Shown here: piece by piece, positions 1 through 64,000 of the stretch
How the letters are laid out: every line of letters starts with the position of its first letter
Numbering within the stretch: position 1 is the first letter of the stretch
Assembly (NCBI GenBank): GCA_050633305.1
Contig: JBOEGF010000013.1
Location: forward strand, 224,001 to 288,000
DNA: 64,000 nt
From: Nannocystales bacterium
GTDB lineage: Bacteria > Myxococcota_A > Polyangia > Nannocystales > Nannocystaceae
Direction: 5' to 3'
The notes under the pieces: model-generated
The model's database searches: none
Told to the model about the DNA's origin: nothing
Seen by the model: only the letters and a program-made list of their open reading frames with translations
Position numbers and translations under genes: made by a program

Positions 1-448
1 TGTCGATGGCACCAGGCAGGGACACGTAGCGGAACTTCACCAGGCCGTCGCTCCACAGCTTGTACTGCGGCTCGAACGGCTCGATGCCCTCTGCCAACGT
101 CGTGCAGTCGTCGTTCGCATACAGGCCCAACTCGGGAGCGCATGCCTCTGCCGGATCCCCACTGGATGACGACGAGTCCTCGCCCTCGCTGCCCTCGGGC
201 TCCCCCGTGCTCGTCTCATCGTTCGTCGCCTGCGAGGTCGACCCGTCCGCCGTGGGGTTGGTCGTTGTCGTGACCGTCGTCGAATCGTCCGTCGTTGGCG
301 CGGCCGTCATCCCCGTGGACCCCGCCCCTGTCGAATCGGCTTCCTCTGCGGCCCCGTCGTCGCCACAAGCGGGAAGGCAGAGTACGCCCAGGACGGGCAG
401 CAGCAGGCGGTAAGGGAGTCGTTGGGGGTGCAAGGTGTTGTGCCGCAT
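1..448 (-). CDS. Lipoprotein, runs off the left edge; Ser/Thr-rich linker then a PQYKLWSDG..K.RYVSLPG segment reminiscent of SO2930-type c-cytochrome-associated proteins
   Basis: Manual translation from ATG at 448: MRHNTLHPQRLPYRLLLPVLGVLCLPACGDD (lipobox LPAC), T/S-rich stretch, open frame to the window edge. Confidence 0.7.
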   Translation of the reverse strand, partial: MRHNTLHPQRLPYRLLLPVLGVLCLPACGDDGAAEEADSTGAGSTGMTAAPTTDDSTTVTTTTNPTADGSTSQATNDETSTGEPEGSEGEDSSSSSGDPAEACAPELGLYANDDCTTLAEGIEPFEPQYKLWSDGLVKFRYVSLPGAID

Positions 449-603
449 CGCGGGGAGAGCGCTTGCAAACCCTGGTCCACCAGCAACCTCTCGACATCAC
501 GTTTGCGGCCCACTTTGCCGACCCGCGAAACCTGCAGATCGGCCTGCCAAGCTCGCAGAAAACACCCGCGCAAGATGCGATGCATTTTTCCTTCGAAGAA
601 GGG

Positions 604-632
604 TTGACACTCCGAAGCCGCCCGGCTACAAA
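604..632 (+). promoter_or_regulatory. Sigma70-type promoter for tRNA-Asp
   Basis: TTGACA (604-609), 17 bp spacer, TACAAA (627-632), about 30 bp upstream of the tRNA. Confidence 0.7.
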
Positions 633-663
633 CCGCATCCCCGAGAGGGGAAAACAACTGCCT

Positions 664-737
664 GGGATGGTGGTTAAGTTGGTTATAACGCCGGCCTGTC
701 ACGCCGGAGGTCGCGGGTTCGAGCCCCGTCCGTCCCG
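664..737 (+). tRNA. tRNA-Asp (GTC); CCA not encoded
   Basis: Acceptor stem GGGATGG/CCGTCCC, anticodon arm CCGGC-CTGTCAC-GCCGG, T-loop GGTTCGAGCC; followed by CTC rather than CCA. Confidence 0.96.
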
Positions 738-740
738 CTC

Positions 741-770
741 AAAGCCCACCGCAAGGTGGGTTTTGTTTTT
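741..770 (+). terminator. Rho-independent terminator after the tRNA
   Basis: AAAGCCCACC-GCAA-GGTGGGTTTT hairpin followed by GTTTTT. Confidence 0.85.
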
Positions 771-1076
771 GGTTCTCGGGAGGCGTGCGCGGGTGAATGG
801 AGCCGGTTGGTGGGCTCTCGCGGTCACGATGTGAAGCGTTGCGACGTGGTCGAGCTCGATGCGGCCGATGAAGCTCGAGACCCGAAGCCTCGGGCCTCAT
901 CGCGACCGAATCCAGTAGTGCCGTGGCCGAGGCGTCCGCGCCACGATTTCGACCGCGTCATCTCCGCAACGGCCGCCCTTGGCCTCGTCTTGTTGTCGGC
1001 GCCGCTTCGGCGGAAGGAGACCTCTTCGCGACGACCGCTTGCTCAGCAGCGTAGACGTCGCGCTCGAGACTCCGGC

Positions 1077-1349
1077 CTACCCTCCGTGGGCTTCGATGGC
1101 TCCGTTCCGCATCCATGGGCCACCTTCGGGGTGAACGTAGATGGTCTTCTTTCCACATCCCACGGCCATCAACGTGCAGTGGTAGACCTCCCCGGCCATT
1201 TTCCCACATCGACCCTCGAGTTCGGTGAGCGTCACTTCTTCGGCAGGGCATTCGAGCTCCGCGGACGCCCGCGGTCGGACAACATCCGCGGGCAGGAAGA
1301 ATGAACAACCGGAGATCACGAGGGTGCACAGTGCCGCTACGCGCTTCAT
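1077..1349 (-). CDS. Small Cys-containing lipoprotein
   Basis: MKRVAALCTLVISGC signal/lipobox; RASAELECP...GCGKK motif typical of small myxobacterial lipoproteins. Confidence 0.7.
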   Translation of the reverse strand: MKRVAALCTLVISGCSFFLPADVVRPRASAELECPAEEVTLTELEGRCGKMAGEVYHCTLMAVGCGKKTIYVHPEGGPWMRNGAIEAHGG

Positions 1350-1422
1350 CGTCCGACTCGATATCACAACAATGGCACCCTGTGCCATCTGTTCGTGCAA
1401 GCAAGAAGGGGCGTTGTCTGAG

Positions 1423-3795
1423 CTAGCCGTTCGAGTCGGGCTGGTAGCTCACCGTCAGCTGATCGACGAAGTCGCCACTGCGGCCCTCAATCCCAGTCAC
1501 CCTGCAGTTCGTCACGTGCACTTGGTAGGGAACGCCGTTGCGATTGGCGACGATCTCTCGCCCCGTGTTGGTCACGAACTTCGCTGCTGTGATGTACGGA
1601 TAGGCGGGATCCCAAGCCAAGGCGAACTCGCTCCACCACTCGCCGGCTTGCAGTGTCTGCCCAGCGACTGGGCTCCCACCGTCGCCTCCGTGCGCCGTCC
1701 CATTGACCGTGATGCGGTCCACGACGTTGCCGCACTGAAACGCCAAGCTCTGCGGATCCGCTCCCGCAAACGCGACACCTCCAGGCCCGCCGAGCGTCAC
1801 TTCCCTGGGCATCCCGGCGTCCATCCAGGTGTAGATCAGCTGGCGGCGTGACTCGGAGAGGTCGCGGGTCACGGGCATGTGGAAGGGATCGGTGATGGGA
1901 CGCTCGAGAACGGCCCGGATCTGCTCTGCGTTGGTCCTCACGGACTCGTAGTCGTCGAGTCCGAAGCGGGACATGATGGGATACAGACGCCCATACTGAC
2001 CGAGAATGGTCTGGATGCTGCCCTCCCACGTGGGGTTGACCGCGGTGGTCTGCTCGAACACGAGCACAGAGACCAGATCGTCGGGGTTCTGGACCAAGCC
2101 GGCGGCACCGCCGTCGACTTCGTAGGTCAGGAAGTAGACCTGTCCGTCGATGAACCCTCTCGGATTGCCTGGGTCGGTCGCGGAAAGATCGAAGGTCGCG
2201 AGGCCATTGACGACGGAGGCACTGGCTCCGAACGTGAGCGCATCGGTGGGTGTTCCCAGGGGTGCACAATCGAGGCCGGGTGTCCCTCCGGTGCCAATGG
2301 TCTGGTTGGTGTACGCGAAGGAGTCCGCGGGGCTCATGGTCGTCAGGTTGACCTTCAGTCCGGCCTCTTGGGGCACCTGACCGAAGGTCCGGACGTACAC
2401 GTTCACCTGGGCCTTGTCGCCGCTGGGCTGCTGCGCCGTGGCGGTCACTCCGGGGTTCATCCGGAAGACAAACTGATCCGCCCTGAGCCAAACCCCGGAG
2501 GATGGCTCCTGCATGCGCACGACGGGTGTGGCGGCGGTGGTTCGCACGCAGATCGGAGTGTTCTTCGCGGTCTGCTGGTCTGCGGGATTCAGCTGGACGT
2601 CCACGATGCCTCCCCTGTCCTCCATGAACGCGTTGAAGTCGCTGTTGGAGATGTCCCCGCCCGCGATCTTGTCGCCGCCGACGAACGCAAACTCGAGGTT
2701 GTCCACGTCCTTGAACGGACCGACGGTAGGGTTGGCCGTCGCCAGCGCGTTCACCAAGTCCGCGCTCAGAATCCCGTCGTCGGAGACGTGGAAGTTGGAG
2801 TACGGCCCCATTGGGGTGAAGGCTCCGCTGCCCGCGGACGGGGGCCCCATGTTGCGTGCCGCGGTGAAGAACTTCGGCTCCCCGGAACTGTATGGCCCGA
2901 TGGTGCCGACGAGTCTTCCGCAGCTGAAAGCCGTGGTGACCGTTGGGCTCGGAGCCTGATAGGTCGCGGTGCGGATCTGATCACCGTAGCTGCCATAGGC
3001 GACTTGTCCCAGCCAGCGCTGCATCAGGTAGTTGACGAACACCGTCGTGTAGATGATCCCGCACTTGGTCGGGTCGCTCTTTTGGGAGGCGAGGTCATGA
3101 TAGAGACAGAGCGTCTGAAGATTGGTCCACACGTCGTCGGGGAGGTTGCTCAGACCCCCGTCGGCCTGCGTCTTCGTTCGCAGGGTTGCGAGATTGGCCG
3201 CGGTGCAGTTGTACGTGGCATCGGTGCCGTTGTAGCTGCGCAGGTGGATGCGAACCGACAAGGTGTCGTAGCCGCTAAGCGCGGTGAGCACATTGGACGT
3301 GCCCGGGTCGATCTTCACGTTGGTGAGGACCGACTGATACACCCCACCGCCGGCGCCTGAACCGTAGGTTTTCCCGTCGGCTTGCGGCCAGATGTTCCGG
3401 AAGGCCACCCCTTCGAAGTCCCCACCGAGCTTGCCAGTGCTGGCCGAAAGCCCGATCTGAAGATTGAGCCCCCACCACTCGCTCACGTTCTGCTGCTGTG
3501 GATCGAGGTCCGCGATCTTGGGTGGACTCGAAGTGTTTCCCGCGAAGACCTCCGCGCCATCAAGAGTGTCAGCGGTCGGCGCGAGGGAGCCCGCCGTCTG
3601 CACCCCAGTGACCGTACAGTCGGGGTTCAGATTGAAGATCGCGTTGCCGTACGGGTTCCACCACGTGGCCATGTCCCAGGGCTGCGTGGCGACATCGTTG
3701 CCCCGCTGGTAGTTCAAGGGCGGGTTGTTCACCGTGCTTGGGTTGGCGGTGAATCCACCCGCGAAGTGAATCCGGGGAAAATCGAGATAGCTCAT
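1423..3795 (-). CDS. VioB/RebD/StaD-like protein core with a C-terminal jacalin-like lectin domain
   Basis: N-terminus MSYLDFPRIHFAGGFTANPSTVNN resembles VioB MSILDFPRIHF; YPIM...HMPVTRDLS...W motif; last ~125 aa GGPGG..F...GNVVDRI...HGGDGG...KFVTNTG...GRSGDFVDQL is a jacalin pattern. Confidence 0.8.
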   Translation of the reverse strand: MSYLDFPRIHFAGGFTANPSTVNNPPLNYQRGNDVATQPWDMATWWNPYGNAIFNLNPDCTVTGVQTAGSLAPTADTLDGAEVFAGNTSSPPKIADLDPQQQNVSEWWGLNLQIGLSASTGKLGGDFEGVAFRNIWPQADGKTYGSGAGGGVYQSVLTNVKIDPGTSNVLTALSGYDTLSVRIHLRSYNGTDATYNCTAANLATLRTKTQADGGLSNLPDDVWTNLQTLCLYHDLASQKSDPTKCGIIYTTVFVNYLMQRWLGQVAYGSYGDQIRTATYQAPSPTVTTAFSCGRLVGTIGPYSSGEPKFFTAARNMGPPSAGSGAFTPMGPYSNFHVSDDGILSADLVNALATANPTVGPFKDVDNLEFAFVGGDKIAGGDISNSDFNAFMEDRGGIVDVQLNPADQQTAKNTPICVRTTAATPVVRMQEPSSGVWLRADQFVFRMNPGVTATAQQPSGDKAQVNVYVRTFGQVPQEAGLKVNLTTMSPADSFAYTNQTIGTGGTPGLDCAPLGTPTDALTFGASASVVNGLATFDLSATDPGNPRGFIDGQVYFLTYEVDGGAAGLVQNPDDLVSVLVFEQTTAVNPTWEGSIQTILGQYGRLYPIMSRFGLDDYESVRTNAEQIRAVLERPITDPFHMPVTRDLSESRRQLIYTWMDAGMPREVTLGGPGGVAFAGADPQSLAFQCGNVVDRITVNGTAHGGDGGSPVAGQTLQAGEWWSEFALAWDPAYPYITAAKFVTNTGREIVANRNGVPYQVHVTNCRVTGIEGRSGDFVDQLTVSYQPDSNG

Positions 3796-3797
3796 GT

Positions 3798-5300
3798 TCA
3801 GGTGCCTCCGTTGCAAGCGGCGGGCAGCTTGCCGTCCGAGCAGCCGCCGTTGCCCGGGACCAACTCGTGAAAGATGTGGCTGATCCCCGCAGGGGGTAGG
3901 TCAGGGGTGCCGTCACTGGACACCATGGAGTGACAGGTGAAACAGCTCGCGGGGTTCATCACGCCCGCCTGACCATTCTGAACGTAGGTCTCCATCGTGA
4001 TGTTGGCGGACGACAGCGACCCGCTCCAAGCACGCTGCACCGGTGGCACCACCCCCTTTGCGGCCGTGGATCCATCCGAAGTCCAGATGTTGCCCGTGAG
4101 CTCGTAGTTCGCCCAGATTCCGAACCCCGACGCCCCTGCGAAGGCAGCCTGCGCGCTGGTGTTGATCGCCTTCATCGCGGCGGTGTTCGCCTGCAGCTGG
4201 GCTTTCACATCCGGTTGGCAGATGCGCTGGTTGGGGCTCACCGTGCAGTCATTGCCGTTGGGGTAGCTCCCCAGGTTCGAGTCGCCGTAGGGATGCTCGC
4301 GACAGACCTGCGTGGCAACCCCAGGGACGTAGGTATTCGTGCAGCGCTCGGCAGTGCAAGCCCGGTAGGTCGCGTCATCGAAGAAGGTCCAGCTTCCCGC
4401 CGTTGTCGGTGCGCTGAGAGCCTCGCAGTCGGGAGCATTGCTGCGCTGCTCGAATGTGCCCCAAACGAACTCTGGGTGATCCGGGGTCTTGAGCACGACA
4501 TGAAGGCCCACAAGCCCGAGCGTCTTCTCCTCGCAAACGGTCGGTTTTGCCTCGTCGGGCTGAATGAGGCCTCGGACGGTGTAGAAGTTTCCGCTTGCCG
4601 CCTCACTCGGAGTCATGACCTTCCAGGCCGTCTTCAGCTCCGCCGACCCATCGGGGAAGGCGAGGTTCGGGTAGTTCTGGATGAGATCAACCCCAGCATC
4701 GTTACGTCCAAGCTGGGCGCCGCAACCGTATTTGTAGAGCTCACAGCTCGTCACGAAGTCGTATGCGGTCTTGTTGAGGGAAACGCCGTAGTAGACCTTC
4801 TCCCCCTGCTGATCGATCAGGGGCTGCAGTACACCAGCTTGCTTCGTGATCCCCGAGAAGACGAGCGCCTGGCCGTCGCCCTGACTGGAGCACGCGTTCG
4901 CGGGCACCGTCCCCCATGCGGCCGGGCTCTCTCCTGCGCCCACAAAAACCCCGTAGGTGGGCATCCACGTTTCCAGCACCAACTTCCCTGCCGTGGCCGA
5001 GGGCTGGACGACCTGGGAGAACGCGTGCCACATGAACTGGTGAAAGCCGCACTGTGTCCCCCCACTGACTTCAGTCGGAAGAGCGCCCTTTGTGAGCCAA
5101 GCACTATCGAAATCACAGGTACTGGTGCCTGTATCTCCGCCCGCGTCCGCTGCCACAGCTGCGAGCGGTTTCCCGGTCTCACCGTCGACGGCCGGACGAG
5201 CGGGCGGTTCTGGCGTCCGAGAGTCGCAAGCGCCGAGACAGGCCGACAGGGACGAAGCCGCGACAATGTACACACGCGATAACTTGGAGAACTCTTTCAT
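3798..5300 (-). CDS. Secreted/lipoprotein c-type cytochrome with a single C-terminal CxxCH
   Basis: Signal with LGAC lipobox; ELKTAW, GLVGLHVVLKT, WGTFEQ, ANITMETYVQ, SCFTCH; stop is 2 bp from the VioB-like start. Confidence 0.8.
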   Translation of the reverse strand: MKEFSKLSRVYIVAASSLSACLGACDSRTPEPPARPAVDGETGKPLAAVAADAGGDTGTSTCDFDSAWLTKGALPTEVSGGTQCGFHQFMWHAFSQVVQPSATAGKLVLETWMPTYGVFVGAGESPAAWGTVPANACSSQGDGQALVFSGITKQAGVLQPLIDQQGEKVYYGVSLNKTAYDFVTSCELYKYGCGAQLGRNDAGVDLIQNYPNLAFPDGSAELKTAWKVMTPSEAASGNFYTVRGLIQPDEAKPTVCEEKTLGLVGLHVVLKTPDHPEFVWGTFEQRSNAPDCEALSAPTTAGSWTFFDDATYRACTAERCTNTYVPGVATQVCREHPYGDSNLGSYPNGNDCTVSPNQRICQPDVKAQLQANTAAMKAINTSAQAAFAGASGFGIWANYELTGNIWTSDGSTAAKGVVPPVQRAWSGSLSSANITMETYVQNGQAGVMNPASCFTCHSMVSSDGTPDLPPAGISHIFHELVPGNGGCSDGKLPAACNGGT

Positions 5301-6254
5301 GAGCACTTCTTCCGATGACGTTCCAGCTCTCGTCTCTATCCGATGGCAGAAAAGCCGCCTCTTGCAGCGACGGGCCGCCGGAATGGCCCATGCTGGGATG
5401 GCGATGCGGCAGACGTCGCACGCTTCATTCGCGTGTCTACACCTTGCCGGACCAAAGGGGCAATGACGGGAGAAGTACACGCGGCGTACCTGAACCGAGG
5501 TCGGCCAGCCGGCCAAGCGTCTCATGTCGGCGGCTGAGTTCCTCGAGCCACAAGGACACAAGGCCGTTGACGTTCGTTGAACAACGTCCACTCGAACCGA
5601 GAGAGCTCTACATGCAATCCCACCTGCGGCACGTATGGGCGGCGCGGTGTGGCCAGCCGGACCATCACTCTTGCAAGGGACCGAAATGCGGCAGCCCTGC
5701 GGCCCAAAAAAGCGGGCCTCGCCGCGCTGACATCCACAGGTCCTGGGCCACTTCCCTACATGAATGTGGCACCACGACGTCGGTGGTTGGTCGAAGGCGT
5801 AGGCCAGCAACGGCCGCGCGGTGCTCGAGGCCGCACGCCACTTCCGGAGCGTCGCGCGGCATCGCCCTCCTCTGGACCATCGCGGCCCGTGGTTGGGGGC
5901 AGCAACTCGGACAGCCCGTCAGTCATGACACCCGTGCCGTCGTAAAATGACACGATTCGCAGCGAGAACCTCGAGAAGGTCCCCCAAACGGCGGCCATGG
6001 GAGGTGGCACAGCGCTTGCTCTGTTGGTGGGCATGACCCTTTCGAACAACGCGGAACGCCCTGCCCAGCGCGCCGACGACCTGGACGCCTTGCGAGACGA
6101 GTTGGAGCAAGCGGACTGGTGTGGCAGCGAAGTGAGTCACGGTCGCCAGACCGCCCGGGTCGGGCACCCAAAGAGCCCGGGGAAACCGCTCTAGAGCCGT
6201 AGACCTGTGTCTCGGGCCGCCTTCGTCGCCTTCGCGACCGCAGGGTCTCCCGGC

Positions 6255-6674
6255 TCAGCCCTGGTCGAACAAATACTGGATCAGGTCGGTGCTCGTCACG
6301 ATGCCCTCGAGGTCGCCATCGTCATTCACGACCGGAAGGCAGTGGAAGTCGCCCCCTCTGAGCTTGTCCGACGCGTGGTGGACGGTCTGCTCCTTGTGGA
6401 CCGTGAACAAGCCGGTCGTCATCACCTGTTGAATGGAGAACTGTGCGTCGAGCATGGCGTCCACCGTCTTCGCGTCCGCACCGTAGGCACTGATGCTCAA
6501 CCGCATCATGTCCGTGGCGCTCAGTAGGCCGACCAGCCGTCGGCCGTCCACCACCGGCACGTGGTGAAACCGCTTCTCGGCCATGAGGCGTCGGACGCGA
6601 CTGAGCTGGTCGCCGACATCCACCGTCTCGGGGTCCGCAGTCATGATGGAGGAGATCAGGTCCTGGTGTTGCAC
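6255..6674 (-). CDS. CBS-pair domain protein
   Basis: IMTADP...HHVPVVD...LVGLLS and VMTT...LPVVNDDGDLEGIVTSTDL; GTG start inferred. Confidence 0.9.
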   Translation of the reverse strand: MQHQDLISSIMTADPETVDVGDQLSRVRRLMAEKRFHHVPVVDGRRLVGLLSATDMMRLSISAYGADAKTVDAMLDAQFSIQQVMTTGLFTVHKEQTVHHASDKLRGGDFHCLPVVNDDGDLEGIVTSTDLIQYLFDQG

Positions 6675-6766
6675 GGGCGAGTTGCTTCGTAGCCCGGAGC
6701 GCGGCCCCCCGCCCCGCACAGTTTGCGCTCGAAGGTCGGGCACCAGAGCCCCCAGAAGCCACGGGG

Positions 6767-9700
6767 TCAGCGGCCGGTCTTGCGGCGTCTCGTGACCGGC
6801 CGCGCCGCGAGCTGAACCGTCTTGTCTCCGTCGTCGGTCTCGACCACGACCGTGTAGCTCTGACCCGCTTGGACCCAAGTGCTGCTCAGGCTCACCGCCA
6901 ACGCACTCGCTCCAGCCTCTTCGGTGGTCTCCCCGTCCACCGCCAAGACCCGCTGCCCTGCTCGAAGACCCTGCTCGGCTGCGGGGCCCGATGCTTCGAC
7001 CATCGAGATCCATAGCTCGAGGGGACGCTCAGGCGCGCCCACGGCCATGGGCTTCCCGCCGTCCGCAGGTGGCGGCTCGAAGCCCGCCACCACCCGCATC
7101 CCCAAGCTACCGCGCTCGTCTTCAGGGATCGGCGCCCCTCCGCGTATCACGACGTCGCCGAGATCGACCTCGGCCCCCGACTCGACAAAGACAACCGACT
7201 CCGCACGGACCGTCCCCGAAGCGAGCAGGCCTGCCCCGCCGAAGCGGATCCGGCCTCGGCCTTCGCCCAGACCCTCGATACGAAAGCGGCCATCCGCATT
7301 CGTGTTCGTCGTCTCACCGGCCAGCTGCCGATTGAGCCGCGCGTTGCGGCCGCGTTCTCCGCCTCGCATCGACCAGCTCATCGAGACGTTGGCAGCGGGG
7401 TCGCCTTCGGGCGTGACAGCCCGCCCGGTGACCGTCCCCCATTCGCCCAGCGCCACTTCGATGCCGTCCATCGAGGCTTGGACGTCCACGAGGACCGTCG
7501 CGCATCCTTCCTGCGCGTTGACCACCAGGACCGCCTGACCGTTGGGCAGTCCCGAGACCTCGAAGCGGCCCTCGTCGCTGAGGAAACGCCTCCGCATGCC
7601 TCCGATGGTGAGCTCGAATCGAGGCAGAGGTTCCCCGTCCAGGCTCACGGTACCCGCAATGCGCCCGAGTTCCTCGACCTCCAGCTCGACGTCGTCACCG
7701 ACGGAGACGCCGGTCGCCTCACCCCGCGCATTGCCACGTTCGGTGTCCGCGGCAACCGTATAGACACCATCGGCCAGACCTGCGAACGAGAAGTGCCCTT
7801 CTGCATCGGTGACCGTCCGTGGAGTGCTCCGCAGAGGGGTTGACCGATTCTCGCTCCACAGCGTGACCCATGCGTCTTCAAGCGGGCCATCCACACCCTT
7901 GACCACGCCCTCGATGGATCCCTGCGGCGCCGAGACGTGCAGCTCAACATCGTCGATGTCTTCGTCGGAGACATCCAGCGCAAGACCCGGGTCGTCCTCG
8001 GGCTCCCCCGTCCGAACCCAGAGGCCGCCGTGGCGGTCCTCGACCGCCAGCCGATAAGTGCCGGGGTTGACACCCACCACCTCAAACCTGCCGGACGCAT
8101 CTGTAACGGCCTTCTGCACGTTCCCGCGGGCGAGCCGGGTCGCAATGGCCTCGCTCGAACCCTGGTCTTCGGTGAGTCGCAGTGTCAATCCGGCGGCGGA
8201 GACGTCCCCCGCGTCGACTCGGCCCCGAATCACGGGGCGCGGCTCCATGCGGAGCTCGAAGCCGTCGATCCCCGAATCAGACACTGAGATGTCCGCCTCG
8301 CCGAGGCTTCCATCCGTACCTTCTGCGGAGAGCTTCCAGTCACCGACCGGTACCGAAGAGATGGAGAACAGCCCTTCTGCGTCGCTGCGGACGTGAGCGT
8401 GGCTGATCATGTTGCCCTTCAACATGACCTCGAGTCCGCCTTGCTCCTTGCGCAGCCTGACGCGCACATCGGCGGCCTGTGGCGGCTCGATCCGTCCAGA
8501 CACGACGGCCCCACGCTCGACGGCAACTTCGACGCCCTCGACATCTGCAGCCTCGACCTCGACCCTCGTTTCAAACGTCGAGGGGATGAATCCGTGCCCA
8601 TCGATCATCAGAGGGTGTTCGCCGGGGCTCACGCCAAGCAGCACGAACGTCCCGTCATCGGCGGTCACCGTGCTCGGGCCGCCTCGTCCGGAGACCTTCA
8701 CCGAGGCGCCGGCGATTCCCACCGAGGTCTGTGCGCGGTCGACGACCCGTCCGTGGACATTAAACGCAGGGTCGAGCGCGACGACCAGTCCATCGAAGTG
8801 CTCAGCGATGCCCAACGTGACCTCGGTGGGCACGCCCGTCGCAAGATGGTCAGCACTCGCGAACAGCCGATACCTGGCGGAAGAGAGCCCTCGAAGCGTG
8901 AACCGCCCGTCGGGTCCCGACACGACCCTCTCCTCTTTCCGGGCGCTTCGACTGCTTCGAGACTTCCCCCGTCGAACCTCCTCAGCGAAGGACACGACAG
9001 CACCTGACACGGGCGTGCGACCGTCCTGCCCGACAATCCGGCCCGAGATCGATGACGCGGGGAGCAGCTGAAAGTCGATGGTCTGCGCCGATCCGCGCAC
9101 GATGATGTGTTGCTCGGTGCGCTCATAGTCCTCATCCCATGCGAGGAGCCCGTACCCTCCCTTCGGCACCCTCAGGGCGAAGCGTCCCTCCGCGTCGGAC
9201 ATCGCCGCGAAGGTCCGTCCTCCACCTTCTGCGCGGACGACCGCCCCCTCGATCGGGCCTCCGCCGATATCCGCGACCACGCCCGATACCGAACTCCCGC
9301 CACGGGCAAGCAGCACCGTCACGTCGGGCGTCGTCTCTCCGGTCCGGACGAGAAACGACGCACGTTGCGGAGAGTAGTGGCCGGGAGCACTGGCTGCCGC
9401 GAGGTAACGCCCTGGCGACAACCCCTCCACTGTGAAGGTCCCATCCCCGTCGACAGGAACGATCGCCAACGCCGAGCGCCCGCGTTCGCTGGCGAACGCA
9501 GCGCCCCCACTTGGCGTGGTGATCGTCACCACCGCGCCGAGGAGCGGCTCCTTCGTACTCGACTCCAGAGCCACCCCGCGAACACCTCCGAGCCTCGCCA
9601 CGGCAGAACTGGCGGTTGTTCCCCGGTGGGGCACGGCAGGCGAGCCATCGTCGGCGGGCAAAAGCCCCGAACTCGAGTCTGCTTCGGCGCCACCTCTGGC

Positions 9701-10447
9701 AAACGTCCCGTACGCAAGAGCGGCAAGGGCCAGTGTAGTGACCACGACAACGAGCTTCTTCATGATGATTGTCTTTCCAAGAGCGCCGAACCAGGGGGAG
9801 AGCTTCGAGGACCCGGCACCGGCTCCTGTGGCGATGGGACTCAGTGGAAGAGCGGCCGCCACACGACGGGCAAACGCGGGGGACGGTGCGGTCCGGGAGA
9901 GCTCCCGCTCCAGGGCGCGCTCAACCTTGTCTCGGAGCAGTCGGCGGCCCCGGGACAGACGTTGCTCTGTGGCCGACCGGCTGATCCCAAGTCGCTGGGC
10001 GACATGGTCGGTCGAGCGACCCTCGCGGTAGTACAGGACCAAGACCTCCCGGTATCGGGATGGCAAGGTCTCGAGCAACCTCCAGACCTCCTGTCGCGAC
10101 TCTTTCTCCAGCACCGTCTCCTCCATGCCCATCTCCTCGTCCCCGATCGATTCCATGTCTGCTAGGGGCACATCGACGACGGCACGCCTGCTTTTGCGAG
10201 CCAGATTCCGCGCGATTCCTGCGAGCCATCCGCCAACCCGCTCGGGCGCGGCGATTCCAGGCAGCTTCTTCCACGCGATGAGAAACGTCTCCTGCGCGAG
10301 GTCTTCACTGACATCCCGCCGACCGGTGGCGGCATAGGTCACCGCACAAACGGCGCCCTGATAACGCCGAACCAACTCCGTAAACGCTGCGGGTTGGCCC
10401 TCGGAACTCGCTTCGCAGAGCTCCGCGTCTGTCTTGGCCGCGAACAC
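6767..10447 (-). CDS. ECF sigma factor fused via a TM helix to tandem carboxypeptidase-regulatory-like beta repeats and a C-terminal PDZ domain
   Basis: sigma2 (LVRRYQ..EDLAQETFL.AW) and sigma4 (LP..YREVLVLYY..G..T..VA..LGIS); MKKLVVVVTTLALAAL TM; repeated SG.V...G.P..GA.V...D..G.F....L..G.Y; GPAAEQGLRAGQRVLAVDG PDZ; AGGAGG RBS before GTG at 10447. Confidence 0.9.
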   Translation of the reverse strand: MFAAKTDAELCEASSEGQPAAFTELVRRYQGAVCAVTYAATGRRDVSEDLAQETFLIAWKKLPGIAAPERVGGWLAGIARNLARKSRRAVVDVPLADMESIGDEEMGMEETVLEKESRQEVWRLLETLPSRYREVLVLYYREGRSTDHVAQRLGISRSATEQRLSRGRRLLRDKVERALERELSRTAPSPAFARRVAAALPLSPIATGAGAGSSKLSPWFGALGKTIIMKKLVVVVTTLALAALAYGTFARGGAEADSSSGLLPADDGSPAVPHRGTTASSAVARLGGVRGVALESSTKEPLLGAVVTITTPSGGAAFASERGRSALAIVPVDGDGTFTVEGLSPGRYLAAASAPGHYSPQRASFLVRTGETTPDVTVLLARGGSSVSGVVADIGGGPIEGAVVRAEGGGRTFAAMSDAEGRFALRVPKGGYGLLAWDEDYERTEQHIIVRGSAQTIDFQLLPASSISGRIVGQDGRTPVSGAVVSFAEEVRRGKSRSSRSARKEERVVSGPDGRFTLRGLSSARYRLFASADHLATGVPTEVTLGIAEHFDGLVVALDPAFNVHGRVVDRAQTSVGIAGASVKVSGRGGPSTVTADDGTFVLLGVSPGEHPLMIDGHGFIPSTFETRVEVEAADVEGVEVAVERGAVVSGRIEPPQAADVRVRLRKEQGGLEVMLKGNMISHAHVRSDAEGLFSISSVPVGDWKLSAEGTDGSLGEADISVSDSGIDGFELRMEPRPVIRGRVDAGDVSAAGLTLRLTEDQGSSEAIATRLARGNVQKAVTDASGRFEVVGVNPGTYRLAVEDRHGGLWVRTGEPEDDPGLALDVSDEDIDDVELHVSAPQGSIEGVVKGVDGPLEDAWVTLWSENRSTPLRSTPRTVTDAEGHFSFAGLADGVYTVAADTERGNARGEATGVSVGDDVELEVEELGRIAGTVSLDGEPLPRFELTIGGMRRRFLSDEGRFEVSGLPNGQAVLVVNAQEGCATVLVDVQASMDGIEVALGEWGTVTGRAVTPEGDPAANVSMSWSMRGGERGRNARLNRQLAGETTNTNADGRFRIEGLGEGRGRIRFGGAGLLASGTVRAESVVFVESGAEVDLGDVVIRGGAPIPEDERGSLGMRVVAGFEPPPADGGKPMAVGAPERPLELWISMVEASGPAAEQGLRAGQRVLAVDGETTEEAGASALAVSLSSTWVQAGQSYTVVVETDDGDKTVQLAARPVTRRRKTGR

Positions 10448-10579
10448 TTCAACCTCCTCTCCCGTTTGGGGACCCCACCCTGACAAAAACTTTCGACGCG
10501 CGTAACACGCAGCGAGATCCGTGGCCGCGGCTATCCATGCTCGCGATGGCGCACCGGTCGACGTAGCCTCTGGGAAGCC

Positions 10580-11077
10580 ATGATCCGCGCACCGTTCGAC
10601 CCTGTGGTGAACATCGACGACGCAGCCGTAGAGGGGAGCGGAGAGGCGCCGTGGGGCGCCCGATGGAAAGTCCTCACCCCCCACATGCGCAACGCCGGCG
10701 GCACCCTCGGGGTCGTCGAGAACACACTCGGGCCCGGCATGGTCGGGTGCCCGTTCCATTGGCACCTCCGGGAGGACGAGGTCTTTGTGGTGACCTCGGG
10801 CCGCGGCACCTTGCGCTACGGGGAAGAAACGCGGGAGCTCCGGGCGGGAGACTGCATTTCGTGTCCTGCGGGCACACGCGTCGCCCACCAGATCGCGAAC
10901 CCGTTCGACGAAGACCTCGTCTACCTCGCGATCGGACACCGCGATCCGAACGAGGTCTGCGGCTACCCGGATACAGGCAAGGTCATGGTGCGCGCACTTC
11001 AGACCGTGGGTCGCCTCGCGGCCGCGGACTACATGGACGGCGAGCCCAGTCCCCCGACGATCTTGTCCGAGGGCTGA
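10580..11077 (+). CDS. Cupin domain protein
   Basis: PFHWHLREDEVFVVTSG and GDCISCPAG..AHQI.N cupin motifs; YPDTGK. Confidence 0.9.
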   Translation: MIRAPFDPVVNIDDAAVEGSGEAPWGARWKVLTPHMRNAGGTLGVVENTLGPGMVGCPFHWHLREDEVFVVTSGRGTLRYGEETRELRAGDCISCPAGTRVAHQIANPFDEDLVYLAIGHRDPNEVCGYPDTGKVMVRALQTVGRLAAADYMDGEPSPPTILSEG

Positions 11078-11126
11078 GATGGCGTAGCGACGTGGTCCAG
11101 CTGTTCGTTGCTCGTAGCCGCTCCTT

Positions 11127-11729
11127 CTATCGCTGCCAACGTGCCGCCGCGGTCGCAGCTCGTGCCAGCTGCATCTCCGAGAAACGGGCTTGGGGGTCGC
11201 GATCACAGCTGCACATCAGATTCTTGGCCGCACGCTCGTGCTCCAAGCCAAACGCATGACCGATCTCGTGGGAGAGGGTCGTCCGGCTGGCCGCGTTGCT
11301 CAGCACGATGACACGTTGACGAGGCAACCAACTCCCACGGGTGGTCGCGCGTCTACGGGGTCGTCGCAGTGGCCCTGCGACGGCGATGTGAACGCCATCA
11401 CGGGTGCCCAACGCCGACAGTCCTTGCCGCCCACGTCGCGTGCGAGCGTCGATGGACGCCGCGGGTACATAGTGCACCGACGCGACCTCGAACGAGAACC
11501 CGGCGGGAGCGAAGTCGGTTGCAGCCTGCCCGACCCACTCGCCCAACACCTCGGGCGTGACGACAGGACCACGCCGGTTCACGCCAACGTACAGGTGAAG
11601 GGGAACCTCGACGTGGTTTGCCATCGGCCCCACGCTCGTCGCCGAGAGAGGCCGGGCGCTGCAGGCTCCCAGGACCGTCATGAACACGAGAAGCGGCAGG
11701 CGCACGAAGGGACAGGGAGCAAACATCAT
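11127..11729 (-). CDS. Lipoprotein zinc metalloprotease (metzincin, matrixin-like)
   Basis: LGAC lipobox; HEIGHAFGLEH zinc motif, NLM Met-turn. Confidence 0.85.
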   Translation of the reverse strand: MMFAPCPFVRLPLLVFMTVLGACSARPLSATSVGPMANHVEVPLHLYVGVNRRGPVVTPEVLGEWVGQAATDFAPAGFSFEVASVHYVPAASIDARTRRGRQGLSALGTRDGVHIAVAGPLRRPRRRATTRGSWLPRQRVIVLSNAASRTTLSHEIGHAFGLEHERAAKNLMCSCDRDPQARFSEMQLARAATAAARWQR

Positions 11730-11901
11730 GCCACCGGCTTGCCCGTGTACATCTGCACCGGACTCGGGGCTCTTCGCCCCGCGGGGGCAGTCGCAGCGCC
11801 CAAGTCACCACGTCCTGCCTGCCCACGAGTTCTTGTTCTCGCAGTTCTTGCCGGACGGCGAGCGCCGGTCGCCCGTCACCGCGGTGCTACCTTCCTGCGC
11901 G

Positions 11902-12600
11902 ATGGATTGTCGTTGGGTTGTGGCGGCCGCGGGAATGCTGCTCGGATGCGGGCCAGTCGTCGGGCAGGAAAACGGCTCAGGGTCGGGCACTTCGGGCGGC
12001 GTCTCGTCGACCGATACAAGCACGGGCGGAGTCGACACCGAGGGCCCGCTGTGCCCCGAACTTCTCGACGGACCGGTCCCGAACCTGCTCATCCCGATCG
12101 AGATCACGAACACTTTGGCCACGGCCGTGTACGTCGGCTACGAGAGTGACTGCTTGACCGATCTATTCCGGCTCACCCGTGCTGATGGCTCGGTCGTGAA
12201 CTGGCAAGGCCGCGCATGCACCCCGAGCTGCGAGGGAGTGATGGCCGACGAATGCTCCAACTGCGGCGCATGCCCCGAAGCATCAGTGCTCCGCATCGGC
12301 CCCGGGGCGACGCACACCTACGACTGGACGCCCCGCGAATACGAGTACCTCGACTTCCCCGCCGAGTGTGCCGATCCCCCATGCTCATCCGTGTGCGACC
12401 GCCGGCACGAACTCGAGGCCGGCGAGTACACCTTCGACCTCGTCGCTTCCACCAGCTGTGACGGAGACGGAATGACCTGCGACTGCGGAGATGGCCAGGA
12501 CGCCTGCGAGGTGTATCCGTGGAGTTGGCCCGAACCCACGCTATCCGCATCCGCTCAGGTCAGCGTCCCCGCAGGGGCGATCAGCTTCACAATCGAGTGA
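11902..12600 (+). CDS. Cys-rich lipoprotein
   Basis: MDCRWVVAAAGMLLGC lipobox, S/T linker, multiple Cys pairs. Confidence 0.8.
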   Translation: MDCRWVVAAAGMLLGCGPVVGQENGSGSGTSGGVSSTDTSTGGVDTEGPLCPELLDGPVPNLLIPIEITNTLATAVYVGYESDCLTDLFRLTRADGSVVNWQGRACTPSCEGVMADECSNCGACPEASVLRIGPGATHTYDWTPREYEYLDFPAECADPPCSSVCDRRHELEAGEYTFDLVASTSCDGDGMTCDCGDGQDACEVYPWSWPEPTLSASAQVSVPAGAISFTIE

Positions 12601-12694
12601 CGCTGTGCACGGCTGAGCATCGTAGCTCGAGCGACCCGAGTCGGCAGCGCGCTTCCATGCGTGCAGGAGTTCCGGCTCCGTAGAACGCGCAACG

Positions 12695-12725
12695 GAAAAG
12701 CCCCGGTCCAATCGAACCGGGGCTT
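12695..12725 (-). terminator. Hairpin terminator between convergent genes
   Basis: AAGCCCCGGT-N8-ACCGGGGCTT inverted repeat; short U tract on the minus strand. Confidence 0.6.
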
Positions 12726-12762
12726 CATCTTCGCCGGCATCACGCCAGCGGAACACGCTCGT

Positions 12763-13731
12763 TTAGAGGGGGCGGAGCATCTTGCAGTTCGCGTCTTCGA
12801 GCTCCGATTCATGCAGGCGGGACGGGAACCGCATGACGTACCGGAAGTCGAGGTCCATCGACCCATCGGGCAGCGGCCGCATCTCCCCGAGACCACGTAC
12901 GAGTCCTTCGCCGAAGATGTCGCTTTCAAGCGCGCACGTGATCCCGACGAAGCTCGCACCATCGGAGGCTGACGCCGCTCCAGCGAACGGGTTGACGGTC
13001 GCGGGCGTGAGCGCTCGGTAGTGGATCGTGTCCAACAGACGATCTTTGTGGTCGAACATGCGGTAGTCGCCGAACACCAGGATGTCGCCTGCCCGCAGGG
13101 TCTGGCCCCCGGCACCACCGAACTCGCCATGGGCGGTGAAGTCGGAGAGGATGAAGACGAAGTAGCCGTCATCGCGGAACGCGACGTTGGTCAGAGGCAT
13201 CTTGTTTCGCCATTGCGGGATGTCCTGGGCATCCACGCCGTAGACTTGATGCGTGCTCGTGTCGCCAATGCCCGTCTTGATCGGTTGAACCTGAACCTGC
13301 CCACCGAGGCCATCGCTGGCGAACTGGTTGGCGGGGTCCGTGGGATCGAACTCGATGCCATATTGCTCATCAAAGAACGCATAGGCGTCGGTGCGGTACT
13401 GCAAAGTGTTCCGCTCGACGTCCATCGGCAGGAAGGGGCCCTCTCCGGGAGCTGCAACCTCATCGATCATGTAGACGATCGTCGTGTCGTAGACGCCATG
13501 CTCGGGATAGCGATCGATGCCCTTTTGACATTTGTTGTTGCCGTGGTTTCCCGCCTGAGTTTGCGTCTCGGCTGCAAAGTCAGCGGATTCCGGCTCGAAG
13601 TCCGGTGTTGTCGCTTCATCCTGAGCTTCCAACTGCTCCGCATCCCCGGGTCCCTCCGCTTGGTCACAGCCACCGGCCAGGAGGCCGACAAAGAAGAAAG
13701 CAGGAATGCGGGTTTTCGATTTGCTATTCAT
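12763..13731 (-). CDS. Lipoprotein of unknown function (beta-rich domain)
   Basis: MNSKSKTRIPAFFFVGLLAGGC lipobox; globular domain with AFFDEQYGIEF and HGEFGG motifs. Confidence 0.8.
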   Translation of the reverse strand: MNSKSKTRIPAFFFVGLLAGGCDQAEGPGDAEQLEAQDEATTPDFEPESADFAAETQTQAGNHGNNKCQKGIDRYPEHGVYDTTIVYMIDEVAAPGEGPFLPMDVERNTLQYRTDAYAFFDEQYGIEFDPTDPANQFASDGLGGQVQVQPIKTGIGDTSTHQVYGVDAQDIPQWRNKMPLTNVAFRDDGYFVFILSDFTAHGEFGGAGGQTLRAGDILVFGDYRMFDHKDRLLDTIHYRALTPATVNPFAGAASASDGASFVGITCALESDIFGEGLVRGLGEMRPLPDGSMDLDFRYVMRFPSRLHESELEDANCKMLRPL

Positions 13732-13950
13732 CGGAGAGTGATCTTTCGGAGTTCCATTGCACCAGGAACTCGGGAAACGGACAGTGGGACGAGCAAGAGT
13801 CCTATGCTCGACACCACCACCGTAATCCAAGCTGCAACAAATTCAAGATCCAAAATCCCATTTTGGAACAGTCCCCGCGGCCGGTGGCGGATTCGAGCAA
13901 TGCGCCACTGCGGCACGATCTAGACAAGTTACGGCCGCTGGGCTAGTCGT

Positions 13951-14409
13951 TTGTCGGTAGCTCTTGAGGTTTGTCTGGCTTCCTCGTCCCACCGCATCAC
14001 GCTCAACGGGTCACTCGCGACAGTCGCCCTCGCCGGCAGGCTGGTCGAGGAGGATGCGACCGCTTTCGGTCGCCAAGTATGGGAGCTCTTGGCCGAGGCC
14101 GACCCCTCGGTCTGTGTGCTCTTTGACCTCACCAAACTTGAGAGTTGTCAGCTTCTCGCTCGGCCCGCACTCATCGAGCTTCAACGCCGCATCAAGGCCG
14201 GAAAACGCAGAACTGCCTGGTTTGCCACTCGCCCGCGCTTCCGTGGGTTGGCGCTGCTGGTCTGCCACGAGGCAAACGACACCCGAGCATCGGTCGTCAC
14301 AACACTTGAGCAAGCGCAGGAATGGTTTGCTGGCAAAGGTCTCCGTGAAGACGCTGCCAAGCGAGTCGCGCGTCGGTTGGCCGAGATCAAGGCAGGAGGC
14401 TCCTCATGA
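13951..14409 (+). CDS. STAS/SEC14-like small alpha/beta protein (start uncertain)
   Basis: VLFDLTKLE...AR.AL...RTAW...LEQAQEW pattern; 4-bp overlap with the next gene. Confidence 0.65.
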   Translation: MSVALEVCLASSSHRITLNGSLATVALAGRLVEEDATAFGRQVWELLAEADPSVCVLFDLTKLESCQLLARPALIELQRRIKAGKRRTAWFATRPRFRGLALLVCHEANDTRASVVTTLEQAQEWFAGKGLREDAAKRVARRLAEIKAGGSS

Positions 14410-15044
14410 AGACCAAGCTGTCAGTCGGTCAGCGGCTCTTCCTCGCGGCGTACAACCCAATGTTCGCGACGCTATTCGGATGGCATCAAGACGCCATCAA
14501 CGAAGAGTACGTCCGAACCTACGGCGTCTCTGGGTTGCTGAAGTTCGGCAAGATGATCGGCGACGTCCTCGCCGTGCTCGGCAAGCGCTACGGAGAAGCC
14601 GAGGCGAACCACATCGTCGGGTTTGCGGGACTGCTCAACGGTTGTGGATTCTGCGGAGTCGGTCACAACCTCACGGCCAACGTGTTGATGTTCCAGAGCG
14701 ACGGAAGCATCTTTCCGATCGACGAACAGGACATCCCGCGGCTGCAGCTTCTCGAGGACACCGAGCTCATGTCCGAGGTCGAGTCGCAGCTCGCCGGAAC
14801 GCCCTACGAAAAGGAGCTGGAGCTCCTTCAGCGGATGTACGCGCTGCGCTGTGGGACCGCCGAAGGCACGACAGACGAGGATACGTACCTCTTGCTCGCG
14901 CTGGATATGTGGCTCGTGAACAACGAGTGCACGATCACGATCGGGCTCGACATCAAGCCCGAAGAGGTTCCGATCTTCGCGAAGTTCTCTCGTGATAGCG
15001 ACCTCTACGCCCGCTACCGCGAAGCCCGAGGCCAGGGCAAGTAG
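14406..15044 (+). CDS. AhpD/carboxymuconolactone decarboxylase-like protein with CxxC
   Basis: LNGCGFCGVGH matches the AhpD-like N.C..C...H motif; GGAGG RBS. Confidence 0.65.
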   Translation: MKTKLSVGQRLFLAAYNPMFATLFGWHQDAINEEYVRTYGVSGLLKFGKMIGDVLAVLGKRYGEAEANHIVGFAGLLNGCGFCGVGHNLTANVLMFQSDGSIFPIDEQDIPRLQLLEDTELMSEVESQLAGTPYEKELELLQRMYALRCGTAEGTTDEDTYLLLALDMWLVNNECTITIGLDIKPEEVPIFAKFSRDSDLYARYREARGQGK

Positions 15045-15091
15045 CCTCCGCTTGCGGGGTTGGGACTCGGTACTCGTCGAAGTCCGACGCG

Positions 15092-15295
15092 CTATTGGTC
15101 CTCCGCCTCCGCACCCGCGCCGTACGCCGTGACGCAACACGAGTCTGCGCCGTCACAGTCGTCCGCTTGGCATTGCGCTGGTCCATTGCCATCCGCGCCT
15201 CCGCTGCACCAACAGTCGACGAGACGGTTGGTACTTCCGCCCTCGCCCGCACCGGGCTCGAGCACAGGCTTCTTCTTGGTCTCGTTCTTCTTCAC
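15092..15295 (-). CDS. Small Cys-rich peptide (~67 aa; alternative ATG at 15337)
   Basis: VKKNETKKKPVLEPGAGEGGSTNRLVDCWCSGGADGNGPAQCQADDCDGADSCCVTAYGAGAEAEDQ; GC3-rich codons. Confidence 0.5.
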   Translation of the reverse strand: MKKNETKKKPVLEPGAGEGGSTNRLVDCWCSGGADGNGPAQCQADDCDGADSCCVTAYGAGAEAEDQ

Positions 15296-15387
15296 CTCTA
15301 GGGGCGAACAGGATCCGTGGGTCGCCCTCAATTCCATGAAAGGCCCAGAGCCCGTGCCGTCGTTTCTGGCTGCTTGTTTGTCCCCGG

Positions 15388-16560
15388 TCAGTTCGGTGGC
15401 GGTGGAACGCAGCGCCCTTCCCCACCGTTGATCGTCCACGCAGCGGGGTCGAAGTTGGCGTACTCGCAGGCCATGGGGTCGTGCGGGGCGGCCATGATCC
15501 AGTGGTTCAAGCACCCGAGCGAGTTGACGTCAGTGTCCGTGAACGAAGGGAACCCCACCTCGACGTACGTTCCAGCCGCGACCAAGGCCTGAATCTGTTG
15601 CCGACAGTCGTTGGATGTGGCTCCGGGGTCAAACAGGTCCGGGCAGAAGTCCAACGCAAACTCGCAGTAGTTGATCTCGTTGGGAGGCGTGTCGTTGGTA
15701 CACAGCTGAGTCGGCTCGACTCCGGCATGGCCACAGTGCAGATTGTAGGCCGACGGCTCGTCCGGCCCCTCCAGCATCGCCGCCTGCTGGTGGTGGAGTC
15801 GACACTGCACGGTCTCCCCATAGCCGAAGTGTTGCTCGACCTGGCTGATCCCCTCGAGCACGTCTGTCGCGAACCCCCCGCACGCCGCCATACATTCTTC
15901 TGCCGCATCGAGCTTGGGGTCGTCGTCGAAGTGGAGCGTTCCGCCGCCTGGGAACGACGGGTTGTCGGCCGAACAGATGTCGACTCCCTGCCGGCAATAG
16001 ACGTCACACCATGCTCCACAGGTGTTGCCGCCGGACGCACTCGCGTTGGCACAGGCCTCGGCCCGACCGGCGGGCGACCCAGCTGCTTCGGCCTCCTCGA
16101 TCCAGTGCATCCGGCAGCCCACAGTGTCGACGTCGGTGTCCTCGGAGGTTCCCGAGGGCACCTGGGAGATCGGGTGCTCGCACCAAGCCAAACACGATGC
16201 TTCGTGGTGAAACCCCTCCATGGGACAGACCTCGGCCATCTGGGAACAATAGGTCGCGCAGTCGGGGACGGCCGCACCGCCCGAGGAGGTCTCGTCACTG
16301 GAGGACGCGGTTGTGGAGGTGGAGGTGGAACCGCCTCCCGTACTCCCGGTCCCTGCGCTGCTCGAACTCGAACTCGAACTCGCACCGCCGCTCGTCGTGT
16401 CCGTGGAGGTTGGCGTTGGGCTCGTCTGGCCTGTGCTCGCCACTGCACCTGAACTCGAGCTCGAACCCGACGGGTCTCCGTCGCCGTCGTCCGCACAACC
16501 CGATGCGAGGGATAAAAAGAGCGCCGCAGCGCAGGATTGCCAGCTCGGACGGGTCAGCAT
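15388..16560 (-). CDS. Cys-rich repeat lipoprotein
   Basis: LASGC lipobox, poly-Ser linker, repeated C..YC...C and T..CR.H motifs. Confidence 0.85.
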   Translation of the reverse strand: MLTRPSWQSCAAALFLSLASGCADDGDGDPSGSSSSSGAVASTGQTSPTPTSTDTTSGGASSSSSSSSAGTGSTGGGSTSTSTTASSSDETSSGGAAVPDCATYCSQMAEVCPMEGFHHEASCLAWCEHPISQVPSGTSEDTDVDTVGCRMHWIEEAEAAGSPAGRAEACANASASGGNTCGAWCDVYCRQGVDICSADNPSFPGGGTLHFDDDPKLDAAEECMAACGGFATDVLEGISQVEQHFGYGETVQCRLHHQQAAMLEGPDEPSAYNLHCGHAGVEPTQLCTNDTPPNEINYCEFALDFCPDLFDPGATSNDCRQQIQALVAAGTYVEVGFPSFTDTDVNSLGCLNHWIMAAPHDPMACEYANFDPAAWTINGGEGRCVPPPPN

Positions 16561-16680
16561 GCTTCAGCTTCTTTGCGAGTTGCGCGCCTCCAATCCAACC
16601 CAGAATGGGCCGGCCGCCACGCATCACCCATGAAGAGTCCCGCGCACCCGAAACGGATCACGGGCTGTTAGGCTGGCCTG

Positions 16681-17664
16681 GTGCTGGGGGTGACGCTCGC
16701 GTTGGCACTCGCCGCGGCGAGCGAGCCGCTGGAGGTGACCTGGACGGCCCCAGAGGGCTGTCCCCAACGCGAAGCGGTACAGACCGCCATCGCGAGCAAC
16801 CTCGCGCGTGAGGACTTTGCAGGCGCCCTCGACACCGTCGAGGTCCGGGGCGAACTGGTTCCCGATCCGCTGGGTTGGCGTCTGAGCGTCTCGGTTCGGC
16901 TCCCGGACGGAGCCGTCGATCGGGAGCTGACCGCGGGGACTTGCGATGAACTCGCGGCTGCCGCGGGCCTCATCATCGCGGTGGCCTTGGACCCGCTACG
17001 CGTCGAACTGCTCCGAACCCCGAAGCCCGAGCCGGTTCGCGAGGGTCTTCCCGAGGCCTGGGCCAACCCACCTCCGCCCCCCGCCCCGGAGCCCGAGCCA
17101 GCGACTCCGCCCGGAGCCCCCGTGGCATCCGAACCCACGGCGGTTGTGTTCGATCTTCGCCTCGCACCGATGCTCGACCTCGGATCCCTGTTGGTTGTGC
17201 GTGGGGGCGCACAGGCGGGGTTCGGCGTGGGCGGCCAATGGTTCCGTGCCGATGCGTCGCTGCTCTATTGGGCTCCGCGGGCAATCCGCCCGTTCGACTT
17301 CGCCCCCGATGCCGGTGCAAGCCTTCAGCAGGTGGGCCTCGGCGGCCGCGCCTGTCTCAAGCCCGAGATCGGCAGCTTCGAAGCATCGTCGTGTGCGGGC
17401 CTCGAGGGCGGCATGTCGTGGTCTCGTGGCGTGGGCGTGGATCGCCCTCAGACCACTCTCCTGCCCTGGATGGCGGCCACGGCGGGGCTGGAGGTGGGGT
17501 GGATGAGCCGCGCCGCGGTGGGCCTGTTCGCGGGCATCGACGTCCAGTTCCACGTGGTCCGGCCCCGCGTCGACATCGATGGTCTCGGCGAAACACTGAG
17601 GGTGTCGCCCGTGGGTGCGCGGGGCCTCGTTGGGCTGCGGGTGCGTCTCCCGAGGCGGCGATGA
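16681..17664 (+). CDS. Secreted protein with a C-terminal beta-barrel-like region, typical of myxobacterial ECF operons
   Basis: Signal peptide, W.APEGCP and R.L....C.ELA.A motifs, Pro linker, alternating beta strands. Confidence 0.8.
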   Translation: MLGVTLALALAAASEPLEVTWTAPEGCPQREAVQTAIASNLAREDFAGALDTVEVRGELVPDPLGWRLSVSVRLPDGAVDRELTAGTCDELAAAAGLIIAVALDPLRVELLRTPKPEPVREGLPEAWANPPPPPAPEPEPATPPGAPVASEPTAVVFDLRLAPMLDLGSLLVVRGGAQAGFGVGGQWFRADASLLYWAPRAIRPFDFAPDAGASLQQVGLGGRACLKPEIGSFEASSCAGLEGGMSWSRGVGVDRPQTTLLPWMAATAGLEVGWMSRAAVGLFAGIDVQFHVVRPRVDIDGLGETLRVSPVGARGLVGLRVRLPRRR

Positions 17665-17739
17665 TTTTTTCTGACGCGACCGGGTCCCAGCGGCAATGGG
17701 GAGGTGGTGTTGTCTGCGAGTTCACGCCTGCGGAGGGAG

Positions 17740-18282
17740 ATGCCCGAGACTGATCCCACCGCGAGGACCTCCGAGACGTACGCGGAGATGTTCCGCGCTC
17801 ACTATCCGAAGGTCGTGCGCTGGCTGAGCGTGCTGGGCGTGCCGCAGGCAGCGGTGGACGATATCGCGCAGGAAGTTTTCATCATCGCCCACCGCAAGTA
17901 CGAGCAGTTGCGACCCGAAGCCTCGACCGCCGGGTGGCTGATGGGGATCGCGCGCAACGTCGCGGCGACACACAAACGTGGCGACCGCCGAGCCCGTGCC
18001 CGTGAGCAGCACGCAAGCACCCCCGTCGTCGCGGCCAACCCCGAGGCGACCGCGATGCGCAACCAAGCGGCGCGACTGCTGCAGGACTTCCTCGACACGC
18101 TCCCTGAAGAGCAGCGGTTGGTCTTCGCCATGTACGAGCTCGACGGGGCCAGTGGCAGCGAGATCGCGGAGACCCTGGGCCTGTCGAGGCACACCGTCCA
18201 CTCGAGGATTCGACTCACCCGAGAGAAGCTCGCGCGCCGTCTAACGCGACAGCAGGCAAGGAACCCAACCGATGACCGATGA
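17740..18282 (+). CDS. ECF sigma-70 factor
   Basis: VDDIAQEVF.IAH, WL.GIARNVA, LPEEQR.VF.MYELDG....EIA..LG....TV.SR. Confidence 0.93.
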   Translation: MPETDPTARTSETYAEMFRAHYPKVVRWLSVLGVPQAAVDDIAQEVFIIAHRKYEQLRPEASTAGWLMGIARNVAATHKRGDRRARAREQHASTPVVAANPEATAMRNQAARLLQDFLDTLPEEQRLVFAMYELDGASGSEIAETLGLSRHTVHSRIRLTREKLARRLTRQQARNPTDDR

Positions 18283-19045
18283 TTCAGATGGCTTGCCCGA
18301 CCTGCCCGAAGTTCCTCCGACTCAGCAGATGCAGGAGCTGTTCGACGCGTACCGCGATCAGACCCATCGCAGTGCCGCCGAGGTGGAGTCCGCGTTGCAG
18401 TCGGTCGCGACTCAAGTCGGTACAGCAGGTCTATCCGCGACCGCCGCAGGTCTATCCACGACCGCGAAGCTCGGGTGGGCAGCGGCGGTGCTTGGCGTCG
18501 TCGGGGTCATCGGACTCGCCGTCGCCAGCCCCGACCCCCAACCCGACCGACAACCCGATCCCCACAACGAGCCAGCCGCCCCCACCACCCCCGTGACCAG
18601 CGGCCCCACGCCCCCGCCCCTCGTCGACAAGGCCGAGCCCCCTTATCCCCGCACGTCGGCTCCCCCCGAGCCCCCGCCCGAGGAAGACACTGCGGCCCTC
18701 GACAGTCCCAGCCCCACCCGCCACAAGCCCAAGCCCAAGCCCAAAGCAGCGGCCAAACCGATGCCAACCAAGCCGGCCCCAGCAGACACGTTGGCGGAAG
18801 AGCTTCTGAAGCTGCAGCGGATTCGCGCCGCCCTTCGCACGGGTGCGCCTGCCCGAGCCCGATCCCTCATCGAGGCGCATCGCCGGGACCACCCCAACAG
18901 CAGCCTCGCCCGAGAACGCGACGCAACCGAGATTGCAGCGCTGTGTGCCGAGAAACGTGACGCCGACGCAAAGCGAAAGGCAGCCGCGTTCGCAAAGGCC
19001 TATCCTGGGTCGAGCCAGAACCTGCTCTCCGACTGCGATGGTTGA
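18272..19045 (+). CDS. Membrane anti-sigma-like protein with Pro-rich linker and TPR-like C-terminus
   Basis: TM helix; LAEE..L..IRAALR.G...A......H...HP.SSLA.ER....I.ALC motif; overlaps the sigma factor stop. Confidence 0.85.
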   Translation: MTDDSDGLPDLPEVPPTQQMQELFDAYRDQTHRSAAEVESALQSVATQVGTAGLSATAAGLSTTAKLGWAAAVLGVVGVIGLAVASPDPQPDRQPDPHNEPAAPTTPVTSGPTPPPLVDKAEPPYPRTSAPPEPPPEEDTAALDSPSPTRHKPKPKPKAAAKPMPTKPAPADTLAEELLKLQRIRAALRTGAPARARSLIEAHRRDHPNSSLARERDATEIAALCAEKRDADAKRKAAAFAKAYPGSSQNLLSDCDG

Positions 19046-20099
19046 CCCACAACACGCCGCCTTGCTCCCCCTGTTGCTCGGCGCGTGCGTCGTCACGGGC
19101 AACGCCGGTCAATTCGACGGCGGCACGAGCACCTCGGGCGTAGGCGTCGGGCCCACAACCTCCGAACTCGCCTCCGAGGCCAGCACGTTCGCCGACTCGG
19201 AGAAGCTCGACGTGCAGACGCGCGATGTTCCCGCGATGGAATGCAGCTCGCTCGAGCAAACGACGACCATCCTCGAACGCCCCTCCGACATCGTGGTCGT
19301 GGTCGACGACGACGTCTCTCGCGAGCTTGTGCAATCCAACATCACCAACCTCCTGCCAGCGATGGAGACACAGGGGGTCTTCGACGCCAACGTGGTCCTG
19401 GTCGTCGATGGCCCGGCTCCCTCAGACGAGGGCTCGTGTGGAGCGTGGAACTGCCGAGGCGCGGCCGACTTCGCTGCGTTCAGCGTGGTTCAACACCCCG
19501 TCGAGTCGGGCATGCTGGTGTCCGACCTGCTCCAAGCGGAGGACTTGTGGGGCCCCATGCTTCGGGACGCGTCTTGGAAACACATCTGGGTCCTCTCCAC
19601 CACCCAGAGTGATGCGAGCGGCTCACTCGACGACATGCTGGACCAGCTCATCGACGCCACGGACCACGGCATGGTGCTGCACGCGGTCATTTCGGCGGAT
19701 GGCAACGGCGACCCGAGTGGTTTCGCGGGCCTCGCCGAGCGCACCGGAGGCGTCTACGCCCAGGGCGACTTCGTTCTGAGCGACTTCATCGACCCCATGA
19801 TCGAGCGCATCCGGGGAACCTCGCTCGCATGCGAATACGACATCCCCGCGTCCCCGACAGGACTCATCTTCGAGCCTGGCAAGATCAACGTCGACTACGA
19901 CGACGGCAACGGGCTGCAGGTTGTCGGCAACGTGGAGGCCGCCGACAACTGCACCACCGTTGCAGGTGGTTGGTACTACGACGACCCGGTCGCACCGGAG
20001 CAGATCATCATGTGTCCACAAACCTGCGCGCGCTTCGAAGCCCTCGATGAGGCGAGCATCGAGATCCGCTTCGGCTGCACGACCATCCCCGCGGCGTAG
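19038..20099 (+). CDS. vWA-like lipoprotein
   Basis: LLGAC lipobox; PSDIVVVVD; LAERTGG; C-terminal CEYDIP...KINV.Y...GGWYYDDP..P..I.MCP.TC...FGC.T. Confidence 0.85.
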   Translation: MVDPQHAALLPLLLGACVVTGNAGQFDGGTSTSGVGVGPTTSELASEASTFADSEKLDVQTRDVPAMECSSLEQTTTILERPSDIVVVVDDDVSRELVQSNITNLLPAMETQGVFDANVVLVVDGPAPSDEGSCGAWNCRGAADFAAFSVVQHPVESGMLVSDLLQAEDLWGPMLRDASWKHIWVLSTTQSDASGSLDDMLDQLIDATDHGMVLHAVISADGNGDPSGFAGLAERTGGVYAQGDFVLSDFIDPMIERIRGTSLACEYDIPASPTGLIFEPGKINVDYDDGNGLQVVGNVEAADNCTTVAGGWYYDDPVAPEQIIMCPQTCARFEALDEASIEIRFGCTTIPAA

Positions 20100-20210
20100 C
20101 GACAGCGCGTCCACGCCGGCGGACGAATCCTCGGGCGGGTCCCCTCTTCCCCCTGAACCGTGGATGCTGAGGGGTCGCCTTCCTCGCTCCGCACGTGGTC
20201 GCTCGCATCA
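19926..20210. repeat. Diverged direct repeat, copy 1 (intact 3' end of the vWA lipoprotein plus degenerate 3' end of the AI-2E gene)
   Basis: GGCAACGTGGAGGCCG..GACAACTGCACC.CCGTTGCAGG.GGTTGGTACTACGACGACCCG ... GGCGGACGAATCCTCGGG ... GGGGTCGCC.TCCTCG shared with 34606-34850. Confidence 0.9.
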
Positions 20211-20431
20211 GGAGCCCACGACGGCGAAGACTGCCTCGAGAGGTTCGGCCAGGCCCCCGACATCGGCCTGTTCGAACTCGCCTACGACCCCCTCTCAGTC
20301 GAGCATCTTGAATCGGGGCGACCTGTGCCCAGATGACCCCGCACACCCTCCTGGCCCGGCGATGTGCCCTCGTGCCTCCGCGGGCGGGTCACACCGCCCG
20401 CCGTCATCCGCAGAAACCGAGCTCGGGCCCC

Positions 20432-21781
20432 CTACAAGTCTCGGAACCAGCGCCGGGTCGGGGTGTTGTTGCACGTTGCGGAGAGGAACGCCCGATCCCC
20501 CGACGTCGAGGCTCGAACACACCGATCGTCCATCCGACGAAGCCTGTCGCCATAACCGGCCCCCGTCGTGGTGGTCCAGAACAGGTGGCTGAACTCCGCC
20601 GTACACGGCACCTGCAGCATGTCGTCATTCTCGTCGACGCCCAGACAATGACGGCTGTACTCGTTGACAAAGACGTCCCGTGTGGTCCCCGGCGGCCGCC
20701 ACGTGTACCACCGCCGCGACGACGTGTTGCTGCAGCTCGACAGGTGTACTCGAGCCCCGGGTGAGCGTGACGCACCGAACGGCCGCAGGCACAGGTCCCT
20801 CCATTCGTTTCGAAGCTTGAACGTCGGGGGAGCACCGGTCACCTGGCGGGTCACGCCCGCGAGATCCAAGTCGGTGAGAGTATTGGACGCGAAGAACGTG
20901 CAGCCTGTGGAGGTGTCGAACGGTGCACAACCCGTCCTCACCATGACAGGGACCGAAGAGTCGTTCGCGAGCGACGCTCCCATGAACGAGTCGTAGTGCA
21001 TGATCGAGTTGATGTCGTAGGCTCCGAAGTTCAGCCCCGTCACCCCACTGAACAAGTAGGTATAATACTGCGATTCTTTTCCAGCCGGCACATTGGCCCA
21101 GTTGATCGAGATATGGCTATCTCGATCGGTTCGGGAGTGCTCGTGAAAGAGCCCGACACTGTGCCCGATCTCGTGCAGGATCGCCGACTTCCCGCACGCC
21201 GTCGTCAGCCGAACTTCCTGGGCCCCAATGCCGAACTGCATCCCCAACGGCGAACTGCAGGTCGAGTTGCTCCCCGCCGGCTGCCACGTGAAGCGAACAA
21301 ACTTCTGAAACGGGTTCGACGTGTCACGGGGCACGAACTGAATCAAGCTCTGATCGTTCCAATCGTCGATCGCGTCCTCCACCCGGTCCCGAAGGGTCCC
21401 GATAACCACAATCTCATAGGGAATGGTGCCGTTGGGCCACCCTTGCGTGTGGGCGAGCGCGCTGCGAAAGCCCGGGTCGTCGGGATTCTCTTCGTACAAT
21501 GCGGACGCCTCGGCCACCTCGTCGGCGTCGCCCAGCACGATGTCGCCCTGCCACACCGCGTCGCCGTTGTCGACCTCGTACGCCACCTGCATCGGTTCTT
21601 CCCCAAAGTCGACCCACGCCAGATGAGTCCCCTCGGGGATGTCGTAGCGGTCTTCGACATTGAGCTCCTCCACCGCCTCCTCCTTCGCCGAGGCATTCTC
21701 TTGTGAAGCACACCCGGCCGCGACCGGGGACAGACAAAGTGCGCCAACGGCACACAGCGACGCCAAGTAGAGTCGGTTCAT
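20432..21781 (-). CDS. Astacin (M12A) metalloprotease with a C-terminal ricin-B-type lectin domain
   Basis: WQGDIVL propeptide, WPNGTIPY, HEIGHSVGLFHEH, SIMHY; C-terminal CL...C...W trefoil repeats. Confidence 0.92.
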   Translation of the reverse strand: MNRLYLASLCAVGALCLSPVAAGCASQENASAKEEAVEELNVEDRYDIPEGTHLAWVDFGEEPMQVAYEVDNGDAVWQGDIVLGDADEVAEASALYEENPDDPGFRSALAHTQGWPNGTIPYEIVVIGTLRDRVEDAIDDWNDQSLIQFVPRDTSNPFQKFVRFTWQPAGSNSTCSSPLGMQFGIGAQEVRLTTACGKSAILHEIGHSVGLFHEHSRTDRDSHISINWANVPAGKESQYYTYLFSGVTGLNFGAYDINSIMHYDSFMGASLANDSSVPVMVRTGCAPFDTSTGCTFFASNTLTDLDLAGVTRQVTGAPPTFKLRNEWRDLCLRPFGASRSPGARVHLSSCSNTSSRRWYTWRPPGTTRDVFVNEYSRHCLGVDENDDMLQVPCTAEFSHLFWTTTTGAGYGDRLRRMDDRCVRASTSGDRAFLSATCNNTPTRRWFRDL

Positions 21782-22183
21782 GCCGCGGCTGTTGCCGGAG
21801 GCAGACATCCGCTCCCGAGAAAATGAAAGAAGTTCGGGGGGCGCTCGGTACCATGGTCTCAGTGCCGTTCTCGAAGCGCGGGCCCCGGAGCGATGTAGGG
21901 TGACGAGTCCGGCGGGCCGGGAGACTCCGAACGCGACGAAGGGCGCGTTCGGTCAGGTTCCGTTCGACGATCCCGGCCGTGACATGAGGGGTGGCCGGTC
22001 TGGTGAGAAAGAGGGCGACGCGGGGAGAGCGGCTGGAACGGGTGCGGTCGTGGACCAACGCGAGGGACGGTCCTCTGGCCCGTTTCGCGGGACCGACGTG
22101 AAGTCAGTCGGAGACCGCTTCGTTCTCGATGACATCGCCATACAGTCCTACGTTGCTCTCGACCTCTGGGAGGAGAGACAACG

Positions 22184-23251
22184 ATGCCCACGCTCAGAAT
22201 CGCGATCGTCAAGGAAGACAAGAGCCGCCCCTACTCCTGGCGAGAGAAGATCGACGCACTACGACGTCCTCTCGACCATCTCAGCTCGGCGGACGTCGGC
22301 CTGCTGGTCGCGCCTGAGTACTTCTTCCGATACAGCTGGAGCACGGCGGCCGTCTCGCACTTCATGTCGGAGGCTGACAAGCGGGCAATTCAAGGAGACC
22401 TCGAGGCACTCTCCAAGCGATACCCCAACGCCATTCTGATCCCCGGAACGACGGCTTGGCGACAGCCCGCCGCCGAGCGGAGTGGCCTGCTCGGAGCGGT
22501 CCAATCACAGGGTCCGGGCTACTTTCACGGTTCCGTCGGAGTCTCGCAGGAGGAGAAGTTCAACCGGGTCGTCGCGACGAATACTGGCGGTGCTGGAAGT
22601 GGAGGGGCGTTGAGGGAGGTCCGCTACAACTCGGCCTACGTCTATTCGGATGGTCGCCGGGGTGCGGTCGACAAGAGAGGAGACTACAAGGAGTCCCGAT
22701 CGTCGTCGGTGCTCGTCCACGACCACGACAACCCTATCCTCGACATCAACGTGCGCGGGCGCACCATTCGGCTCGGACTCGAGGTCTGCCTCGACCATGC
22801 GATGGGCAAGCTCGCCAACCACGTGGACAGGTACCCAGGGCTTGCCCCGGATGTGCACATCATCCTGTCGGACTTCGCAACGAACCAGCGGCAGTTCTTC
22901 CGCACCAAACCAGGGGGCATCGTCGTCCATGCCTCCACGGCGGCCCGTGCAGTCTCCCCCAGCCATCGCTACACCGAGGTGGCTCTGAACGGGGTGCCCA
23001 CTGGCTACTGGGACTCGAAGTACGGGGCGTGGGTCGCGAACCCGGCATCACGGCGACTCTCACCGAACCCCTCAGGACCGGTGACACATATGCCCGTCCC
23101 AGGGACGACGATGGTGAGTTCGAGCCGACCTGCGAATCGCGACTCACGCGTCACGAACGTGTTCCAAAAGGCGGGAGGCGGCTGGAGGAGCCTCAAGGTG
23201 AGCCACGCGCCAGGGCACTACTTCACCGTGATCAACGCCCTACTCGCTTGA
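22184..23251 (+). CDS. Carbon-nitrogen hydrolase (nitrilase-fold) protein, divergent
   Basis: APEYFF (Glu), LIPGT, YNSAYVY..DK (Lys), GLEVCLDH (Cys); GGAGGAG RBS. Confidence 0.8.
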   Translation: MPTLRIAIVKEDKSRPYSWREKIDALRRPLDHLSSADVGLLVAPEYFFRYSWSTAAVSHFMSEADKRAIQGDLEALSKRYPNAILIPGTTAWRQPAAERSGLLGAVQSQGPGYFHGSVGVSQEEKFNRVVATNTGGAGSGGALREVRYNSAYVYSDGRRGAVDKRGDYKESRSSSVLVHDHDNPILDINVRGRTIRLGLEVCLDHAMGKLANHVDRYPGLAPDVHIILSDFATNQRQFFRTKPGGIVVHASTAARAVSPSHRYTEVALNGVPTGYWDSKYGAWVANPASRRLSPNPSGPVTHMPVPGTTMVSSSRPANRDSRVTNVFQKAGGGWRSLKVSHAPGHYFTVINALLA

Positions 23252-23479
23252 GCTCGGAGTCGCCCCTCCCATCGATCGTCGCTCAATCGCGCAACGGCTG
23301 ATCCGGACCCGTCGACGGACCCCGCGGCCGACCTACTGTGCGGTGCTGCGCGACCCGACACTGCTGCGCGACCGCAGCTGCCCGGGCTCGCCGGCTGCAC
23401 TTGTGCTCGCCGGAGCGGGGCAACGACTCGCGCTCGCGGTGGACGATCGAGACTCCGACTTCGACCGGCTCAACAACCC

Positions 23480-23770
23480 CGCAGACACCTGCGACACAAG
23501 CGGATGGAGATGGCGATGGGACCGGCGAAGCGTGCGAGGTCGGGAGCGACTGCTGCGACACCGCGACCACTTCCAGCTGTGGTGATGCATCGGTCAGCAG
23601 GTGGGTGTGTGCGGTGGACCCGTATTGCGGCCAAGACCAGTGGGACGCCCAGAGCGTCTCCGAGGTGACGAGCCTGGGCTGTGGCACCTGCGGTTCGGGT
23701 AGCTGCTGCACTGCCAACGGAACACCCGCCTGTGACGACGCCGGCGTGACGGCCTGTGACTGCTCTCGGC
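23480..23770 (+). pseudogene. Degenerate fragment of a myxobacterial Cys-rich repeat protein
   Basis: CC...C.DASV...VC.VDPYC....WD...GSCC.ANGTP.CDD..V..C with several expected Cys lost; no credible start. Confidence 0.5.
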
Positions 23771-23861
23771 CGCCCTCGTTCTCCCGCCGCCGCGACCCGA
23801 TCTGGCCGTCGCCCCGTCGGTTTCTGCTGACGCTGCCGGGGATTCGTGTCAGCTTGAAGGC

Positions 23862-24752
23862 ATGAGGCTACGAATCGTGACACTCGTAGTCTCGGTCGTC
23901 GCCTGGATCGGCTGCCTACGGACCAGTTACGCTAGCGAGCCGTCGACGGCCGAGAACCCGCCCCCGTTCGAGCGCGAGCCGGCGAGCCGGTCGCCTTCGA
24001 GCGCCGGCGAGTCGGGTACCGTCGCACGGACCCTCCCCAATACCGCGCCCTTTGGGCCGTCCCGACGAGGCGAATGGCGCATCGACGCCAACGTGCCGCA
24101 AGCGCCACCGGCCACGGAGCACATCTACGGTGGCGATGAGCCGACGCCTGCACCCACGACCCCGTATCGTCGGTACGCGGCACACCCCTACGACAATGGG
24201 AGCAAGGGCTATGTGTTGCGCGGATCGGCGGGTGCGAACGAACGCCTGCCCGGACGCCTGTACACCGGGCAGCTCGCGGTCGAGGGTGGGCAGTCCGGAC
24301 CAGCGCAAGCCCGGACCACGCTGGCCTTACGGTTCGGGTTTTGGCGGCTGGGGTTCGACGCAAACGTTGACTCGCACTTCACCGGTTCGGGCACCCAGCA
24401 AAGGCCCCTGCGCACCGCGCTCGTGACGGGAAGCACCAACGCTGTGCTTGCGCCGGTGCTTCAGCCAAAGCTGATGTGGTGGATTGGCGGAGGCCTCAAC
24501 TACGCAGCCTTGTCACCGGGGGTGCGCGTGGGGCCCAACCTCACTTCGACGATCAACGCATTTCCCCGGCGGCCGCTGGTGATGTCGGCGCGCGCTGATC
24601 TCGGGGTCATCGACGGCAAGCCCGTGGTTGCCGGGCGCGGGAGCATCGGCTTCGTGCTGAAGAACTTCGAACTCTACGCGGGCTACGAAGCGAGGCGACT
24701 CGGCGACCTCCTGTTGCAGGGGCCGATGGTGGGGGCACGGGCATGGTTCTGA
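23862..24752 (+). CDS. Secreted protein, probable outer-membrane beta-barrel
   Basis: Signal peptide; amphipathic strands ending GPMVGARAWF (terminal Phe). Confidence 0.75.
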   Translation: MRLRIVTLVVSVVAWIGCLRTSYASEPSTAENPPPFEREPASRSPSSAGESGTVARTLPNTAPFGPSRRGEWRIDANVPQAPPATEHIYGGDEPTPAPTTPYRRYAAHPYDNGSKGYVLRGSAGANERLPGRLYTGQLAVEGGQSGPAQARTTLALRFGFWRLGFDANVDSHFTGSGTQQRPLRTALVTGSTNAVLAPVLQPKLMWWIGGGLNYAALSPGVRVGPNLTSTINAFPRRPLVMSARADLGVIDGKPVVAGRGSIGFVLKNFELYAGYEARRLGDLLLQGPMVGARAWF

Positions 24753-25498
24753 CCGGCCGGCTGCTGGCGTCGTTCCTGCTGGCGACGTCCGCGTGGATGA
24801 TGGCGTGCCGAGTCGCGAAGCCAAACCAGCGCGGAGCCTCCAACCCCGGCACCGAGTTCCTGGCGGCCGCGTATCGGGAGTTCCATGCGCCCTGTCAGGA
24901 CGGATCGGTCGAGGCGTGCGTCAATCTCGGGCGCGCCGGACTCGAGTACGGAGGCCTCAGTGCCGGCGTGCCGTGGTTGATCGAAGCGTGTGATCTCGAA
25001 CCCCAGGCGTGTGTCGCCTTGGGCGATGCCGTCATCGGACGACGGGCCAACGCCTCCGACCCTGACCTGGCCGCACTCGCCTACCGGCGAGCCTGTGAAG
25101 CCAACCACGACGGCGCTTGTTACGAACTCGCGGTGCTCTACTATCTCGGCCTGGGCGTCGAGGTCGACGACCCACTCTCTGCCCGCCTGCACCACGCCGC
25201 CTGTGACGGCGGTATCCCCGAGGGGTGTGCCTACCTCGTGTTCCTCTACGATCGGGGGTTCGGCGTCCAGACCAGCACCGTCGCCTCGGCGTACTACCGC
25301 GAGGTCGCATGCGATCGCGGCTACGAAGACATGTGCCAGGGCCGCGAGGGCAGCAGCACCTTGGCCGAGGCCGCCGCCCCTGCACCCGAGCCCGAGCCCG
25401 AGCCCACCGCTCCTGTCGTCGCCGAGCCCCCACGAACACAGCCGCCCCGCACGATCCGGCTCAAGCCGACCACCGCACCACCACCGTCGGCGGACTAA
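24743..25498 (+). CDS. Sel1-like repeat lipoprotein
   Basis: Repeated AC..LG/LA..Y..G.GV....A...Y..AC. Confidence 0.85.
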   Translation: MVLTGRLLASFLLATSAWMMACRVAKPNQRGASNPGTEFLAAAYREFHAPCQDGSVEACVNLGRAGLEYGGLSAGVPWLIEACDLEPQACVALGDAVIGRRANASDPDLAALAYRRACEANHDGACYELAVLYYLGLGVEVDDPLSARLHHAACDGGIPEGCAYLVFLYDRGFGVQTSTVASAYYREVACDRGYEDMCQGREGSSTLAEAAAPAPEPEPEPTAPVVAEPPRTQPPRTIRLKPTTAPPPSAD

Positions 25499-25678
25499 CC
25501 CCGACACGCTGGCCGTCGATACCTACGATCAGCTCCAGGCGCCATACACCGACTCCGACATGACCGGCTGGGCTCTGCAGAACACCAGCTGCGTGCGGCC
25601 TCAAGGTTGAGTCAGGGCGCCGAGCGCGGAACGACACAGCTCGAGGCTCAAGTTCCGCGGCGATACGCCGTTGTCTGA

Positions 25679-27379
25679 GTGATGCCCGAGCAAGGCGACG
25701 ACCAGCGCGTTATCGCGCAACTCCGCGCCGAGCTGGAGTATTATCGCGACAAGGCCATCAAGCTCGACGAGCGTGTGTTCCAAATGCGGGCACTTCTGCA
25801 GTCGGGCAAGGGCTTCTCCGAGATCCTCAATCTCGACGCATTGATGCAGGCCTTCATGGCGGTTTGCCGGGAGCGATACGGTGTCCGGAGCTCGGCCGTC
25901 TTGCTCGTCGACGACCTTGACGCGGACAACGTGTTCTTGCGAACGCGTGCCTACCACGGGCTTCCGGACACGTTCACTGGCCACGACGGTGAGTGCGAGG
26001 AGCTGCTCTTGTACCGGATCCCCCAAGATGACGGTTTGTTGTGGCAGATGATCAAACAGGGGGAGGCGTTCAGCGTTCGCGACCTCGACGGCCAGCCCAG
26101 GTACACCACGGCGAACGAGCGCTGGAACCTCGAAGTGTTTCAGTCGAGCGTCTGGCTCCCGTTGCTGAGAGGCGGTCGGGTGCTCGGGATTCTGACGCTG
26201 GGTGAGTGCGAAGATGGCTCCCAGATCAACGAGTGGGACTACCACTTCCTGGACGAGATCGCGGCCGTTGCTGCGACCAATATCGACTCCACTCTCAAAT
26301 ACGAGAAGAACGAACGCATCCTCAACAACCTACGCACCCTGTACGACGTCAACCAACAGCTGGCGAACGTCAACGACTTCAAGCTGCTCACGATCGAGAC
26401 GCTGCGGACTGCCGTCGAAGCGCTCCATGCTCAAAAGGCAAACTTGATGCTCTACGACACCGACCGCAAACTGCTGGAGATCAAGGTCGTGTGGGGAAGC
26501 ATTCCCAAGCAAACGCGCGATGCGATCAACGACGGACGTCTGAGCACCAAGAGTTTTGCCCTTGGGGAGGGCGTCGCGGGCCTCGCCGCCGAAACCCGCA
26601 AGCCGGTCCGTCGCAACGACCGCCAGAATATCGAGCAGCTTGGTCGCAACACCGTGCACTGCATCATGAGCGTTCCGCTGCTGTACGGCGGAAAAGTCAT
26701 GGGTGTGATGACGCTGACCAACCGCACCAAGACCGACAAGGACGGGACCGAGGTCCTCAACCCCATGGGCAGGTTCGACGCCGAGGACCAGCAGCTCCTG
26801 CTGGGGCTCGCCGACCAGGCGGCGGTCAACCTGCACAAGGCGCGTCTGTACGACGCATCGATTACCGATCGCCTGACCGGGCTGTACAACGCACGGCATT
26901 TCGAACAACAGATAGGCGACGGCATCGAGACCGCGGCCGATTCCGACGAACCGCTGTGCCTGGCCATCATGGACATCGACCACTTCAAGCGGTTCAACGA
27001 CACGCATGGACACACGGCCGGGGATTTCGTGCTCGCGGAGACGGCGGCTCTCTTCAATGCAACGCGGCGCGAAGGAGGCAAAGACGCATGTTTCCGCTAC
27101 GGCGGAGAAGAGTTCTGCATGGTCCTCCCCAACACGACACTCGCCGAAGCACTCGAGATGCTGGAGGCCTTTCGCGAAGACGTGGCCAGGGCAACGTTCA
27201 ACTTCGCAGGCGAAGACCTACAGGTGACCGTCTCGGTGGGCGTTGCTTGCTTCCCCGACGACGGAACCACCGGCCCCCTGCTGTTCAAGCAAGCCGACAA
27301 GGCACTCTTCGCGGCCAAGGAAGCGGGCCGCAACCGAGTCATGCACCTCCAGGCGAAGCGCTGCGTGGCCGTCGTGTGA
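25679..27379 (+). CDS. GAF-GAF-GGDEF diguanylate cyclase
   Basis: Two GAF regions; TDRLTGLYN, DIDHFKRFNDTHGH..GD, RYGGEEF, ADKALFAAK..GRN. Confidence 0.95.
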   Translation: MMPEQGDDQRVIAQLRAELEYYRDKAIKLDERVFQMRALLQSGKGFSEILNLDALMQAFMAVCRERYGVRSSAVLLVDDLDADNVFLRTRAYHGLPDTFTGHDGECEELLLYRIPQDDGLLWQMIKQGEAFSVRDLDGQPRYTTANERWNLEVFQSSVWLPLLRGGRVLGILTLGECEDGSQINEWDYHFLDEIAAVAATNIDSTLKYEKNERILNNLRTLYDVNQQLANVNDFKLLTIETLRTAVEALHAQKANLMLYDTDRKLLEIKVVWGSIPKQTRDAINDGRLSTKSFALGEGVAGLAAETRKPVRRNDRQNIEQLGRNTVHCIMSVPLLYGGKVMGVMTLTNRTKTDKDGTEVLNPMGRFDAEDQQLLLGLADQAAVNLHKARLYDASITDRLTGLYNARHFEQQIGDGIETAADSDEPLCLAIMDIDHFKRFNDTHGHTAGDFVLAETAALFNATRREGGKDACFRYGGEEFCMVLPNTTLAEALEMLEAFREDVARATFNFAGEDLQVTVSVGVACFPDDGTTGPLLFKQADKALFAAKEAGRNRVMHLQAKRCVAVV

Positions 27380-27629
27380 TCCGGGCGCGCCCCTCGAGCG
27401 ATCGGCGCTGACGACTGTCCTCCTGCGAGGGCCGGGTCGCGTTCTCAAAGCGGACCTCGTCGGATCACAGCCAGACAGCCATTCTCCAACACGAGCGTCT
27501 CGTCGTAGGTGAATGCGCCATCCCCTGGCTCGAGCCCCCGCGTGGCGAGGTACTCGATCGCTCGGTGCGATCCCAGGACGGTGGCGGAGGAGACGGACTC
27601 GTGCTCGACCGCAAGAGCGGTTTGCCTCT

Positions 27630-28040
27630 CTAAAGCCCTGTCTTGGCCCGGTATCGCTCAACCCACGAAAAGTCTCCGAGCAGAACATGCTCGAGCCGAG
27701 CCAGCACGGTCGTGCAGATGTCATGCACACCATGCCGGGCTTTGTCGACCGACCCCACGGGCGACTCGTCTCGAAACAGTTTTCGGGCGCCTTGGGCGTC
27801 GGACCCAGGTGGTGCAACCATCATGGCATGCGCGAGGCCGAGACTCATCTTCACCCCGGTGTTCTCAGGCAGGAACTCGAGCCGAACGTCGCCCTCCGGG
27901 CCTTCGGCGAAATACAACGTACACAACGGGAACTTCAGCATCATCCCGTCGGGCAGGTCGCTCTCGACGGTGTACGTCGCCGGCCACTGGAAGGTGTCCA
28001 CAACTTCTCGGAACGCTGTCTCGGAAAGATAGGTCTTCAT
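27630..28040 (-). CDS. Putative immunity protein
   Basis: 136 aa, 16 bp downstream of the toxin-like gene; C-terminal LLGDFSWV..Y motif. Confidence 0.65.
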   Translation of the reverse strand: MKTYLSETAFREVVDTFQWPATYTVESDLPDGMMLKFPLCTLYFAEGPEGDVRLEFLPENTGVKMSLGLAHAMMVAPPGSDAQGARKLFRDESPVGSVDKARHGVHDICTTVLARLEHVLLGDFSWVERYRAKTGL

Positions 28041-28056
28041 ACGAGCGTGTCTTTCA

Positions 28057-29817
28057 TTACCGTCTCACGGCGACCCCATCTGTGCCGATTCTATAGCCGT
28101 TTTGCTGAAGAAACTGAACCTCGCGGCCGAAGATCGAGCGCACCCTTTGTCCTCCGTTGAGGACGAATTCACCGGTTCGGGTGGTGACATAGATCGCGAC
28201 ATCATCGGCCGGATTGGACACGAGCCGGATCGCATCTCCCCTGCGAATCGCCTCTTGGAGCCACGGTCTGTTGACAGTCGTGAAGAACTCGTCGGTCACG
28301 CGCCTCCAGAACTGCGCTTCGTCGACCTGGCGCAACGCGTGATGCGTTTGCTGAAGTTGCTGCCACCGAGGTGACCTCAAGATGTTGATGCCGCCAGGGT
28401 TGTCGCCCATGAGGGTGATGCCGTTGATGTCGCCATCGGGGGTCAGTCCACGGCGGGCGACGGTGTTGGTGTCGTCCAGTGTGCCGACGATCGTTGTCGT
28501 CTTGGTTCGAGAGAGCCGAATGGTGTTGCCTCCGAACAGGGCGCCCCGGCGAGAGACGATCGTCAGGTGCTGACCGCGTACGAATCGTCCAAACAGGCTG
28601 TCACCAGGACTGCGGAGTTCCGCCTCGGCGCCGACTCCGGTCCGAGGAGCGTCGGGCCCGTCGCCGCCGTTGGCCGCCCGTAGTTCGTCATTCAGATCTG
28701 CGTGCGCGGGGGATCGCGACGGCTGGCTTCGCGGACGCCGGAGCGACTCTCGTAAGGTGTCGCGGGCGCGCCTGCCGGCCGCACCGAGGCGTCGTGCGCT
28801 GACCTGGGCTGCGTCCATCGCCCGACTCAGGACCCTCACCGAACGTGCCCAGCGGATGATCATCCCAATGCGGCCCGTGAGTGCGAGCGCGGCCGCCCCG
28901 AGCGTGAAGATGGTGAGCAGAACCGTGGCGATGAGGTAGCCGACGACCCAACCCCGAAAGTGTCCGCGGCGCAGCGCGGAGTCATGGTTCCACTTGGCGA
29001 CGAACTCCTCGAACAGCCCCGTGGCGGCCTGCTGAATCGCGCTGAGCGAGAGCGAATCCCACAGCGCTCTCGCCCTGGTGAGTAGCTCTCCCGCGATGAG
29101 GACCTTGATGAAGTCCCAGACCATACCGACCAGATCGAAGATCCCGACGATCATGTCCCAGACGCACTCCAGCGCTCCGTGGATCAGTCCCCCGATGAAC
29201 CCAGCACTGAACTTGACCCACTCCCAGGCTTCGCTGGCGGTCCGCACGACGGCATTCCACAGGTCTCTGCGGAACGAACCGGCAGAGACTTGCCCCTCGA
29301 GCGTGTTGGCAAACTCGACGCTCGGCACCCAAATGAGGTAGTTCGCCCGGGTCTGCGTGGAGTCCCAGGGTCCATCGAGCCTTGCACGGTAGACACCCCT
29401 TGCCTCTCCCGCGTCACTCCAGTTCGCGTGGACCAACACGTTCACGTAGAAGCGCTCATCACGACCTCTCTCGACCCCCTCGCTGAAGTGCTGACGGGCG
29501 ATCTGTTGGGCGGTCTCGCCGGGGCGCACGTAGTGCAGGACTGCATTGGGCTCCGGCGCTCCGACGGAGACTTTGGACTGGTCGACGTAACCCACGGCTC
29601 CGTCATCGGTCGACACCATCAGCCAGCCGGCCGGGCTCCTCAGCCGCAAGATGACAAAAACGCGATCGTTGAAGCGTAGGTTGGCGACGGTCCTCGAGCC
29701 ACTCCCTGGCAGCTCAAACACCGAGACCGCCCCCGACAGCTGCCGAATTCGTCCAAACTCTTCGACCTCGTCGCCGTTGATACTTGGGAGGTCTGGTACC
29801 TGGATGGCGCGACTCAT
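28057..29817 (-). CDS. Putative polymorphic toxin: SH3-like + LysM-like + hydrophobic helices + C-terminal toxin domain
   Basis: GW..VST.DG..GYV (SH3b), HYVRPGETA..IA (LysM-like), Gly-rich hydrophobic helices; tip TTTIVG...NPGGINIL...FW...NRPWL..AI.RGD.I.L.S.P...FGRE..FL...GY; GGAGG RBS. Confidence 0.75.
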   Translation of the reverse strand: MSRAIQVPDLPSINGDEVEEFGRIRQLSGAVSVFELPGSGSRTVANLRFNDRVFVILRLRSPAGWLMVSTDDGAVGYVDQSKVSVGAPEPNAVLHYVRPGETAQQIARQHFSEGVERGRDERFYVNVLVHANWSDAGEARGVYRARLDGPWDSTQTRANYLIWVPSVEFANTLEGQVSAGSFRRDLWNAVVRTASEAWEWVKFSAGFIGGLIHGALECVWDMIVGIFDLVGMVWDFIKVLIAGELLTRARALWDSLSLSAIQQAATGLFEEFVAKWNHDSALRRGHFRGWVVGYLIATVLLTIFTLGAAALALTGRIGMIIRWARSVRVLSRAMDAAQVSARRLGAAGRRARDTLRESLRRPRSQPSRSPAHADLNDELRAANGGDGPDAPRTGVGAEAELRSPGDSLFGRFVRGQHLTIVSRRGALFGGNTIRLSRTKTTTIVGTLDDTNTVARRGLTPDGDINGITLMGDNPGGINILRSPRWQQLQQTHHALRQVDEAQFWRRVTDEFFTTVNRPWLQEAIRRGDAIRLVSNPADDVAIYVTTRTGEFVLNGGQRVRSIFGREVQFLQQNGYRIGTDGVAVRR

Positions 29818-30029
29818 GTGCTCAACCTCCCCACCCGACGAGCATAACCGCCCTCGCAAGAGGGGCAACTGAACTCGCGGGAACAATCTCGCTGGCCACA
29901 GCCCGATGTGCGCACGAGGACCGTCCGGAGGATGCGCGATCGCCACCGACCAGGATGGCGGACCGGGGTCGACACTCCCGCCAAACCAGGCGGTCAGAAA
30001 AGACCGGTCGTGCCCCCTACAATACAAGG

Positions 30030-30431
30030 ATGCGGCTGTACGTCTTTGGCAACGGCAACCTCTCCTTCGAAGCGTTCTGTGAGCGCTATGTTCCGGCTCT
30101 CGAACAAGCGTTGAGCGCTGAGGCAGGCTTCGTCGTATGTGACTTCCGCGGGGCGGATACGCTGACGTTGGAGTGGCTCAAGACGCGAACGGCGGATGTC
30201 GAGGTCCTGCACGTGGGTGAACGCCCGCGCTATCTGCCCGACCGCTACCGAACACGGGTGAGCAACTGGACGATCACCGGCGGGTTCGCGTCCGACCATG
30301 AGCGAGACGAAGCCGCCCTCCAACAATGTACCCATGTTTTAGGCCACGATTTTAACAGCAAACCCGAGCGCATCAGTGGAACCGCCAAACTCCTTGCGAG
30401 AGCAGACGAGCTCGGCCGCTCGCGATGTTGA
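30030..30431 (+). CDS. SLOG-superfamily-like small protein
   Basis: FVVCDFRGADTL...L, GGF.S..ERD.A, SGT motifs. Confidence 0.6.
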   Translation: MRLYVFGNGNLSFEAFCERYVPALEQALSAEAGFVVCDFRGADTLTLEWLKTRTADVEVLHVGERPRYLPDRYRTRVSNWTITGGFASDHERDEAALQQCTHVLGHDFNSKPERISGTAKLLARADELGRSRC

Positions 30432-30569
30432 CCCCTCCAAGCCAGTGGGCCGCGCCGATCCAAGGCGCAAGGCCCCGGGCCTCGCTGCTGTCGTACAGGT
30501 ACAGCTGGAAGAAGCGGGCGAGCACCTCCTTGTCGGCCAGGCCGACCCTCGCGATCGTCACCGCACCCG

Positions 30570-31540
30570 TCACGCGTCGGCGAAGCCCGAGGAGCCCGAA
30601 GGCGAGCAGCGCCTGCCATCCGCCCCCGCTGCTTGAATGACAGCCACAGCCCTCGCCGTTGCTGTCCGCACCAGGGGCATCCTCAGAGACGCCCGAGCTT
30701 CCCTCGTCTTCGGGGTCGGGCCTGGGCTCCGGGCCCCCTGTGTCATCGGAAGCCGTACCGCCGCTCAACAGACCGCCGCTGGACGTGTCCCCCTCGCCAT
30801 CGTCGTCGTCTGGCGCGGGACCGCAGCTGGACGTGTCCATCGTGCCACCTTCAGCTCCTCCGGTCGAAGTCGTCTCGCCGGGCTCCGCACTGAAGGGCGT
30901 GCCGCAGGTCGCGCTCGGACCATTGGCCCAGGACTCGGAGGTCTGTGACCCGTCATGCGGGGCCAACGGAGACGCGCGGCAGCGCTCGTCGGGATTCCAT
31001 GTGCCGTCGGCATCGTGGCAGGGCGAGATGTCGAAACCAGCTCCGCCTTCGATCCACGGCATCACGTGCGCGAAGGTGGAGTAGAGCGCTCCGTAGCCGC
31101 AGTCGTTCTGCTGGTCGGAGGGGAAATCGGGGTGCAGTCGGAGCCCGCTCCGAGCACCCGCCAGCTCCCATCCTCGAGCTGAATGACCGCCGGACCCCCA
31201 CTGTCTCCGGGGCAGGCGCTGGATCCACCGCCGAGCAAGAAGAGGGTCTCGAGAAACACCTGCTCCAGCGTCTGGATGGTGAGCCGCTTGGTGCCGACGC
31301 CCTCGACGTCCTCCCAACCGAACTCGCCGAGGTTGGCTTGCGTGGCGCCATAGCCGACGATCGTCACCTCGGCGCCAGGCTGCAGCGCGTCGACTTCGCA
31401 GCCCATCAGCGGCGGCACGATCGGAACGTCGACGTTTTGCGAGAGCACGCAGTAGGCGACGTCGTAGCCCTCGGTTCCGTCTTCGCCGTCATAGGTGGGA
31501 GGTGTGTCGCAGAACTGAACGCCGACCGTTCCATCGGGGG
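30570..31540 (-). pseudogene. Frameshifted, 5'-truncated trypsin-like protease with a MYXO-CTERM tail
   Basis: DVAYC and CPGDSGGP in one frame; frameshift near 31140; continuation PWIE...PCHDADGTW.P and GCGC...LLAFGLLGLRRR in another frame; no catalytic His motif. Confidence 0.8.
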
Positions 31541-31584
31541 AGGTTCCGAGGTTGGCTTGACGATCGGTTCTTTGGCTCGCCCGG

Positions 31585-32406
31585 TCAGCGCCAGGCCCCG
31601 ACGCGGCGGAACGTCGACGGGCTCATTCCCGTGTGGGCCCGAAACACCCTCGAGAAATGACTCGGACTGGAAAACCCGAGCTCCAGCCCCAGGCGGCCCA
31701 CCGGGGTCTCGGTCACCTGCAGCTGGATCTTGGCGGAGGCGACCCGTTCTTGCTGAAGTAAGGCGAATGCTGTCAATCCATAGCGGTCGCGCAGTGCTGC
31801 GTTGAGCGCTCGCGGGGTCGAGCCGACCGCGTGTGCGAGGCCGCCGAGGGACGGTGGGGAGTCGAGTTGTGCGCACAGGCGGTCCCTTGCGCGCAGCGCG
31901 ACGTCGTCCGGCGCCGGGTCGGAGTCCTCGAGCTGGGCGAGCAGTTGCATCGCGTACGCCTCCCGCCGCAGCGAGCGCTGGGGAAGGGCAGGGTCCAGCA
32001 AGGCCACTGCGGCGTGCAGCGCGTGCGCATCGAGGCGTTGGGACGTCCTCGCGCCGACCGGTTGGGAAAGATGAAAAATGATCCGTCGGGCTCGCTGACC
32101 ACCTGGGGAGACGTGGCGCTGCGTCGTTCCGCGGAGTCGGAGCGCTGTCCCGGGCTCCGCGGACCGCCGGAGCCCGGATTCATAGACATCGAGTGCCCCG
32201 TCGACGACGACGACGATGGTCTCCACGACCGGCTTCAATGCGACGCGCGGTTCGCTTACCAGGGCTTGTCGTAACTGGAGGTCGGCCGTGGAGACCGCTC
32301 CTCGGGTGAGCCGACTGCGAACGATGCGGCCTCGACCGACGCTGGGAGGGATTGCATACAGTCCGTCCTTCACGCGGGAAGCGGTGCCGCCGACGGCAAG
32401 GTCCAT
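31585..32406 (-). CDS. AraC family transcriptional regulator
   Basis: PSL..LA..VG...R.L and GLELGFSSPSHFSRVFR.HTGMSP..FR. Confidence 0.88.
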   Translation of the reverse strand: MDLAVGGTASRVKDGLYAIPPSVGRGRIVRSRLTRGAVSTADLQLRQALVSEPRVALKPVVETIVVVVDGALDVYESGLRRSAEPGTALRLRGTTQRHVSPGGQRARRIIFHLSQPVGARTSQRLDAHALHAAVALLDPALPQRSLRREAYAMQLLAQLEDSDPAPDDVALRARDRLCAQLDSPPSLGGLAHAVGSTPRALNAALRDRYGLTAFALLQQERVASAKIQLQVTETPVGRLGLELGFSSPSHFSRVFRAHTGMSPSTFRRVGAWR

Positions 32407-32531
32407 GCAATGGAAGCGTAGCAGCAGGCGACGGGGTCCGGGGACGCGGTGCGAGCGCAGCCGACTCCGAGATGACAGCAAGCGGTCGATGTCGTGTCAG
32501 CGCCGGAGGGCTCGCCGGTCCAGGCTGACCG

Positions 32532-33644
32532 GTGTTGAAGTTTGCGTCCACTCGTCGGCGGAACCTTGTCGTCGTCTATGCGCTTGTCGCAGCCGCCGAG
32601 GGACTGCCCGCCGCGCTGCTGCTGCCCGTTCGCACGCTGAGCCTGACCCGCCCGATCGGCGCCGTCTCGACGCTGGGCGTTCTTGCTTCGTCCGCCGCCG
32701 CAGCCTCCCTGCTCGGAGGATGGTTGGCGCGGCGTTCGCCGTCCGCGGTTGTTCGGCGCGGGCTGGCCCTGGCCGGGGTTGGGAGCTGGGGTTGGGCGAC
32801 CGGGACCGGGTTCGATGAAGCCTGGGCGTTGGTGGTCGGAGCCGGGGTGGGATTGGTGCAACCGGGGGTACTCGCCTTGGGTTGCGTGGAGGTGCGTCCC
32901 GGGCGACAGGGGCGGGAGGTCGGGTTGTATGGCGCGGCGGCGTCCGTTGGGCTGGGCGCTGCCGGCCTTGCGGGAGCGTTCTTTGCGGGAGCTGTGGAGG
33001 TCGGGCTCGTCGGGCTTGGCGCGTTGTTGCTGGTGTCCGTACTCGCGGTCCGCTCGCCGCCTTCGGCCTCCTTCCGCGAGTCGACGGCGCGGGTTCGACT
33101 TCCGTGGAATGCGTGGAGCCTTGCGCTGACCGCGGGTGCACTCCGCTATGGAGTCGTGGCCAGCCTGCCGATCCTGGCGGTGACTCAATGGGGGACGACC
33201 CGGAGGATCGCCGCGTTGCTGCTCCTGGCGGGCGTTGGCGCCGCGGTTCCGTGCAAGCTGATCATCACAGCCGCGACGGACCGATTCCCGGCCAACCGCG
33301 TCGTGCAGACTTGTGCGTTCGCAGTTCTCATCTGTGGTGGGGCCGTCTTCGAGAGCACGACCGCGCTCACCGGAACAAGCGGCGCTGTCGTGTTCATCGG
33401 CCTCGTTGCGGCCTTGTTGTCGCTGGCGAATCTACAGGCGCTCCGGCTCGATGCGATCGATCCGCTTCAGCTGGGCGTCGTCCGTTGTGCGCAGCTGGGC
33501 GGCGGAGCAGCCACGCTGATGCTGTCCTCGCTGGTGGTTGGCGAGGACGCACGGGTGTGGGTGTACGTCCTGCTGTCATCGCCGCTGCTGGTGAGCGGAT
33601 TCCTGCCATCCCTCCGACGTTGGAGTTCTGCAGATGGACGCTGA
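32532..33644 (+). CDS. MFS-like transporter (divergent)
   Basis: About 11-12 hydrophobic helices; GGWLARR and TDRF motif-A-like loops. Confidence 0.7.
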   Translation: MLKFASTRRRNLVVVYALVAAAEGLPAALLLPVRTLSLTRPIGAVSTLGVLASSAAAASLLGGWLARRSPSAVVRRGLALAGVGSWGWATGTGFDEAWALVVGAGVGLVQPGVLALGCVEVRPGRQGREVGLYGAAASVGLGAAGLAGAFFAGAVEVGLVGLGALLLVSVLAVRSPPSASFRESTARVRLPWNAWSLALTAGALRYGVVASLPILAVTQWGTTRRIAALLLLAGVGAAVPCKLIITAATDRFPANRVVQTCAFAVLICGGAVFESTTALTGTSGAVVFIGLVAALLSLANLQALRLDAIDPLQLGVVRCAQLGGGAATLMLSSLVVGEDARVWVYVLLSSPLLVSGFLPSLRRWSSADGR

Positions 33645-34605
33645 AATCACGCTGAGCCGGCGGGCGCTTCTTGTTCTCGTTTCTGTTGCCTCCGCAGTCG
33701 CATGCAAACCGTTTCATCCCATGAAGGAATCCCCGACTCTCTCCGCATCCCTTCCCTCTCGACTCCGTCGCGTTTCTCTTGGCCCAGTCGACATCGCGCT
33801 ACGCTCGACGCCCGGCCAAGGTCTCGCGGTCCTGTATATCCATGGGTCCCTCGAAGACCATCGTGGCTGGCAGGCGACGATCGACGCGCTGCAACGCCGT
33901 CGCTCCTGTCATACCGTGGCATACGATCGGCGGGGCCACGGATGCAGTACAGACGTGTCTGGCCAGGGGACACTGAGCGCCGATGTCGACGATGCCGAGG
34001 CTCTCATTGCGCAGGAGTTGCAAGGCGTCGCGCATGTGATCGGCCATTCCTACGGGGCCACGGTCGCGATGGAGTTGGCACGCCGATGCCCGACCCGCGT
34101 CGCGAGTCTCTTCCTCCACGAGCCCCCGCTGTTCGGACTGCTGCGCGATGACCCGGACCTCTTCCCCTTGCTGGTCGAAGCGAAAGCCGGAATGTCGGAC
34201 GCGATGTCCCTCATTCGTGCCGGAGAGGTCGAGCTTGGCGTCGAAGCCTTCATCGACCGGGTTGCGTTTGGTCCCGGTACGTGGAGGAACGGAATGGACA
34301 CCGAAACTCGGGGACGGATGCTGTGCCATGCCGATACCTGGCTCGATCAAGCTCGAGATCCTCAGCGGCTGTCGATCAGCCTCGAAGGGCTTCGCACGCT
34401 GGTGAATCGCGCGACCCTGAGCACAGGGAGCCGGAGCCTCCCGACGTTCGACGCGGTCTCGAAGAGGGTCCTCGAGGCGTTCCCACAGTTGCGGCGGGTC
34501 GTCGTTGATGGTGGTGGCCACGACGCGCCGGCGACACATCCCGAGGTCTTTGCCGATCTCGTCGACGCACACCTTGGGCGGACCCCCAAGCCCCTCCCGA
34601 GCTAA
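33634..34605 (+). CDS. Alpha/beta hydrolase
   Basis: YIHG, YDRRGHG.S, GHSYG nucleophile elbow, HEPP, GGGHD. Confidence 0.92.
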   Translation: MDAEITLSRRALLVLVSVASAVACKPFHPMKESPTLSASLPSRLRRVSLGPVDIALRSTPGQGLAVLYIHGSLEDHRGWQATIDALQRRRSCHTVAYDRRGHGCSTDVSGQGTLSADVDDAEALIAQELQGVAHVIGHSYGATVAMELARRCPTRVASLFLHEPPLFGLLRDDPDLFPLLVEAKAGMSDAMSLIRAGEVELGVEAFIDRVAFGPGTWRNGMDTETRGRMLCHADTWLDQARDPQRLSISLEGLRTLVNRATLSTGSRSLPTFDAVSKRVLEAFPQLRRVVVDGGGHDAPATHPEVFADLVDAHLGRTPKPLPS

Positions 34606-34850
34606 GGCAACGTGGAGGCCGTTGACAACTGCACCGCCGTTGCAGGCGGTTGGTACTACGACGACCCGATCTCCCGCGCAGATCATCCTGTGTCCACAAA
34701 CCTGTGCGCGCTTCGAGGGCGTCGACGAGGCGAGTCGCTACGGCGGGTCCGCGTCGGCGGACGAATCCTCGGGGCTGGGCCCGACCGCCCCTTCAACCGT
34801 GGACGCAGAGGGGTCGCCCTCCTCGATGCGCACCCGGTCGATCGCGTCGG
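34606..34850. repeat. Diverged direct repeat, copy 2 (frameshifted vWA-lipoprotein tail plus intact AI-2E 3' end)
   Basis: Starts immediately after the hydrolase stop; encodes NVEAVDNCTAVAGGWYYDDP, then shifts frame. Confidence 0.9.
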
Positions 34851-35970
34851 TGCGGAGGATGGACTCCGGAGGAACACCTTTGGGAAGGCGAACCTTGGCC
34901 AGCACCTTGCGACGTGGTGAGGGCGGTGCGACCTCGGGCTCGGAGCTGGAACCCAACAGGACCGACACCCAGTGAAGCTCCTCGCTGCGCTCCAACACCA
35001 GCCGGACCACGATGGTCAGCGGCACGGAGAGAAGCCCGCCCATCGGTCCCCAGACCCACAGCCAGAACGCCAGCGAGACGAACACGACCAGCGGGGAGAT
35101 GCCGAGGCGGCGGCCCATGAGCTGAGGCTCGATGATGCTGCCGAAGACGGTGTTGATCACGACGTAGCCGAACCCGACCAACGCGGCGACACCGATGCCA
35201 AGGTCGGGCTGAATCATCGCGGTGATGACGGCGGGAATGGAGGCGATGATCGATCCGACGGTCGGGATGAAGTTGAGCAGGAAGGCGACCGTCCCCCACA
35301 ACAACGGGAAGTCGACACCCAGCGCCCAGAGCAAGAGGGTGGCGGCGGCCCCCGTGACGAGCGAGACGACGGTCTTGATCGCCAGGTAGCGCTGGATCTC
35401 GAGCAGCATCGACTTCCATTGACCCAGATCGTCATCGGGGTCGGAGATCGCGATACGGATCTTCTTGGGGAACGTCGTCGCCTCGAGCAGCACGAACATC
35501 ATCGTGAGCAGCACGAGCGCCGTGTTGGAGGCGGCCCCCACGAGTCCTCCGAGGAAGTTCATCGACAGCTCGAGGAACCGCTCGGGGTGCAGAACCGTGG
35601 AGATCTGCGAAGACTCGATCGGGACGCCGTGGGAGCGGGACCAGGCGAGGACCGAGGTTGTGCGTTCTGCCATGGCCGAGCGGTAGCCCGGAAGGGCTTC
35701 TTCGTAGCCCGCGAACGCGGTCGTGAGTAGCGCTCCGAAGCCGACGAGCGCTGCGAACACGAAGGCCAGCGCGATGGTGACAGCGACCGGGGCAGGCAGG
35801 CGTCGCTCTTCGAGCCAGAGCACAACCGGAGCCACGAGCACCGACAGCAAGACGGCCAAGAGGAATGGCGGCAAGAGCGTATCGGCCTGGCGCAAGCCCG
35901 CGACGATGATCACCAGCGCGGCGATCGTCACGAGCGACTGCGAGCCGAAGCCCCGGGACGAGGTGCTCAT
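34738..35970 (-). CDS. AI-2E family transporter
   Basis: PFLLAVLL, YL.IKT.VS..TG, AFLLNFIPTVGS, IEPQLMGRRLGISP.VVF.SL.FW..VWG..G.LLSVPLT. Confidence 0.95.
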   Translation of the reverse strand: MSTSSRGFGSQSLVTIAALVIIVAGLRQADTLLPPFLLAVLLSVLVAPVVLWLEERRLPAPVAVTIALAFVFAALVGFGALLTTAFAGYEEALPGYRSAMAERTTSVLAWSRSHGVPIESSQISTVLHPERFLELSMNFLGGLVGAASNTALVLLTMMFVLLEATTFPKKIRIAISDPDDDLGQWKSMLLEIQRYLAIKTVVSLVTGAAATLLLWALGVDFPLLWGTVAFLLNFIPTVGSIIASIPAVITAMIQPDLGIGVAALVGFGYVVINTVFGSIIEPQLMGRRLGISPLVVFVSLAFWLWVWGPMGGLLSVPLTIVVRLVLERSEELHWVSVLLGSSSEPEVAPPSPRRKVLAKVRLPKGVPPESILRTDAIDRVRIEEGDPSASTVEGAVGPSPEDSSADADPP

Positions 35971-36008
35971 GGGCCGGGCGAGTATAGCCCGTTGTCGAGC
36001 TCGTGCCC

Positions 36009-37220
36009 TCAGCCCATCGAACAGCCTGGCTCGAGCTCGACACCCCACAGGCAGAGCCCGGGGAACAGACTGTCATCGCAGAACATGCCGTTCGGGCAGG
36101 TCTGGCCGTCCGCGCAAGACAGCAGGCACGTGTTCCCATCGCCCAGGTCATCGCGACAAACAACCTCGGAGTCGCCTGTGGCTGGCACCGGACAATCTGC
36201 GGTGGAGTCGCAAGTCTCGGCGCAGAAGCACAGCTCGAGGCAGTCGTTGCCGCCGCCAAACGCTCCTGGACACGCGTCAACCTGGGAGGAGCACCAGTCG
36301 TAGTTTGGCTCAGCATCCTCGGGAGGGCACTGGAATGGGTCGGGCGCAGACTCCACCCCGCACACCGAGAGGCCCTCGGGGGGTTCGCCACACGAACCCA
36401 GACAGGTCTGTTCTCCGACCGAACACGGATGGGCCGCGTCGCAGAGGTTCGTGCAACACGAGTCGGTCTCACAGCCCGGCCCGTAGACGTCGGCCGGAAC
36501 GCACGACAGACCCGAACCGCAGGCGAAGGAGCATTCCTCGCCTTCGGACGCTGGGAGGTCACCCCCGCTCTGGCACACCGAGCCGCTGGGGCCCGTTTGG
36601 CAGACCTCCGACGGGTCCGGGCAACTCGGCTCGAACGGATCGCAAGTCGGCAGGCAGCCCAATGGACCGTCTCCGCCACCGACACAAACACTTCCTTCGC
36701 CGCACGTCTTCTGGTCGCCGCAGAACGGAATGCAATAGCCGGATGCCGCGTCGGGTCCGGGAGTCCAACAGAACGACTGCTCGCCGCAGTTGTCGAACCC
36801 CAGAGCATCGCCGTAGAGACACGGCTCGCCGTCTGCAACGGGCTCGCTGTCCACAGGGACGCACACGGTGCCTTCGGTCACCGGCCACACCGAGGTGTCA
36901 CCGCTCCAGTTGTGCGTGCACTTGTAGCAATCTGGGCAGTCCTGCTGCGTGGTCAAACAGTTCCATACCTCGGGGTTGTCCAGGGGGGGCGGGTCGTCAC
37001 AACTCGCGCCTGTGCTCGATGATGTTGTGGCGGGCTCCAGCGGTCCGTCGGTCGTGGGCTCACTCGTCGAACTCGAACTCGCGCCCGGTATCGCGGTGCC
37101 GCCGGACGTCGGGTCGGTGTCACCCGTCGAGGCCGCTTCGGTGCCGCCCATCTCGGCGGCGGCTCCACAGCCGACGAGACACCACACGAAAACAGCAATT
37201 CCTCTCCTCGGCACCGTCAC
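36009..37220 (-). CDS. Cys-rich lipoprotein (start approximate)
   Basis: LVGC lipobox; QDCP...KC, DNC....FCW, C.PFC, CLP.CDP repeats. Confidence 0.85.
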   Translation of the reverse strand: MTVPRRGIAVFVWCLVGCGAAAEMGGTEAASTGDTDPTSGGTAIPGASSSSTSEPTTDGPLEPATTSSSTGASCDDPPPLDNPEVWNCLTTQQDCPDCYKCTHNWSGDTSVWPVTEGTVCVPVDSEPVADGEPCLYGDALGFDNCGEQSFCWTPGPDAASGYCIPFCGDQKTCGEGSVCVGGGDGPLGCLPTCDPFEPSCPDPSEVCQTGPSGSVCQSGGDLPASEGEECSFACGSGLSCVPADVYGPGCETDSCCTNLCDAAHPCSVGEQTCLGSCGEPPEGLSVCGVESAPDPFQCPPEDAEPNYDWCSSQVDACPGAFGGGNDCLELCFCAETCDSTADCPVPATGDSEVVCRDDLGDGNTCLLSCADGQTCPNGMFCDDSLFPGLCLWGVELEPGCSMG

Positions 37221-37315
37221 ATAGCTAACATAACGCAAAGTCGGACGGTAATCGAGGGATCTTCGCCGACTCGATTCCGGCCCGAGCACCGCCGAACGCT
37301 CGTGGCGAACCCCGA

Positions 37316-39877
<2,562 letters not shown>

Positions 39878-39928
39878 GTACTCAAGCTTATCGCAAGATC
39901 GGGCAGCGGGCCGGGCCCAGGTCGGGAC

Positions 39929-40324
39929 TCAAGGTTCGCTCCAACGGGCCGCAATGCCGGCTCTGCTGTCCAACCCCGACTTGGTGAGCACGCGGTGAAC
40001 GTGGTCCTTCACCGTCCCCACCGAGATTCCCAGCGCCAGCGCGATGTCGCGGTTGCGCAGGCCCACCGCCACCAAGCCCGCGACCTCCCGCTCCCGCGGC
40101 GAGAGACCCTCGAACACGGACTGTTCCTCTCGACACGGGCGGAGCACCACCAACGGCTGCCCGAGCGCCTCTGCGGCATCGAAATCGATGGTCATCCCCA
40201 CGCCCGGGGGCAGCGCGTCGGCAAGCGAGGCCAAAACGTCGCGCGGAATGTGGCGGCCACGAGCCTCTTTCACCGCGCTCAGCGCCTCGCGCAACGCCAC
40301 CAACCGCTCCGACCCCAGCTCCAT
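39929..40324 (-). CDS. LuxR-type HTH regulator
   Basis: LSPREREVA.LVA.GLRN.DIA..LGIS..TVKDHV. Confidence 0.92.
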   Translation of the reverse strand: MELGSERLVALREALSAVKEARGRHIPRDVLASLADALPPGVGMTIDFDAAEALGQPLVVLRPCREEQSVFEGLSPREREVAGLVAVGLRNRDIALALGISVGTVKDHVHRVLTKSGLDSRAGIAARWSEP

Positions 40325-40374
40325 CCATCCAAGGATGGATTGTCTCCGATGAGCCGTCTACCTACTGTCCTCGC

Positions 40375-40725
40375 ATGAAACCGCTGGAAGTCGCCCAACG
40401 ATACTTCGACGCCATGAAGGCCGGTCCAGACGCTGCCGCAGACCTGTTTGCGCTCTTCGCCGACGATGCGACCTACGTGGAGCCCTTTGCGGGTACGCCC
40501 CGCACTCACGAAGGGCGGACTGCAATCGAGGCCTGCTTCGAGGGAAGCTGGAAGAACACACCGCCCGACCTCGAACTCGAGGTCAACCGCGTAGACGTGG
40601 ACGGCAACACCGTACGCAGCGAATGGACCTGTAGCTCCCCCGCTTTCGACGCGCCGATCAAGGGCGTCGACGTCTGCACGGTGGAACATGGCCGAATCAA
40701 GCGGCTCGAGGTGAGCTTCGGATGA
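40375..40725 (+). CDS. SnoaL/NTF2-like protein
   Basis: LFADDATYVEP..G....GR.AI; GVDV.TVE.GRI.RL. Confidence 0.9.
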   Translation: MKPLEVAQRYFDAMKAGPDAAADLFALFADDATYVEPFAGTPRTHEGRTAIEACFEGSWKNTPPDLELEVNRVDVDGNTVRSEWTCSSPAFDAPIKGVDVCTVEHGRIKRLEVSFG

Positions 40726-41072
40726 GGCCTTCGGGGTTGGCGTGGGCCAACCGAATCCTGCTGACCGCACTGTCGGTCATGACCGGCGCGGTGAAGCTGG
40801 CCCAGATGGAGGAGGAGATGGCGCTGTTTCGGACCATCGGGTTTTCGGACGGCATCACGATGGGTTTCGGCGCTCTGCAGCTCGCAGGCGGGCTCCTCTT
40901 GCTGCGCGCTCGAACAACGAAAGCCGGCGCCTGGCTCATGGCGCCGACCTTCTTGTTTGCCACGGGCGTCCTCTTCGCCAACGCGATGGTGCCCTTTGGC
41001 GTGGCGTCCGTCCTTTTCATCGCGATGGCCGTGTTCCACGCCATGCGATGGCCAACCGGTGACGGCCGCTAG
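40722..41072 (+). CDS. DoxX-like membrane protein
   Basis: Four TM helices, G..KL and G.LQL.GGLLLL motifs. Confidence 0.75.
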   Translation: MRPSGLAWANRILLTALSVMTGAVKLAQMEEEMALFRTIGFSDGITMGFGALQLAGGLLLLRARTTKAGAWLMAPTFLFATGVLFANAMVPFGVASVLFIAMAVFHAMRWPTGDGR

Positions 41073-41503
41073 CGGAAATCGCGAAGCATCTTGCGGAGCT
41101 CGAGCTGATGGAGCTCCTCCTGGCCGATCATCGTCCGCGCGAAGTCCTCGAGATAGACCGAGGCGTCGAGCACCGTGTCGAGCAGTTGCCGATACAACCG
41201 CACCGCCGAGAGCTCGTGGTTGAGGCTCTCCTTGAGGATCGCCTCGACCCCGTGGTCGTGCGTCTCGTCGATCGGCGCGATGTTCAGCGAGGGGTGCCCC
41301 TCGAGGCCGGTGAGGATCTCACCGACCTGCTGGGCGTGAAGGAGCGACTCGGTAGCTTGGGCCTTCATGAACGCGACGATCGGGATCCGGTTGGGTCCCG
41401 TGATCATCAGCGCGTAGTGGGTGTAGCGCACGACGCCAGAGAGCTCCGCTTGGAGGATCTGATCGAGGGCTTCCACCGTCTTTGCGACGTCGAGTTCTTT
41501 CAC
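41069..41503 (-). CDS. Ferritin-like/bacterioferritin-family protein
   Basis: ELSGV.RY, ES..HA, E..A..LY, QEELH diiron motifs. Confidence 0.88.
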   Translation of the reverse strand: MKELDVAKTVEALDQILQAELSGVVRYTHYALMITGPNRIPIVAFMKAQATESLLHAQQVGEILTGLEGHPSLNIAPIDETHDHGVEAILKESLNHELSAVRLYRQLLDTVLDASVYLEDFARTMIGQEELHQLELRKMLRDFR

Positions 41504-41532
41504 AGTACGCCGAGGGTAACAGCAACGCGCAG

Positions 41533-41928
41533 CTATGCCGTGGCTGCAAGAAAGGTACGCATCGGGTCCCAGTATCGTGCGTGCCAGCCGCCCGCGATGT
41601 GCTCCTCGAACTCATCCGGCACACCGTAGTGATCCATGACCAACTCGGTCCCGCCTTCGCTGGCCGAGAGCTCGAAGTGGACCGTCGTGTAGAGGCCCTC
41701 GGGCCATCCTGAGACACGCCACGCCTGCACGATGCGCTGGCCGGGGACCAGCTCGATATTTCGGCCGACGATCTGGCCTCCGTGACAGGAGAAGGCCCCG
41801 CCCTCGTCACCGGAGATTTCGGTCTCGCCCTCGGTGTACTGCGCGCGCAAGGCGGGGTTCATGTATGCCGCGTAGACCCGCTCGGGGGTGGCTTCGAAGG
41901 TGATGGATTGGTGGATGGGCTTGGACAT
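41533..41928 (-). CDS. SRPBCC/AHA1 domain protein
   Basis: GG.FS..GG.I.GRNIELVPG.RIVQAWR; GW..RYW. Confidence 0.9.
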   Translation of the reverse strand: MSKPIHQSITFEATPERVYAAYMNPALRAQYTEGETEISGDEGGAFSCHGGQIVGRNIELVPGQRIVQAWRVSGWPEGLYTTVHFELSASEGGTELVMDHYGVPDEFEEHIAGGWHARYWDPMRTFLAATA

Positions 41929-41969
41929 GATGGCTCGGATCGGGTTTTTGGGGCCCTGGGGAGGGCCTC

Positions 41970-42000
41970 TTGCAATGTTTACCAATTGGTTTAGTATTAA
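41970..42000. promoter_or_regulatory. Promoter with palindromic operator for the ArsR-family regulator
   Basis: AT-rich island: TTGCAA (41970-75), perfect palindrome ACCAATTGGT (41981-90), TAGTAT (41992-97). Confidence 0.6.
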
Positions 42001-42007
42001 GTTTCAG

Positions 42008-42367
42008 ATGTCGTCAACCCCCCGACGTACCGACCGGTCCGCGCCCGACGACGAGGCGCTCGACCTCGTGTTTCACGCGTTGGCCGATCGGACCCGCCGG
42101 TCGATGTTGGCTCGGCTGCGAGAAGGCCCGCAGCGGGTCTCGGTGTTGGCGGAGCCATTCGACATGACCCTGCCCGCCGCGTCCAAGCACATCCGGGTGC
42201 TCGAACGTGCCGGACTCATCGATCGCACGGTCGACGGACGCGTTCACCATTGCGCGCTCAATCCCGACCCCCTGCAGTCGGTGCAAGCGTGGGTCGAGCA
42301 CTACGGCGAGTTCTGGAACAGCGCGCTGGATGCTTTGGCTGCACACCTCGAAGAAGACCCACCATGA
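42008..42367 (+). CDS. ArsR/SmtB family regulator
   Basis: VFHALADRTRR..L..L, LAEPFDMTLPAASKHIRVLERAGL. Confidence 0.93.
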   Translation: MSSTPRRTDRSAPDDEALDLVFHALADRTRRSMLARLREGPQRVSVLAEPFDMTLPAASKHIRVLERAGLIDRTVDGRVHHCALNPDPLQSVQAWVEHYGEFWNSALDALAAHLEEDPP

Positions 42368-42816
42368 GCGAGTCGTCCATTCATCTCGTCGTCCGCCGCA
42401 CCATCCGCGCGAGCCCCCAACGGGTCTTCGCCGCATGGACCACTCCTGAGCAGCTCATGACCTGGTGGGGGCCTCAAGGCGTACGCTGTCCGAGCGCAGA
42501 AGTGGACCTCCGCGAGGGCGGTGCATACCGGATCTGCAACGAAATGCCCTCAGGGGACACGGTATGGATCAGCGGAGAGTTCGAGGTCATCGACCGACCC
42601 AACAAGCTCATTTACACCTGGTCGGTCGAGCCTTCCACGACGACACCGGAGCGGGTCACGGTTCGATTTGAGGCTCGCGAGGCCGGGACAGAAGTTGTGA
42701 TCGTGCACGAACGCATCATGTCCGAAGCGGCGCGCGACCAGCACGAACACGGATGGAACGGTTGCCTGGACGGGCTCGTCGCGATGCTCGAACCGGGGAG
42801 CAAGCCCGGCGGCTGA
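42364..42816 (+). CDS. SRPBCC/AHSA1 domain protein
   Basis: R.I.A.P.RVF.AWT.PE.L..WWGP, DLR.GG.Y, H..GW...LD.L. Confidence 0.92.
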   Translation: MSESSIHLVVRRTIRASPQRVFAAWTTPEQLMTWWGPQGVRCPSAEVDLREGGAYRICNEMPSGDTVWISGEFEVIDRPNKLIYTWSVEPSTTTPERVTVRFEAREAGTEVVIVHERIMSEAARDQHEHGWNGCLDGLVAMLEPGSKPGG

Positions 42817-42837
42817 GCGTGCTCTATACTCTGCGCC

Positions 42838-43740
42838 ATGCGGATCTCGACGGCGGCCCTCATGGGCCTCACCGCCTTCACGTTCAACCCCTCCGACGCA
42901 CACGCGATCATCACGCGGCACGACGTTGACGACGCACAGTACGTCGTCGACGCCGCGGAGTACCCCGCGCTCGTCAACCTGTTCGAGCCCGGCGACTGCC
43001 TCGCAACGCTCGTGCACCCCTCGTACCTGCTGACCGTCGCCCACTGTGCGGCCGATCTCAGCAGCGGCGCATCCGTGAGCATCGGCGACGAAACCCGGGC
43101 GGTCACCACCATCACAGCCCACCCTCGCTGGAACGACGGCGATGCGTTCGACATTGCCCTGGTCCGTCTCGACACCCCGGTGTTGAGCGTCCAGCCGATC
43201 CCCTTGTTTCGCGGCGAGGACGAGTTGGGCTCCGAGGTCGAGTTGCTGGGCCGCGGTCTCCACGGAACCGGTGAGGAAGGCGAGGCCGGAGCGACCGACG
43301 ACGCGCTGTTGCGACGCGCAACGAACACTGTCGACAGCGTCGACGATCACTTCCTTCGCTTCACCTTCGACCCCCCCACCCGCGAGGCTGCAACCATGCT
43401 CGAGGGCGTGGGCGCTGGAGGGGACAGCGGAGGGCCCGTGTTTCTCCGACGCGAGGGCATCACCTACCTGGCGGGGCTCAACGCGTGGGGGGACTCCTGC
43501 GACGTCGACGTGGCGAAGTACAAGGCGAACGACTACCAAGTTCGGATCTCGCAGTTCGTCGCGTGGGTCGACGCCGGCATCGCAGGGCGGGACTCCGAGG
43601 AGGGGCCCAGCGGCGGCTCGCGGTTTGCGAACGCCGAGTGCAGCTTCTGCTCGGTGGCTGGCGAGCCGCCGGGATTCGGGCTGTTGATCCTGCTCGCGCT
43701 GGGGTGGCGACGGAGGGCGACGACCACCCGCACGTTGTGA
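42838..43740 (+). CDS. Trypsin-like serine protease with a MYXO-CTERM-like tail
   Basis: TVAHC, DIAL, GDSGGP triad; C-terminal CSV...LLILLALGWRRR. Confidence 0.92.
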   Translation: MRISTAALMGLTAFTFNPSDAHAIITRHDVDDAQYVVDAAEYPALVNLFEPGDCLATLVHPSYLLTVAHCAADLSSGASVSIGDETRAVTTITAHPRWNDGDAFDIALVRLDTPVLSVQPIPLFRGEDELGSEVELLGRGLHGTGEEGEAGATDDALLRRATNTVDSVDDHFLRFTFDPPTREAATMLEGVGAGGDSGGPVFLRREGITYLAGLNAWGDSCDVDVAKYKANDYQVRISQFVAWVDAGIAGRDSEEGPSGGSRFANAECSFCSVAGEPPGFGLLILLALGWRRRATTTRTL

Positions 43741-43853
43741 TAGGCCCGCCCGTCCCCGGGTACGGCCACTAAACCGGCCCAGCTACCGCTTGACGCAGCT
43801 TTCCCGCGTTTCGCGCTCCACTTCTGGACTGAGTTCGGGCATGATGCGAAGGG

Positions 43854-45128
43854 ATGGCGAAATGTTGGCTTTGTGCGATTTGTACAATCTCGCTCGGGTG
43901 CGGTCCCGCGGTGGCCGGCTCCGACGGTGAGGCGAGCGGGTCAGCGGGTGAGACGGGGTCGTCGACCGGGAAGTCATCGGACGCGATGACGGCATCAAAC
44001 GCGACGGTGGCGACTTTGAGCACGGGCCTGGACGGCTCGACCGGCTCAAGCACCGTCGCGGTGGGCACCGACACAGGGCCGCCAAGCGAGTTGTGCCTCC
44101 GCGGGACACCGCATCCAGCGCTCGACGACGTGGGTGACCTGCTGAAAGTCTTGGACACCGACGGCAATGGACGGGATGAACTCTGGACGGCCGAGGAGCG
44201 TTGGGACCCGGTTGAGGAGGTGCAGTCCAGCGTCCTGCGGCCCTTTGAGCTCAACGACCAAGGGGTGTTCGCCGCGCTTGCCGAGGTGGAGCTGCCTGGC
44301 AGGATCGAGGCACTCGCCGACATCGATGGCGATGGACTCCTCGACGTCGTCTTCACGCAGTGGGATGAGGACGCCCCGTGGTGGCAAGCGGGTCTTCCCG
44401 GGTTCGGCGTCGACGGGTCAAGCGAACCCCTACAACAGCTCGACACCGGCATGTGGATGGATGCGACGGGAGATGGGCGCGCCGACTACGTCGAGGTGCT
44501 GTGGGAGGGCGGCTTCCACGTCCTCGTGGGCGACGGGACAGGAGCCTTTGCATCCGCGGGCACGAGCGCCATGGAGAACCACACGCCCAATCGCGTCCTC
44601 CCAGTGCCAGCGCTGAACCAGCTGGTGCTGGTCTTCCAGGACGTCGCGATCGGGTTCGGGACCGACTCCACCATCCTTCGAACCGTGTCCGTGAATGCGA
44701 GCGGTGAGATTCAAACCCTCGCCGAGAGCCAGGCGCTGGATATCGCCCCAGACTTCGTCGCGGATCTCGACGGCGACCGCCTCGCCGACGTCGTTGGGAT
44801 CGACGCGATCGACGGCAACACCCTTCGGTTTCTGGGATCTGCTGATGGCCCGTACCAGGAAGTCGACATCGTTCCGAACGTCCGCGGGGCAATCGTCGGC
44901 GGATTCTTCGAGGACGCCCCCCCCGAGGTCTTGTGGTGGGACAGCAGTCCTCACTGGCAACTGACGGGCCTCGACGGCCTGTTGTGGCCCGAAGGACCTC
45001 CAGTCACCGGGAGCCCACAATGGGATGTCGACGGTCCGACCCGGCTGATCGAGGCAGACGGCGAGCCTGGTACCGAACTGCTCCAGGGTCGCGAAACGTT
45101 CTCCTTGTGGAAGGTCGAAGCATGCTGA
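43854..45128 (+). CDS. FG-GAP/VCBS repeat lipoprotein
   Basis: LGC lipobox; DTDGNGRDE, DIDGDGLLDV, DATGDGRADY, DLDGDRLADV. Confidence 0.88.
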   Translation: MAKCWLCAICTISLGCGPAVAGSDGEASGSAGETGSSTGKSSDAMTASNATVATLSTGLDGSTGSSTVAVGTDTGPPSELCLRGTPHPALDDVGDLLKVLDTDGNGRDELWTAEERWDPVEEVQSSVLRPFELNDQGVFAALAEVELPGRIEALADIDGDGLLDVVFTQWDEDAPWWQAGLPGFGVDGSSEPLQQLDTGMWMDATGDGRADYVEVLWEGGFHVLVGDGTGAFASAGTSAMENHTPNRVLPVPALNQLVLVFQDVAIGFGTDSTILRTVSVNASGEIQTLAESQALDIAPDFVADLDGDRLADVVGIDAIDGNTLRFLGSADGPYQEVDIVPNVRGAIVGGFFEDAPPEVLWWDSSPHWQLTGLDGLLWPEGPPVTGSPQWDVDGPTRLIEADGEPGTELLQGRETFSLWKVEAC

Positions 45129-46510
45129 GTCGAACGATCCCCCTTGGCCTCGCCGCCCTGAGTCTCGGGTGCGGCTCCGACCCGGTTCGAGCCGGTGAAC
45201 CCGGCACTGGAGACTCGAGCACGGGGTCCGACAACGACTCCACGGGCAACAGCTTCCCCACGGCTCCCGGCACGACCGGATCGTCGGGCGAGGAACTCGA
45301 CACGACTGACGCTGACACGGACTCGAGTTCGGAGGGCGGAGCCACGACCGAGGCCCCCTGGCCCCGGCCCGACCCGGGTCCTTTCTGCGGAGATGGAACC
45401 GTGGATCCGGACGAGGAGTGCGACGACGGCGACGAGCCGAAGAAGGACGGTCCATGCAACGACGACTGCGTCGTGTCAGCGGCGATCCTTTGGGACACCG
45501 TCGTACCACCCAAGGGCGAGGGCGCATGCGGCGAGACGGTGGCGGTGAGCGACGCCGGAGCGATCGTGGTCGGCGGGACCAGCCGCATGGGAGACGAGCA
45601 CGTCAACGCATGGCTGGGTGCTCTCGATGAGCAGGGCGAACTCCAGTGGAGTCAGTCCTGGGATGGTGGTGGCGGCGAACGCGATGAGGTCCTGGACGTG
45701 GACACCGACGCGCAGGGCAACGTGTATGCGTTCACAACCCAACAGATCACCTTTCAGCGGGGTTGGCTGTCCAAACGCAACCCTTCTGGGGTCGAGGCCT
45801 GGAACGTGCAGCTGCTGACCGAGGCAGGAGAGAACAGCACCGCGCGCTCGCTCGCCGTCGACGCAGATGGCACCGCGACGGTGTTGGGCATGCACTGGGG
45901 CGACTACGAGGGTCACCGCATGCAGCGTTTCGACACCGACGGTGTTCCCGTGTGGGCGGTCGACATCCACAATGGCCTCTCCATTGCCGCGTCCTCGATC
46001 GACCTCGATCCACTCGGCGGTATTCGGGTGGCGCTCATGCTCGAAACGAAGAAGGGCGCACGGGCGACGATCCTCAGGTTCGATGAAATGGGCGCTCCGT
46101 CGTGGTCGGCGCAGTCCGGCCCTCCTCCGGGTGGTGACCCGCAGGGAGCAACGTCCGCAGAGGGTATCTCGTCCCTGGTCTTGAGGGACCAGTTCGACTC
46201 GCAACTGGTCGTGCGCTCGTGGGACTCCAACGGGGCCAACCCCGACGCATTTGCTCCGGGCTTCGAACGAAACATCACCCTCTCCGACGCGGCGTACGGT
46301 CCCGAAGGAGACCTGTACGTCGTCGGCCACGAACACGACGCCGCGTGGACACTCCGCATTGACCCGTCCGGTGCGCTCGCATGGTCCCGGCGGAACTCAG
46401 AGGCTCGCTACGCCAATGCTGTGGCGGTCGCACCCGGTGGTGATGTCGTTGTGGCGGGCTGCACCGAGAGCACCGATGGCGCGATCTGGGTGCGGCGGTA
46501 CAGCCCTTAG
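45122..46510 (+). CDS. Lipoprotein with a myxobacterial disulfide repeat and beta-propeller
   Basis: LGC lipobox; FCGDGTVDPDEECDDG; repeated D..G...W motifs. Confidence 0.88.
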   Translation: MLSRTIPLGLAALSLGCGSDPVRAGEPGTGDSSTGSDNDSTGNSFPTAPGTTGSSGEELDTTDADTDSSSEGGATTEAPWPRPDPGPFCGDGTVDPDEECDDGDEPKKDGPCNDDCVVSAAILWDTVVPPKGEGACGETVAVSDAGAIVVGGTSRMGDEHVNAWLGALDEQGELQWSQSWDGGGGERDEVLDVDTDAQGNVYAFTTQQITFQRGWLSKRNPSGVEAWNVQLLTEAGENSTARSLAVDADGTATVLGMHWGDYEGHRMQRFDTDGVPVWAVDIHNGLSIAASSIDLDPLGGIRVALMLETKKGARATILRFDEMGAPSWSAQSGPPPGGDPQGATSAEGISSLVLRDQFDSQLVVRSWDSNGANPDAFAPGFERNITLSDAAYGPEGDLYVVGHEHDAAWTLRIDPSGALAWSRRNSEARYANAVAVAPGGDVVVAGCTESTDGAIWVRRYSP

Positions 46511-46517
46511 CAGCGGG

Positions 46518-46835
46518 CTACCGCTCCCGCACCAAGTCCGATTTTGACCCCATGGGGCTTTCCGGGACTCCGAAAGGCTGGCTCAGCCCCACGAACTCCG
46601 TCTGAATGCGACGCAGGCCAACGACTGCCTGGGAGAGCGACGTGAACACCTCTTTCGCCTCTCCCACTCGAACAACAACCGACGTCTGACGACCGAGACC
46701 GGTCAGACCGGCCATGCTCAGCCGCTGTTGGGCACGGTCCAGCGCCTGCCTCGCTTCCTCGAACGGAACACGTCCAGCGAACCCGGTGAGTGTTCGACCT
46801 CGCCCAGTCGTGATCTCGAACGAAGTATGGGGCAC
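46518..46835 (-). CDS. Hypothetical protein
   Basis: Plausible-composition ORF from GTG at 46835; no recognised motif. Confidence 0.3.
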   Translation of the reverse strand: MPHTSFEITTGRGRTLTGFAGRVPFEEARQALDRAQQRLSMAGLTGLGRQTSVVVRVGEAKEVFTSLSQAVVGLRRIQTEFVGLSQPFGVPESPMGSKSDLVRER

Positions 46836-46950
46836 GATATCCGTAGCCAAGTGGGAGACCGGTGCAGCCCACGTGCCATCAGGCCGCTTCCGGCGGCTGG
46901 AATCGGCCGAAGAGAACGTCAGGTGAGAGCGAGTACAGCGACGGCACTCG

Positions 46951-47574
46951 TCACGGAGCCGCCGCACCGGCTGGCGCCGACGTCCGTGCGCTGATCCAGG
47001 ACACGCGGAGCTCGACGACGCCATCACTCTTCAGCCGAGCTTCGTCGGCCTCGACCCGGCCTTCGTGCCGACACAGGTCGAGGACGCCCTGCAGCGAGCC
47101 TTCGAGCGATGCGGCCACGGTCGCAAGTCGACCCGAAGGCGGAACGTCGACGAGCGAAAGGTCTGCGAAGCCCGAGCCCCCCGAGAATGTGATGTTCCCG
47201 TAGTTTCGGGTGGTCGCGCCCCAAGCCCGACCGACCCATCGAAGAAATCCCTCCGGGCGCATCCCAAAGATGCGGAATGCGCCGGAGACGAACGGGCCAA
47301 ACAGAACCGAGTCGCGCGTCCGACCTGTGTAGCGGCGCCAGAAGTCCACGTATCCCTCTCGCCCGGCCTCGGCAAGCGAAGCACCATTGAGCGTGTCGAG
47401 AGCTGATGCGGGCAACCAGGAGAGGCCCCGGCAGGTTTCGATGGCCTCGACATGTTCGTCCGGCGCACGACCCAGCGCTCCCCGCCCCCAGCGCTCGAGT
47501 CGCACGCTCTCCAGCACCGTCGTGCAGAGTTTCCCCCGGTAGGACGGGGCGTCGCTGGCGTCTGCGTGGGACAT
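46951..47574 (-). CDS. Myxobacterial hypothetical protein (DUF2378/V4R-like)
   Basis: SWLPA, FGM.P....W...AW....RN.G pattern. Confidence 0.65.
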   Translation of the reverse strand: MSHADASDAPSYRGKLCTTVLESVRLERWGRGALGRAPDEHVEAIETCRGLSWLPASALDTLNGASLAEAGREGYVDFWRRYTGRTRDSVLFGPFVSGAFRIFGMRPEGFLRWVGRAWGATTRNYGNITFSGGSGFADLSLVDVPPSGRLATVAASLEGSLQGVLDLCRHEGRVEADEARLKSDGVVELRVSWISARTSAPAGAAAP

Positions 47575-47679
47575 AGGCGTGCTGAACCGGCAGCGGACGG
47601 CAGCCGTAGACAGCTGGGCATCGACCAAGCACCACGATCCCTTGAGCCCGCGGCGGGCCACGAAGAAAGAATGCCGACC

Positions 47680-49089
<1,410 letters not shown>

Positions 49090-49180
49090 GGCGCGGGACC
49101 ATAGCAGCTTGCAAAGGGCCCCCCTGCGGCGCAAGCACCTGCGGGGCCGCCGCTCGCTTCAGCACCAAGAGAGCCTCCCT

Positions 49181-49546
49181 TCACTCGTACTCGATGGCCC
49201 CGAGATCGAACGCATCGAGCCATCCGGGACACACAGGGACACCGTTCGCGCACACGTTCGAGAAGTCGGGGACATCGCACTCACATTGCTCGATCCCCTC
49301 GATGAACCAGGTACAGCCCTCGAAGGCATCGGCGCTGGAGCTGCACACGAGGACGTGGAAGAGACCCTGCTCATCTTCGCCCTCAAAGGTGCACTGCCCC
49401 ATCGGAGTGCGGGAGACCCCGGATTCGATCGCGACCGACGGCGGGCACTCTCCATCCTGCCCCTGGCTCCCATCACCTTGGACGAAGCGTTCGGTACAAC
49501 CGACGAGCAGGAAGACAGCGGCGACAGCGGCGAGCCGAGAGCGCAT
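49181..49546 (-). CDS. Small Cys-rich lipoprotein
   Basis: MRSRLAAVAAVFLLVGC lipobox. Confidence 0.75.
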   Translation of the reverse strand: MRSRLAAVAAVFLLVGCTERFVQGDGSQGQDGECPPSVAIESGVSRTPMGQCTFEGEDEQGLFHVLVCSSSADAFEGCTWFIEGIEQCECDVPDFSNVCANGVPVCPGWLDAFDLGAIEYE

Positions 49547-49667
49547 GGCCGAGGGTACGGCGGCTAGGCCGGAACCCCAAGCTGCAGCTCGCCCCTGCTC
49601 CTGGGGAACCCAAAACCGGCCGGTCCTCTCTTGGTAAGCGCTCTGGTTTCGGCCAAACGCCTGGGAT

Positions 49668-51113
49668 ATGCCTACGCGGGTGTCCGACGTCGCTCCTTCG
49701 GAAACACCTTCCATCTTTCGCCGTGTCGTCGGCTTCGCAACGCCGGTCGCCTTCGGCGTCGTGGCGTTTGTGATGATGCAGCGAGCACGAGAGGAGCCGC
49801 CACGGCGCCCGCCTTCGGAGCAGGGCAAGGCCGTCCGAACCGCCGGGGTGATCGAGGCTGAGGCCATCCCTCGCGCGGTTGGCTATGGCGTGGTCCGCTC
49901 CTCCCGAGAATGGAGCCTTGTGGCCGAGGTGTCCGGTCGTGTTGTCGAGCTCAATGACAAGCTCGAGGACGGCCGCATCATTCGCGAAGGGGAGCGACTC
50001 ATCAAGATCGATCCGGCAGGCTTCGAGCTGAGCGCTTCGCAGCAAAAGGCCACGGTCAGCAATGTAAAGGCACAACTCAGCGAACTCGCCGTTCGGGAGA
50101 AGAACACCAAGGCCAGTCTCGCGATCGCCAAGCGGTCTCTCGAGCTGTCGGAGAAGGAGCTCGCGAGGGTCAAGAAGCTCGAGAGCAGCGGCACAGCTTC
50201 GTCTTCGGAAGTCGATTCGGCCGAAGTCTCGGTGCTCACGCAACGTCAGTCGGTCCAGTCGTACAAGTCGACGCTCGCTCAGATCCCGGCCCAGCGCCGC
50301 GCCTACAAAGCCCAGATCTCGCAGTACGAAGCCGGGGTGAAGACAGCCGAGCTCGACGTCGCACGGACCGAGATCTTCGCGCCATTCGATGTCCGCATCC
50401 GCTCCGCGGACGTCGAGCTCAGCGAGCTGGTCACCGTGGGCGCCAAACTTGCCGAAGGAGACGGCATCGCGCTTGCCGAGGTCCCTGCCCAGTTCTCGAT
50501 CGGCTCACTGATGCCCCTCATCGCGCCGCCCAAGGATGTGGACGAGCCTCCCGCAGCAGCCGAGGACACACCCGAGACACCTTCGGATGAGGCGCTCTCT
50601 GCCCGTGCCCTCGCCCGTCGGTCGGCGCAGGCCGGACTCAAGGCCACCGTCACGTTGGAGAGCGGGGCCGTGGTGACGAGCTGGGAGGCGGCGTTCGACC
50701 GCTTTGCCAATGTCGAGAGCGCCACCCGAACCGTCTCGGTCGTGGTCGCTGTCGATGACCCCTTCGGCAAGGCGTCCCGCGGCCGACGGCCACCGCTGGT
50801 CTCGGGAATGTACGTGGAGGTCGAACTCGAGGGCTTACCCCGCCCCGGCTGTCTCGCGGTGCCCCGCGGCGCGCTGCGGTCAGACACGCTGCACGTTGTC
50901 GATGCCCAACAACGGCTCGCCATTCGCCCCGTCGAGGTCGCCTTCGTCCAGGAGACCTACGCCTGTATCGACAGCGGCGTCAAAGCCGGTGACCAAGTCG
51001 TGCTCACGGATGTGGTCCCCGCAATCGAAGGAACCCTCCTCGAGCCGCGGGTGGATGAGCGCGCTGTGGCCCAACTGGCCGAGGCCGTCGACGGAGAGGC
51101 CCAAGCCCAATGA
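49668..51113 (+). CDS. RND efflux periplasmic adaptor (MFP)
   Basis: N-terminal TM, EVSGRVV lipoyl half, coiled coil, APFD, GMYVEV, AVPR.AL. Confidence 0.93.
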   Translation: MPTRVSDVAPSETPSIFRRVVGFATPVAFGVVAFVMMQRAREEPPRRPPSEQGKAVRTAGVIEAEAIPRAVGYGVVRSSREWSLVAEVSGRVVELNDKLEDGRIIREGERLIKIDPAGFELSASQQKATVSNVKAQLSELAVREKNTKASLAIAKRSLELSEKELARVKKLESSGTASSSEVDSAEVSVLTQRQSVQSYKSTLAQIPAQRRAYKAQISQYEAGVKTAELDVARTEIFAPFDVRIRSADVELSELVTVGAKLAEGDGIALAEVPAQFSIGSLMPLIAPPKDVDEPPAAAEDTPETPSDEALSARALARRSAQAGLKATVTLESGAVVTSWEAAFDRFANVESATRTVSVVVAVDDPFGKASRGRRPPLVSGMYVEVELEGLPRPGCLAVPRGALRSDTLHVVDAQQRLAIRPVEVAFVQETYACIDSGVKAGDQVVLTDVVPAIEGTLLEPRVDERAVAQLAEAVDGEAQAQ

Positions 51114-54100
51114 TCGGCTACCTCGCTCGGCACCCGACCGCCGCCAACCTCCTGATGATCACCCTGCTCCTGCTCGGTGTTCTAGGGCTCACCTCACTCA
51201 AACGAGAGACCTTTCCCGAGTTCACCCCCTCGGTGGTCACCATCACCGTCGCCTACCCCGGCGCGTCCGCCGAGGATGTCGACGAGGCCATCGTGGCGCG
51301 GGTCGAAGACGCGGTCGACGGCATCGAGTACCTCGACCGAATGACCTCCAAGGCCCGCCAAGGTGTGGGCGTGGTGACGCTGGAGATGGAAGACGGCGGA
51401 GCGCTGGACGCGTTCAAGTCCGACATCGACAGCGCTGTCGATGCGATCAACGACTTCCCCAACGAAGCCGAGGACCCCGTGGTCGCCGAGGTAACCGGCA
51501 TGAGCGCGGTCGCCTCGATCGCGGTCCGTGGCCCGATGAGCGTCCCCGACCTCGAGCGCTACTGCGAAGAACTCAAGGACGAACTCCAACGCTACGAAGA
51601 GGTCTCGCAGATCGAGATCGCCGGGTTCTCCACGCCGCAGCTTCAGGTACGGGTCAAGCAATCGGTTGCTTCGTCCTACGGACTGAGCGTCGGCGATCTC
51701 GCTGACCTCATCGCCGCGCAGAGCCTTGACCTCCCGGTCGGCTCGCTCGAGACGCGGGGCGGAGAGATCCTGGTGCGGTTCGCGGAACAGCGACGAAGCA
51801 TCGAGGAGTTCGCCCGACTTCCGGTGGTGGGCAGCGCACTCGGAGGCGAGGTGCCCCTGGGAGACCTCGCAGACATCGAGTACACGTTCGAGGACGCCGA
51901 GGAGCAGACCCTGTTCAACGGCAAGCGTGCCGGCCTTCTGCGGGTGAGCAAGACGTCCAGCCAGGACGCACTCGAGATCTTCTCCGCGATGGAGGAGTTC
52001 GTGGAGCTCAAGTCCGCGACGGCCCCACCGGGCGTCGAGCTTGTCATCACCGACGATGCCGCGACCCCCATCGAGCAGCGACTCGAGCTGCTGACGAACA
52101 ACGGCTTTCAGGGGTTGGTGCTCGTCTTCGTCACCCTGTGGCTGTTCTTCAACACCCGCCTGGCCCTGTGGGTGGCCGCCGGCCTGCCCGTGTCGTTCAT
52201 GGGCGGCCTGTGGATCATGTCGCTGATCGGCTACACGCTGAACATGATGACCATGATGGCCCTGCTGCTCGCACTGGGGCTGTTGATGGACGACGGCATC
52301 GTGTTGGCCGACAACATCGCGGCGCACCTGCGGCGCGGCAAGAGCTCCTATCGGGCCGCAATCGACGGCGTCACCGAGGTCTGGCCGGGCATCGTGTCGT
52401 CATTCCTGACGACGGTCTGCGTCTTCACGCCGCTGTCCATGCTCGATGGGCAGATCGGCCGGGTCCTTCTTGTGATTCCCGTCGTACTCATCGCCGTCCT
52501 CAGCATCAGCCTGATCGAGGCCTTCGGCATCCTGCCCAACCACATCGCGCACTCGTTGCATGGCCGCGACATCGACAAACGCTCTCGCGCGCGAGCGTGG
52601 TTCGACAGTGGCTTCGAGCGCTTCCGGGAACAAATCGTGGGCCGTGCGTCGGACTGGGCGATCCACCACCGCTACATCACCGTCGGATCTGCGATCGCGT
52701 TCTTCGTCATCTCGATCGGGCTCATGGCGGGCGGCATCCTCAAGTTCGAAGGGTTCCCCGATACCGATGGTGACACCGCCGAGTTCCGGCTCCGGATGCC
52801 CGCCGGAACCCCTCTGGAGGTCACCCAGGCTGAAGTGGCGCGGGTCGTCTCGGGGCTCCAGCAGATCGACGCCGAGTTGACGCCGCAGCAACCCGAGGCC
52901 GCACCGCTCATCGAGAACATCGTCGTTCGGATGAACTACAACCCCGACTCGCCGGACTCGGGGCCACACATCGCGACGGTCAAGGCGGATCTTCTCAGTG
53001 TCGAGGTCCGCAGCACCACCCTCGACCAGCTCAAGACCGCCTGGCGCGAAACCGTGGGGCCGCTGTCCGACGCCACGTCCGCCAGCTTTGCCAGCGCCGC
53101 GATGGGCCCGGGCGGAGCCGCGATCGAGTTGCGGGTTCAGGGCAGCGACCTCGACCGCATGTCGGAAGCCGCGGTGGAGATCGAACGCTGGCTCGGCGGG
53201 TTCGAAGGCGTGTTCGACCTCGGAACCGACCTTCAACCCGGGACCCCGCAGGTGCGGGTGCGCCTGCGCTCGGGTGCCTTGGGCAGCTCCGCGCAGTCCG
53301 TACAAGTCGCGCAGCAGCTCCGCTCCGCGTTCTCCGGCGACCGAGCCCAAGACGTCCGCATCGGCGCGCAGGACTACGAGGTCACGGTTCAGCTGGCAGA
53401 TTCGGGTCGCGACACGCTCTCGGACCTCGAGTATTTCGAGCTCCAGCTGGGGGGCGAGCGCGTCCCCCTGGGCACCGTCGCCGACGTCTCCGCGGACAAC
53501 ACATTTGCCGCGATCGCCCGCGTCAACGGCACGCGCACCGTCACGCTGACCGGTGACATCGATGCAGAGGTCGCGAACTCGGCCGAACTCATGCAGCGCT
53601 TCAACAACGAGCTGTTGCCTGAACTCGCACAGAAGTACCCCGGGCTCCGGTTCGAGGTCGGAGGCAGCACCGAGGAGTCTGGGAAGACCGCCCAATCCAT
53701 GCTCACCGCGTTCGGCATCGGGCTGTTTGGGGTCTTCTTTCTGTTGAGTTTCCAGTTCCGATCCTACGTCGAACCACTGGTCGTCATGCTCGCCATCCCG
53801 CTCGCACTGACCGGCGTCATGTGGGGCAACCTGTTCATGGGAGACCCGCTCACCCTGCCGGGCATCCTCGGGTTCATCTCCCTGGCCGGCGTCGTGGTCA
53901 ACGACTCCATCTTGCTGATGGTCTTCATCAAGGCCGGGCTTCGCGAGGGGCTCGATCCCACGGCCGCGGCACAAGGAGCCTCTCGGAGCCGCTTTCGGGC
54001 GATCCTGCTGACCTCGGCCACCACGGTCGCAGGACTGGTGCCCCTGATGTTCGAGCGAAGCCAGCAGGCGCAAACACTCATCCCGGTGGCCACCAGCATC

Positions 54101-54232
54101 GTGTTCGGGATGCTCGCTTCGACCGTGCTTCTGCTGCTCGTCTTGCCCGCGATGTACGCAATGCTGGGAGACTTCGGTCTCACCGCCAAGCCTGGCGCAA
54201 CCGTAGGCGGCGCCGACGATGAGGAGTCTTGA
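51110..54232 (+). CDS. RND efflux permease (AcrB/AcrD/AcrF family)
   Basis: YPGASAEDV, GLLMDDGIV, GVVVNDSI, RFRAILLTS.TT..GL.PL. Confidence 0.97.
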   Translation: MIGYLARHPTAANLLMITLLLLGVLGLTSLKRETFPEFTPSVVTITVAYPGASAEDVDEAIVARVEDAVDGIEYLDRMTSKARQGVGVVTLEMEDGGALDAFKSDIDSAVDAINDFPNEAEDPVVAEVTGMSAVASIAVRGPMSVPDLERYCEELKDELQRYEEVSQIEIAGFSTPQLQVRVKQSVASSYGLSVGDLADLIAAQSLDLPVGSLETRGGEILVRFAEQRRSIEEFARLPVVGSALGGEVPLGDLADIEYTFEDAEEQTLFNGKRAGLLRVSKTSSQDALEIFSAMEEFVELKSATAPPGVELVITDDAATPIEQRLELLTNNGFQGLVLVFVTLWLFFNTRLALWVAAGLPVSFMGGLWIMSLIGYTLNMMTMMALLLALGLLMDDGIVLADNIAAHLRRGKSSYRAAIDGVTEVWPGIVSSFLTTVCVFTPLSMLDGQIGRVLLVIPVVLIAVLSISLIEAFGILPNHIAHSLHGRDIDKRSRARAWFDSGFERFREQIVGRASDWAIHHRYITVGSAIAFFVISIGLMAGGILKFEGFPDTDGDTAEFRLRMPAGTPLEVTQAEVARVVSGLQQIDAELTPQQPEAAPLIENIVVRMNYNPDSPDSGPHIATVKADLLSVEVRSTTLDQLKTAWRETVGPLSDATSASFASAAMGPGGAAIELRVQGSDLDRMSEAAVEIERWLGGFEGVFDLGTDLQPGTPQVRVRLRSGALGSSAQSVQVAQQLRSAFSGDRAQDVRIGAQDYEVTVQLADSGRDTLSDLEYFELQLGGERVPLGTVADVSADNTFAAIARVNGTRTVTLTGDIDAEVANSAELMQRFNNELLPELAQKYPGLRFEVGGSTEESGKTAQSMLTAFGIGLFGVFFLLSFQFRSYVEPLVVMLAIPLALTGVMWGNLFMGDPLTLPGILGFISLAGVVVNDSILLMVFIKAGLREGLDPTAAAQGASRSRFRAILLTSATTVAGLVPLMFERSQQAQTLIPVATSIVFGMLASTVLLLLVLPAMYAMLGDFGLTAKPGATVGGADDEES

Positions 54233-55530
54233 TGAGAAGATGGGCGCGCCCCACGAGGCTCGGCCTAGCGCTGTTGCTCAGCCTCGGGGCGTGCGGGACC
54301 ACTGAGGGCCGAGAGCCGCCCCCGAGCGCGGCAAAACCAGATCCCGCGCCCACTCTCGAAGGCACGTGGCGAGCCACCCTGACCTCTCCAGGCGGCGAGC
54401 TCCCATTCGAGCTCCACGTTCATGACCGGGAGGGAACGCTGCAGGCTACGGCGCACAACGGCACCGAGACCGTAGAGTTCACATCCGTGTCTCTGGGCGG
54501 CGACACGGCCGTCCTTCGCATCGACGGATACGATTCCGAAGTCCGTGCCACGCTCAAGGATGATGGGCAGAGCCTCTGGGGCGTGTGGACAAAGACCACG
54601 CCCGATGGTCCGTCTTCGATGCCATTCGCAGCCACCCGCGGGGCGCAACCTCGCTTCTCCAGCGAAACTCCCGCACCGAGCTACGACGTCCCAAAATCGG
54701 TCGACGGCGAGTGGTCCGTCCGCTTCCGCGAAGAGGACGACAGCACCTTCGTAGGCCATGCGATCCTCACGTCGAGCGACGGAGCACTACATGGGACCAT
54801 CCTGACCGATACGGGTGACTACCGGTACCTCGAGGGACGCTACGCAAACGGTACCGTGGAGCTCTCGTGCTTTGACGGGGGGCATGCGTTCTTGTTTCGA
54901 GCGACGGTTGCCGAGGATGGATCGCTCGAAGGCAACTTCTGGTCCCGCGCGAGCTACCACGCGACGTGGACCGCAACACCGATGAGTCCGGGTCAGGCCA
55001 GCCCGCTCGCGGACCCCTTCACCGCGGTCACCCTGTCGTCTCGAGAGACCGAGGGCCGATTCCGCTTCGCGTTCCCGGACAGCTCAGGCGCCACCGTGAC
55101 CGACGAGGACCCTCGTTTTCGCGACAAGGTGGTCCTCATCGACATCTTCGGAACCTGGTGCCCCAACTGCAACGATTACGCGCCGGTCCTCGCCCGCTGG
55201 CATGACACCTATGGCCCCCGTGGACTCGAGATCGTCGGCCTCGCCTTCGAGTTCACCGGGGACGTCAAGCGCGACCGAGCCCAGCTTGCGACCTACGCCC
55301 AAACCCACGGCATCACCTTCCCCCTACTGCTCGCCGGTACCAGCGACAAAGGAGACGCAGCCGAGCTGCTGCCCTCGATCGACGAAGTGAAATCGTATCC
55401 GACCACCATCCTGGTCGGACGGGACGGCCGCGTGCACAAGATCCACAGCGGCTTCGCCGGACCGGCGACAGGGAAACACCACGAGCGACTCCTCAACACA
55501 CTCCAGACGGAGATCGAGTCCCTGCTGTAG
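54229..55530 (+). CDS. TlpA/redoxin-family lipoprotein
   Basis: LGAC lipobox; GTWCPNC, YPTT..VGRDG.V..IHSGF.GP. Confidence 0.92.
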   Translation: MMRRWARPTRLGLALLLSLGACGTTEGREPPPSAAKPDPAPTLEGTWRATLTSPGGELPFELHVHDREGTLQATAHNGTETVEFTSVSLGGDTAVLRIDGYDSEVRATLKDDGQSLWGVWTKTTPDGPSSMPFAATRGAQPRFSSETPAPSYDVPKSVDGEWSVRFREEDDSTFVGHAILTSSDGALHGTILTDTGDYRYLEGRYANGTVELSCFDGGHAFLFRATVAEDGSLEGNFWSRASYHATWTATPMSPGQASPLADPFTAVTLSSRETEGRFRFAFPDSSGATVTDEDPRFRDKVVLIDIFGTWCPNCNDYAPVLARWHDTYGPRGLEIVGLAFEFTGDVKRDRAQLATYAQTHGITFPLLLAGTSDKGDAAELLPSIDEVKSYPTTILVGRDGRVHKIHSGFAGPATGKHHERLLNTLQTEIESLL

Positions 55531-55787
55531 CCGGACACCGCGGCGCAAGGACAACGCCAGGGACCGAGACTCACCCCCCACTGCCACGTTGGTAACCACG
55601 AGCAATAAGCGCGCAAAGAATCATCCGCGGAGCCCCAACACGGTTTCAGCCCCCAACTGCAACAGAACCAAGTTCTCCCCCGGTCTGGCGGCTGTCGCCC
55701 CGATTCTGCTGCGCTGAGTTTCGATGGCAGCCCGAACCTCGGGCAGCGCCTCAGTTGCCCCCGCGCCGCTCGGCCGGCTACGTTTCA

Positions 55788-56216
55788 CGACACCCGATGT
55801 CATCAACGGTGAAACTCGCCGGCGTCGATGCCGAACGACTCGAGCTCCACTTGTGCACGCTCGAGCTCGCGGCCCCAACGCCCAACGTTCTTGCTTCTCG
55901 GGTCGTTGGAATGGGTTCGGTGGAGATGGTTGAGAACGTCATCGCGTTTGGGGACTCACTGATCGCGAAGTCTGGATCGATCCAGATCTTTCACGACTTC
56001 TCAGAGGTGTCGGGCTACCGAGCCGAAGCGCGGCGGGTCCTTGTCGACTGGGGCGTGCGAAACCCCGACGCGATCGAGTGCACCCACGTGCTGTTCCGCT
56101 CCAAGATCGTGGCGATGGGCGTGTCGATGGCAACACGGCTGTTGGGCGAACAACTGACGGGCTACTCCAAGTACCCGGAGTTCGACGCGGCGCGTGCCGC
56201 CGCCGCCCGTCGCTGA
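55788..56216 (+). CDS. STAS/SEC14-like hypothetical protein (start uncertain)
   Basis: FHDFSEVSGY..EAR..LVDW, HVLFRSKIVAMGV. Confidence 0.6.
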   Translation, partial: RHPMSSTVKLAGVDAERLELHLCTLELAAPTPNVLASRVVGMGSVEMVENVIAFGDSLIAKSGSIQIFHDFSEVSGYRAEARRVLVDWGVRNPDAIECTHVLFRSKIVAMGVSMATRLLGEQLTGYSKYPEFDAARAAAARR

Positions 56217-56276
56217 ACCGACCGTACGGAGGCCATCCGACCGCGCTCGGCCCCCCAAAATGACGGCCCGCGCCTC

Positions 56277-57350
56277 GTGTTAGCTTGCGCCGACGTGCGC
56301 GAAGCTGCCGCAATCCTTCTGCTCGTGAGCGCCGCTTGCGGGTCTTCTCCGTCGCAGACGGCCGACTCGACCAGCACCGGGGACGACCCGTCCACGGGCA
56401 CGGCGCTGGACGTCACATCCTCGACGATGTCCCTGCCTCATTCGTCGACCTCGAACTCGACGAGTGAGGATGGCTCGAGTGGATCGTCCGGCATCGGGCA
56501 GCCCGATCTACCGGACCCTGATCCGGATCCTCCGCAGGCGTCCGAGTACTGCGAGTCCATCGTCGACAGCTTCTGCGACTTCTACGCTCGATGCGGGCGG
56601 ATGGACGTGGCGTCGGCAGAGCTTTGCCACGAGCCCTTCTTGGAGTCGTGCAACACCGTCTTCGAACCGCAGTATGTGGGGCTCGAGGCTGCGGGCTTGC
56701 TGACGTTGAGCGCCGAAGGACTGCTGGCATGCGAAGAGCACCTGGCGGACGTCGCCTGCGAGGAACAGATCTTCGAGCTCACGGGGCCCTGCAGCAACCT
56801 GTGGTCTGGCACCCAAACCGCAGGCGAGGGCTGCGGGCTCGATGTCGAGTACTACGTCTGCGATCCCTCGGCAGCGTGCACGATCGGCTTGGACTTCTGC
56901 GGCACGTGCGAAACGTTGCTCGAGCCGGGCGACGATTGCACCCCCGACGGAACGACCTGTGGCCCCGATGCGTTCTGCGATGTAGACGCGTGCCGGGCTC
57001 GCGTCCCCAACGGTGGTCGCTGCACCCCCGACGACCGCTGCTTGGCAGGGTCAGCCTGTACTGACGGAACTTGCCAAGGACCGACATTCGTCGGCCTCGG
57101 TGACACCTGCGACATCACGCGGCGCTGCCCGTACCTCACCGCGTGTGTCGCTGGCGTGTGCACGTCGACGCCCCGGCTGGGAGACGCCTGCTCGCCGGAC
57201 ATCCCCTGTGAGGTCGGGTTCTGCGACGGCGATTCGTGCCAGGCTCCGCGCGACAACGGCGAAATGTGTGGTGGAAACCCAGAGTGCAGCTCGGGCATGT
57301 GTGTCGAAAACGTGTGCGAACCACGACCCTCGGGCTGCATTGCAAACTGA
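56277..57350 (+). CDS. Cys-rich repeat lipoprotein
   Basis: SAAC lipobox; many G..C....C.....C..G.C repeats. Confidence 0.85.
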   Translation: MLACADVREAAAILLLVSAACGSSPSQTADSTSTGDDPSTGTALDVTSSTMSLPHSSTSNSTSEDGSSGSSGIGQPDLPDPDPDPPQASEYCESIVDSFCDFYARCGRMDVASAELCHEPFLESCNTVFEPQYVGLEAAGLLTLSAEGLLACEEHLADVACEEQIFELTGPCSNLWSGTQTAGEGCGLDVEYYVCDPSAACTIGLDFCGTCETLLEPGDDCTPDGTTCGPDAFCDVDACRARVPNGGRCTPDDRCLAGSACTDGTCQGPTFVGLGDTCDITRRCPYLTACVAGVCTSTPRLGDACSPDIPCEVGFCDGDSCQAPRDNGEMCGGNPECSSGMCVENVCEPRPSGCIAN

Positions 57351-57478
57351 GCCCACGCCCGGCACGTCTGTATGCTGCACGCGATGCGCAGGCGTAGGGT
57401 CGTCGGACCTCGATGAGAGCCCGCTGAAGGAGCTCCGCTAGAACCGTGGTCGAAGAAGCAAGAACCGCTGGCCAACCC

Positions 57479-58072
57479 ATGCGAGTCGCGATCGTCACCC
57501 TGGAAGCGTTCAACGAGCTGGACAGCTTCGTCGCCTCCGCGCTCCTGAATCGAGCGCCGGAGGTCCGGGCGTCGATCTGCTGCCCGAGCGACACGGTGAC
57601 CTCGATGAACGGCGTGAGCATCACTGCCCAAGCACCGCTCGAGTCGGCGGCAGAGGCAGACGCAGTCCTGATCGGGAGCGGACGGAGGACCCTAGACTAC
57701 CTGGAGGACCGCTCGTTCCTGGCGCGGTTGCGGCTCGACCCCACCCGCCAGCTGATCGGTGCGCAGTGCTCAGGCGTGCTGCTGCTTCACCGCCTCGGCC
57801 TCCTCGGAGACACCGCAGCTTCCGACTCCGTGACCACTCCCCGGCTTCAGGAGCGCGGAGTTCACGTCATCCAAGCCCCCCTCCACGTCGAGGGAAACGT
57901 CGCCACCGCGGGAGGATGCCTCGCCTCGCAATACCTCGCCAGCTGGATGCTCGCCCGTATGTGCGGGTGGCCCGAAGCCGCACGCGTGGTCCACGAGGTC
58001 GCTCCGGTCGGCCAAAAGGACGACTACGTCCGGCGCACGGCGGAGGTCGTTACCCCGGCCCTGAGGGCCTGA
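57479..58072 (+). CDS. DJ-1/PfpI family protein
   Basis: FNELDS, ADAVLIGSG, IGAQCSG, GNVATAGGCLASQYL. Confidence 0.93.
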   Translation: MRVAIVTLEAFNELDSFVASALLNRAPEVRASICCPSDTVTSMNGVSITAQAPLESAAEADAVLIGSGRRTLDYLEDRSFLARLRLDPTRQLIGAQCSGVLLLHRLGLLGDTAASDSVTTPRLQERGVHVIQAPLHVEGNVATAGGCLASQYLASWMLARMCGWPEAARVVHEVAPVGQKDDYVRRTAEVVTPALRA

Positions 58073-58216
58073 GGGCGCACGAAGGGGGCCACAGCAGCAA
58101 CTCTCCCACGTTCCAAGCCGCGACCACGTGGCTCTTCGTTGCCGCGGCGGTGGGACTGCTCATCGCGCTTGTCTTGTCGGCCCTCAGTTAGACACACAAC
58201 ACGCGATGCTCGAGCA

Positions 58217-60301
58217 TCAATCGGAACGCTTCCCGCGGGGCGTACGAGAGCCGCCCGCCTCTGCCCCGCGGTACTGCTGATACCAAGGCATGTTGCGAAT
58301 TTCCGCCAAGTAGGCCTGGTACTGGGTTTCGTAGGCTTCTTTGCCGCGCGTGTCGTTGAACAACAGCCGGGTGCCTCGGTAAGCCCGTGCGATGTCGACG
58401 ACCGCGATCACCAACAGCTGAGGGATCCCCGAACGCAACCCGAGCCACGCTCCGCTCGTCATCCACGACTCGTCGCCAAGAGCCAAGACCACCGCGTTGA
58501 GTACGACACAGGCCGCTGTCGAGAACGCGATGTGCTGGTAAACGCTCGTCATCTCACCGAAGGAGAGCGTGTCATAGAGCAGCGCGTTGACCAGCTTGCG
58601 AACGACCGGGATCACCAGGACCAGCGCCAATCCCACGAGCGATAGCCAGCCCAGGGCGAGGCCGAGCAACAAGAAGTTGACGGCGAACAAGGGGACCCAT
58701 GCCATCTTGGCGATCAGGCCGGGCGCGAACATGTTGGTCCAGCGCCGGCAGTACTCCAGATACTTGTCGTTCTCGTCGTTGAGTTCGGGATACCGCGCGG
58801 GAATTCCCGGTCCCGTGAGGTATGCCGAGAACTCCCCGGCCAAGAGCGAAGACCACATCGTGCGGGGCTTGCCCAACGCGTGACTGATCTCCTCGTTGGT
58901 CATTCCCGTGAACTGGGTGTGCTCGAGCCCCTCGTACTCCTGCCCGGACTCCAAGTAGTTGTACTTCCACGACGCCATCCGGGCGTCGAACTCGCGAACG
59001 AACTTCGTGTGAAACGAGCCGTCATCGATGAGGCGATGGATGAACTCGCACTGGATCTCCGACGTGCCCGCAAACGCCCCGGTGGTAGGCCGCTCGACGC
59101 CTACGAAGTAGACGTTGGGTCGCTTCGCGTTCCACAGCCCGTAGAGGCAGTCGGTGTAGTTGTATGTCCAGGCCTCTCCGTTGGAGCCCAGGATCTCGAC
59201 CGGCGCCGGACGTGCAATGCCAGCCTTGATCCGTCGGTCGACCTTGACCGGCTCGCCGTCGATCTCGCACACATCGTCTCGAACCCAGTCCACCCGCTTG
59301 GGGTGCACCACCCTCAAGTCTCCCCGCTTCATGAAGAAGTACGGGTCGTTGAGGAGCATGCGGTGCGAGAGCATCTGCTCCCGATACTCGCCGTCGAAGT
59401 GTGCGAAGAACGAGTCGATGGACCAGTATTTGACGGGTAGCCCGAAGCCCGCGTTGACCCCGGTCCGAAGCAAGTAGCTACGCCACGCCGAAGGGAGGTC
59501 CTTTCGGTAGAAGTCCTCCGGAGTCATGAGTTCATCCAGACCGGACTTCTTGCGGAACAGCCGAGAGAGCCAAGTGTCACCGTAGGGCGAGACGGCGGTA
59601 CACAGAGCGCTGCGGTACGAACGCTCGTGGTTGTACTTGGCCAGGTACTGGTACGGCTCGAACATGTCCAAAGGCGCCCACGCCTTGGATTGCCCCTCCA
59701 TGTAGAACACCTTGTCGAGGTTCTGGAAGTGCTCGGTGCAGAAGATGACCTTGTTGCCACCGAGCATCAGTCGCGACATGTACATGTTGCTGGTGTCGCC
59801 GTAGCCGTCGATGACCACCGTCTTGTTCTGGAGGTGGAGCGTCTCCTGCAGCGTTTCACAGATGCCGGGGCCATCCACGGTCTGCGCCGCCGTGACCACC
59901 AGATGACGGCAGCGCACAGAACCCGAGGTTTCCCCCTCCAAACCCACGTCGAACGACCCGTCCGCCCGCTCTTGGTACTTGACCGCCCGCGACCGCACCG
60001 TCCGAGCGCGGATCTCGGAGCAGACATCGGCCTGCAGCCGCTTGTAGTAGTCGGTCGCCGTGAAGAAGTGAAAATCGAGGTCGAAGTCCCACCAGGAAAA
60101 GCCCGCAACCGCGTTGGAAGACAGGAGGTCAAAGTCGTCTTCGTGTTCCGCCAAACGACTCCACACCCCGAAGTCACGCTCCGAGATCACGACGAACGAC
60201 TTCTTCGAGCGCACGAGCAGCCGCAGCAGCGCCAGCGAGGACACGCCCAAGCCCACGACGCAGACGTCGACGGTTTTTCCCGTCCAGTCGTGGTCGTTCA
60301 C
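58217..60301 (-). CDS. AetF-like single-component flavin-dependent halogenase with an internal multi-TM insertion
   Basis: Collinear motifs versus recalled AetF: VCVVGLGVSS/VCIIGFGFSA; VWSRL..FDLLSS/VWDRL..FSLVSS; NKTVVIDGYGDTSN/NKTFVFDTMGDSAN; VKYWSID/IKYWPID; LLND; NVYFVGVERPTTG..SEIQ..FIH/NIYFLGYTRPFTG..TEMQ..FIH; FNDTRGKEAY/FNDMRHKEGY; GTGA overlap with the upstream stop. Confidence 0.85.
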   Translation of the reverse strand: MNDHDWTGKTVDVCVVGLGVSSLALLRLLVRSKKSFVVISERDFGVWSRLAEHEDDFDLLSSNAVAGFSWWDFDLDFHFFTATDYYKRLQADVCSEIRARTVRSRAVKYQERADGSFDVGLEGETSGSVRCRHLVVTAAQTVDGPGICETLQETLHLQNKTVVIDGYGDTSNMYMSRLMLGGNKVIFCTEHFQNLDKVFYMEGQSKAWAPLDMFEPYQYLAKYNHERSYRSALCTAVSPYGDTWLSRLFRKKSGLDELMTPEDFYRKDLPSAWRSYLLRTGVNAGFGLPVKYWSIDSFFAHFDGEYREQMLSHRMLLNDPYFFMKRGDLRVVHPKRVDWVRDDVCEIDGEPVKVDRRIKAGIARPAPVEILGSNGEAWTYNYTDCLYGLWNAKRPNVYFVGVERPTTGAFAGTSEIQCEFIHRLIDDGSFHTKFVREFDARMASWKYNYLESGQEYEGLEHTQFTGMTNEEISHALGKPRTMWSSLLAGEFSAYLTGPGIPARYPELNDENDKYLEYCRRWTNMFAPGLIAKMAWVPLFAVNFLLLGLALGWLSLVGLALVLVIPVVRKLVNALLYDTLSFGEMTSVYQHIAFSTAACVVLNAVVLALGDESWMTSGAWLGLRSGIPQLLVIAVVDIARAYRGTRLLFNDTRGKEAYETQYQAYLAEIRNMPWYQQYRGAEAGGSRTPRGKRSD

Positions 60302-61860
60302 TGTGCCGCCCCCTCCTGGGGCTGGGTAGGCTTCGCCCGCATCCACTCCGCCAACCGACGAACGTAGTCGGTATTGCCACGCCAGTCGTTGTCGAGATCG
60401 TCAGGCAGGAAGAAGCGGTCGACGAGTTCCCCGGACTTGTAGTGTCGGATGATCGGGTGGATGTAGAAGTCCTCAGCCACCCCCACGCCGCGAGGCATCG
60501 CGAACGGGTCCATGTACTCGTCGGACTTCCCGTACTCCAACGTCAGCATGTACAGCTCGGATTCCTCGGACAGCAGCCTTTCGGTGACGTAGTCCACTGG
60601 AACATCACGCAGCAGCTGGAACGCCCCGGGGATGTCTTCGGCTGCTGGTACCACGACATCGGCGAGGAAGCCCGGCTGCAACATCAAGGCGGCCGATGTA
60701 CTCATCCGCTCGATGAGCGCGGAGGCCAGCCCCTCTTCGAGGGCGGACGGCAGGCGCTCGCGCTCGACCCAGGGCCCCTTTCCGTCGCGGCGGCTCACAA
60801 TGGAGACCAGGGACTCGATGTTGTGTCGGAACCCGTGGATGAACGCGGACATCGTCTTCCGATAGTCGCGGGACTGCATCAGCGTCCCGATGAAGAACAT
60901 GTTGGGGACGTTCACCGACTCCCAGTCGCAGGTCATCAGCGGCAGCCGCCCGCACTCTCGGCGCAGTGGTGCGCACGACACATCGAAGATGCCCAGGTCG
61001 GAACAGAAGCCCGTGCACAGCAACACCCGGTCGCAGGGGTACGAGAGCAGCTGCTTCCGAGACTCGAACCAGACGTCGACGACCAACTCCCCATCGACCT
61101 TGCGGACCGCCCGAAGTTCACCGTCGAGGATGTTGTTCTGCGCCTTGAGCTGGTAGGTGTCCAAGAAGTTGTTGTTGACCGCCCGCAGGTGCCCCACGAA
61201 GTGGCTTGCCCAGGCGAGTTTCACGGTGCTGCGCCCGCACACCCAGATCTTGCGCGTGGTCTCGATCAGGGCATCCGCGGTTTCGAACGCGGAGTTCCCC
61301 TTGCCCGCGATGAACACCCGTTGGTCGACGAAGTCGTTGGGGTCGACGGAGAACTCGTCGTAGTTCTCGCAGAGTTCCGCCCCCTCGATGTCGGGTCGAT
61401 GGGCGTTGGGAATGCCCGTTGCGACGAACAGCCGCTCGCACGTGAATACGCGGCCATCCTCCAGAACGACCGAGAACTCGCCTTGCGCCTTGGCGACCTT
61501 GGTGACGGCGCAACCGTAGGAGATCACCAGCTTGTAATGTGCTGCGAACGCCTCGAGGTAGGCCACCAAGGACGAAGCCGTGGGGAAGTAGTCCTTGGAG
61601 AACTCCCGGAACTGCAGTGCTTCGTCGTCGCAGACCAGAGCGTTCCAGTCGTAGCGGCGCCGTGACTCGAGGTCCGGGTACCCGGTGTGGACTTTGTTGA
61701 TCGACAGCAGCCGGTCGTGCCGTGGGTAGCTGTGGAAGAAGGTCCCCGCACTCTCACCGCGCTCCAGCACGAGGTATTCCTCGCCAGACTTGGCGAGCAG
61801 GTGGGCGAGCTGCAGCCCCGCAGGACCGGCGCCGATGATCAGATTGCGAACGTGTGTCAT
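60298..61860 (-). CDS. FOXRED2-like FAD/NAD(P)H oxidoreductase, paralog B
   Basis: IIGAGPAGLQL, YPRH..LLSINK, DWN, GKGNSAFETA, GHLRAVNN.FLDTYQLK, SAFIHGFR. Confidence 0.9.
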   Translation of the reverse strand: MTHVRNLIIGAGPAGLQLAHLLAKSGEEYLVLERGESAGTFFHSYPRHDRLLSINKVHTGYPDLESRRRYDWNALVCDDEALQFREFSKDYFPTASSLVAYLEAFAAHYKLVISYGCAVTKVAKAQGEFSVVLEDGRVFTCERLFVATGIPNAHRPDIEGAELCENYDEFSVDPNDFVDQRVFIAGKGNSAFETADALIETTRKIWVCGRSTVKLAWASHFVGHLRAVNNNFLDTYQLKAQNNILDGELRAVRKVDGELVVDVWFESRKQLLSYPCDRVLLCTGFCSDLGIFDVSCAPLRRECGRLPLMTCDWESVNVPNMFFIGTLMQSRDYRKTMSAFIHGFRHNIESLVSIVSRRDGKGPWVERERLPSALEEGLASALIERMSTSAALMLQPGFLADVVVPAAEDIPGAFQLLRDVPVDYVTERLLSEESELYMLTLEYGKSDEYMDPFAMPRGVGVAEDFYIHPIIRHYKSGELVDRFFLPDDLDNDWRGNTDYVRRLAEWMRAKPTQPQEGAAQ

Positions 61861-63515
61861 TTGCCCATCCCCTGGCTGGCATCGACCAGCCGCATGTCTT
61901 TGTCACGGACGATCAACCGCCGTACGGGGTCCGCCTTCGCCTCCAACGTGTCTCCCCGCATCGAACGCTCGAAATACTCCGCGCACGGTCCGAGATACTC
62001 GCGACCACTCCAGTCGGCGAGAAAGTCCTCGAGCACGTGAAACTCCGACCGCCGCGCGCCGTCCGTGCCAGAGCGCATCTCGACGACGGGGTGGATGTTG
62101 GTACTCGACGCACCGTCGTAGACGTTGGTGCTCCGGTCGTAGTCGTGGGGGTTCGGCGGGTTGTCGCCGAGTCGGAACATCAGAATGTAGAAGTCCCGCC
62201 CCTCGCTGATCTTCGCGCCATGCTCCACCAGGTAGTCGTAGGGATGGGAGAAGATGTACCGCGCGGTGCCCCCGGGCTCTTTGGGAAGCACGATCATGTC
62301 CGCGAGGAAGCCGACCTGCTGCCAAAGCGAGGACACGCGGTTCATCCGGGCGAGGAATGCTTCTGCGAGCGCGCCTCCTGTGGGCTCGACCTCGATCGAG
62401 GGTAGCGGGTCTTGGTGGTAGCGCTCCGCCAGGAGTCCGGCGAGTGACTCGGTGTTGTAGCGGAACCCATGGATGAATGCGGACTGAGCCCGCTTGTGGT
62501 CGAGGAACTGGGTCACCGTCCCCGCGAAGAAGAGACCCGGGACGTTGCTCGACTCGAAGCCAGTGCTCATCGTGGGCAGGCGTCCGCACTCGGAGAGCTC
62601 GGGCAAGCAGGTCTCGTCGAAGATCGACCGGTCGAAGCGAAAGCCGGTACAGCGCAACACCGCGTCGTACTCGATCTGCTCGACTTCGTTGGCTGCGTGA
62701 ATCGAGGAGAAGCTGACACGGATCTTCCCCGTATCGGTGCGCTCCATCCCCTGGACGTTGCCGTCGATGATCCCGTTCTGAGACTTGAGGTGGTACGTGT
62801 CGAGAAAGTTGTTGTTGACCGCCCGCAGGTGCCCCACGAACCGTGAGTCCCACGCGAGGGTGACCGGGTGCGGGCTGAGCATGTGGATGACGGCGGCCGT
62901 GGGAATGAGGTTGTCGGCGGTTTCGAAGGCCGAGTTTCCCTTGCCCAGGATGAGCACGTTCTTGTTGTGGAACTCCGCCGGGTCGACGGACATCGTCTCG
63001 TAGCCCTCGGCGAGTTCGATGCCAGGAACGTCCGGGATCACCGGGGTTCCGACACCCGTCGCAACAACGAGACACCGAGCCCGGTATCGCTGCCCGCCCT
63101 CGCATTCGGCTTCGAAAGACCCCTGGCCATCTTCGCGACGCACCGAGGTCACTCGGCGCTCGAGGTGGACCTGAAGCTCGTTCGCCCGGACGAATCGCGC
63201 AAGGTAGTCGACCAAGACGTCGGCCGAGGGAAAGTACTCTTGGGTCAGCTCCGTCATGCGCCCCGACGCGTCCTCGCTGATCAGCGAGTTCCAGTCGTGG
63301 CGGAGGTTGAATTCCGGGTCGTCCCGGCCCGTTGCCGACTTGTTGATCGACAACAGCGTCCGGTGTCGTGGATACCGTGAGAAGAACGCTCCCACGTGGT
63401 CGGCCCCGTCCAGGACTACGTAGCGACGCCCTGCGCGTTGAAGGAAGTACGCGAGCTGCAGCCCGGCAGGTCCCGCTCCAAGGATGAGGTAGTCGGTTTC
63501 GAACGTCGTCGCCAT
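61857..63515 (-). CDS. FOXRED2-like FAD/NAD(P)H oxidoreductase, paralog A
   Basis: ILGAGPAGLQL, YPRHRTLLSINK..TG...EFNLRHDWNSL, GKGNSAFETA, LKSQNG, SAFIHGFRY. Confidence 0.92.
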   Translation of the reverse strand: MATTFETDYLILGAGPAGLQLAYFLQRAGRRYVVLDGADHVGAFFSRYPRHRTLLSINKSATGRDDPEFNLRHDWNSLISEDASGRMTELTQEYFPSADVLVDYLARFVRANELQVHLERRVTSVRREDGQGSFEAECEGGQRYRARCLVVATGVGTPVIPDVPGIELAEGYETMSVDPAEFHNKNVLILGKGNSAFETADNLIPTAAVIHMLSPHPVTLAWDSRFVGHLRAVNNNFLDTYHLKSQNGIIDGNVQGMERTDTGKIRVSFSSIHAANEVEQIEYDAVLRCTGFRFDRSIFDETCLPELSECGRLPTMSTGFESSNVPGLFFAGTVTQFLDHKRAQSAFIHGFRYNTESLAGLLAERYHQDPLPSIEVEPTGGALAEAFLARMNRVSSLWQQVGFLADMIVLPKEPGGTARYIFSHPYDYLVEHGAKISEGRDFYILMFRLGDNPPNPHDYDRSTNVYDGASSTNIHPVVEMRSGTDGARRSEFHVLEDFLADWSGREYLGPCAEYFERSMRGDTLEAKADPVRRLIVRDKDMRLVDASQGMGK

Positions 63516-63540
63516 GGTGTCTGTGCCTCGTTGGTCGGAC

Positions 63541-64000
63541 CTACTCCGACAGGAAATGTGTCCCGCTCTCCAGCGCCGCGTGGGTCCGCGAGAGCATCTC
63601 GTCGCAGAAGCTCTCGGTTCGGTCGAAGATGCCGTGGACGAGTGCTTCTGCTCGAGGGCGCATCGACTCGGGCAGGACGCAGGAGCGAATGTCCTCAACC
63701 TCGCTGCCGATCGCATGACCGGTCTCTCGCTCGAGGTGGTGCTGTGAGAAGTAGACCAGTCGCTCTCGCTGCGGATGCGAGCTGGCAGCACGGGCGGTCG
63801 CAGAAAGCCACACGTTGCCTTGGGCTTCGAGCGCTTCGATGATCACCAAGCGAAGCTCGGCGCTCGCATCTCGGGCGGCCGCGATGACGTAGTGCCCCAG
63901 CTCGCGCGCATGCTTGCCCTCGTCGCTCCACAGGAACCGAAGAACATCCGTAAACCGGCATTCTCGGTCGAATCCTAGGACTTTGAGGTCGTGGAGGAAC
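63541..64000 (-). CDS. AetD-like heme-oxygenase-like diiron oxidase (HDO); 5' part outside the window
   Basis: Manual translation FLHDLKVLGFDRECRFTDVLRFLWSDEGKHARELGH...IIEALEAQG...YFSQHHLERETGHAIG versus recalled AetD FLNDLELLGFDKTMRFSEALRFVWSDDLLHTRRLCH...VIEAMETAG...HVEVETGHAVG. Confidence 0.85.
   Translation of the reverse strand, partial: FLHDLKVLGFDRECRFTDVLRFLWSDEGKHARELGHYVIAAARDASAELRLVIIEALEAQGNVWLSATARAASSHPQRERLVYFSQHHLERETGHAIGSEVEDIRSCVLPESMRPRAEALVHGIFDRTESFCDEMLSRTHAALESGTHFLSE

Follow-up and report, generated by a model that had tools for sequence, protein, structure and literature searches.

A four-gene cassette at the window edge

The window analyzed here (64,000 nucleotides of a Nannocystales contig) ends within a compact group of four co-directional minus-strand genes, in the order heme-oxygenase-like diiron oxidase (HDO), flavoprotein 1, flavoprotein 2, and AetF-like putative halogenase. 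The features of this cassette are as follows:

63541..64000, minus strand: AetD-family HDO, 3' part (152 codons plus stop inside the window)
63516..63540, minus strand: spacer between HDO and flavoprotein 1, 25 nt with a GAGG ribosome-binding motif (sequence read)
61857..63515, minus strand: FOXRED2-like FAD/NAD(P)H flavoprotein 1, 552 aa (Pfam Pyr_redox_3, E 3.4e-43)
60298..61860, minus strand: FOXRED2-like flavoprotein 2, 520 aa (Pfam Pyr_redox_3, E 3.3e-41)
58217..60301, minus strand: AetF-family single-component flavin-dependent halogenase homologue, 694 aa (phmmer against PDB, AetF E 1.1e-34)
58204..58219, minus strand: weak terminator-like hairpin beginning with the stop codon of the AetF-like gene (consensus scan and sequence read)

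The open reading frame (ORF) listing and reads of the junctions confirmed the layout given in the first-pass annotation, i.e., co-directional genes with a 25-bp gap followed by 4-bp overlaps. The HDO stop codon (TAG) occupies 63543-63541 and the ATG of flavoprotein 1 lies at 63515, the two flavoprotein genes overlap by ATGA (61860-61857), and flavoprotein 2 overlaps the AetF-like gene by GTGA (60301-60298), with GGAGG 10 nt upstream. Identical 4-nt overlaps are found in the orthologous loci L004-L007, the codon-position GC is of coding type in all four frames (GC3 0.74-0.86, GC2 0.41-0.43), and the four genes are translationally coupled. The hairpin after the last gene is regarded as weak, since the consensus scan returned 8 sites where 4.3 were expected.

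The cluster had also been described as continuing past the window edge, which held for the HDO gene but not for the cluster. In the retrieved upstream contig sequence, this gene runs 245 nt beyond the edge to window-equivalent position 64245 (L003 5541-6245) and encodes 234 aa in total, beginning at a TTG start codon preceded by GGGAGA; the orthologous proteins begin at the corresponding position of the alignment. A 236-nt spacer upstream of the gene separates it from a divergent ORF on the plus strand, and thus the cluster comprises these four genes and no more.

Distribution of the cassette

The cassette recurs elsewhere: all four genes were found in only six loci to date (the window, L004, L005, L006, L061, and L062), which comprise the window, three Myxococcota-type genomes, and two metagenome contigs. 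In another locus (L064), the cassette is cut by the contig end and one flavoprotein is visible, and L007 contains the HDO and both flavoproteins without the halogenase. A search with the halogenase query found no AetF-like gene in L007 or in the rest of its genome, which argues that halogenation is not obligatory for the cassette core. The similarity detected by tblastx stops at the cassette borders, and the flanking genes are not conserved.

Among 1.84 billion representative proteins, the AetF-family profile matched 180, including 67 at E<=1e-30. Within one cyanobacterial order, the HDO family was present in 62 and the AetF family in 5 of 401 genomes, and both occurred together in 0/401. The first-pass annotation knew of no characterized cluster of this composition, and we likewise found no literature description of this four-gene set.

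The HDO retains a complete AetD-type site

In phmmer searches against PDB sequences, the HDO fragment matched AetD with an E-value of 1.9e-21 and the whole protein with 2.5e-41 (query 1-214 of 234; chains 8ji2, 8zvg, and 8twn), with 76 identities in the 214 aligned columns by our own count; no Pfam or NCBIfam match was obtained. Its residues D76, H79, E140, H170, E174, and H177 align with the AetD ligands D76, H79, E140, H172, E176, and H179, Y165 aligns with AetD Y167, and F44 and F48 align with AetD F44 and F48. All nine were invariant in 19/19 family members, and the six metal-site residues were also kept in every row of the wider HDO site table. The AetD ligands, the carboxylate-binding Y167, and the stacking F44 and F48 are named in passages of PMC11611611 and PMC10654658, and a passage of the former describes how Fe1 of AetD is open to substrate chelation, with the hydrophobic F48 rather than Glu on auxiliary helix 2 and the Tyr directed to the substrate carboxylate. 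Judged by sequence, the protein is an AetD-family diiron oxidase with the complete 3-His/3-carboxylate site and the residues predicted to hold an amino-acid substrate on Fe1, in agreement with its earlier recognition as an AetD homologue with key motifs.

The surroundings of this site are more divergent. The myxobacterial HDO pocket has W146 (AetD I146), Q, L, or M at 142, and T or M at 210, where most relatives have F. Residue 210 corresponds to AetD S214, which contacts the C7 bromine; the Thr found here and the Ser of AetD are both small and polar. The second-sphere residues L139, Q142, W146, and T210 match neither AetD nor SktA, the published SktA residues being T139, T142, and F214 (PMC13108848) against L139, Q142, and T210 here. 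Position 210 is Thr in the tabulated cassettes that carry a halogenase (the window and L004-L006; L061 and L062 were left out) and Met in L007, which does not carry one. This split, which involves a single halogenase-free locus, is a lead on the order of steps and would point to halogenation before the HDO reaction. The same lead conflicts with the argument on step order drawn from the membrane-type insert of the halogenase (see below).

Both AetD and SktA act on (halo)Trp (PMC11869266). As these two enzymes have common ligands but different products, the reaction outcome is not readable from the HDO sequence. The nitrile product proposed in the first-pass annotation could not be upheld either, because SktA, an AetD homologue, yields skatole and cyanide (PMC11869266) and the myxobacterial active site fits neither enzyme.

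The last gene encodes a predicted halogenase of the AetF family

The last gene product matched the AetF family profile at E 2e-192, and AetF was its sole strong PDB relative by sequence, profile, and fold. The top Foldseek match of its AF2 model (pTM 0.82) was AetF (E 1e-24, TM 0.61/0.66), followed by the next family at 1e-11. The motifs GLGVSS at 17 and GYGDTS at 166 align with the AetF dinucleotide motifs GFGFSA and TMGDSA (FAD and NADP, respectively). Of the two key residues of AetF, K258 and E200 (PMC10306068), the former corresponds to K291, which lies within a KYW motif and is invariant in 15/15 sequences, and the latter to E215, which is kept in 14/15 sequences and replaced by Asp in the remaining one; the phmmer alignment gave the same columns. 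Sequence and model thus place the protein among the AetF-family FAD/NADPH halogenases, with both the Glu and the catalytic Lys in place and the activity itself predicted, and the earlier call of an AetF homologue with key motifs stands.

AetF is itself structurally a flavin monooxygenase (FMO), ancestral mammalian FMOs were the next-but-one fold matches, the C-terminal hydrophobic helices are reminiscent of membrane-bound FMOs, and the gene is missing from one cassette (L007), all of which would fit an ordinary membrane-bound FMO and a product without halogen. We consider this very improbable, as the Lys that is essential for halogenation by AetF and absent from FMOs in general is present in all 15 sequences compared, the Glu is nearly as constant, and among solved structures AetF is the nearest relative by a wide margin.

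The substrate of this predicted halogenase may differ from that of AetF. In the alignment, the AetF residues that contact the Trp backbone are not conserved (Tyr takes the place of D516 and Leu that of S523), and AetF Q500 and K587 fall where the halogenase does not align (the hydrophobic insert or the protein end). This insert comprises about 110 aa in the C-terminal part (about residues 527-640) and reaches a hydropathy maximum of 2.54 over 19 aa. Given the two replacements and the membrane-type insert, the enzyme may act on something other than free tryptophan; the lost backbone contacts would weaken the designation "Trp halogenase" but not "halogenase".

A pathway starting from Tyr, Phe, or His and leading to a halogenated phenol or benzyl-type product would also account for a remodeled AetF-like pocket (F372 to Thr, in addition to the changes at D516 and S523), and Bmp5, a related single-component enzyme, brominates a phenol. 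Similarly, the invariant W146 of the HDO replaces one of the two indole-clamping residues of AetD and would narrow the pocket. Nevertheless, we regard another amino acid as decidedly unlikely, because F44, F48, and Y165 of the HDO are retained, Trp is used by both characterized family members (AetD and SktA), and a Trp prenyltransferase adjoins one HDO relative (a Calothrix locus with the order Trp_DMAT, HDO, FMO-like, SDR).

Two FOXRED2-like flavoproteins

Flavoprotein 1 (motifs GAGPAG at 13 and GKGNSA at 191) matched FOXRED2 clusters of the Atlas with TM 0.90-0.92 over residues 1-552, with predicted models on both sides, and flavoprotein 2 is its paralogue (40-42% identity) with both cofactor motifs kept. 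The FOXRED2-like label given to the middle genes was thus borne out over the whole length (predicted-model TM 0.91). FOXRED2, a vertebrate ER flavoprotein, and bacterial "NAD(P)-binding domain-containing" proteins of ~500-560 aa have the same Pfam set (Pyr_redox_3 and Pyr_redox_2). We know of no catalytic function assigned to the FOXRED2 family; unlike FOXRED2, the flavoprotein genes here belong to a biosynthetic operon.

The Foldseek PDB matches of flavoprotein 1 span only ~370-390 alignment columns and include type II FMO, YpdA, and thioredoxin reductase (TrxR)-type ferredoxin-NADP reductases (FNRs). The type II FMOs (Stenotrophomonas SMFMO, PDB 4A9W) and YpdA/Bdr had the highest TM-scores over the N-terminal part and were also the best PDB sequence matches but have nothing corresponding to the C-terminal ~180 aa of the flavoproteins, a C-terminal third that no solved structure covers. 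The class-B FMO motif FxGxxxHxxx[YFW], searched for as a regular expression, is absent from both flavoproteins. Given the lack of this motif, the unmatched C-terminal third, and best Foldseek E-values that fall to the FNRs (5e-20), the monooxygenase role of these proteins is one that we infer.

These observations bear on whether the flavoproteins might instead be NAD(P)H-dependent reductases that restore the HDO from the diferric to the diferrous state. To our knowledge, no physiological reductant has been assigned to HDOs, and ascorbate has served as the reductant in vitro. A reductase role would agree with the FNR-type E-values, the missing motif, the added reductant required in AetD and SktA assays (PMC11869266), and the place of the flavoprotein as the most constant neighbor of the HDO, which it accompanies in 8/8 myxobacterial-type cassettes (one visible in the cut L064) and, as a full-length FOXRED2-like homologue (41-45% identity), in 5/60 cyanobacterial HDO loci. 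However, TM-scores were higher for type II FMO and YpdA (0.70-0.76) than for FNRs (0.41-0.45), and a single reductase would not readily explain two paralogues that have diverged to ~40% identity with the motifs of each retained. Moreover, no such neighbor was seen in the other 55/60 cyanobacterial HDO loci or in 38/38 non-myxobacterial loci from genome contigs, and a PF00743 FMO holds the corresponding place beside the HDO in the skt cluster and in locus L107. We therefore find reductases unlikely and favor tailoring monooxygenases.

Comparison with the aet and skt clusters

In the aetokthonotoxin (aet) cluster of Aetokthonos hydrillicola, AetF is a Trp 5,7-dibrominase and AetD a nitrile synthase, so that the same two enzyme families stand side by side there and in our cassette. 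The cassette differs in coming from another phylum, in its two additional FOXRED2-like flavoproteins, in W146 of the HDO for AetD I146, and in the hydrophobic insert and Tyr/Leu substitutions of the halogenase. The aet cluster also has AetA (a second halogenase), AetB (a P450), and AetE (a tryptophanase); consistent with the initial statement that no homologues of these are visible, Pfam scans of 11 upstream and 9 downstream ORFs found no P450, tryptophanase, or second halogenase. Canonical Trp_halogenase matches in this genome lie on other contigs, and Pfam detected neither PF04820 nor PF00743 within the cassette.

The nearest characterized analogue in logic, which the first-pass annotation did not name, is the skt cluster of Nostoc punctiforme NIES-2108, with the skatole synthase HDO SktA, the halogenase SktB, and the flavin monooxygenase SktC (PMC11869266). 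Both systems have a common three-part logic, i.e., a halogenase, an AetD-family HDO, and a flavin-dependent oxidoreductase in one small cluster. SktB, however, is described as resembling canonical Trp halogenases and as lacking homology to AetF (PMC11869266), whereas the halogenase of the cassette belongs to the AetF family, and the N-terminus of SktC (judged by eye from the supplementary gene sequence) is similar to the PF00743 FMO of L107 rather than to the FOXRED2-like proteins. We regard the cassette as a hitherto undescribed variant of aet/skt-type pathways.

A proposed pathway to an oxidized, halogenated indole

On the sequence and model evidence, the four genes probably form a self-contained biosynthetic cassette that converts L-tryptophan to a small halogenated and further oxidized indole. 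The halogenated amino-acid-derived product envisaged in the first-pass annotation is thereby supported in part: both enzyme families are present with their key residues, but the halogenase may not use free Trp and a nitrile is not inferable. Mechanistically, Trp or halo-Trp would be chelated by the HDO through its amino and carboxylate groups, and the side chain would be cut or rearranged with O2. The one-carbon substituent left on the indole might be a nitrile, as AetD produces, a methyl group formed with release of cyanide, as in the SktA reaction, or something else. With its own reduced flavin, the AetF-like enzyme would generate hypohalous acid, which Lys291 would direct onto the indole ring. 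Given the membrane-type insert and the two replaced Trp-backbone contacts, this enzyme may take the lipophilic HDO product instead of free Trp. The two flavoproteins would then oxygenate the indole, as has been proposed for SktC of the skt cluster.

A more specific version is a membrane-associated pathway with the aet order reversed, in which the HDO would strip the Trp side chain, a membrane-anchored AetF-type enzyme would halogenate the resulting lipophilic indole, and the FOXRED2-like flavoproteins would be dedicated indole oxygenases. We put this forward tentatively and think it unlikely in this form. If true, a catalytic role would for the first time be known for the FOXRED2 family, AetF-type halogenases would gain a new class of substrates, and Myxococcota would be the source of a new halogenated oxindole or indole-nitrile metabolite.

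Significance for AetD- and AetF-type enzymes

Both AetD and AetF founded small enzyme families whose discovery is recent, and AetF is already in use as a reductase-free halogenation catalyst. The cassette provides a second natural pairing of these families, in another phylum and with a remodeled substrate pocket, a predicted membrane anchor, and two flavoproteins as new partners. It offers a test of what decides between nitrile and skatole chemistry among AetD-type HDOs, a halogenase scaffold that is new and may be open to indoles other than amino acids, and a first biochemical context for FOXRED2-like proteins; its product, if made, would be a new myxobacterial metabolite.

The cassette and its borders

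The cassette spans window positions 58217 to 64245 and was read across the window edge in a 20-kb stretch (locus L003, whose coordinates are those of the window less 58000; beyond 64000 the window numbering is simply extended). It comprises four genes, all on the minus strand, beginning with that of an AetD-family heme-oxygenase-like diiron oxidase (HDO).

Genes of the cassette in order of transcription (window numbering)
Start 64245, stop at 63541; minus strand; HDO, followed by a 25-nt spacer
63515 to 61857; minus strand; flavoprotein 1, after the 25-nt spacer
61860 to 60298; minus strand; flavoprotein 2, start within an ATGA overlap
60301 to 58217; minus strand; AetF-like halogenase, start within a GTGA overlap

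The ORF listing and reads of the junctions bore out the co-directional, overlapping arrangement described in the first-pass annotation, and show operon-type coupling of the four genes. That annotation also had the cluster continuing past the window edge, which holds for the first gene only: the HDO reading frame runs 245 nt beyond the edge, up to a TTG codon preceded by GGGAGA, and its orthologues start at the same aligned residue. Upstream (5') of the HDO lie a 236-nt spacer and then an ORF reading divergently, which was the better-looking of two alternatives (GC by codon position of 0.70/0.49/0.76 vs 0.77/0.44/0.70 for the co-directional one). Because this neighbor is divergent, the cluster consists of four genes and does not continue further.

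The G+C content of the cassette (0.61-0.64) is lower than that of its flanks (0.64-0.67). Downstream, the genes converge on the cassette and encode a DJ-1/PfpI protein, two hypothetical ORFs, a redoxin-domain protein, and an RND efflux pair (HlyD-like and AcrB-type proteins); in other genomes, none of the genes in this plus-strand region (window 49668-58072) accompanies the cassette. The leader contains a terminator-like hairpin with a T-run (L003 6320-6333, i.e., window-equivalent 64320-64333, minus strand) roughly 75 nt ahead of the first HDO codon. This hairpin had no Rfam match, the single Rfam match across cassette and leader was at chance level (E 0.52), and a promoter scan found no promoter. 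Further upstream, six large ORFs of 469-770 aa without a Pfam family stand in a row on the plus strand (L003 6482-16631, window-equivalent 64482-74631), followed by a TPR and CHAT-domain protein (L003 16868-19576).

Distribution of the cassette

A pattern scan using one genome per species returned 42 HDO loci, four of which also contained the flavoproteins.

HDO loci with flavoproteins
L004; uncultured bacterium; gene order as in the window
L006; Polyangia MAG; gene order as in the window
L005; Nannocystaceae MAG; order HDO, flavoprotein 2, AetF-like, flavoprotein 1
L007; Polyangiaceae MAG; HDO and both flavoproteins only

Whole-genome searches placed an AetF-like gene in four of the five cassette genomes; the query used found none in the L007 genome, a MAG for which non-detection does not equal absence. 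The other 38 loci, from cyanobacteria, Enterobacterales, Acinetobacter, Lysobacter, Rhizobium, and actinomycetes, had no full-length homologue of the three flavoenzymes (one weak partial match, 27% identity over 222 aa, was seen at L040), and no recurrent HDO partner emerged among 98 Pfam-scanned ORFs from 18 of these 38 non-myxobacterial loci. Among 13 loci from a metagenome scan, two carried complete cassettes (L061 and L062) and one (L064) a cassette ending at the contig end. In tblastx, the window region resembled L004-L007 only as far as the cassette borders, and the four genes are conserved as a unit. Within the source organism's own phylum, probably the Myxococcota judging by the names given to its closest relatives, 7 of 401 sampled genomes (source genome included) had any HDO match, and the matches other than its own reached merely 31-36% identity.

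In a quick maximum-likelihood tree of 119 HDO rows, the cassette HDOs formed one clade (SH-aLRT 96), within which the halogenase-bearing cassettes formed a subclade (SH-aLRT 99). Five identical copies had been removed, HSPs under 170 aa were left out, as were loci L001, L002, L046, and L054-L059, AetD and SktA were not in the tree, and the midpoint root served for drawing only. Among sequencing runs matching the cassette, one microbial-mat metagenome DNA run contained 0.46 of the sequence words, and no RNA runs were listed.

The HDO retains a complete diiron site

The HDO had no match in Pfam or NCBIfam and was identified through comparison with the PDB only, where its sole sequence relatives were AetD chains (E 2.5e-41, residues 1-214 of 234), with 76 of 214 columns identical as counted in the printed alignment. 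According to passages of two AetD papers (PMC11611611, PMC10654658), Fe1 of AetD is bound by H79, H172, and E176 and Fe2 by D76, E140, E176, and H179; Y167 hydrogen-bonds the substrate carboxylate, F44 and I146 clamp the indole, the hydrophobic F48 keeps Fe1 open to substrate, and S214 contacts the C7 bromine. Across an alignment of 19 HDO family members, D76, H79, E140, H170, E174, H177, Y165, F44, and F48 were invariant, showing a complete diiron site of the substrate-chelating type. The pocket differed from that of AetD at three positions: 146, an invariant Trp where AetD has Ile; 142, which is Gln, Leu, or Met; and 210 (AetD 214), which is Thr. Most other relatives have Thr at 142 and Phe at 210, and SktA is described, in part of a 2026 review (PMC13108848), as having Thr and Phe at the equivalent positions, plus T139. 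Residue 210 was Thr in the tabulated halogenase-bearing cassettes and Met in the single halogenase-free one.

FOXRED2-like flavoproteins

Both flavoproteins matched Pfam Pyr_redox_3 (E 3e-43 and 3e-41 for flavoproteins 1 and 2, respectively), share 40-42% identity, and retain GAGPAG and GKGNSA motifs, which shows them to be cofactor-competent. The ESM Atlas includes flavoprotein 1 with a predicted model, whose closest structures (predicted models as well) were those of bacterial proteins about 520-560 aa long, at TM 0.90-0.92; clusters of vertebrate FOXRED2 matched it over residues 1-552 with TM 0.90-0.91. A separately computed model of flavoprotein 1 had a pTM of 0.73, and solved-structure matches, which covered only about 370-390 alignment columns, were the type II FMO SMFMO, YpdA/Bdr, and TrxR-type ferredoxin-NADP reductases.

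Motif searches of the two flavoproteins found neither the class-B FMO fingerprint nor a CxxC pair, and in hhalign only the first ~200 columns of the flavoprotein family aligned with the AetF family. These results support the FOXRED2-like assignment, but a monooxygenase role is putative. A reading of the two as Bmp5-like halogenases was dropped for want of supporting evidence, the alignment with the AetF family being confined to those columns.

An AetF-like probable halogenase with a remodelled substrate site

The AetF-like protein likewise matched nothing in Pfam or NCBIfam and was recognized through PDB comparison only, with AetF as the only strong sequence match (E 1.1e-34; next ~1e-3). A family profile built from ten proteins of the cassette type and five cyanobacterial homologues retrieved AetF at E 2e-192. 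The AlphaFold2 model of the AetF-like protein (mean pLDDT 80, pTM 0.82) was also closest to AetF in Foldseek (E 1e-24, TM 0.61/0.66), followed by DiatB (1e-11) and ancestral FMOs. In AetF, K258 is essential for halogenation and FMOs in general lack this Lys, as stated in passages of PMC10306068; the aligned K291 occurs without exception in all 15 sequences compared, and E215, aligned with AetF Glu200, is kept in 14 of 15, showing a halogenase-type Lys and Glu within an AetF fold. The first-pass family assignments were correct for all four genes: AetD-family for the first (full-length AetD match, ligands kept), FOXRED2-like for the middle two (whole-length predicted-structure likeness), and AetF-family for the last (best sequence and fold match AetF, Lys and Glu kept).

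AetF's Trp-backbone contacts are lost: D516 is replaced by Tyr and S523 by Leu, and AetF Q500 and K587 fall into unalignable parts. The residue that blocks C6 in AetF, F372, has likewise given way to Thr. The myxobacterial-type protein also has about 110 additional, strongly hydrophobic residues (about 527-640) that cannot be aligned to AetF and are missing from the five cyanobacterial homologues. Its 19-residue Kyte-Doolittle maximum is 2.54 vs 1.05-1.53 for the other three cassette proteins, and the insert was modelled as long helices (523-550, 553-562, 565-585, 587-608, and 626-643). With K291 and E215 kept and the backbone contacts changed, the sequence indicates a halogenase apparatus that is present but a substrate site that is remodelled.

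Two AetF-like proteins with the same insert (P0039 and P0040) were found in a eukaryote transcriptome record (47% identity) and a Chloroflexota MAG (44%), so that either this insert type extends beyond Myxococcota-type genomes or the eukaryote record reflects contamination. The L004 genome carries a second, distant AetF-like gene away from its cassette (G002:C5:22799-24592, 27% identity, E 7.5e-32). Canonical Trp_halogenase (PF04820) genes lie on other contigs of the source genome (C24:403210-404634, a strong match at E 9e-133; C18:10508-11602; and C8:37547-38638).

Partners of HDOs in cyanobacteria

The AetF family is rare: in a set of 1.84 billion representatives, its profile matched 180 proteins at E<=1e-3, of which 67 reached E<=1e-30. 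Among 401 genomes of one cyanobacterial order, an AetF homologue occurred in five and an HDO homologue in 62; none of the five AetF-bearing genomes had an HDO match, so the genome of the aet cluster itself was evidently not in this sample.

Neighborhoods were compared for 60 cyanobacterial HDO loci. A full-length FOXRED2-like homologue (41-45% identity to the flavoproteins of the window) adjoined the HDO in five of them (L091, L101, L104, L106, and L116), three of which also had a SAM methyltransferase (L091 3949-7663, L101 5536-9608, and L116 5272-8540). The methyltransferases of L091 and L116 matched the TPMT family too, and no halogenase was seen at these three loci. At L104 (4987-8530) and L106, which share a layout in related genomes, two tandem HDO paralogues stand beside one FOXRED2-like flavoprotein. 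In a Calothrix-type genome, L107 (G407:C4:110291-124962, locus 4284-8919) encodes, in one direction, a Trp dimethylallyltransferase, an HDO, a PF00743 FMO, and an SDR, and is a candidate for a route that has prenylated tryptophan as its precursor. Read by eye only, the start of sktC, a gene printed in the PMC11869266 supplement, resembles the N-terminus of this PF00743 protein. AetD-family HDOs therefore recur with a tryptophan-modifying enzyme to one side and, to the other, a flavin oxidoreductase whose family varies.

Proposed pathway and relation to known systems

Because of this recurrence, we assigned corresponding roles to the cassette enzymes. Tryptophan would be the starting point, the HDO would cleave the side chain, the flavoproteins may carry out a flavin-dependent oxygenation of the indole, and the AetF-like enzyme would halogenate; the nitrile product proposed initially is not established. 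Hints as to the order of steps are opposed. On the one hand, the halogenase's membrane insert and its missing backbone contacts suggest that it acts on the lipophilic product; AetD itself does not require a brominated substrate, according to PMC10654658. On the other, the Thr210/Met210 difference in the HDO, a single contrast, would fit a halogenated HDO substrate.

Searches of open-access papers and bioRxiv found no paper on AetF together with myxobacteria, FOXRED2 together with a halogenase, or indole-3-carbonitrile with myxobacteri*, and two papers of the halogenase-mining literature mention AetF merely in passing. For Nannocystaceae, halogenase, and tryptophan together, a single 2018 review was listed. 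Passages of PMC11869266 describe AetD homologues "across various genomic contexts", for the most part in cyanobacteria, and its text and supplement passages do not name myxobacteria. Overall, the cassette is real, conserved, and so far undescribed, and we rate it as belonging with the aet/skt kind of pathway rather than as a new kind of system.

Follow-up and report, generated by a model that had tools for sequence, protein, structure and literature searches.

The gene at positions 58217–60301 on the minus strand of the window (the whole stretch of 64,000 nucleotides analyzed here) encodes P0001, a single-component flavin enzyme of 694 residues placed in the AetF family by homology and fold. 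Judged from its sequence and structural model, P0001 belongs to the AetF-family flavoenzymes and has retained both the FAD and NADP folds and the putative catalytic Lys/Glu pair. Its core is interrupted by a hydrophobic block of 109 residues (533–641, positions 58379–58705 of the same strand), predicted to be a membrane anchor with up to four crossings, and the enzyme is very probably a membrane-anchored halogenase. That it acts after a neighboring oxidase, on a lipophilic, neutral indole formed from tryptophan, such as skatole, is proposed here as a reading that stands about evenly between acceptance and doubt.

The open reading frame starts with GTG at 60301, which overlaps the stop codon of the upstream gene (GTGA) and is immediately preceded by an AGGAGG site. 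No sigma-70-type promoter was matched at the locus; terminator-like matches there number 8, versus 4.3 expected. A frameshift or an assembly artefact was rejected as the source of the block, since the reading frame is unbroken and 12/12 close homologues carry the block. P0001 is assigned to no family in Pfam or NCBIfam, its Atlas neighbors are FMO clusters only, and its only strong PDB matches found by phmmer are to AetF (E 1e-34), with an identity of only ~25%.

Core fold and catalytic residues

The AlphaFold model of P0001, built from 71 sequences, has a pLDDT of 89.3 and a pTM of 0.90 (an earlier model from 12 sequences had a pLDDT of 73). Its residues 10–679 align with residues 1–551 of AetF, with a Z score of 33.3 and an rmsd of 2.8 Å over 538 residues, and the ancestral FMOs follow behind AetF with Z scores of 25–26. 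The chain carries both the FAD and the NADP Rossmann domains of a class B FMO fold. The FAD-binding motif GLGVSS (residues 17–22, positions 60236–60253, minus strand) aligns with 8-GFGFSA-13 of AetF, and the NADP-binding motif GYGDTS (residues 166–171, positions 59789–59806, minus strand) aligns with 154-TMGDSA-159.

Lys291 (positions 59429–59431, minus strand), located in the VKYW motif of the insertion in the NADP domain, aligns by sequence with the catalytic Lys258 of AetF. An equivalent lysine is found in 52/52 membrane-type rows and 16/16 soluble rows of the alignment, and in 0/3 FMO outgroups. According to the available part of PMC9772203, the K258A variant of AetF has no activity, and the accessible text of PMC10306068 states that Lys258 is not found in FMOs. 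Glu215 (positions 59657–59659, minus strand) corresponds to Glu200 of AetF, the proposed catalytic acid/base, which is Glu in 50/52 membrane-type rows and 16/16 soluble rows. In the same alignment, Leu183, Arg370, Thr373, and Phe524 of AetF are matched by L195, R404, T407, and F648 of P0001, with Arg404 being invariant; the position of Phe372 is occupied by T406 and varies among the soluble members too. The substrate-pocket residue F648 belongs to the FND motif (residues 648–650, positions 58352–58360, minus strand), at which, by both alignment and model, the chain rejoins the AetF fold, and which phmmer pairs with FSFNDMRHKEGY of AetF as a weak second stretch. Thus, the structure comparison bears out the AetF-like fold proposed in the first-pass annotation, as does the alignment for the retained catalytic lysine, which had been placed near 59425 and whose codon occupies 59431–59429.

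Substrate pocket and gene neighborhood

In AetF, the bound Trp is clamped by Gln500, Asp516, Ser523, and Lys587, as described in the available part of PMC10306068. In P0001, Gln500 is replaced by L529 and Ser523 by L647, Lys587 falls in a gap, and the equivalent of Asp516 is uncertain, the alignment being unreliable across the insertion; the free-Trp clamp of AetF proper is therefore missing. The equivalents of Leu183, Leu196, Glu200, Thr373, and Phe524, which contact the indole in AetF, remain. From the aligned sequences, we infer that the block branches off from the core at the Gln500 helix, replaces the wall between Gln500 and Asp516, and returns at Phe648 (Phe524 in AetF). With this wall replaced and the extension carrying Lys587 missing, the pocket would lack the grip that AetF has on a free amino acid. 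In AetF, the Trp site adjoins or overlaps the CYMAL6 detergent, the marker of the membrane interface in AncFMO2 (section 3.6 of PMC10306068, in its accessible portion), so that the pocket of P0001 would face the membrane. The clamp is also missing in VatD and in most soluble members of the family, and the S523A variant of AetF retains Trp binding, according to the available part of bioRxiv 2025.11.10.687318; for these reasons, the loss of the clamp is in itself weak evidence on the nature of the substrate.

The gene of P0001 is the last of a tight run of four on the minus strand. It is preceded by the genes of FOXRED2-like flavoprotein 2 (60298–61860, 520 residues, Pyr_redox_3, with an ATGA overlap with its upstream gene) and FOXRED2-like flavoprotein 1 (61857–63515, 552 residues, 42% identical to flavoprotein 2), and by that of a heme-oxygenase-like diiron oxidase resembling AetD/SktA (E 3e-42 to AetD), of which the 3' part lies at 63541–64000 and which extends past the window to about 64245, yielding a whole protein of ~234 residues. 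All four genes are present at 6/6 close loci with flanks (the own genome, L003, L004, L005, L063, and L064), with their order changed in L003 and with surroundings that differ at each locus. Copies of P0001, of the oxidase, and of flavoprotein 2 with at least 69% identity occur in the same 4/72 genomes of the order.

The diiron oxidase keeps, in alignment to AetD, the three-His/three-carboxylate ligands D76, H79, E140, H172, E176, and H179, as well as F44, F48, and Y167 of the Trp pocket, residues that are named in the available part of PMC11611611; the position of H172 is occupied by Ser in 1/6 homologues. Compared by eye with the sktA sequence taken from the accessible supplement of PMC11869266, the oxidase shares A36, A38, H43, G49, E50, F55, L56, and N144 with SktA, unlike AetD, and L46 and R53 with AetD only, and in its pocket residues it appears to lean to SktA over AetD. 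SktA converts Trp or 5-Br-Trp to skatole, cyanide, and bicarbonate, and the skt cluster further encodes a halogenase together with an FMO for which skatole oxidation is proposed, as far as described in the available text of PMC11869266. Relatives of the FOXRED2-like pair adjoin NRPS genes, a beta-eliminating lyase, P450s, and canonical halogenases; for a comparison of the pair at the position of Lys258, the profile alignment spans only their first 190–210 residues. The conserved neighbor genes point to a Trp-derived indole rather than to an alkyne lipid as the substrate. The homologue from Chloroflexota (44% identical) lies in a different cluster without the cassette, next to genes of a Rieske protein, a PLP decarboxylase, DUF6875, a sulfotransferase, and an AMP ligase, so that the substrate of P0001 should not be generalized to its whole branch. 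Among the distant myxobacterial loci, 2/7 adjoin a canonical halogenase.

In the mechanism proposed here for the membrane-anchored halogenase, P0001 would be located on the inner face of the membrane and, by analogy to AetF, NADPH would reduce the bound FAD, O2 and a halide would then yield HOX, and HOX would pass Lys291 on its way to a distant substrate site. The diiron oxidase would, as its context suggests, turn Trp into skatole if it is SktA-like or into an indole nitrile if it is AetD-like, and the two FOXRED2-like enzymes probably oxidize the indole. The pocket of P0001 would open towards the bilayer, from which the neutral indole (skatole or its oxidized form) could enter, and the enzyme would place Br or Cl on the product partitioned into the membrane, with the order of the last steps left flexible. 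The lipophilic substrate suggested in the first-pass annotation is supported as the likely reason for the presence of the block.

The same neighborhood could also be read in the opposite order, with P0001 as a membrane-anchored Trp halogenase that acts first, like AetF and SktB, and passes the halogenated Trp to the diiron oxidase, the block serving as a polar grip or as a localizer of the pathway. In both known pathways, aet and skt, the halogenase precedes the diiron oxidase, as described in the accessible parts of their reports, and the cassette contains no other halogenase; the retained residues that contact the indole, as well as Trp binding by the S523A variant of AetF, agree with such an order as well. 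However, the equivalents of Q500, S523, and K587 are missing, a zwitterionic substrate provides no reason for a membrane block of 110 residues, and a canonical Trp halogenase is encoded elsewhere in the genome (C24). Moreover, plain Trp is accepted by SktA, so that earlier halogenation is unnecessary, and we regard this order as unlikely, though far from negligible.

Hydrophobic block and the two family architectures

The interval 58375–58720, in which a transmembrane insert of ~115 residues had been annotated directly before FNDTRGKEAY, corresponds to residues 528–643 of the minus-strand ORF 58217–60301; the hydrophobic segments quoted for it are present, and the codon of F648 occupies 58360–58358. 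Because the model (residues 10–679) aligns with AetF on both sides of the block, the block is an insertion and not a tail, as had been claimed. Its hydrophobic, helical character stands, but its length is 109 residues and the net gain over AetF is ~90 residues (a spacer of 245 residues versus 154–157).

The block is composed of an uncharged hairpin (533–567), an amphipathic helix (568–587), a further helix (588–609), a short acidic loop, and a kinked helix (617–641). The helices of the AlphaFold model comprise residues 511–550, a short segment 553–563, an amphipathic helix 565–585, a helix 587–608, and a kinked pair 617–642. The best Kyte-Doolittle means over 35 residues (2.28) and over 108 residues (1.35) were each matched by 0/2000 shuffles, the best 19-residue window (2.54) by 15/2000, and the 35-residue stretch devoid of D, E, K, R, and H (533–567) by 12/2000. 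The corresponding maxima in AetF, VatD, and two further soluble relatives are 0.87 over 35 residues and 0.07 over 108 residues. K532, R568/K569, and R639/R642 are basic residues on the core side of the block. Helices that are long, hydrophobic, and uncharged, combined with basic residues towards the cytoplasm, are seen in both model and sequence, as in an integral membrane protein. In the 12 close homologues, the hydrophobic helices have an identity of 0.50–0.53 and a charged fraction of 0.01–0.12, compared with 0.72 and 0.25 for the core. N542, D577, H590, N602, D636, and R639, which are invariant or nearly so in these homologues, could form a new polar site inside the block. As modeled, the FND motif would be brought back to the core side by two hairpins whose outer loops are short, and membrane embedding most simply accounts for a hydrophobic block in the interior of the chain.

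The block is a marker of a second architecture of the family and is not peculiar to P0001. A search over 1.84 billion representatives, started from a membrane-type query, yielded 84 matches, 35 of them with at least 590 residues. Among these 35 full-length representatives at 50% identity, 34 reach the FND position after a long spacer (224–345 residues) and one is spaced like AetF; with P0071 being doubtful and P0021 cut at its start, the block is present in 33–34/35. A search with a soluble representative as query listed 100 clusters (90% identity), 95 of them full-length, and among those listed 70 are of the short form (spacer of 154–157 and tail of 105–158 residues) and 25 of the long form (spacer of 224–240 and tail of 22–44 residues). 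The counts from both searches indicate that both forms are common, with the membrane form spanning more diversity. AetF (P0198), VatD (P0161), and a homologue from Lentisphaerae (P0174) have the short spacer. Unlike this soluble AetF/VatD clade, the 12 close homologues of P0001 have a spacer of 244–251 residues and a tail of 29–51 residues; a second homologue search (alignment A2) returned the same 12 proteins only.

Membrane-type records come from Myxococcales, Xanthobacteraceae, Chloroflexota, and eukaryotes, the last of these represented by Gymnodinium smaydae, Paulinella chromatophora, and Cymbomonas tetramitiformis, although the transcriptome records among them could be contaminants, as could the EukProt transcript of the membrane type that is 47% identical to P0001. 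In a phylum-wide sample of 401 genomes, the only true match was in the own genome, accompanied by one ordinary FMO, and the plasmid collection yielded no family member. A related genome (L038) encodes an ordinary FMO that lacks the Lys and also shows, at the same position as the block, a hydrophobic hairpin.

Independently of what the substrate is, the block might not cross the membrane, being instead a monotopic or re-entrant anchor, or the buried oligomer interface of a soluble halogenase. In the model, its second helix is short (about 14 residues) and the last one is kinked and polar, with R623, Q628, and D636, yet 35 uncharged residues follow each other in a row and only 8% of the 109 residues are charged. 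In a plain Hessa sum, most windows are poor (residues 546–564 are clearly favorable at −2.4, 591–609 marginal at +0.8, and two flanking windows unfavorable at +6.4 and +8.3), and 7/34 long-spacer representatives contain only one window with a Kyte-Doolittle value of at least 1.5. Nevertheless, hydrophobicity is retained while the sequence varies, and a 19-residue window of at least 1.6 is present in 25/25 long-spacer relatives versus 3/70 short-spacer ones among the clusters listed. Since an even number of crossings also places the FND motif on the core side, we consider the absence of membrane crossing clearly unlikely.

The direction of change between the two architectures was approached with trees built on the core only, with the block excluded (71 rows with LG+G4 and 38 rows with a mixture model), both being quick searches with long outgroup branches. 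In both, the soluble enzymes form one clade nested in the membrane forms, and P0001 is found in the deepest and most divergent branch. However, monophyly of the membrane forms was not rejected by the AU tests (p 0.105 with 26 rows and p 0.226 with 71 rows). The favored interpretation is that the block was lost in the lineage of AetF and VatD, a direction statistically unproven by these tests. The view of the block as a special insert added to AetF is not supported by these results, as the block marks a large and more diverse branch, and the soluble forms more likely lost it. We can speculate, tentatively and with somewhat more doubt than belief, that the membrane-embedded form is ancestral and most diverse in the AetF/JamD family, that the soluble enzymes arose by loss of the block, and that the membrane class, shared by algae with marine and soil bacteria, comprises self-sufficient halogenases acting on lipophilic compounds, with the cassette leading to a halogenated skatole-type indole and providing the first chemistry for bacterial FOXRED2-like proteins.

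The first-pass annotation had drawn an analogy to VatD and JamD and their alkynes, and P0001 could accordingly halogenate a lipid-like substrate with a terminal alkyne or alkene. For homologues of AetF, halogenation of alkenes and alkynes is described in the available part of PMC11725856, a membrane anchor fits lipids, and, by eye, neither indole nor halogenase genes were recognized next to 5/7 distant myxobacterial members. The analogy is not supported by VatD itself, which is of the soluble type, has no block, and belongs to the AetF clade, far from P0001. No desaturase, ACP, PKS, or acyl-ligase gene is present in the cassette at 6/6 loci, and its conserved partner is a Trp-type diiron oxidase that indicates an indole, making a lipid substrate decidedly improbable. 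Even less credit can be given to a membrane-bound class B monooxygenase (a hydroxylase or N-oxygenase) or a releaser of free HOX in place of a site-selective halogenase since, although the fold is that of class B FMOs, the Atlas neighbors are all FMO clusters, the identity to AetF is low, and mammalian FMOs, which like other FMOs oxygenate their substrates at the flavin, are membrane-bound, the lysine missing from FMOs is invariant in the family, Glu200 is retained, the structure lies much closer to AetF (Z 33) than to FMOs (Z 26 or less), and two distant members and that from Chloroflexota adjoin canonical halogenase or DUF6875 genes.

Comparison with known systems

AetF from Aetokthonos hydrillicola, a Trp 5,7-dibrominase (8CJD, 8JZ2), shares with P0001 the class B FMO fold, the FAD and NADP motifs, and the residues Lys258, Glu200, Leu183, Arg370, Thr373, and Phe524 (AetF numbering). 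Unlike P0001, it has no hydrophobic block and has the clamp formed by Gln500, Asp516, Ser523, and Lys587, as well as a C-terminal extension of more than 100 residues. VatD from Moorea, named by its source, belongs to the same family and has the catalytic Lys; it is 57% identical to AetF and, unlike P0001, is of the soluble type, with FND at position 523 and no 19-residue window above a Kyte-Doolittle value of 1.38 after residue 440. JamD, for which VatD stands in here, is presumably similar to it. JamD and VatD had also been considered as possible membrane-type enzymes, which is ruled out for VatD by its short spacer and the absence of a hydrophobic block.

Mammalian and ancestral FMOs (AncFMO1, 2, 3-6, and 5) resemble P0001 in their fold (Z 25–26), their membrane association, and the presence of a hydrophobic helix after the core. 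They differ in the absence of Lys258 and in the terminal location of their hydrophobic part, whereas the chain of P0001 re-enters the core after the block. The skt cluster of Nostoc punctiforme NIES-2108 resembles the cassette in combining an AetD-family diiron oxidase, a halogenase, and a flavin monooxygenase, as described in the accessible text of PMC11869266. Its Trp brominase, SktB, is a soluble FDH of the canonical type without homology to AetF, whereas P0001 is a membrane-type relative of AetF. In turn, the N terminus of the FMO SktC, compared by eye as far as its source is available, is like that of a classical FMO and not of FOXRED2, whereas the cassette of P0001 includes two FOXRED2-like genes.

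No membrane-type relative of AetF was found in the literature searched; the papers on JamD (Lukowski 2023) and on AetF homologues (Jiang 2024) lay outside its scope and may mention such enzymes. None is mentioned in the available parts of PMC11725856, PMC13519999, PMC13317684, PMC11264947, PMC11240249, and bioRxiv 2026.08.03.742642, and no paper was found on FOXRED2 in a biosynthetic gene cluster. Within that literature, P0001 is an uncharacterized membrane variant of a known enzyme class, located in an undescribed cassette. The soluble architecture is common to all retrieved family members with reported activity (AetF, VatD for JamD, and one Lentisphaerae homologue). If active, the membrane branch would add to them membrane-bound single-component halogenases for lipophilic substrates, which would be useful in biocatalysis. 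The algal records of the membrane type, if active, would be candidates for the formation of halogenated algal metabolites, for which, to our knowledge, halogenases have not been assigned, and the small, self-contained cassette with its predicted substrate would offer a handle on FOXRED2-like flavoproteins.

The diiron oxidase and the surroundings of the cassette

The AetD-family diiron oxidase of the cassette lies on the minus strand (63541-64000) and runs on beyond the window to about 64245. Its pocket leans towards that of SktA, which converts tryptophan to skatole, cyanide and bicarbonate, and the gene would predict the production of skatole and cyanide in a myxobacterium. Two plus-strand genes converge on the end of the cassette, one encoding a DJ-1/PfpI protein (57446-58072) and the other a cysteine-rich repeat protein (56277-57350); neither was seen beside it at the other cassette loci examined. 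Inspection of 47680-55530 by eye suggests genes for a DEAD-box helicase and a thioredoxin-like lipoprotein, as well as an RND efflux pair at 49668-54232.

FOXRED2-like flavoproteins

Two FOXRED2-like flavoproteins are encoded in tandem on the minus strand (60298-63515); they are translationally coupled, share 42% identity and could possibly form a heterodimer. The motifs RHxxLxSINK and LK are invariant across this family, in which no close relative with a solved structure was found. At locus L068 (283-3351), a gene for a beta-eliminating lyase, tryptophanase-like by eye, is followed directly by a FOXRED2-like gene, a second connection of the family to indole chemistry. In another genome (L067, G421:C96:1983-4969), a FOXRED2-like gene adjoins a long AetD-like open frame of 566 aa; two further genomes (L046 and L047) carry a tandem pair of AetD-like domains within single frames of 533-560 aa.

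Membrane-type AetF relatives in other genomes

Eukaryotic records of membrane-type members, that is, AetF relatives with an internal hydrophobic block, are distributed across several clades (P0012, P0041, P0056 and P0057, from EukProt 'Sspe', Gymnodinium smaydae, Paulinella chromatophora and Cymbomonas tetramitiformis, respectively). An open frame of ~1400 codons (L036:3064-7317) contains a distant family member, and may be a fusion or an artefact of GC-rich upstream sequence. The protein encoded in a related genome at L038:8416-10482 is an ordinary class B FMO that lacks the catalytic Lys and carries a C-terminal hydrophobic hairpin where the membrane-type enzymes have their block.

DUF6875 genes and canonical flavin halogenases are recurrent neighbours of both membrane-type enzymes and FOXRED2-like genes (L031:5498-10975, L034:1-3096, L073:1849-10990 and L006:15089-15823). 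The genome of the window itself encodes a canonical tryptophan halogenase (G000:C24:403210-404634), unlinked to the cassette. At a Chloroflexota locus (L006:8324-19738), the membrane-type enzyme is clustered with a Rieske ferredoxin, a PLP decarboxylase, a sulfotransferase, an AMP ligase and two unknown proteins paralogous to each other; this cluster is a pathway other than that of the window's cassette, and one undescribed so far.
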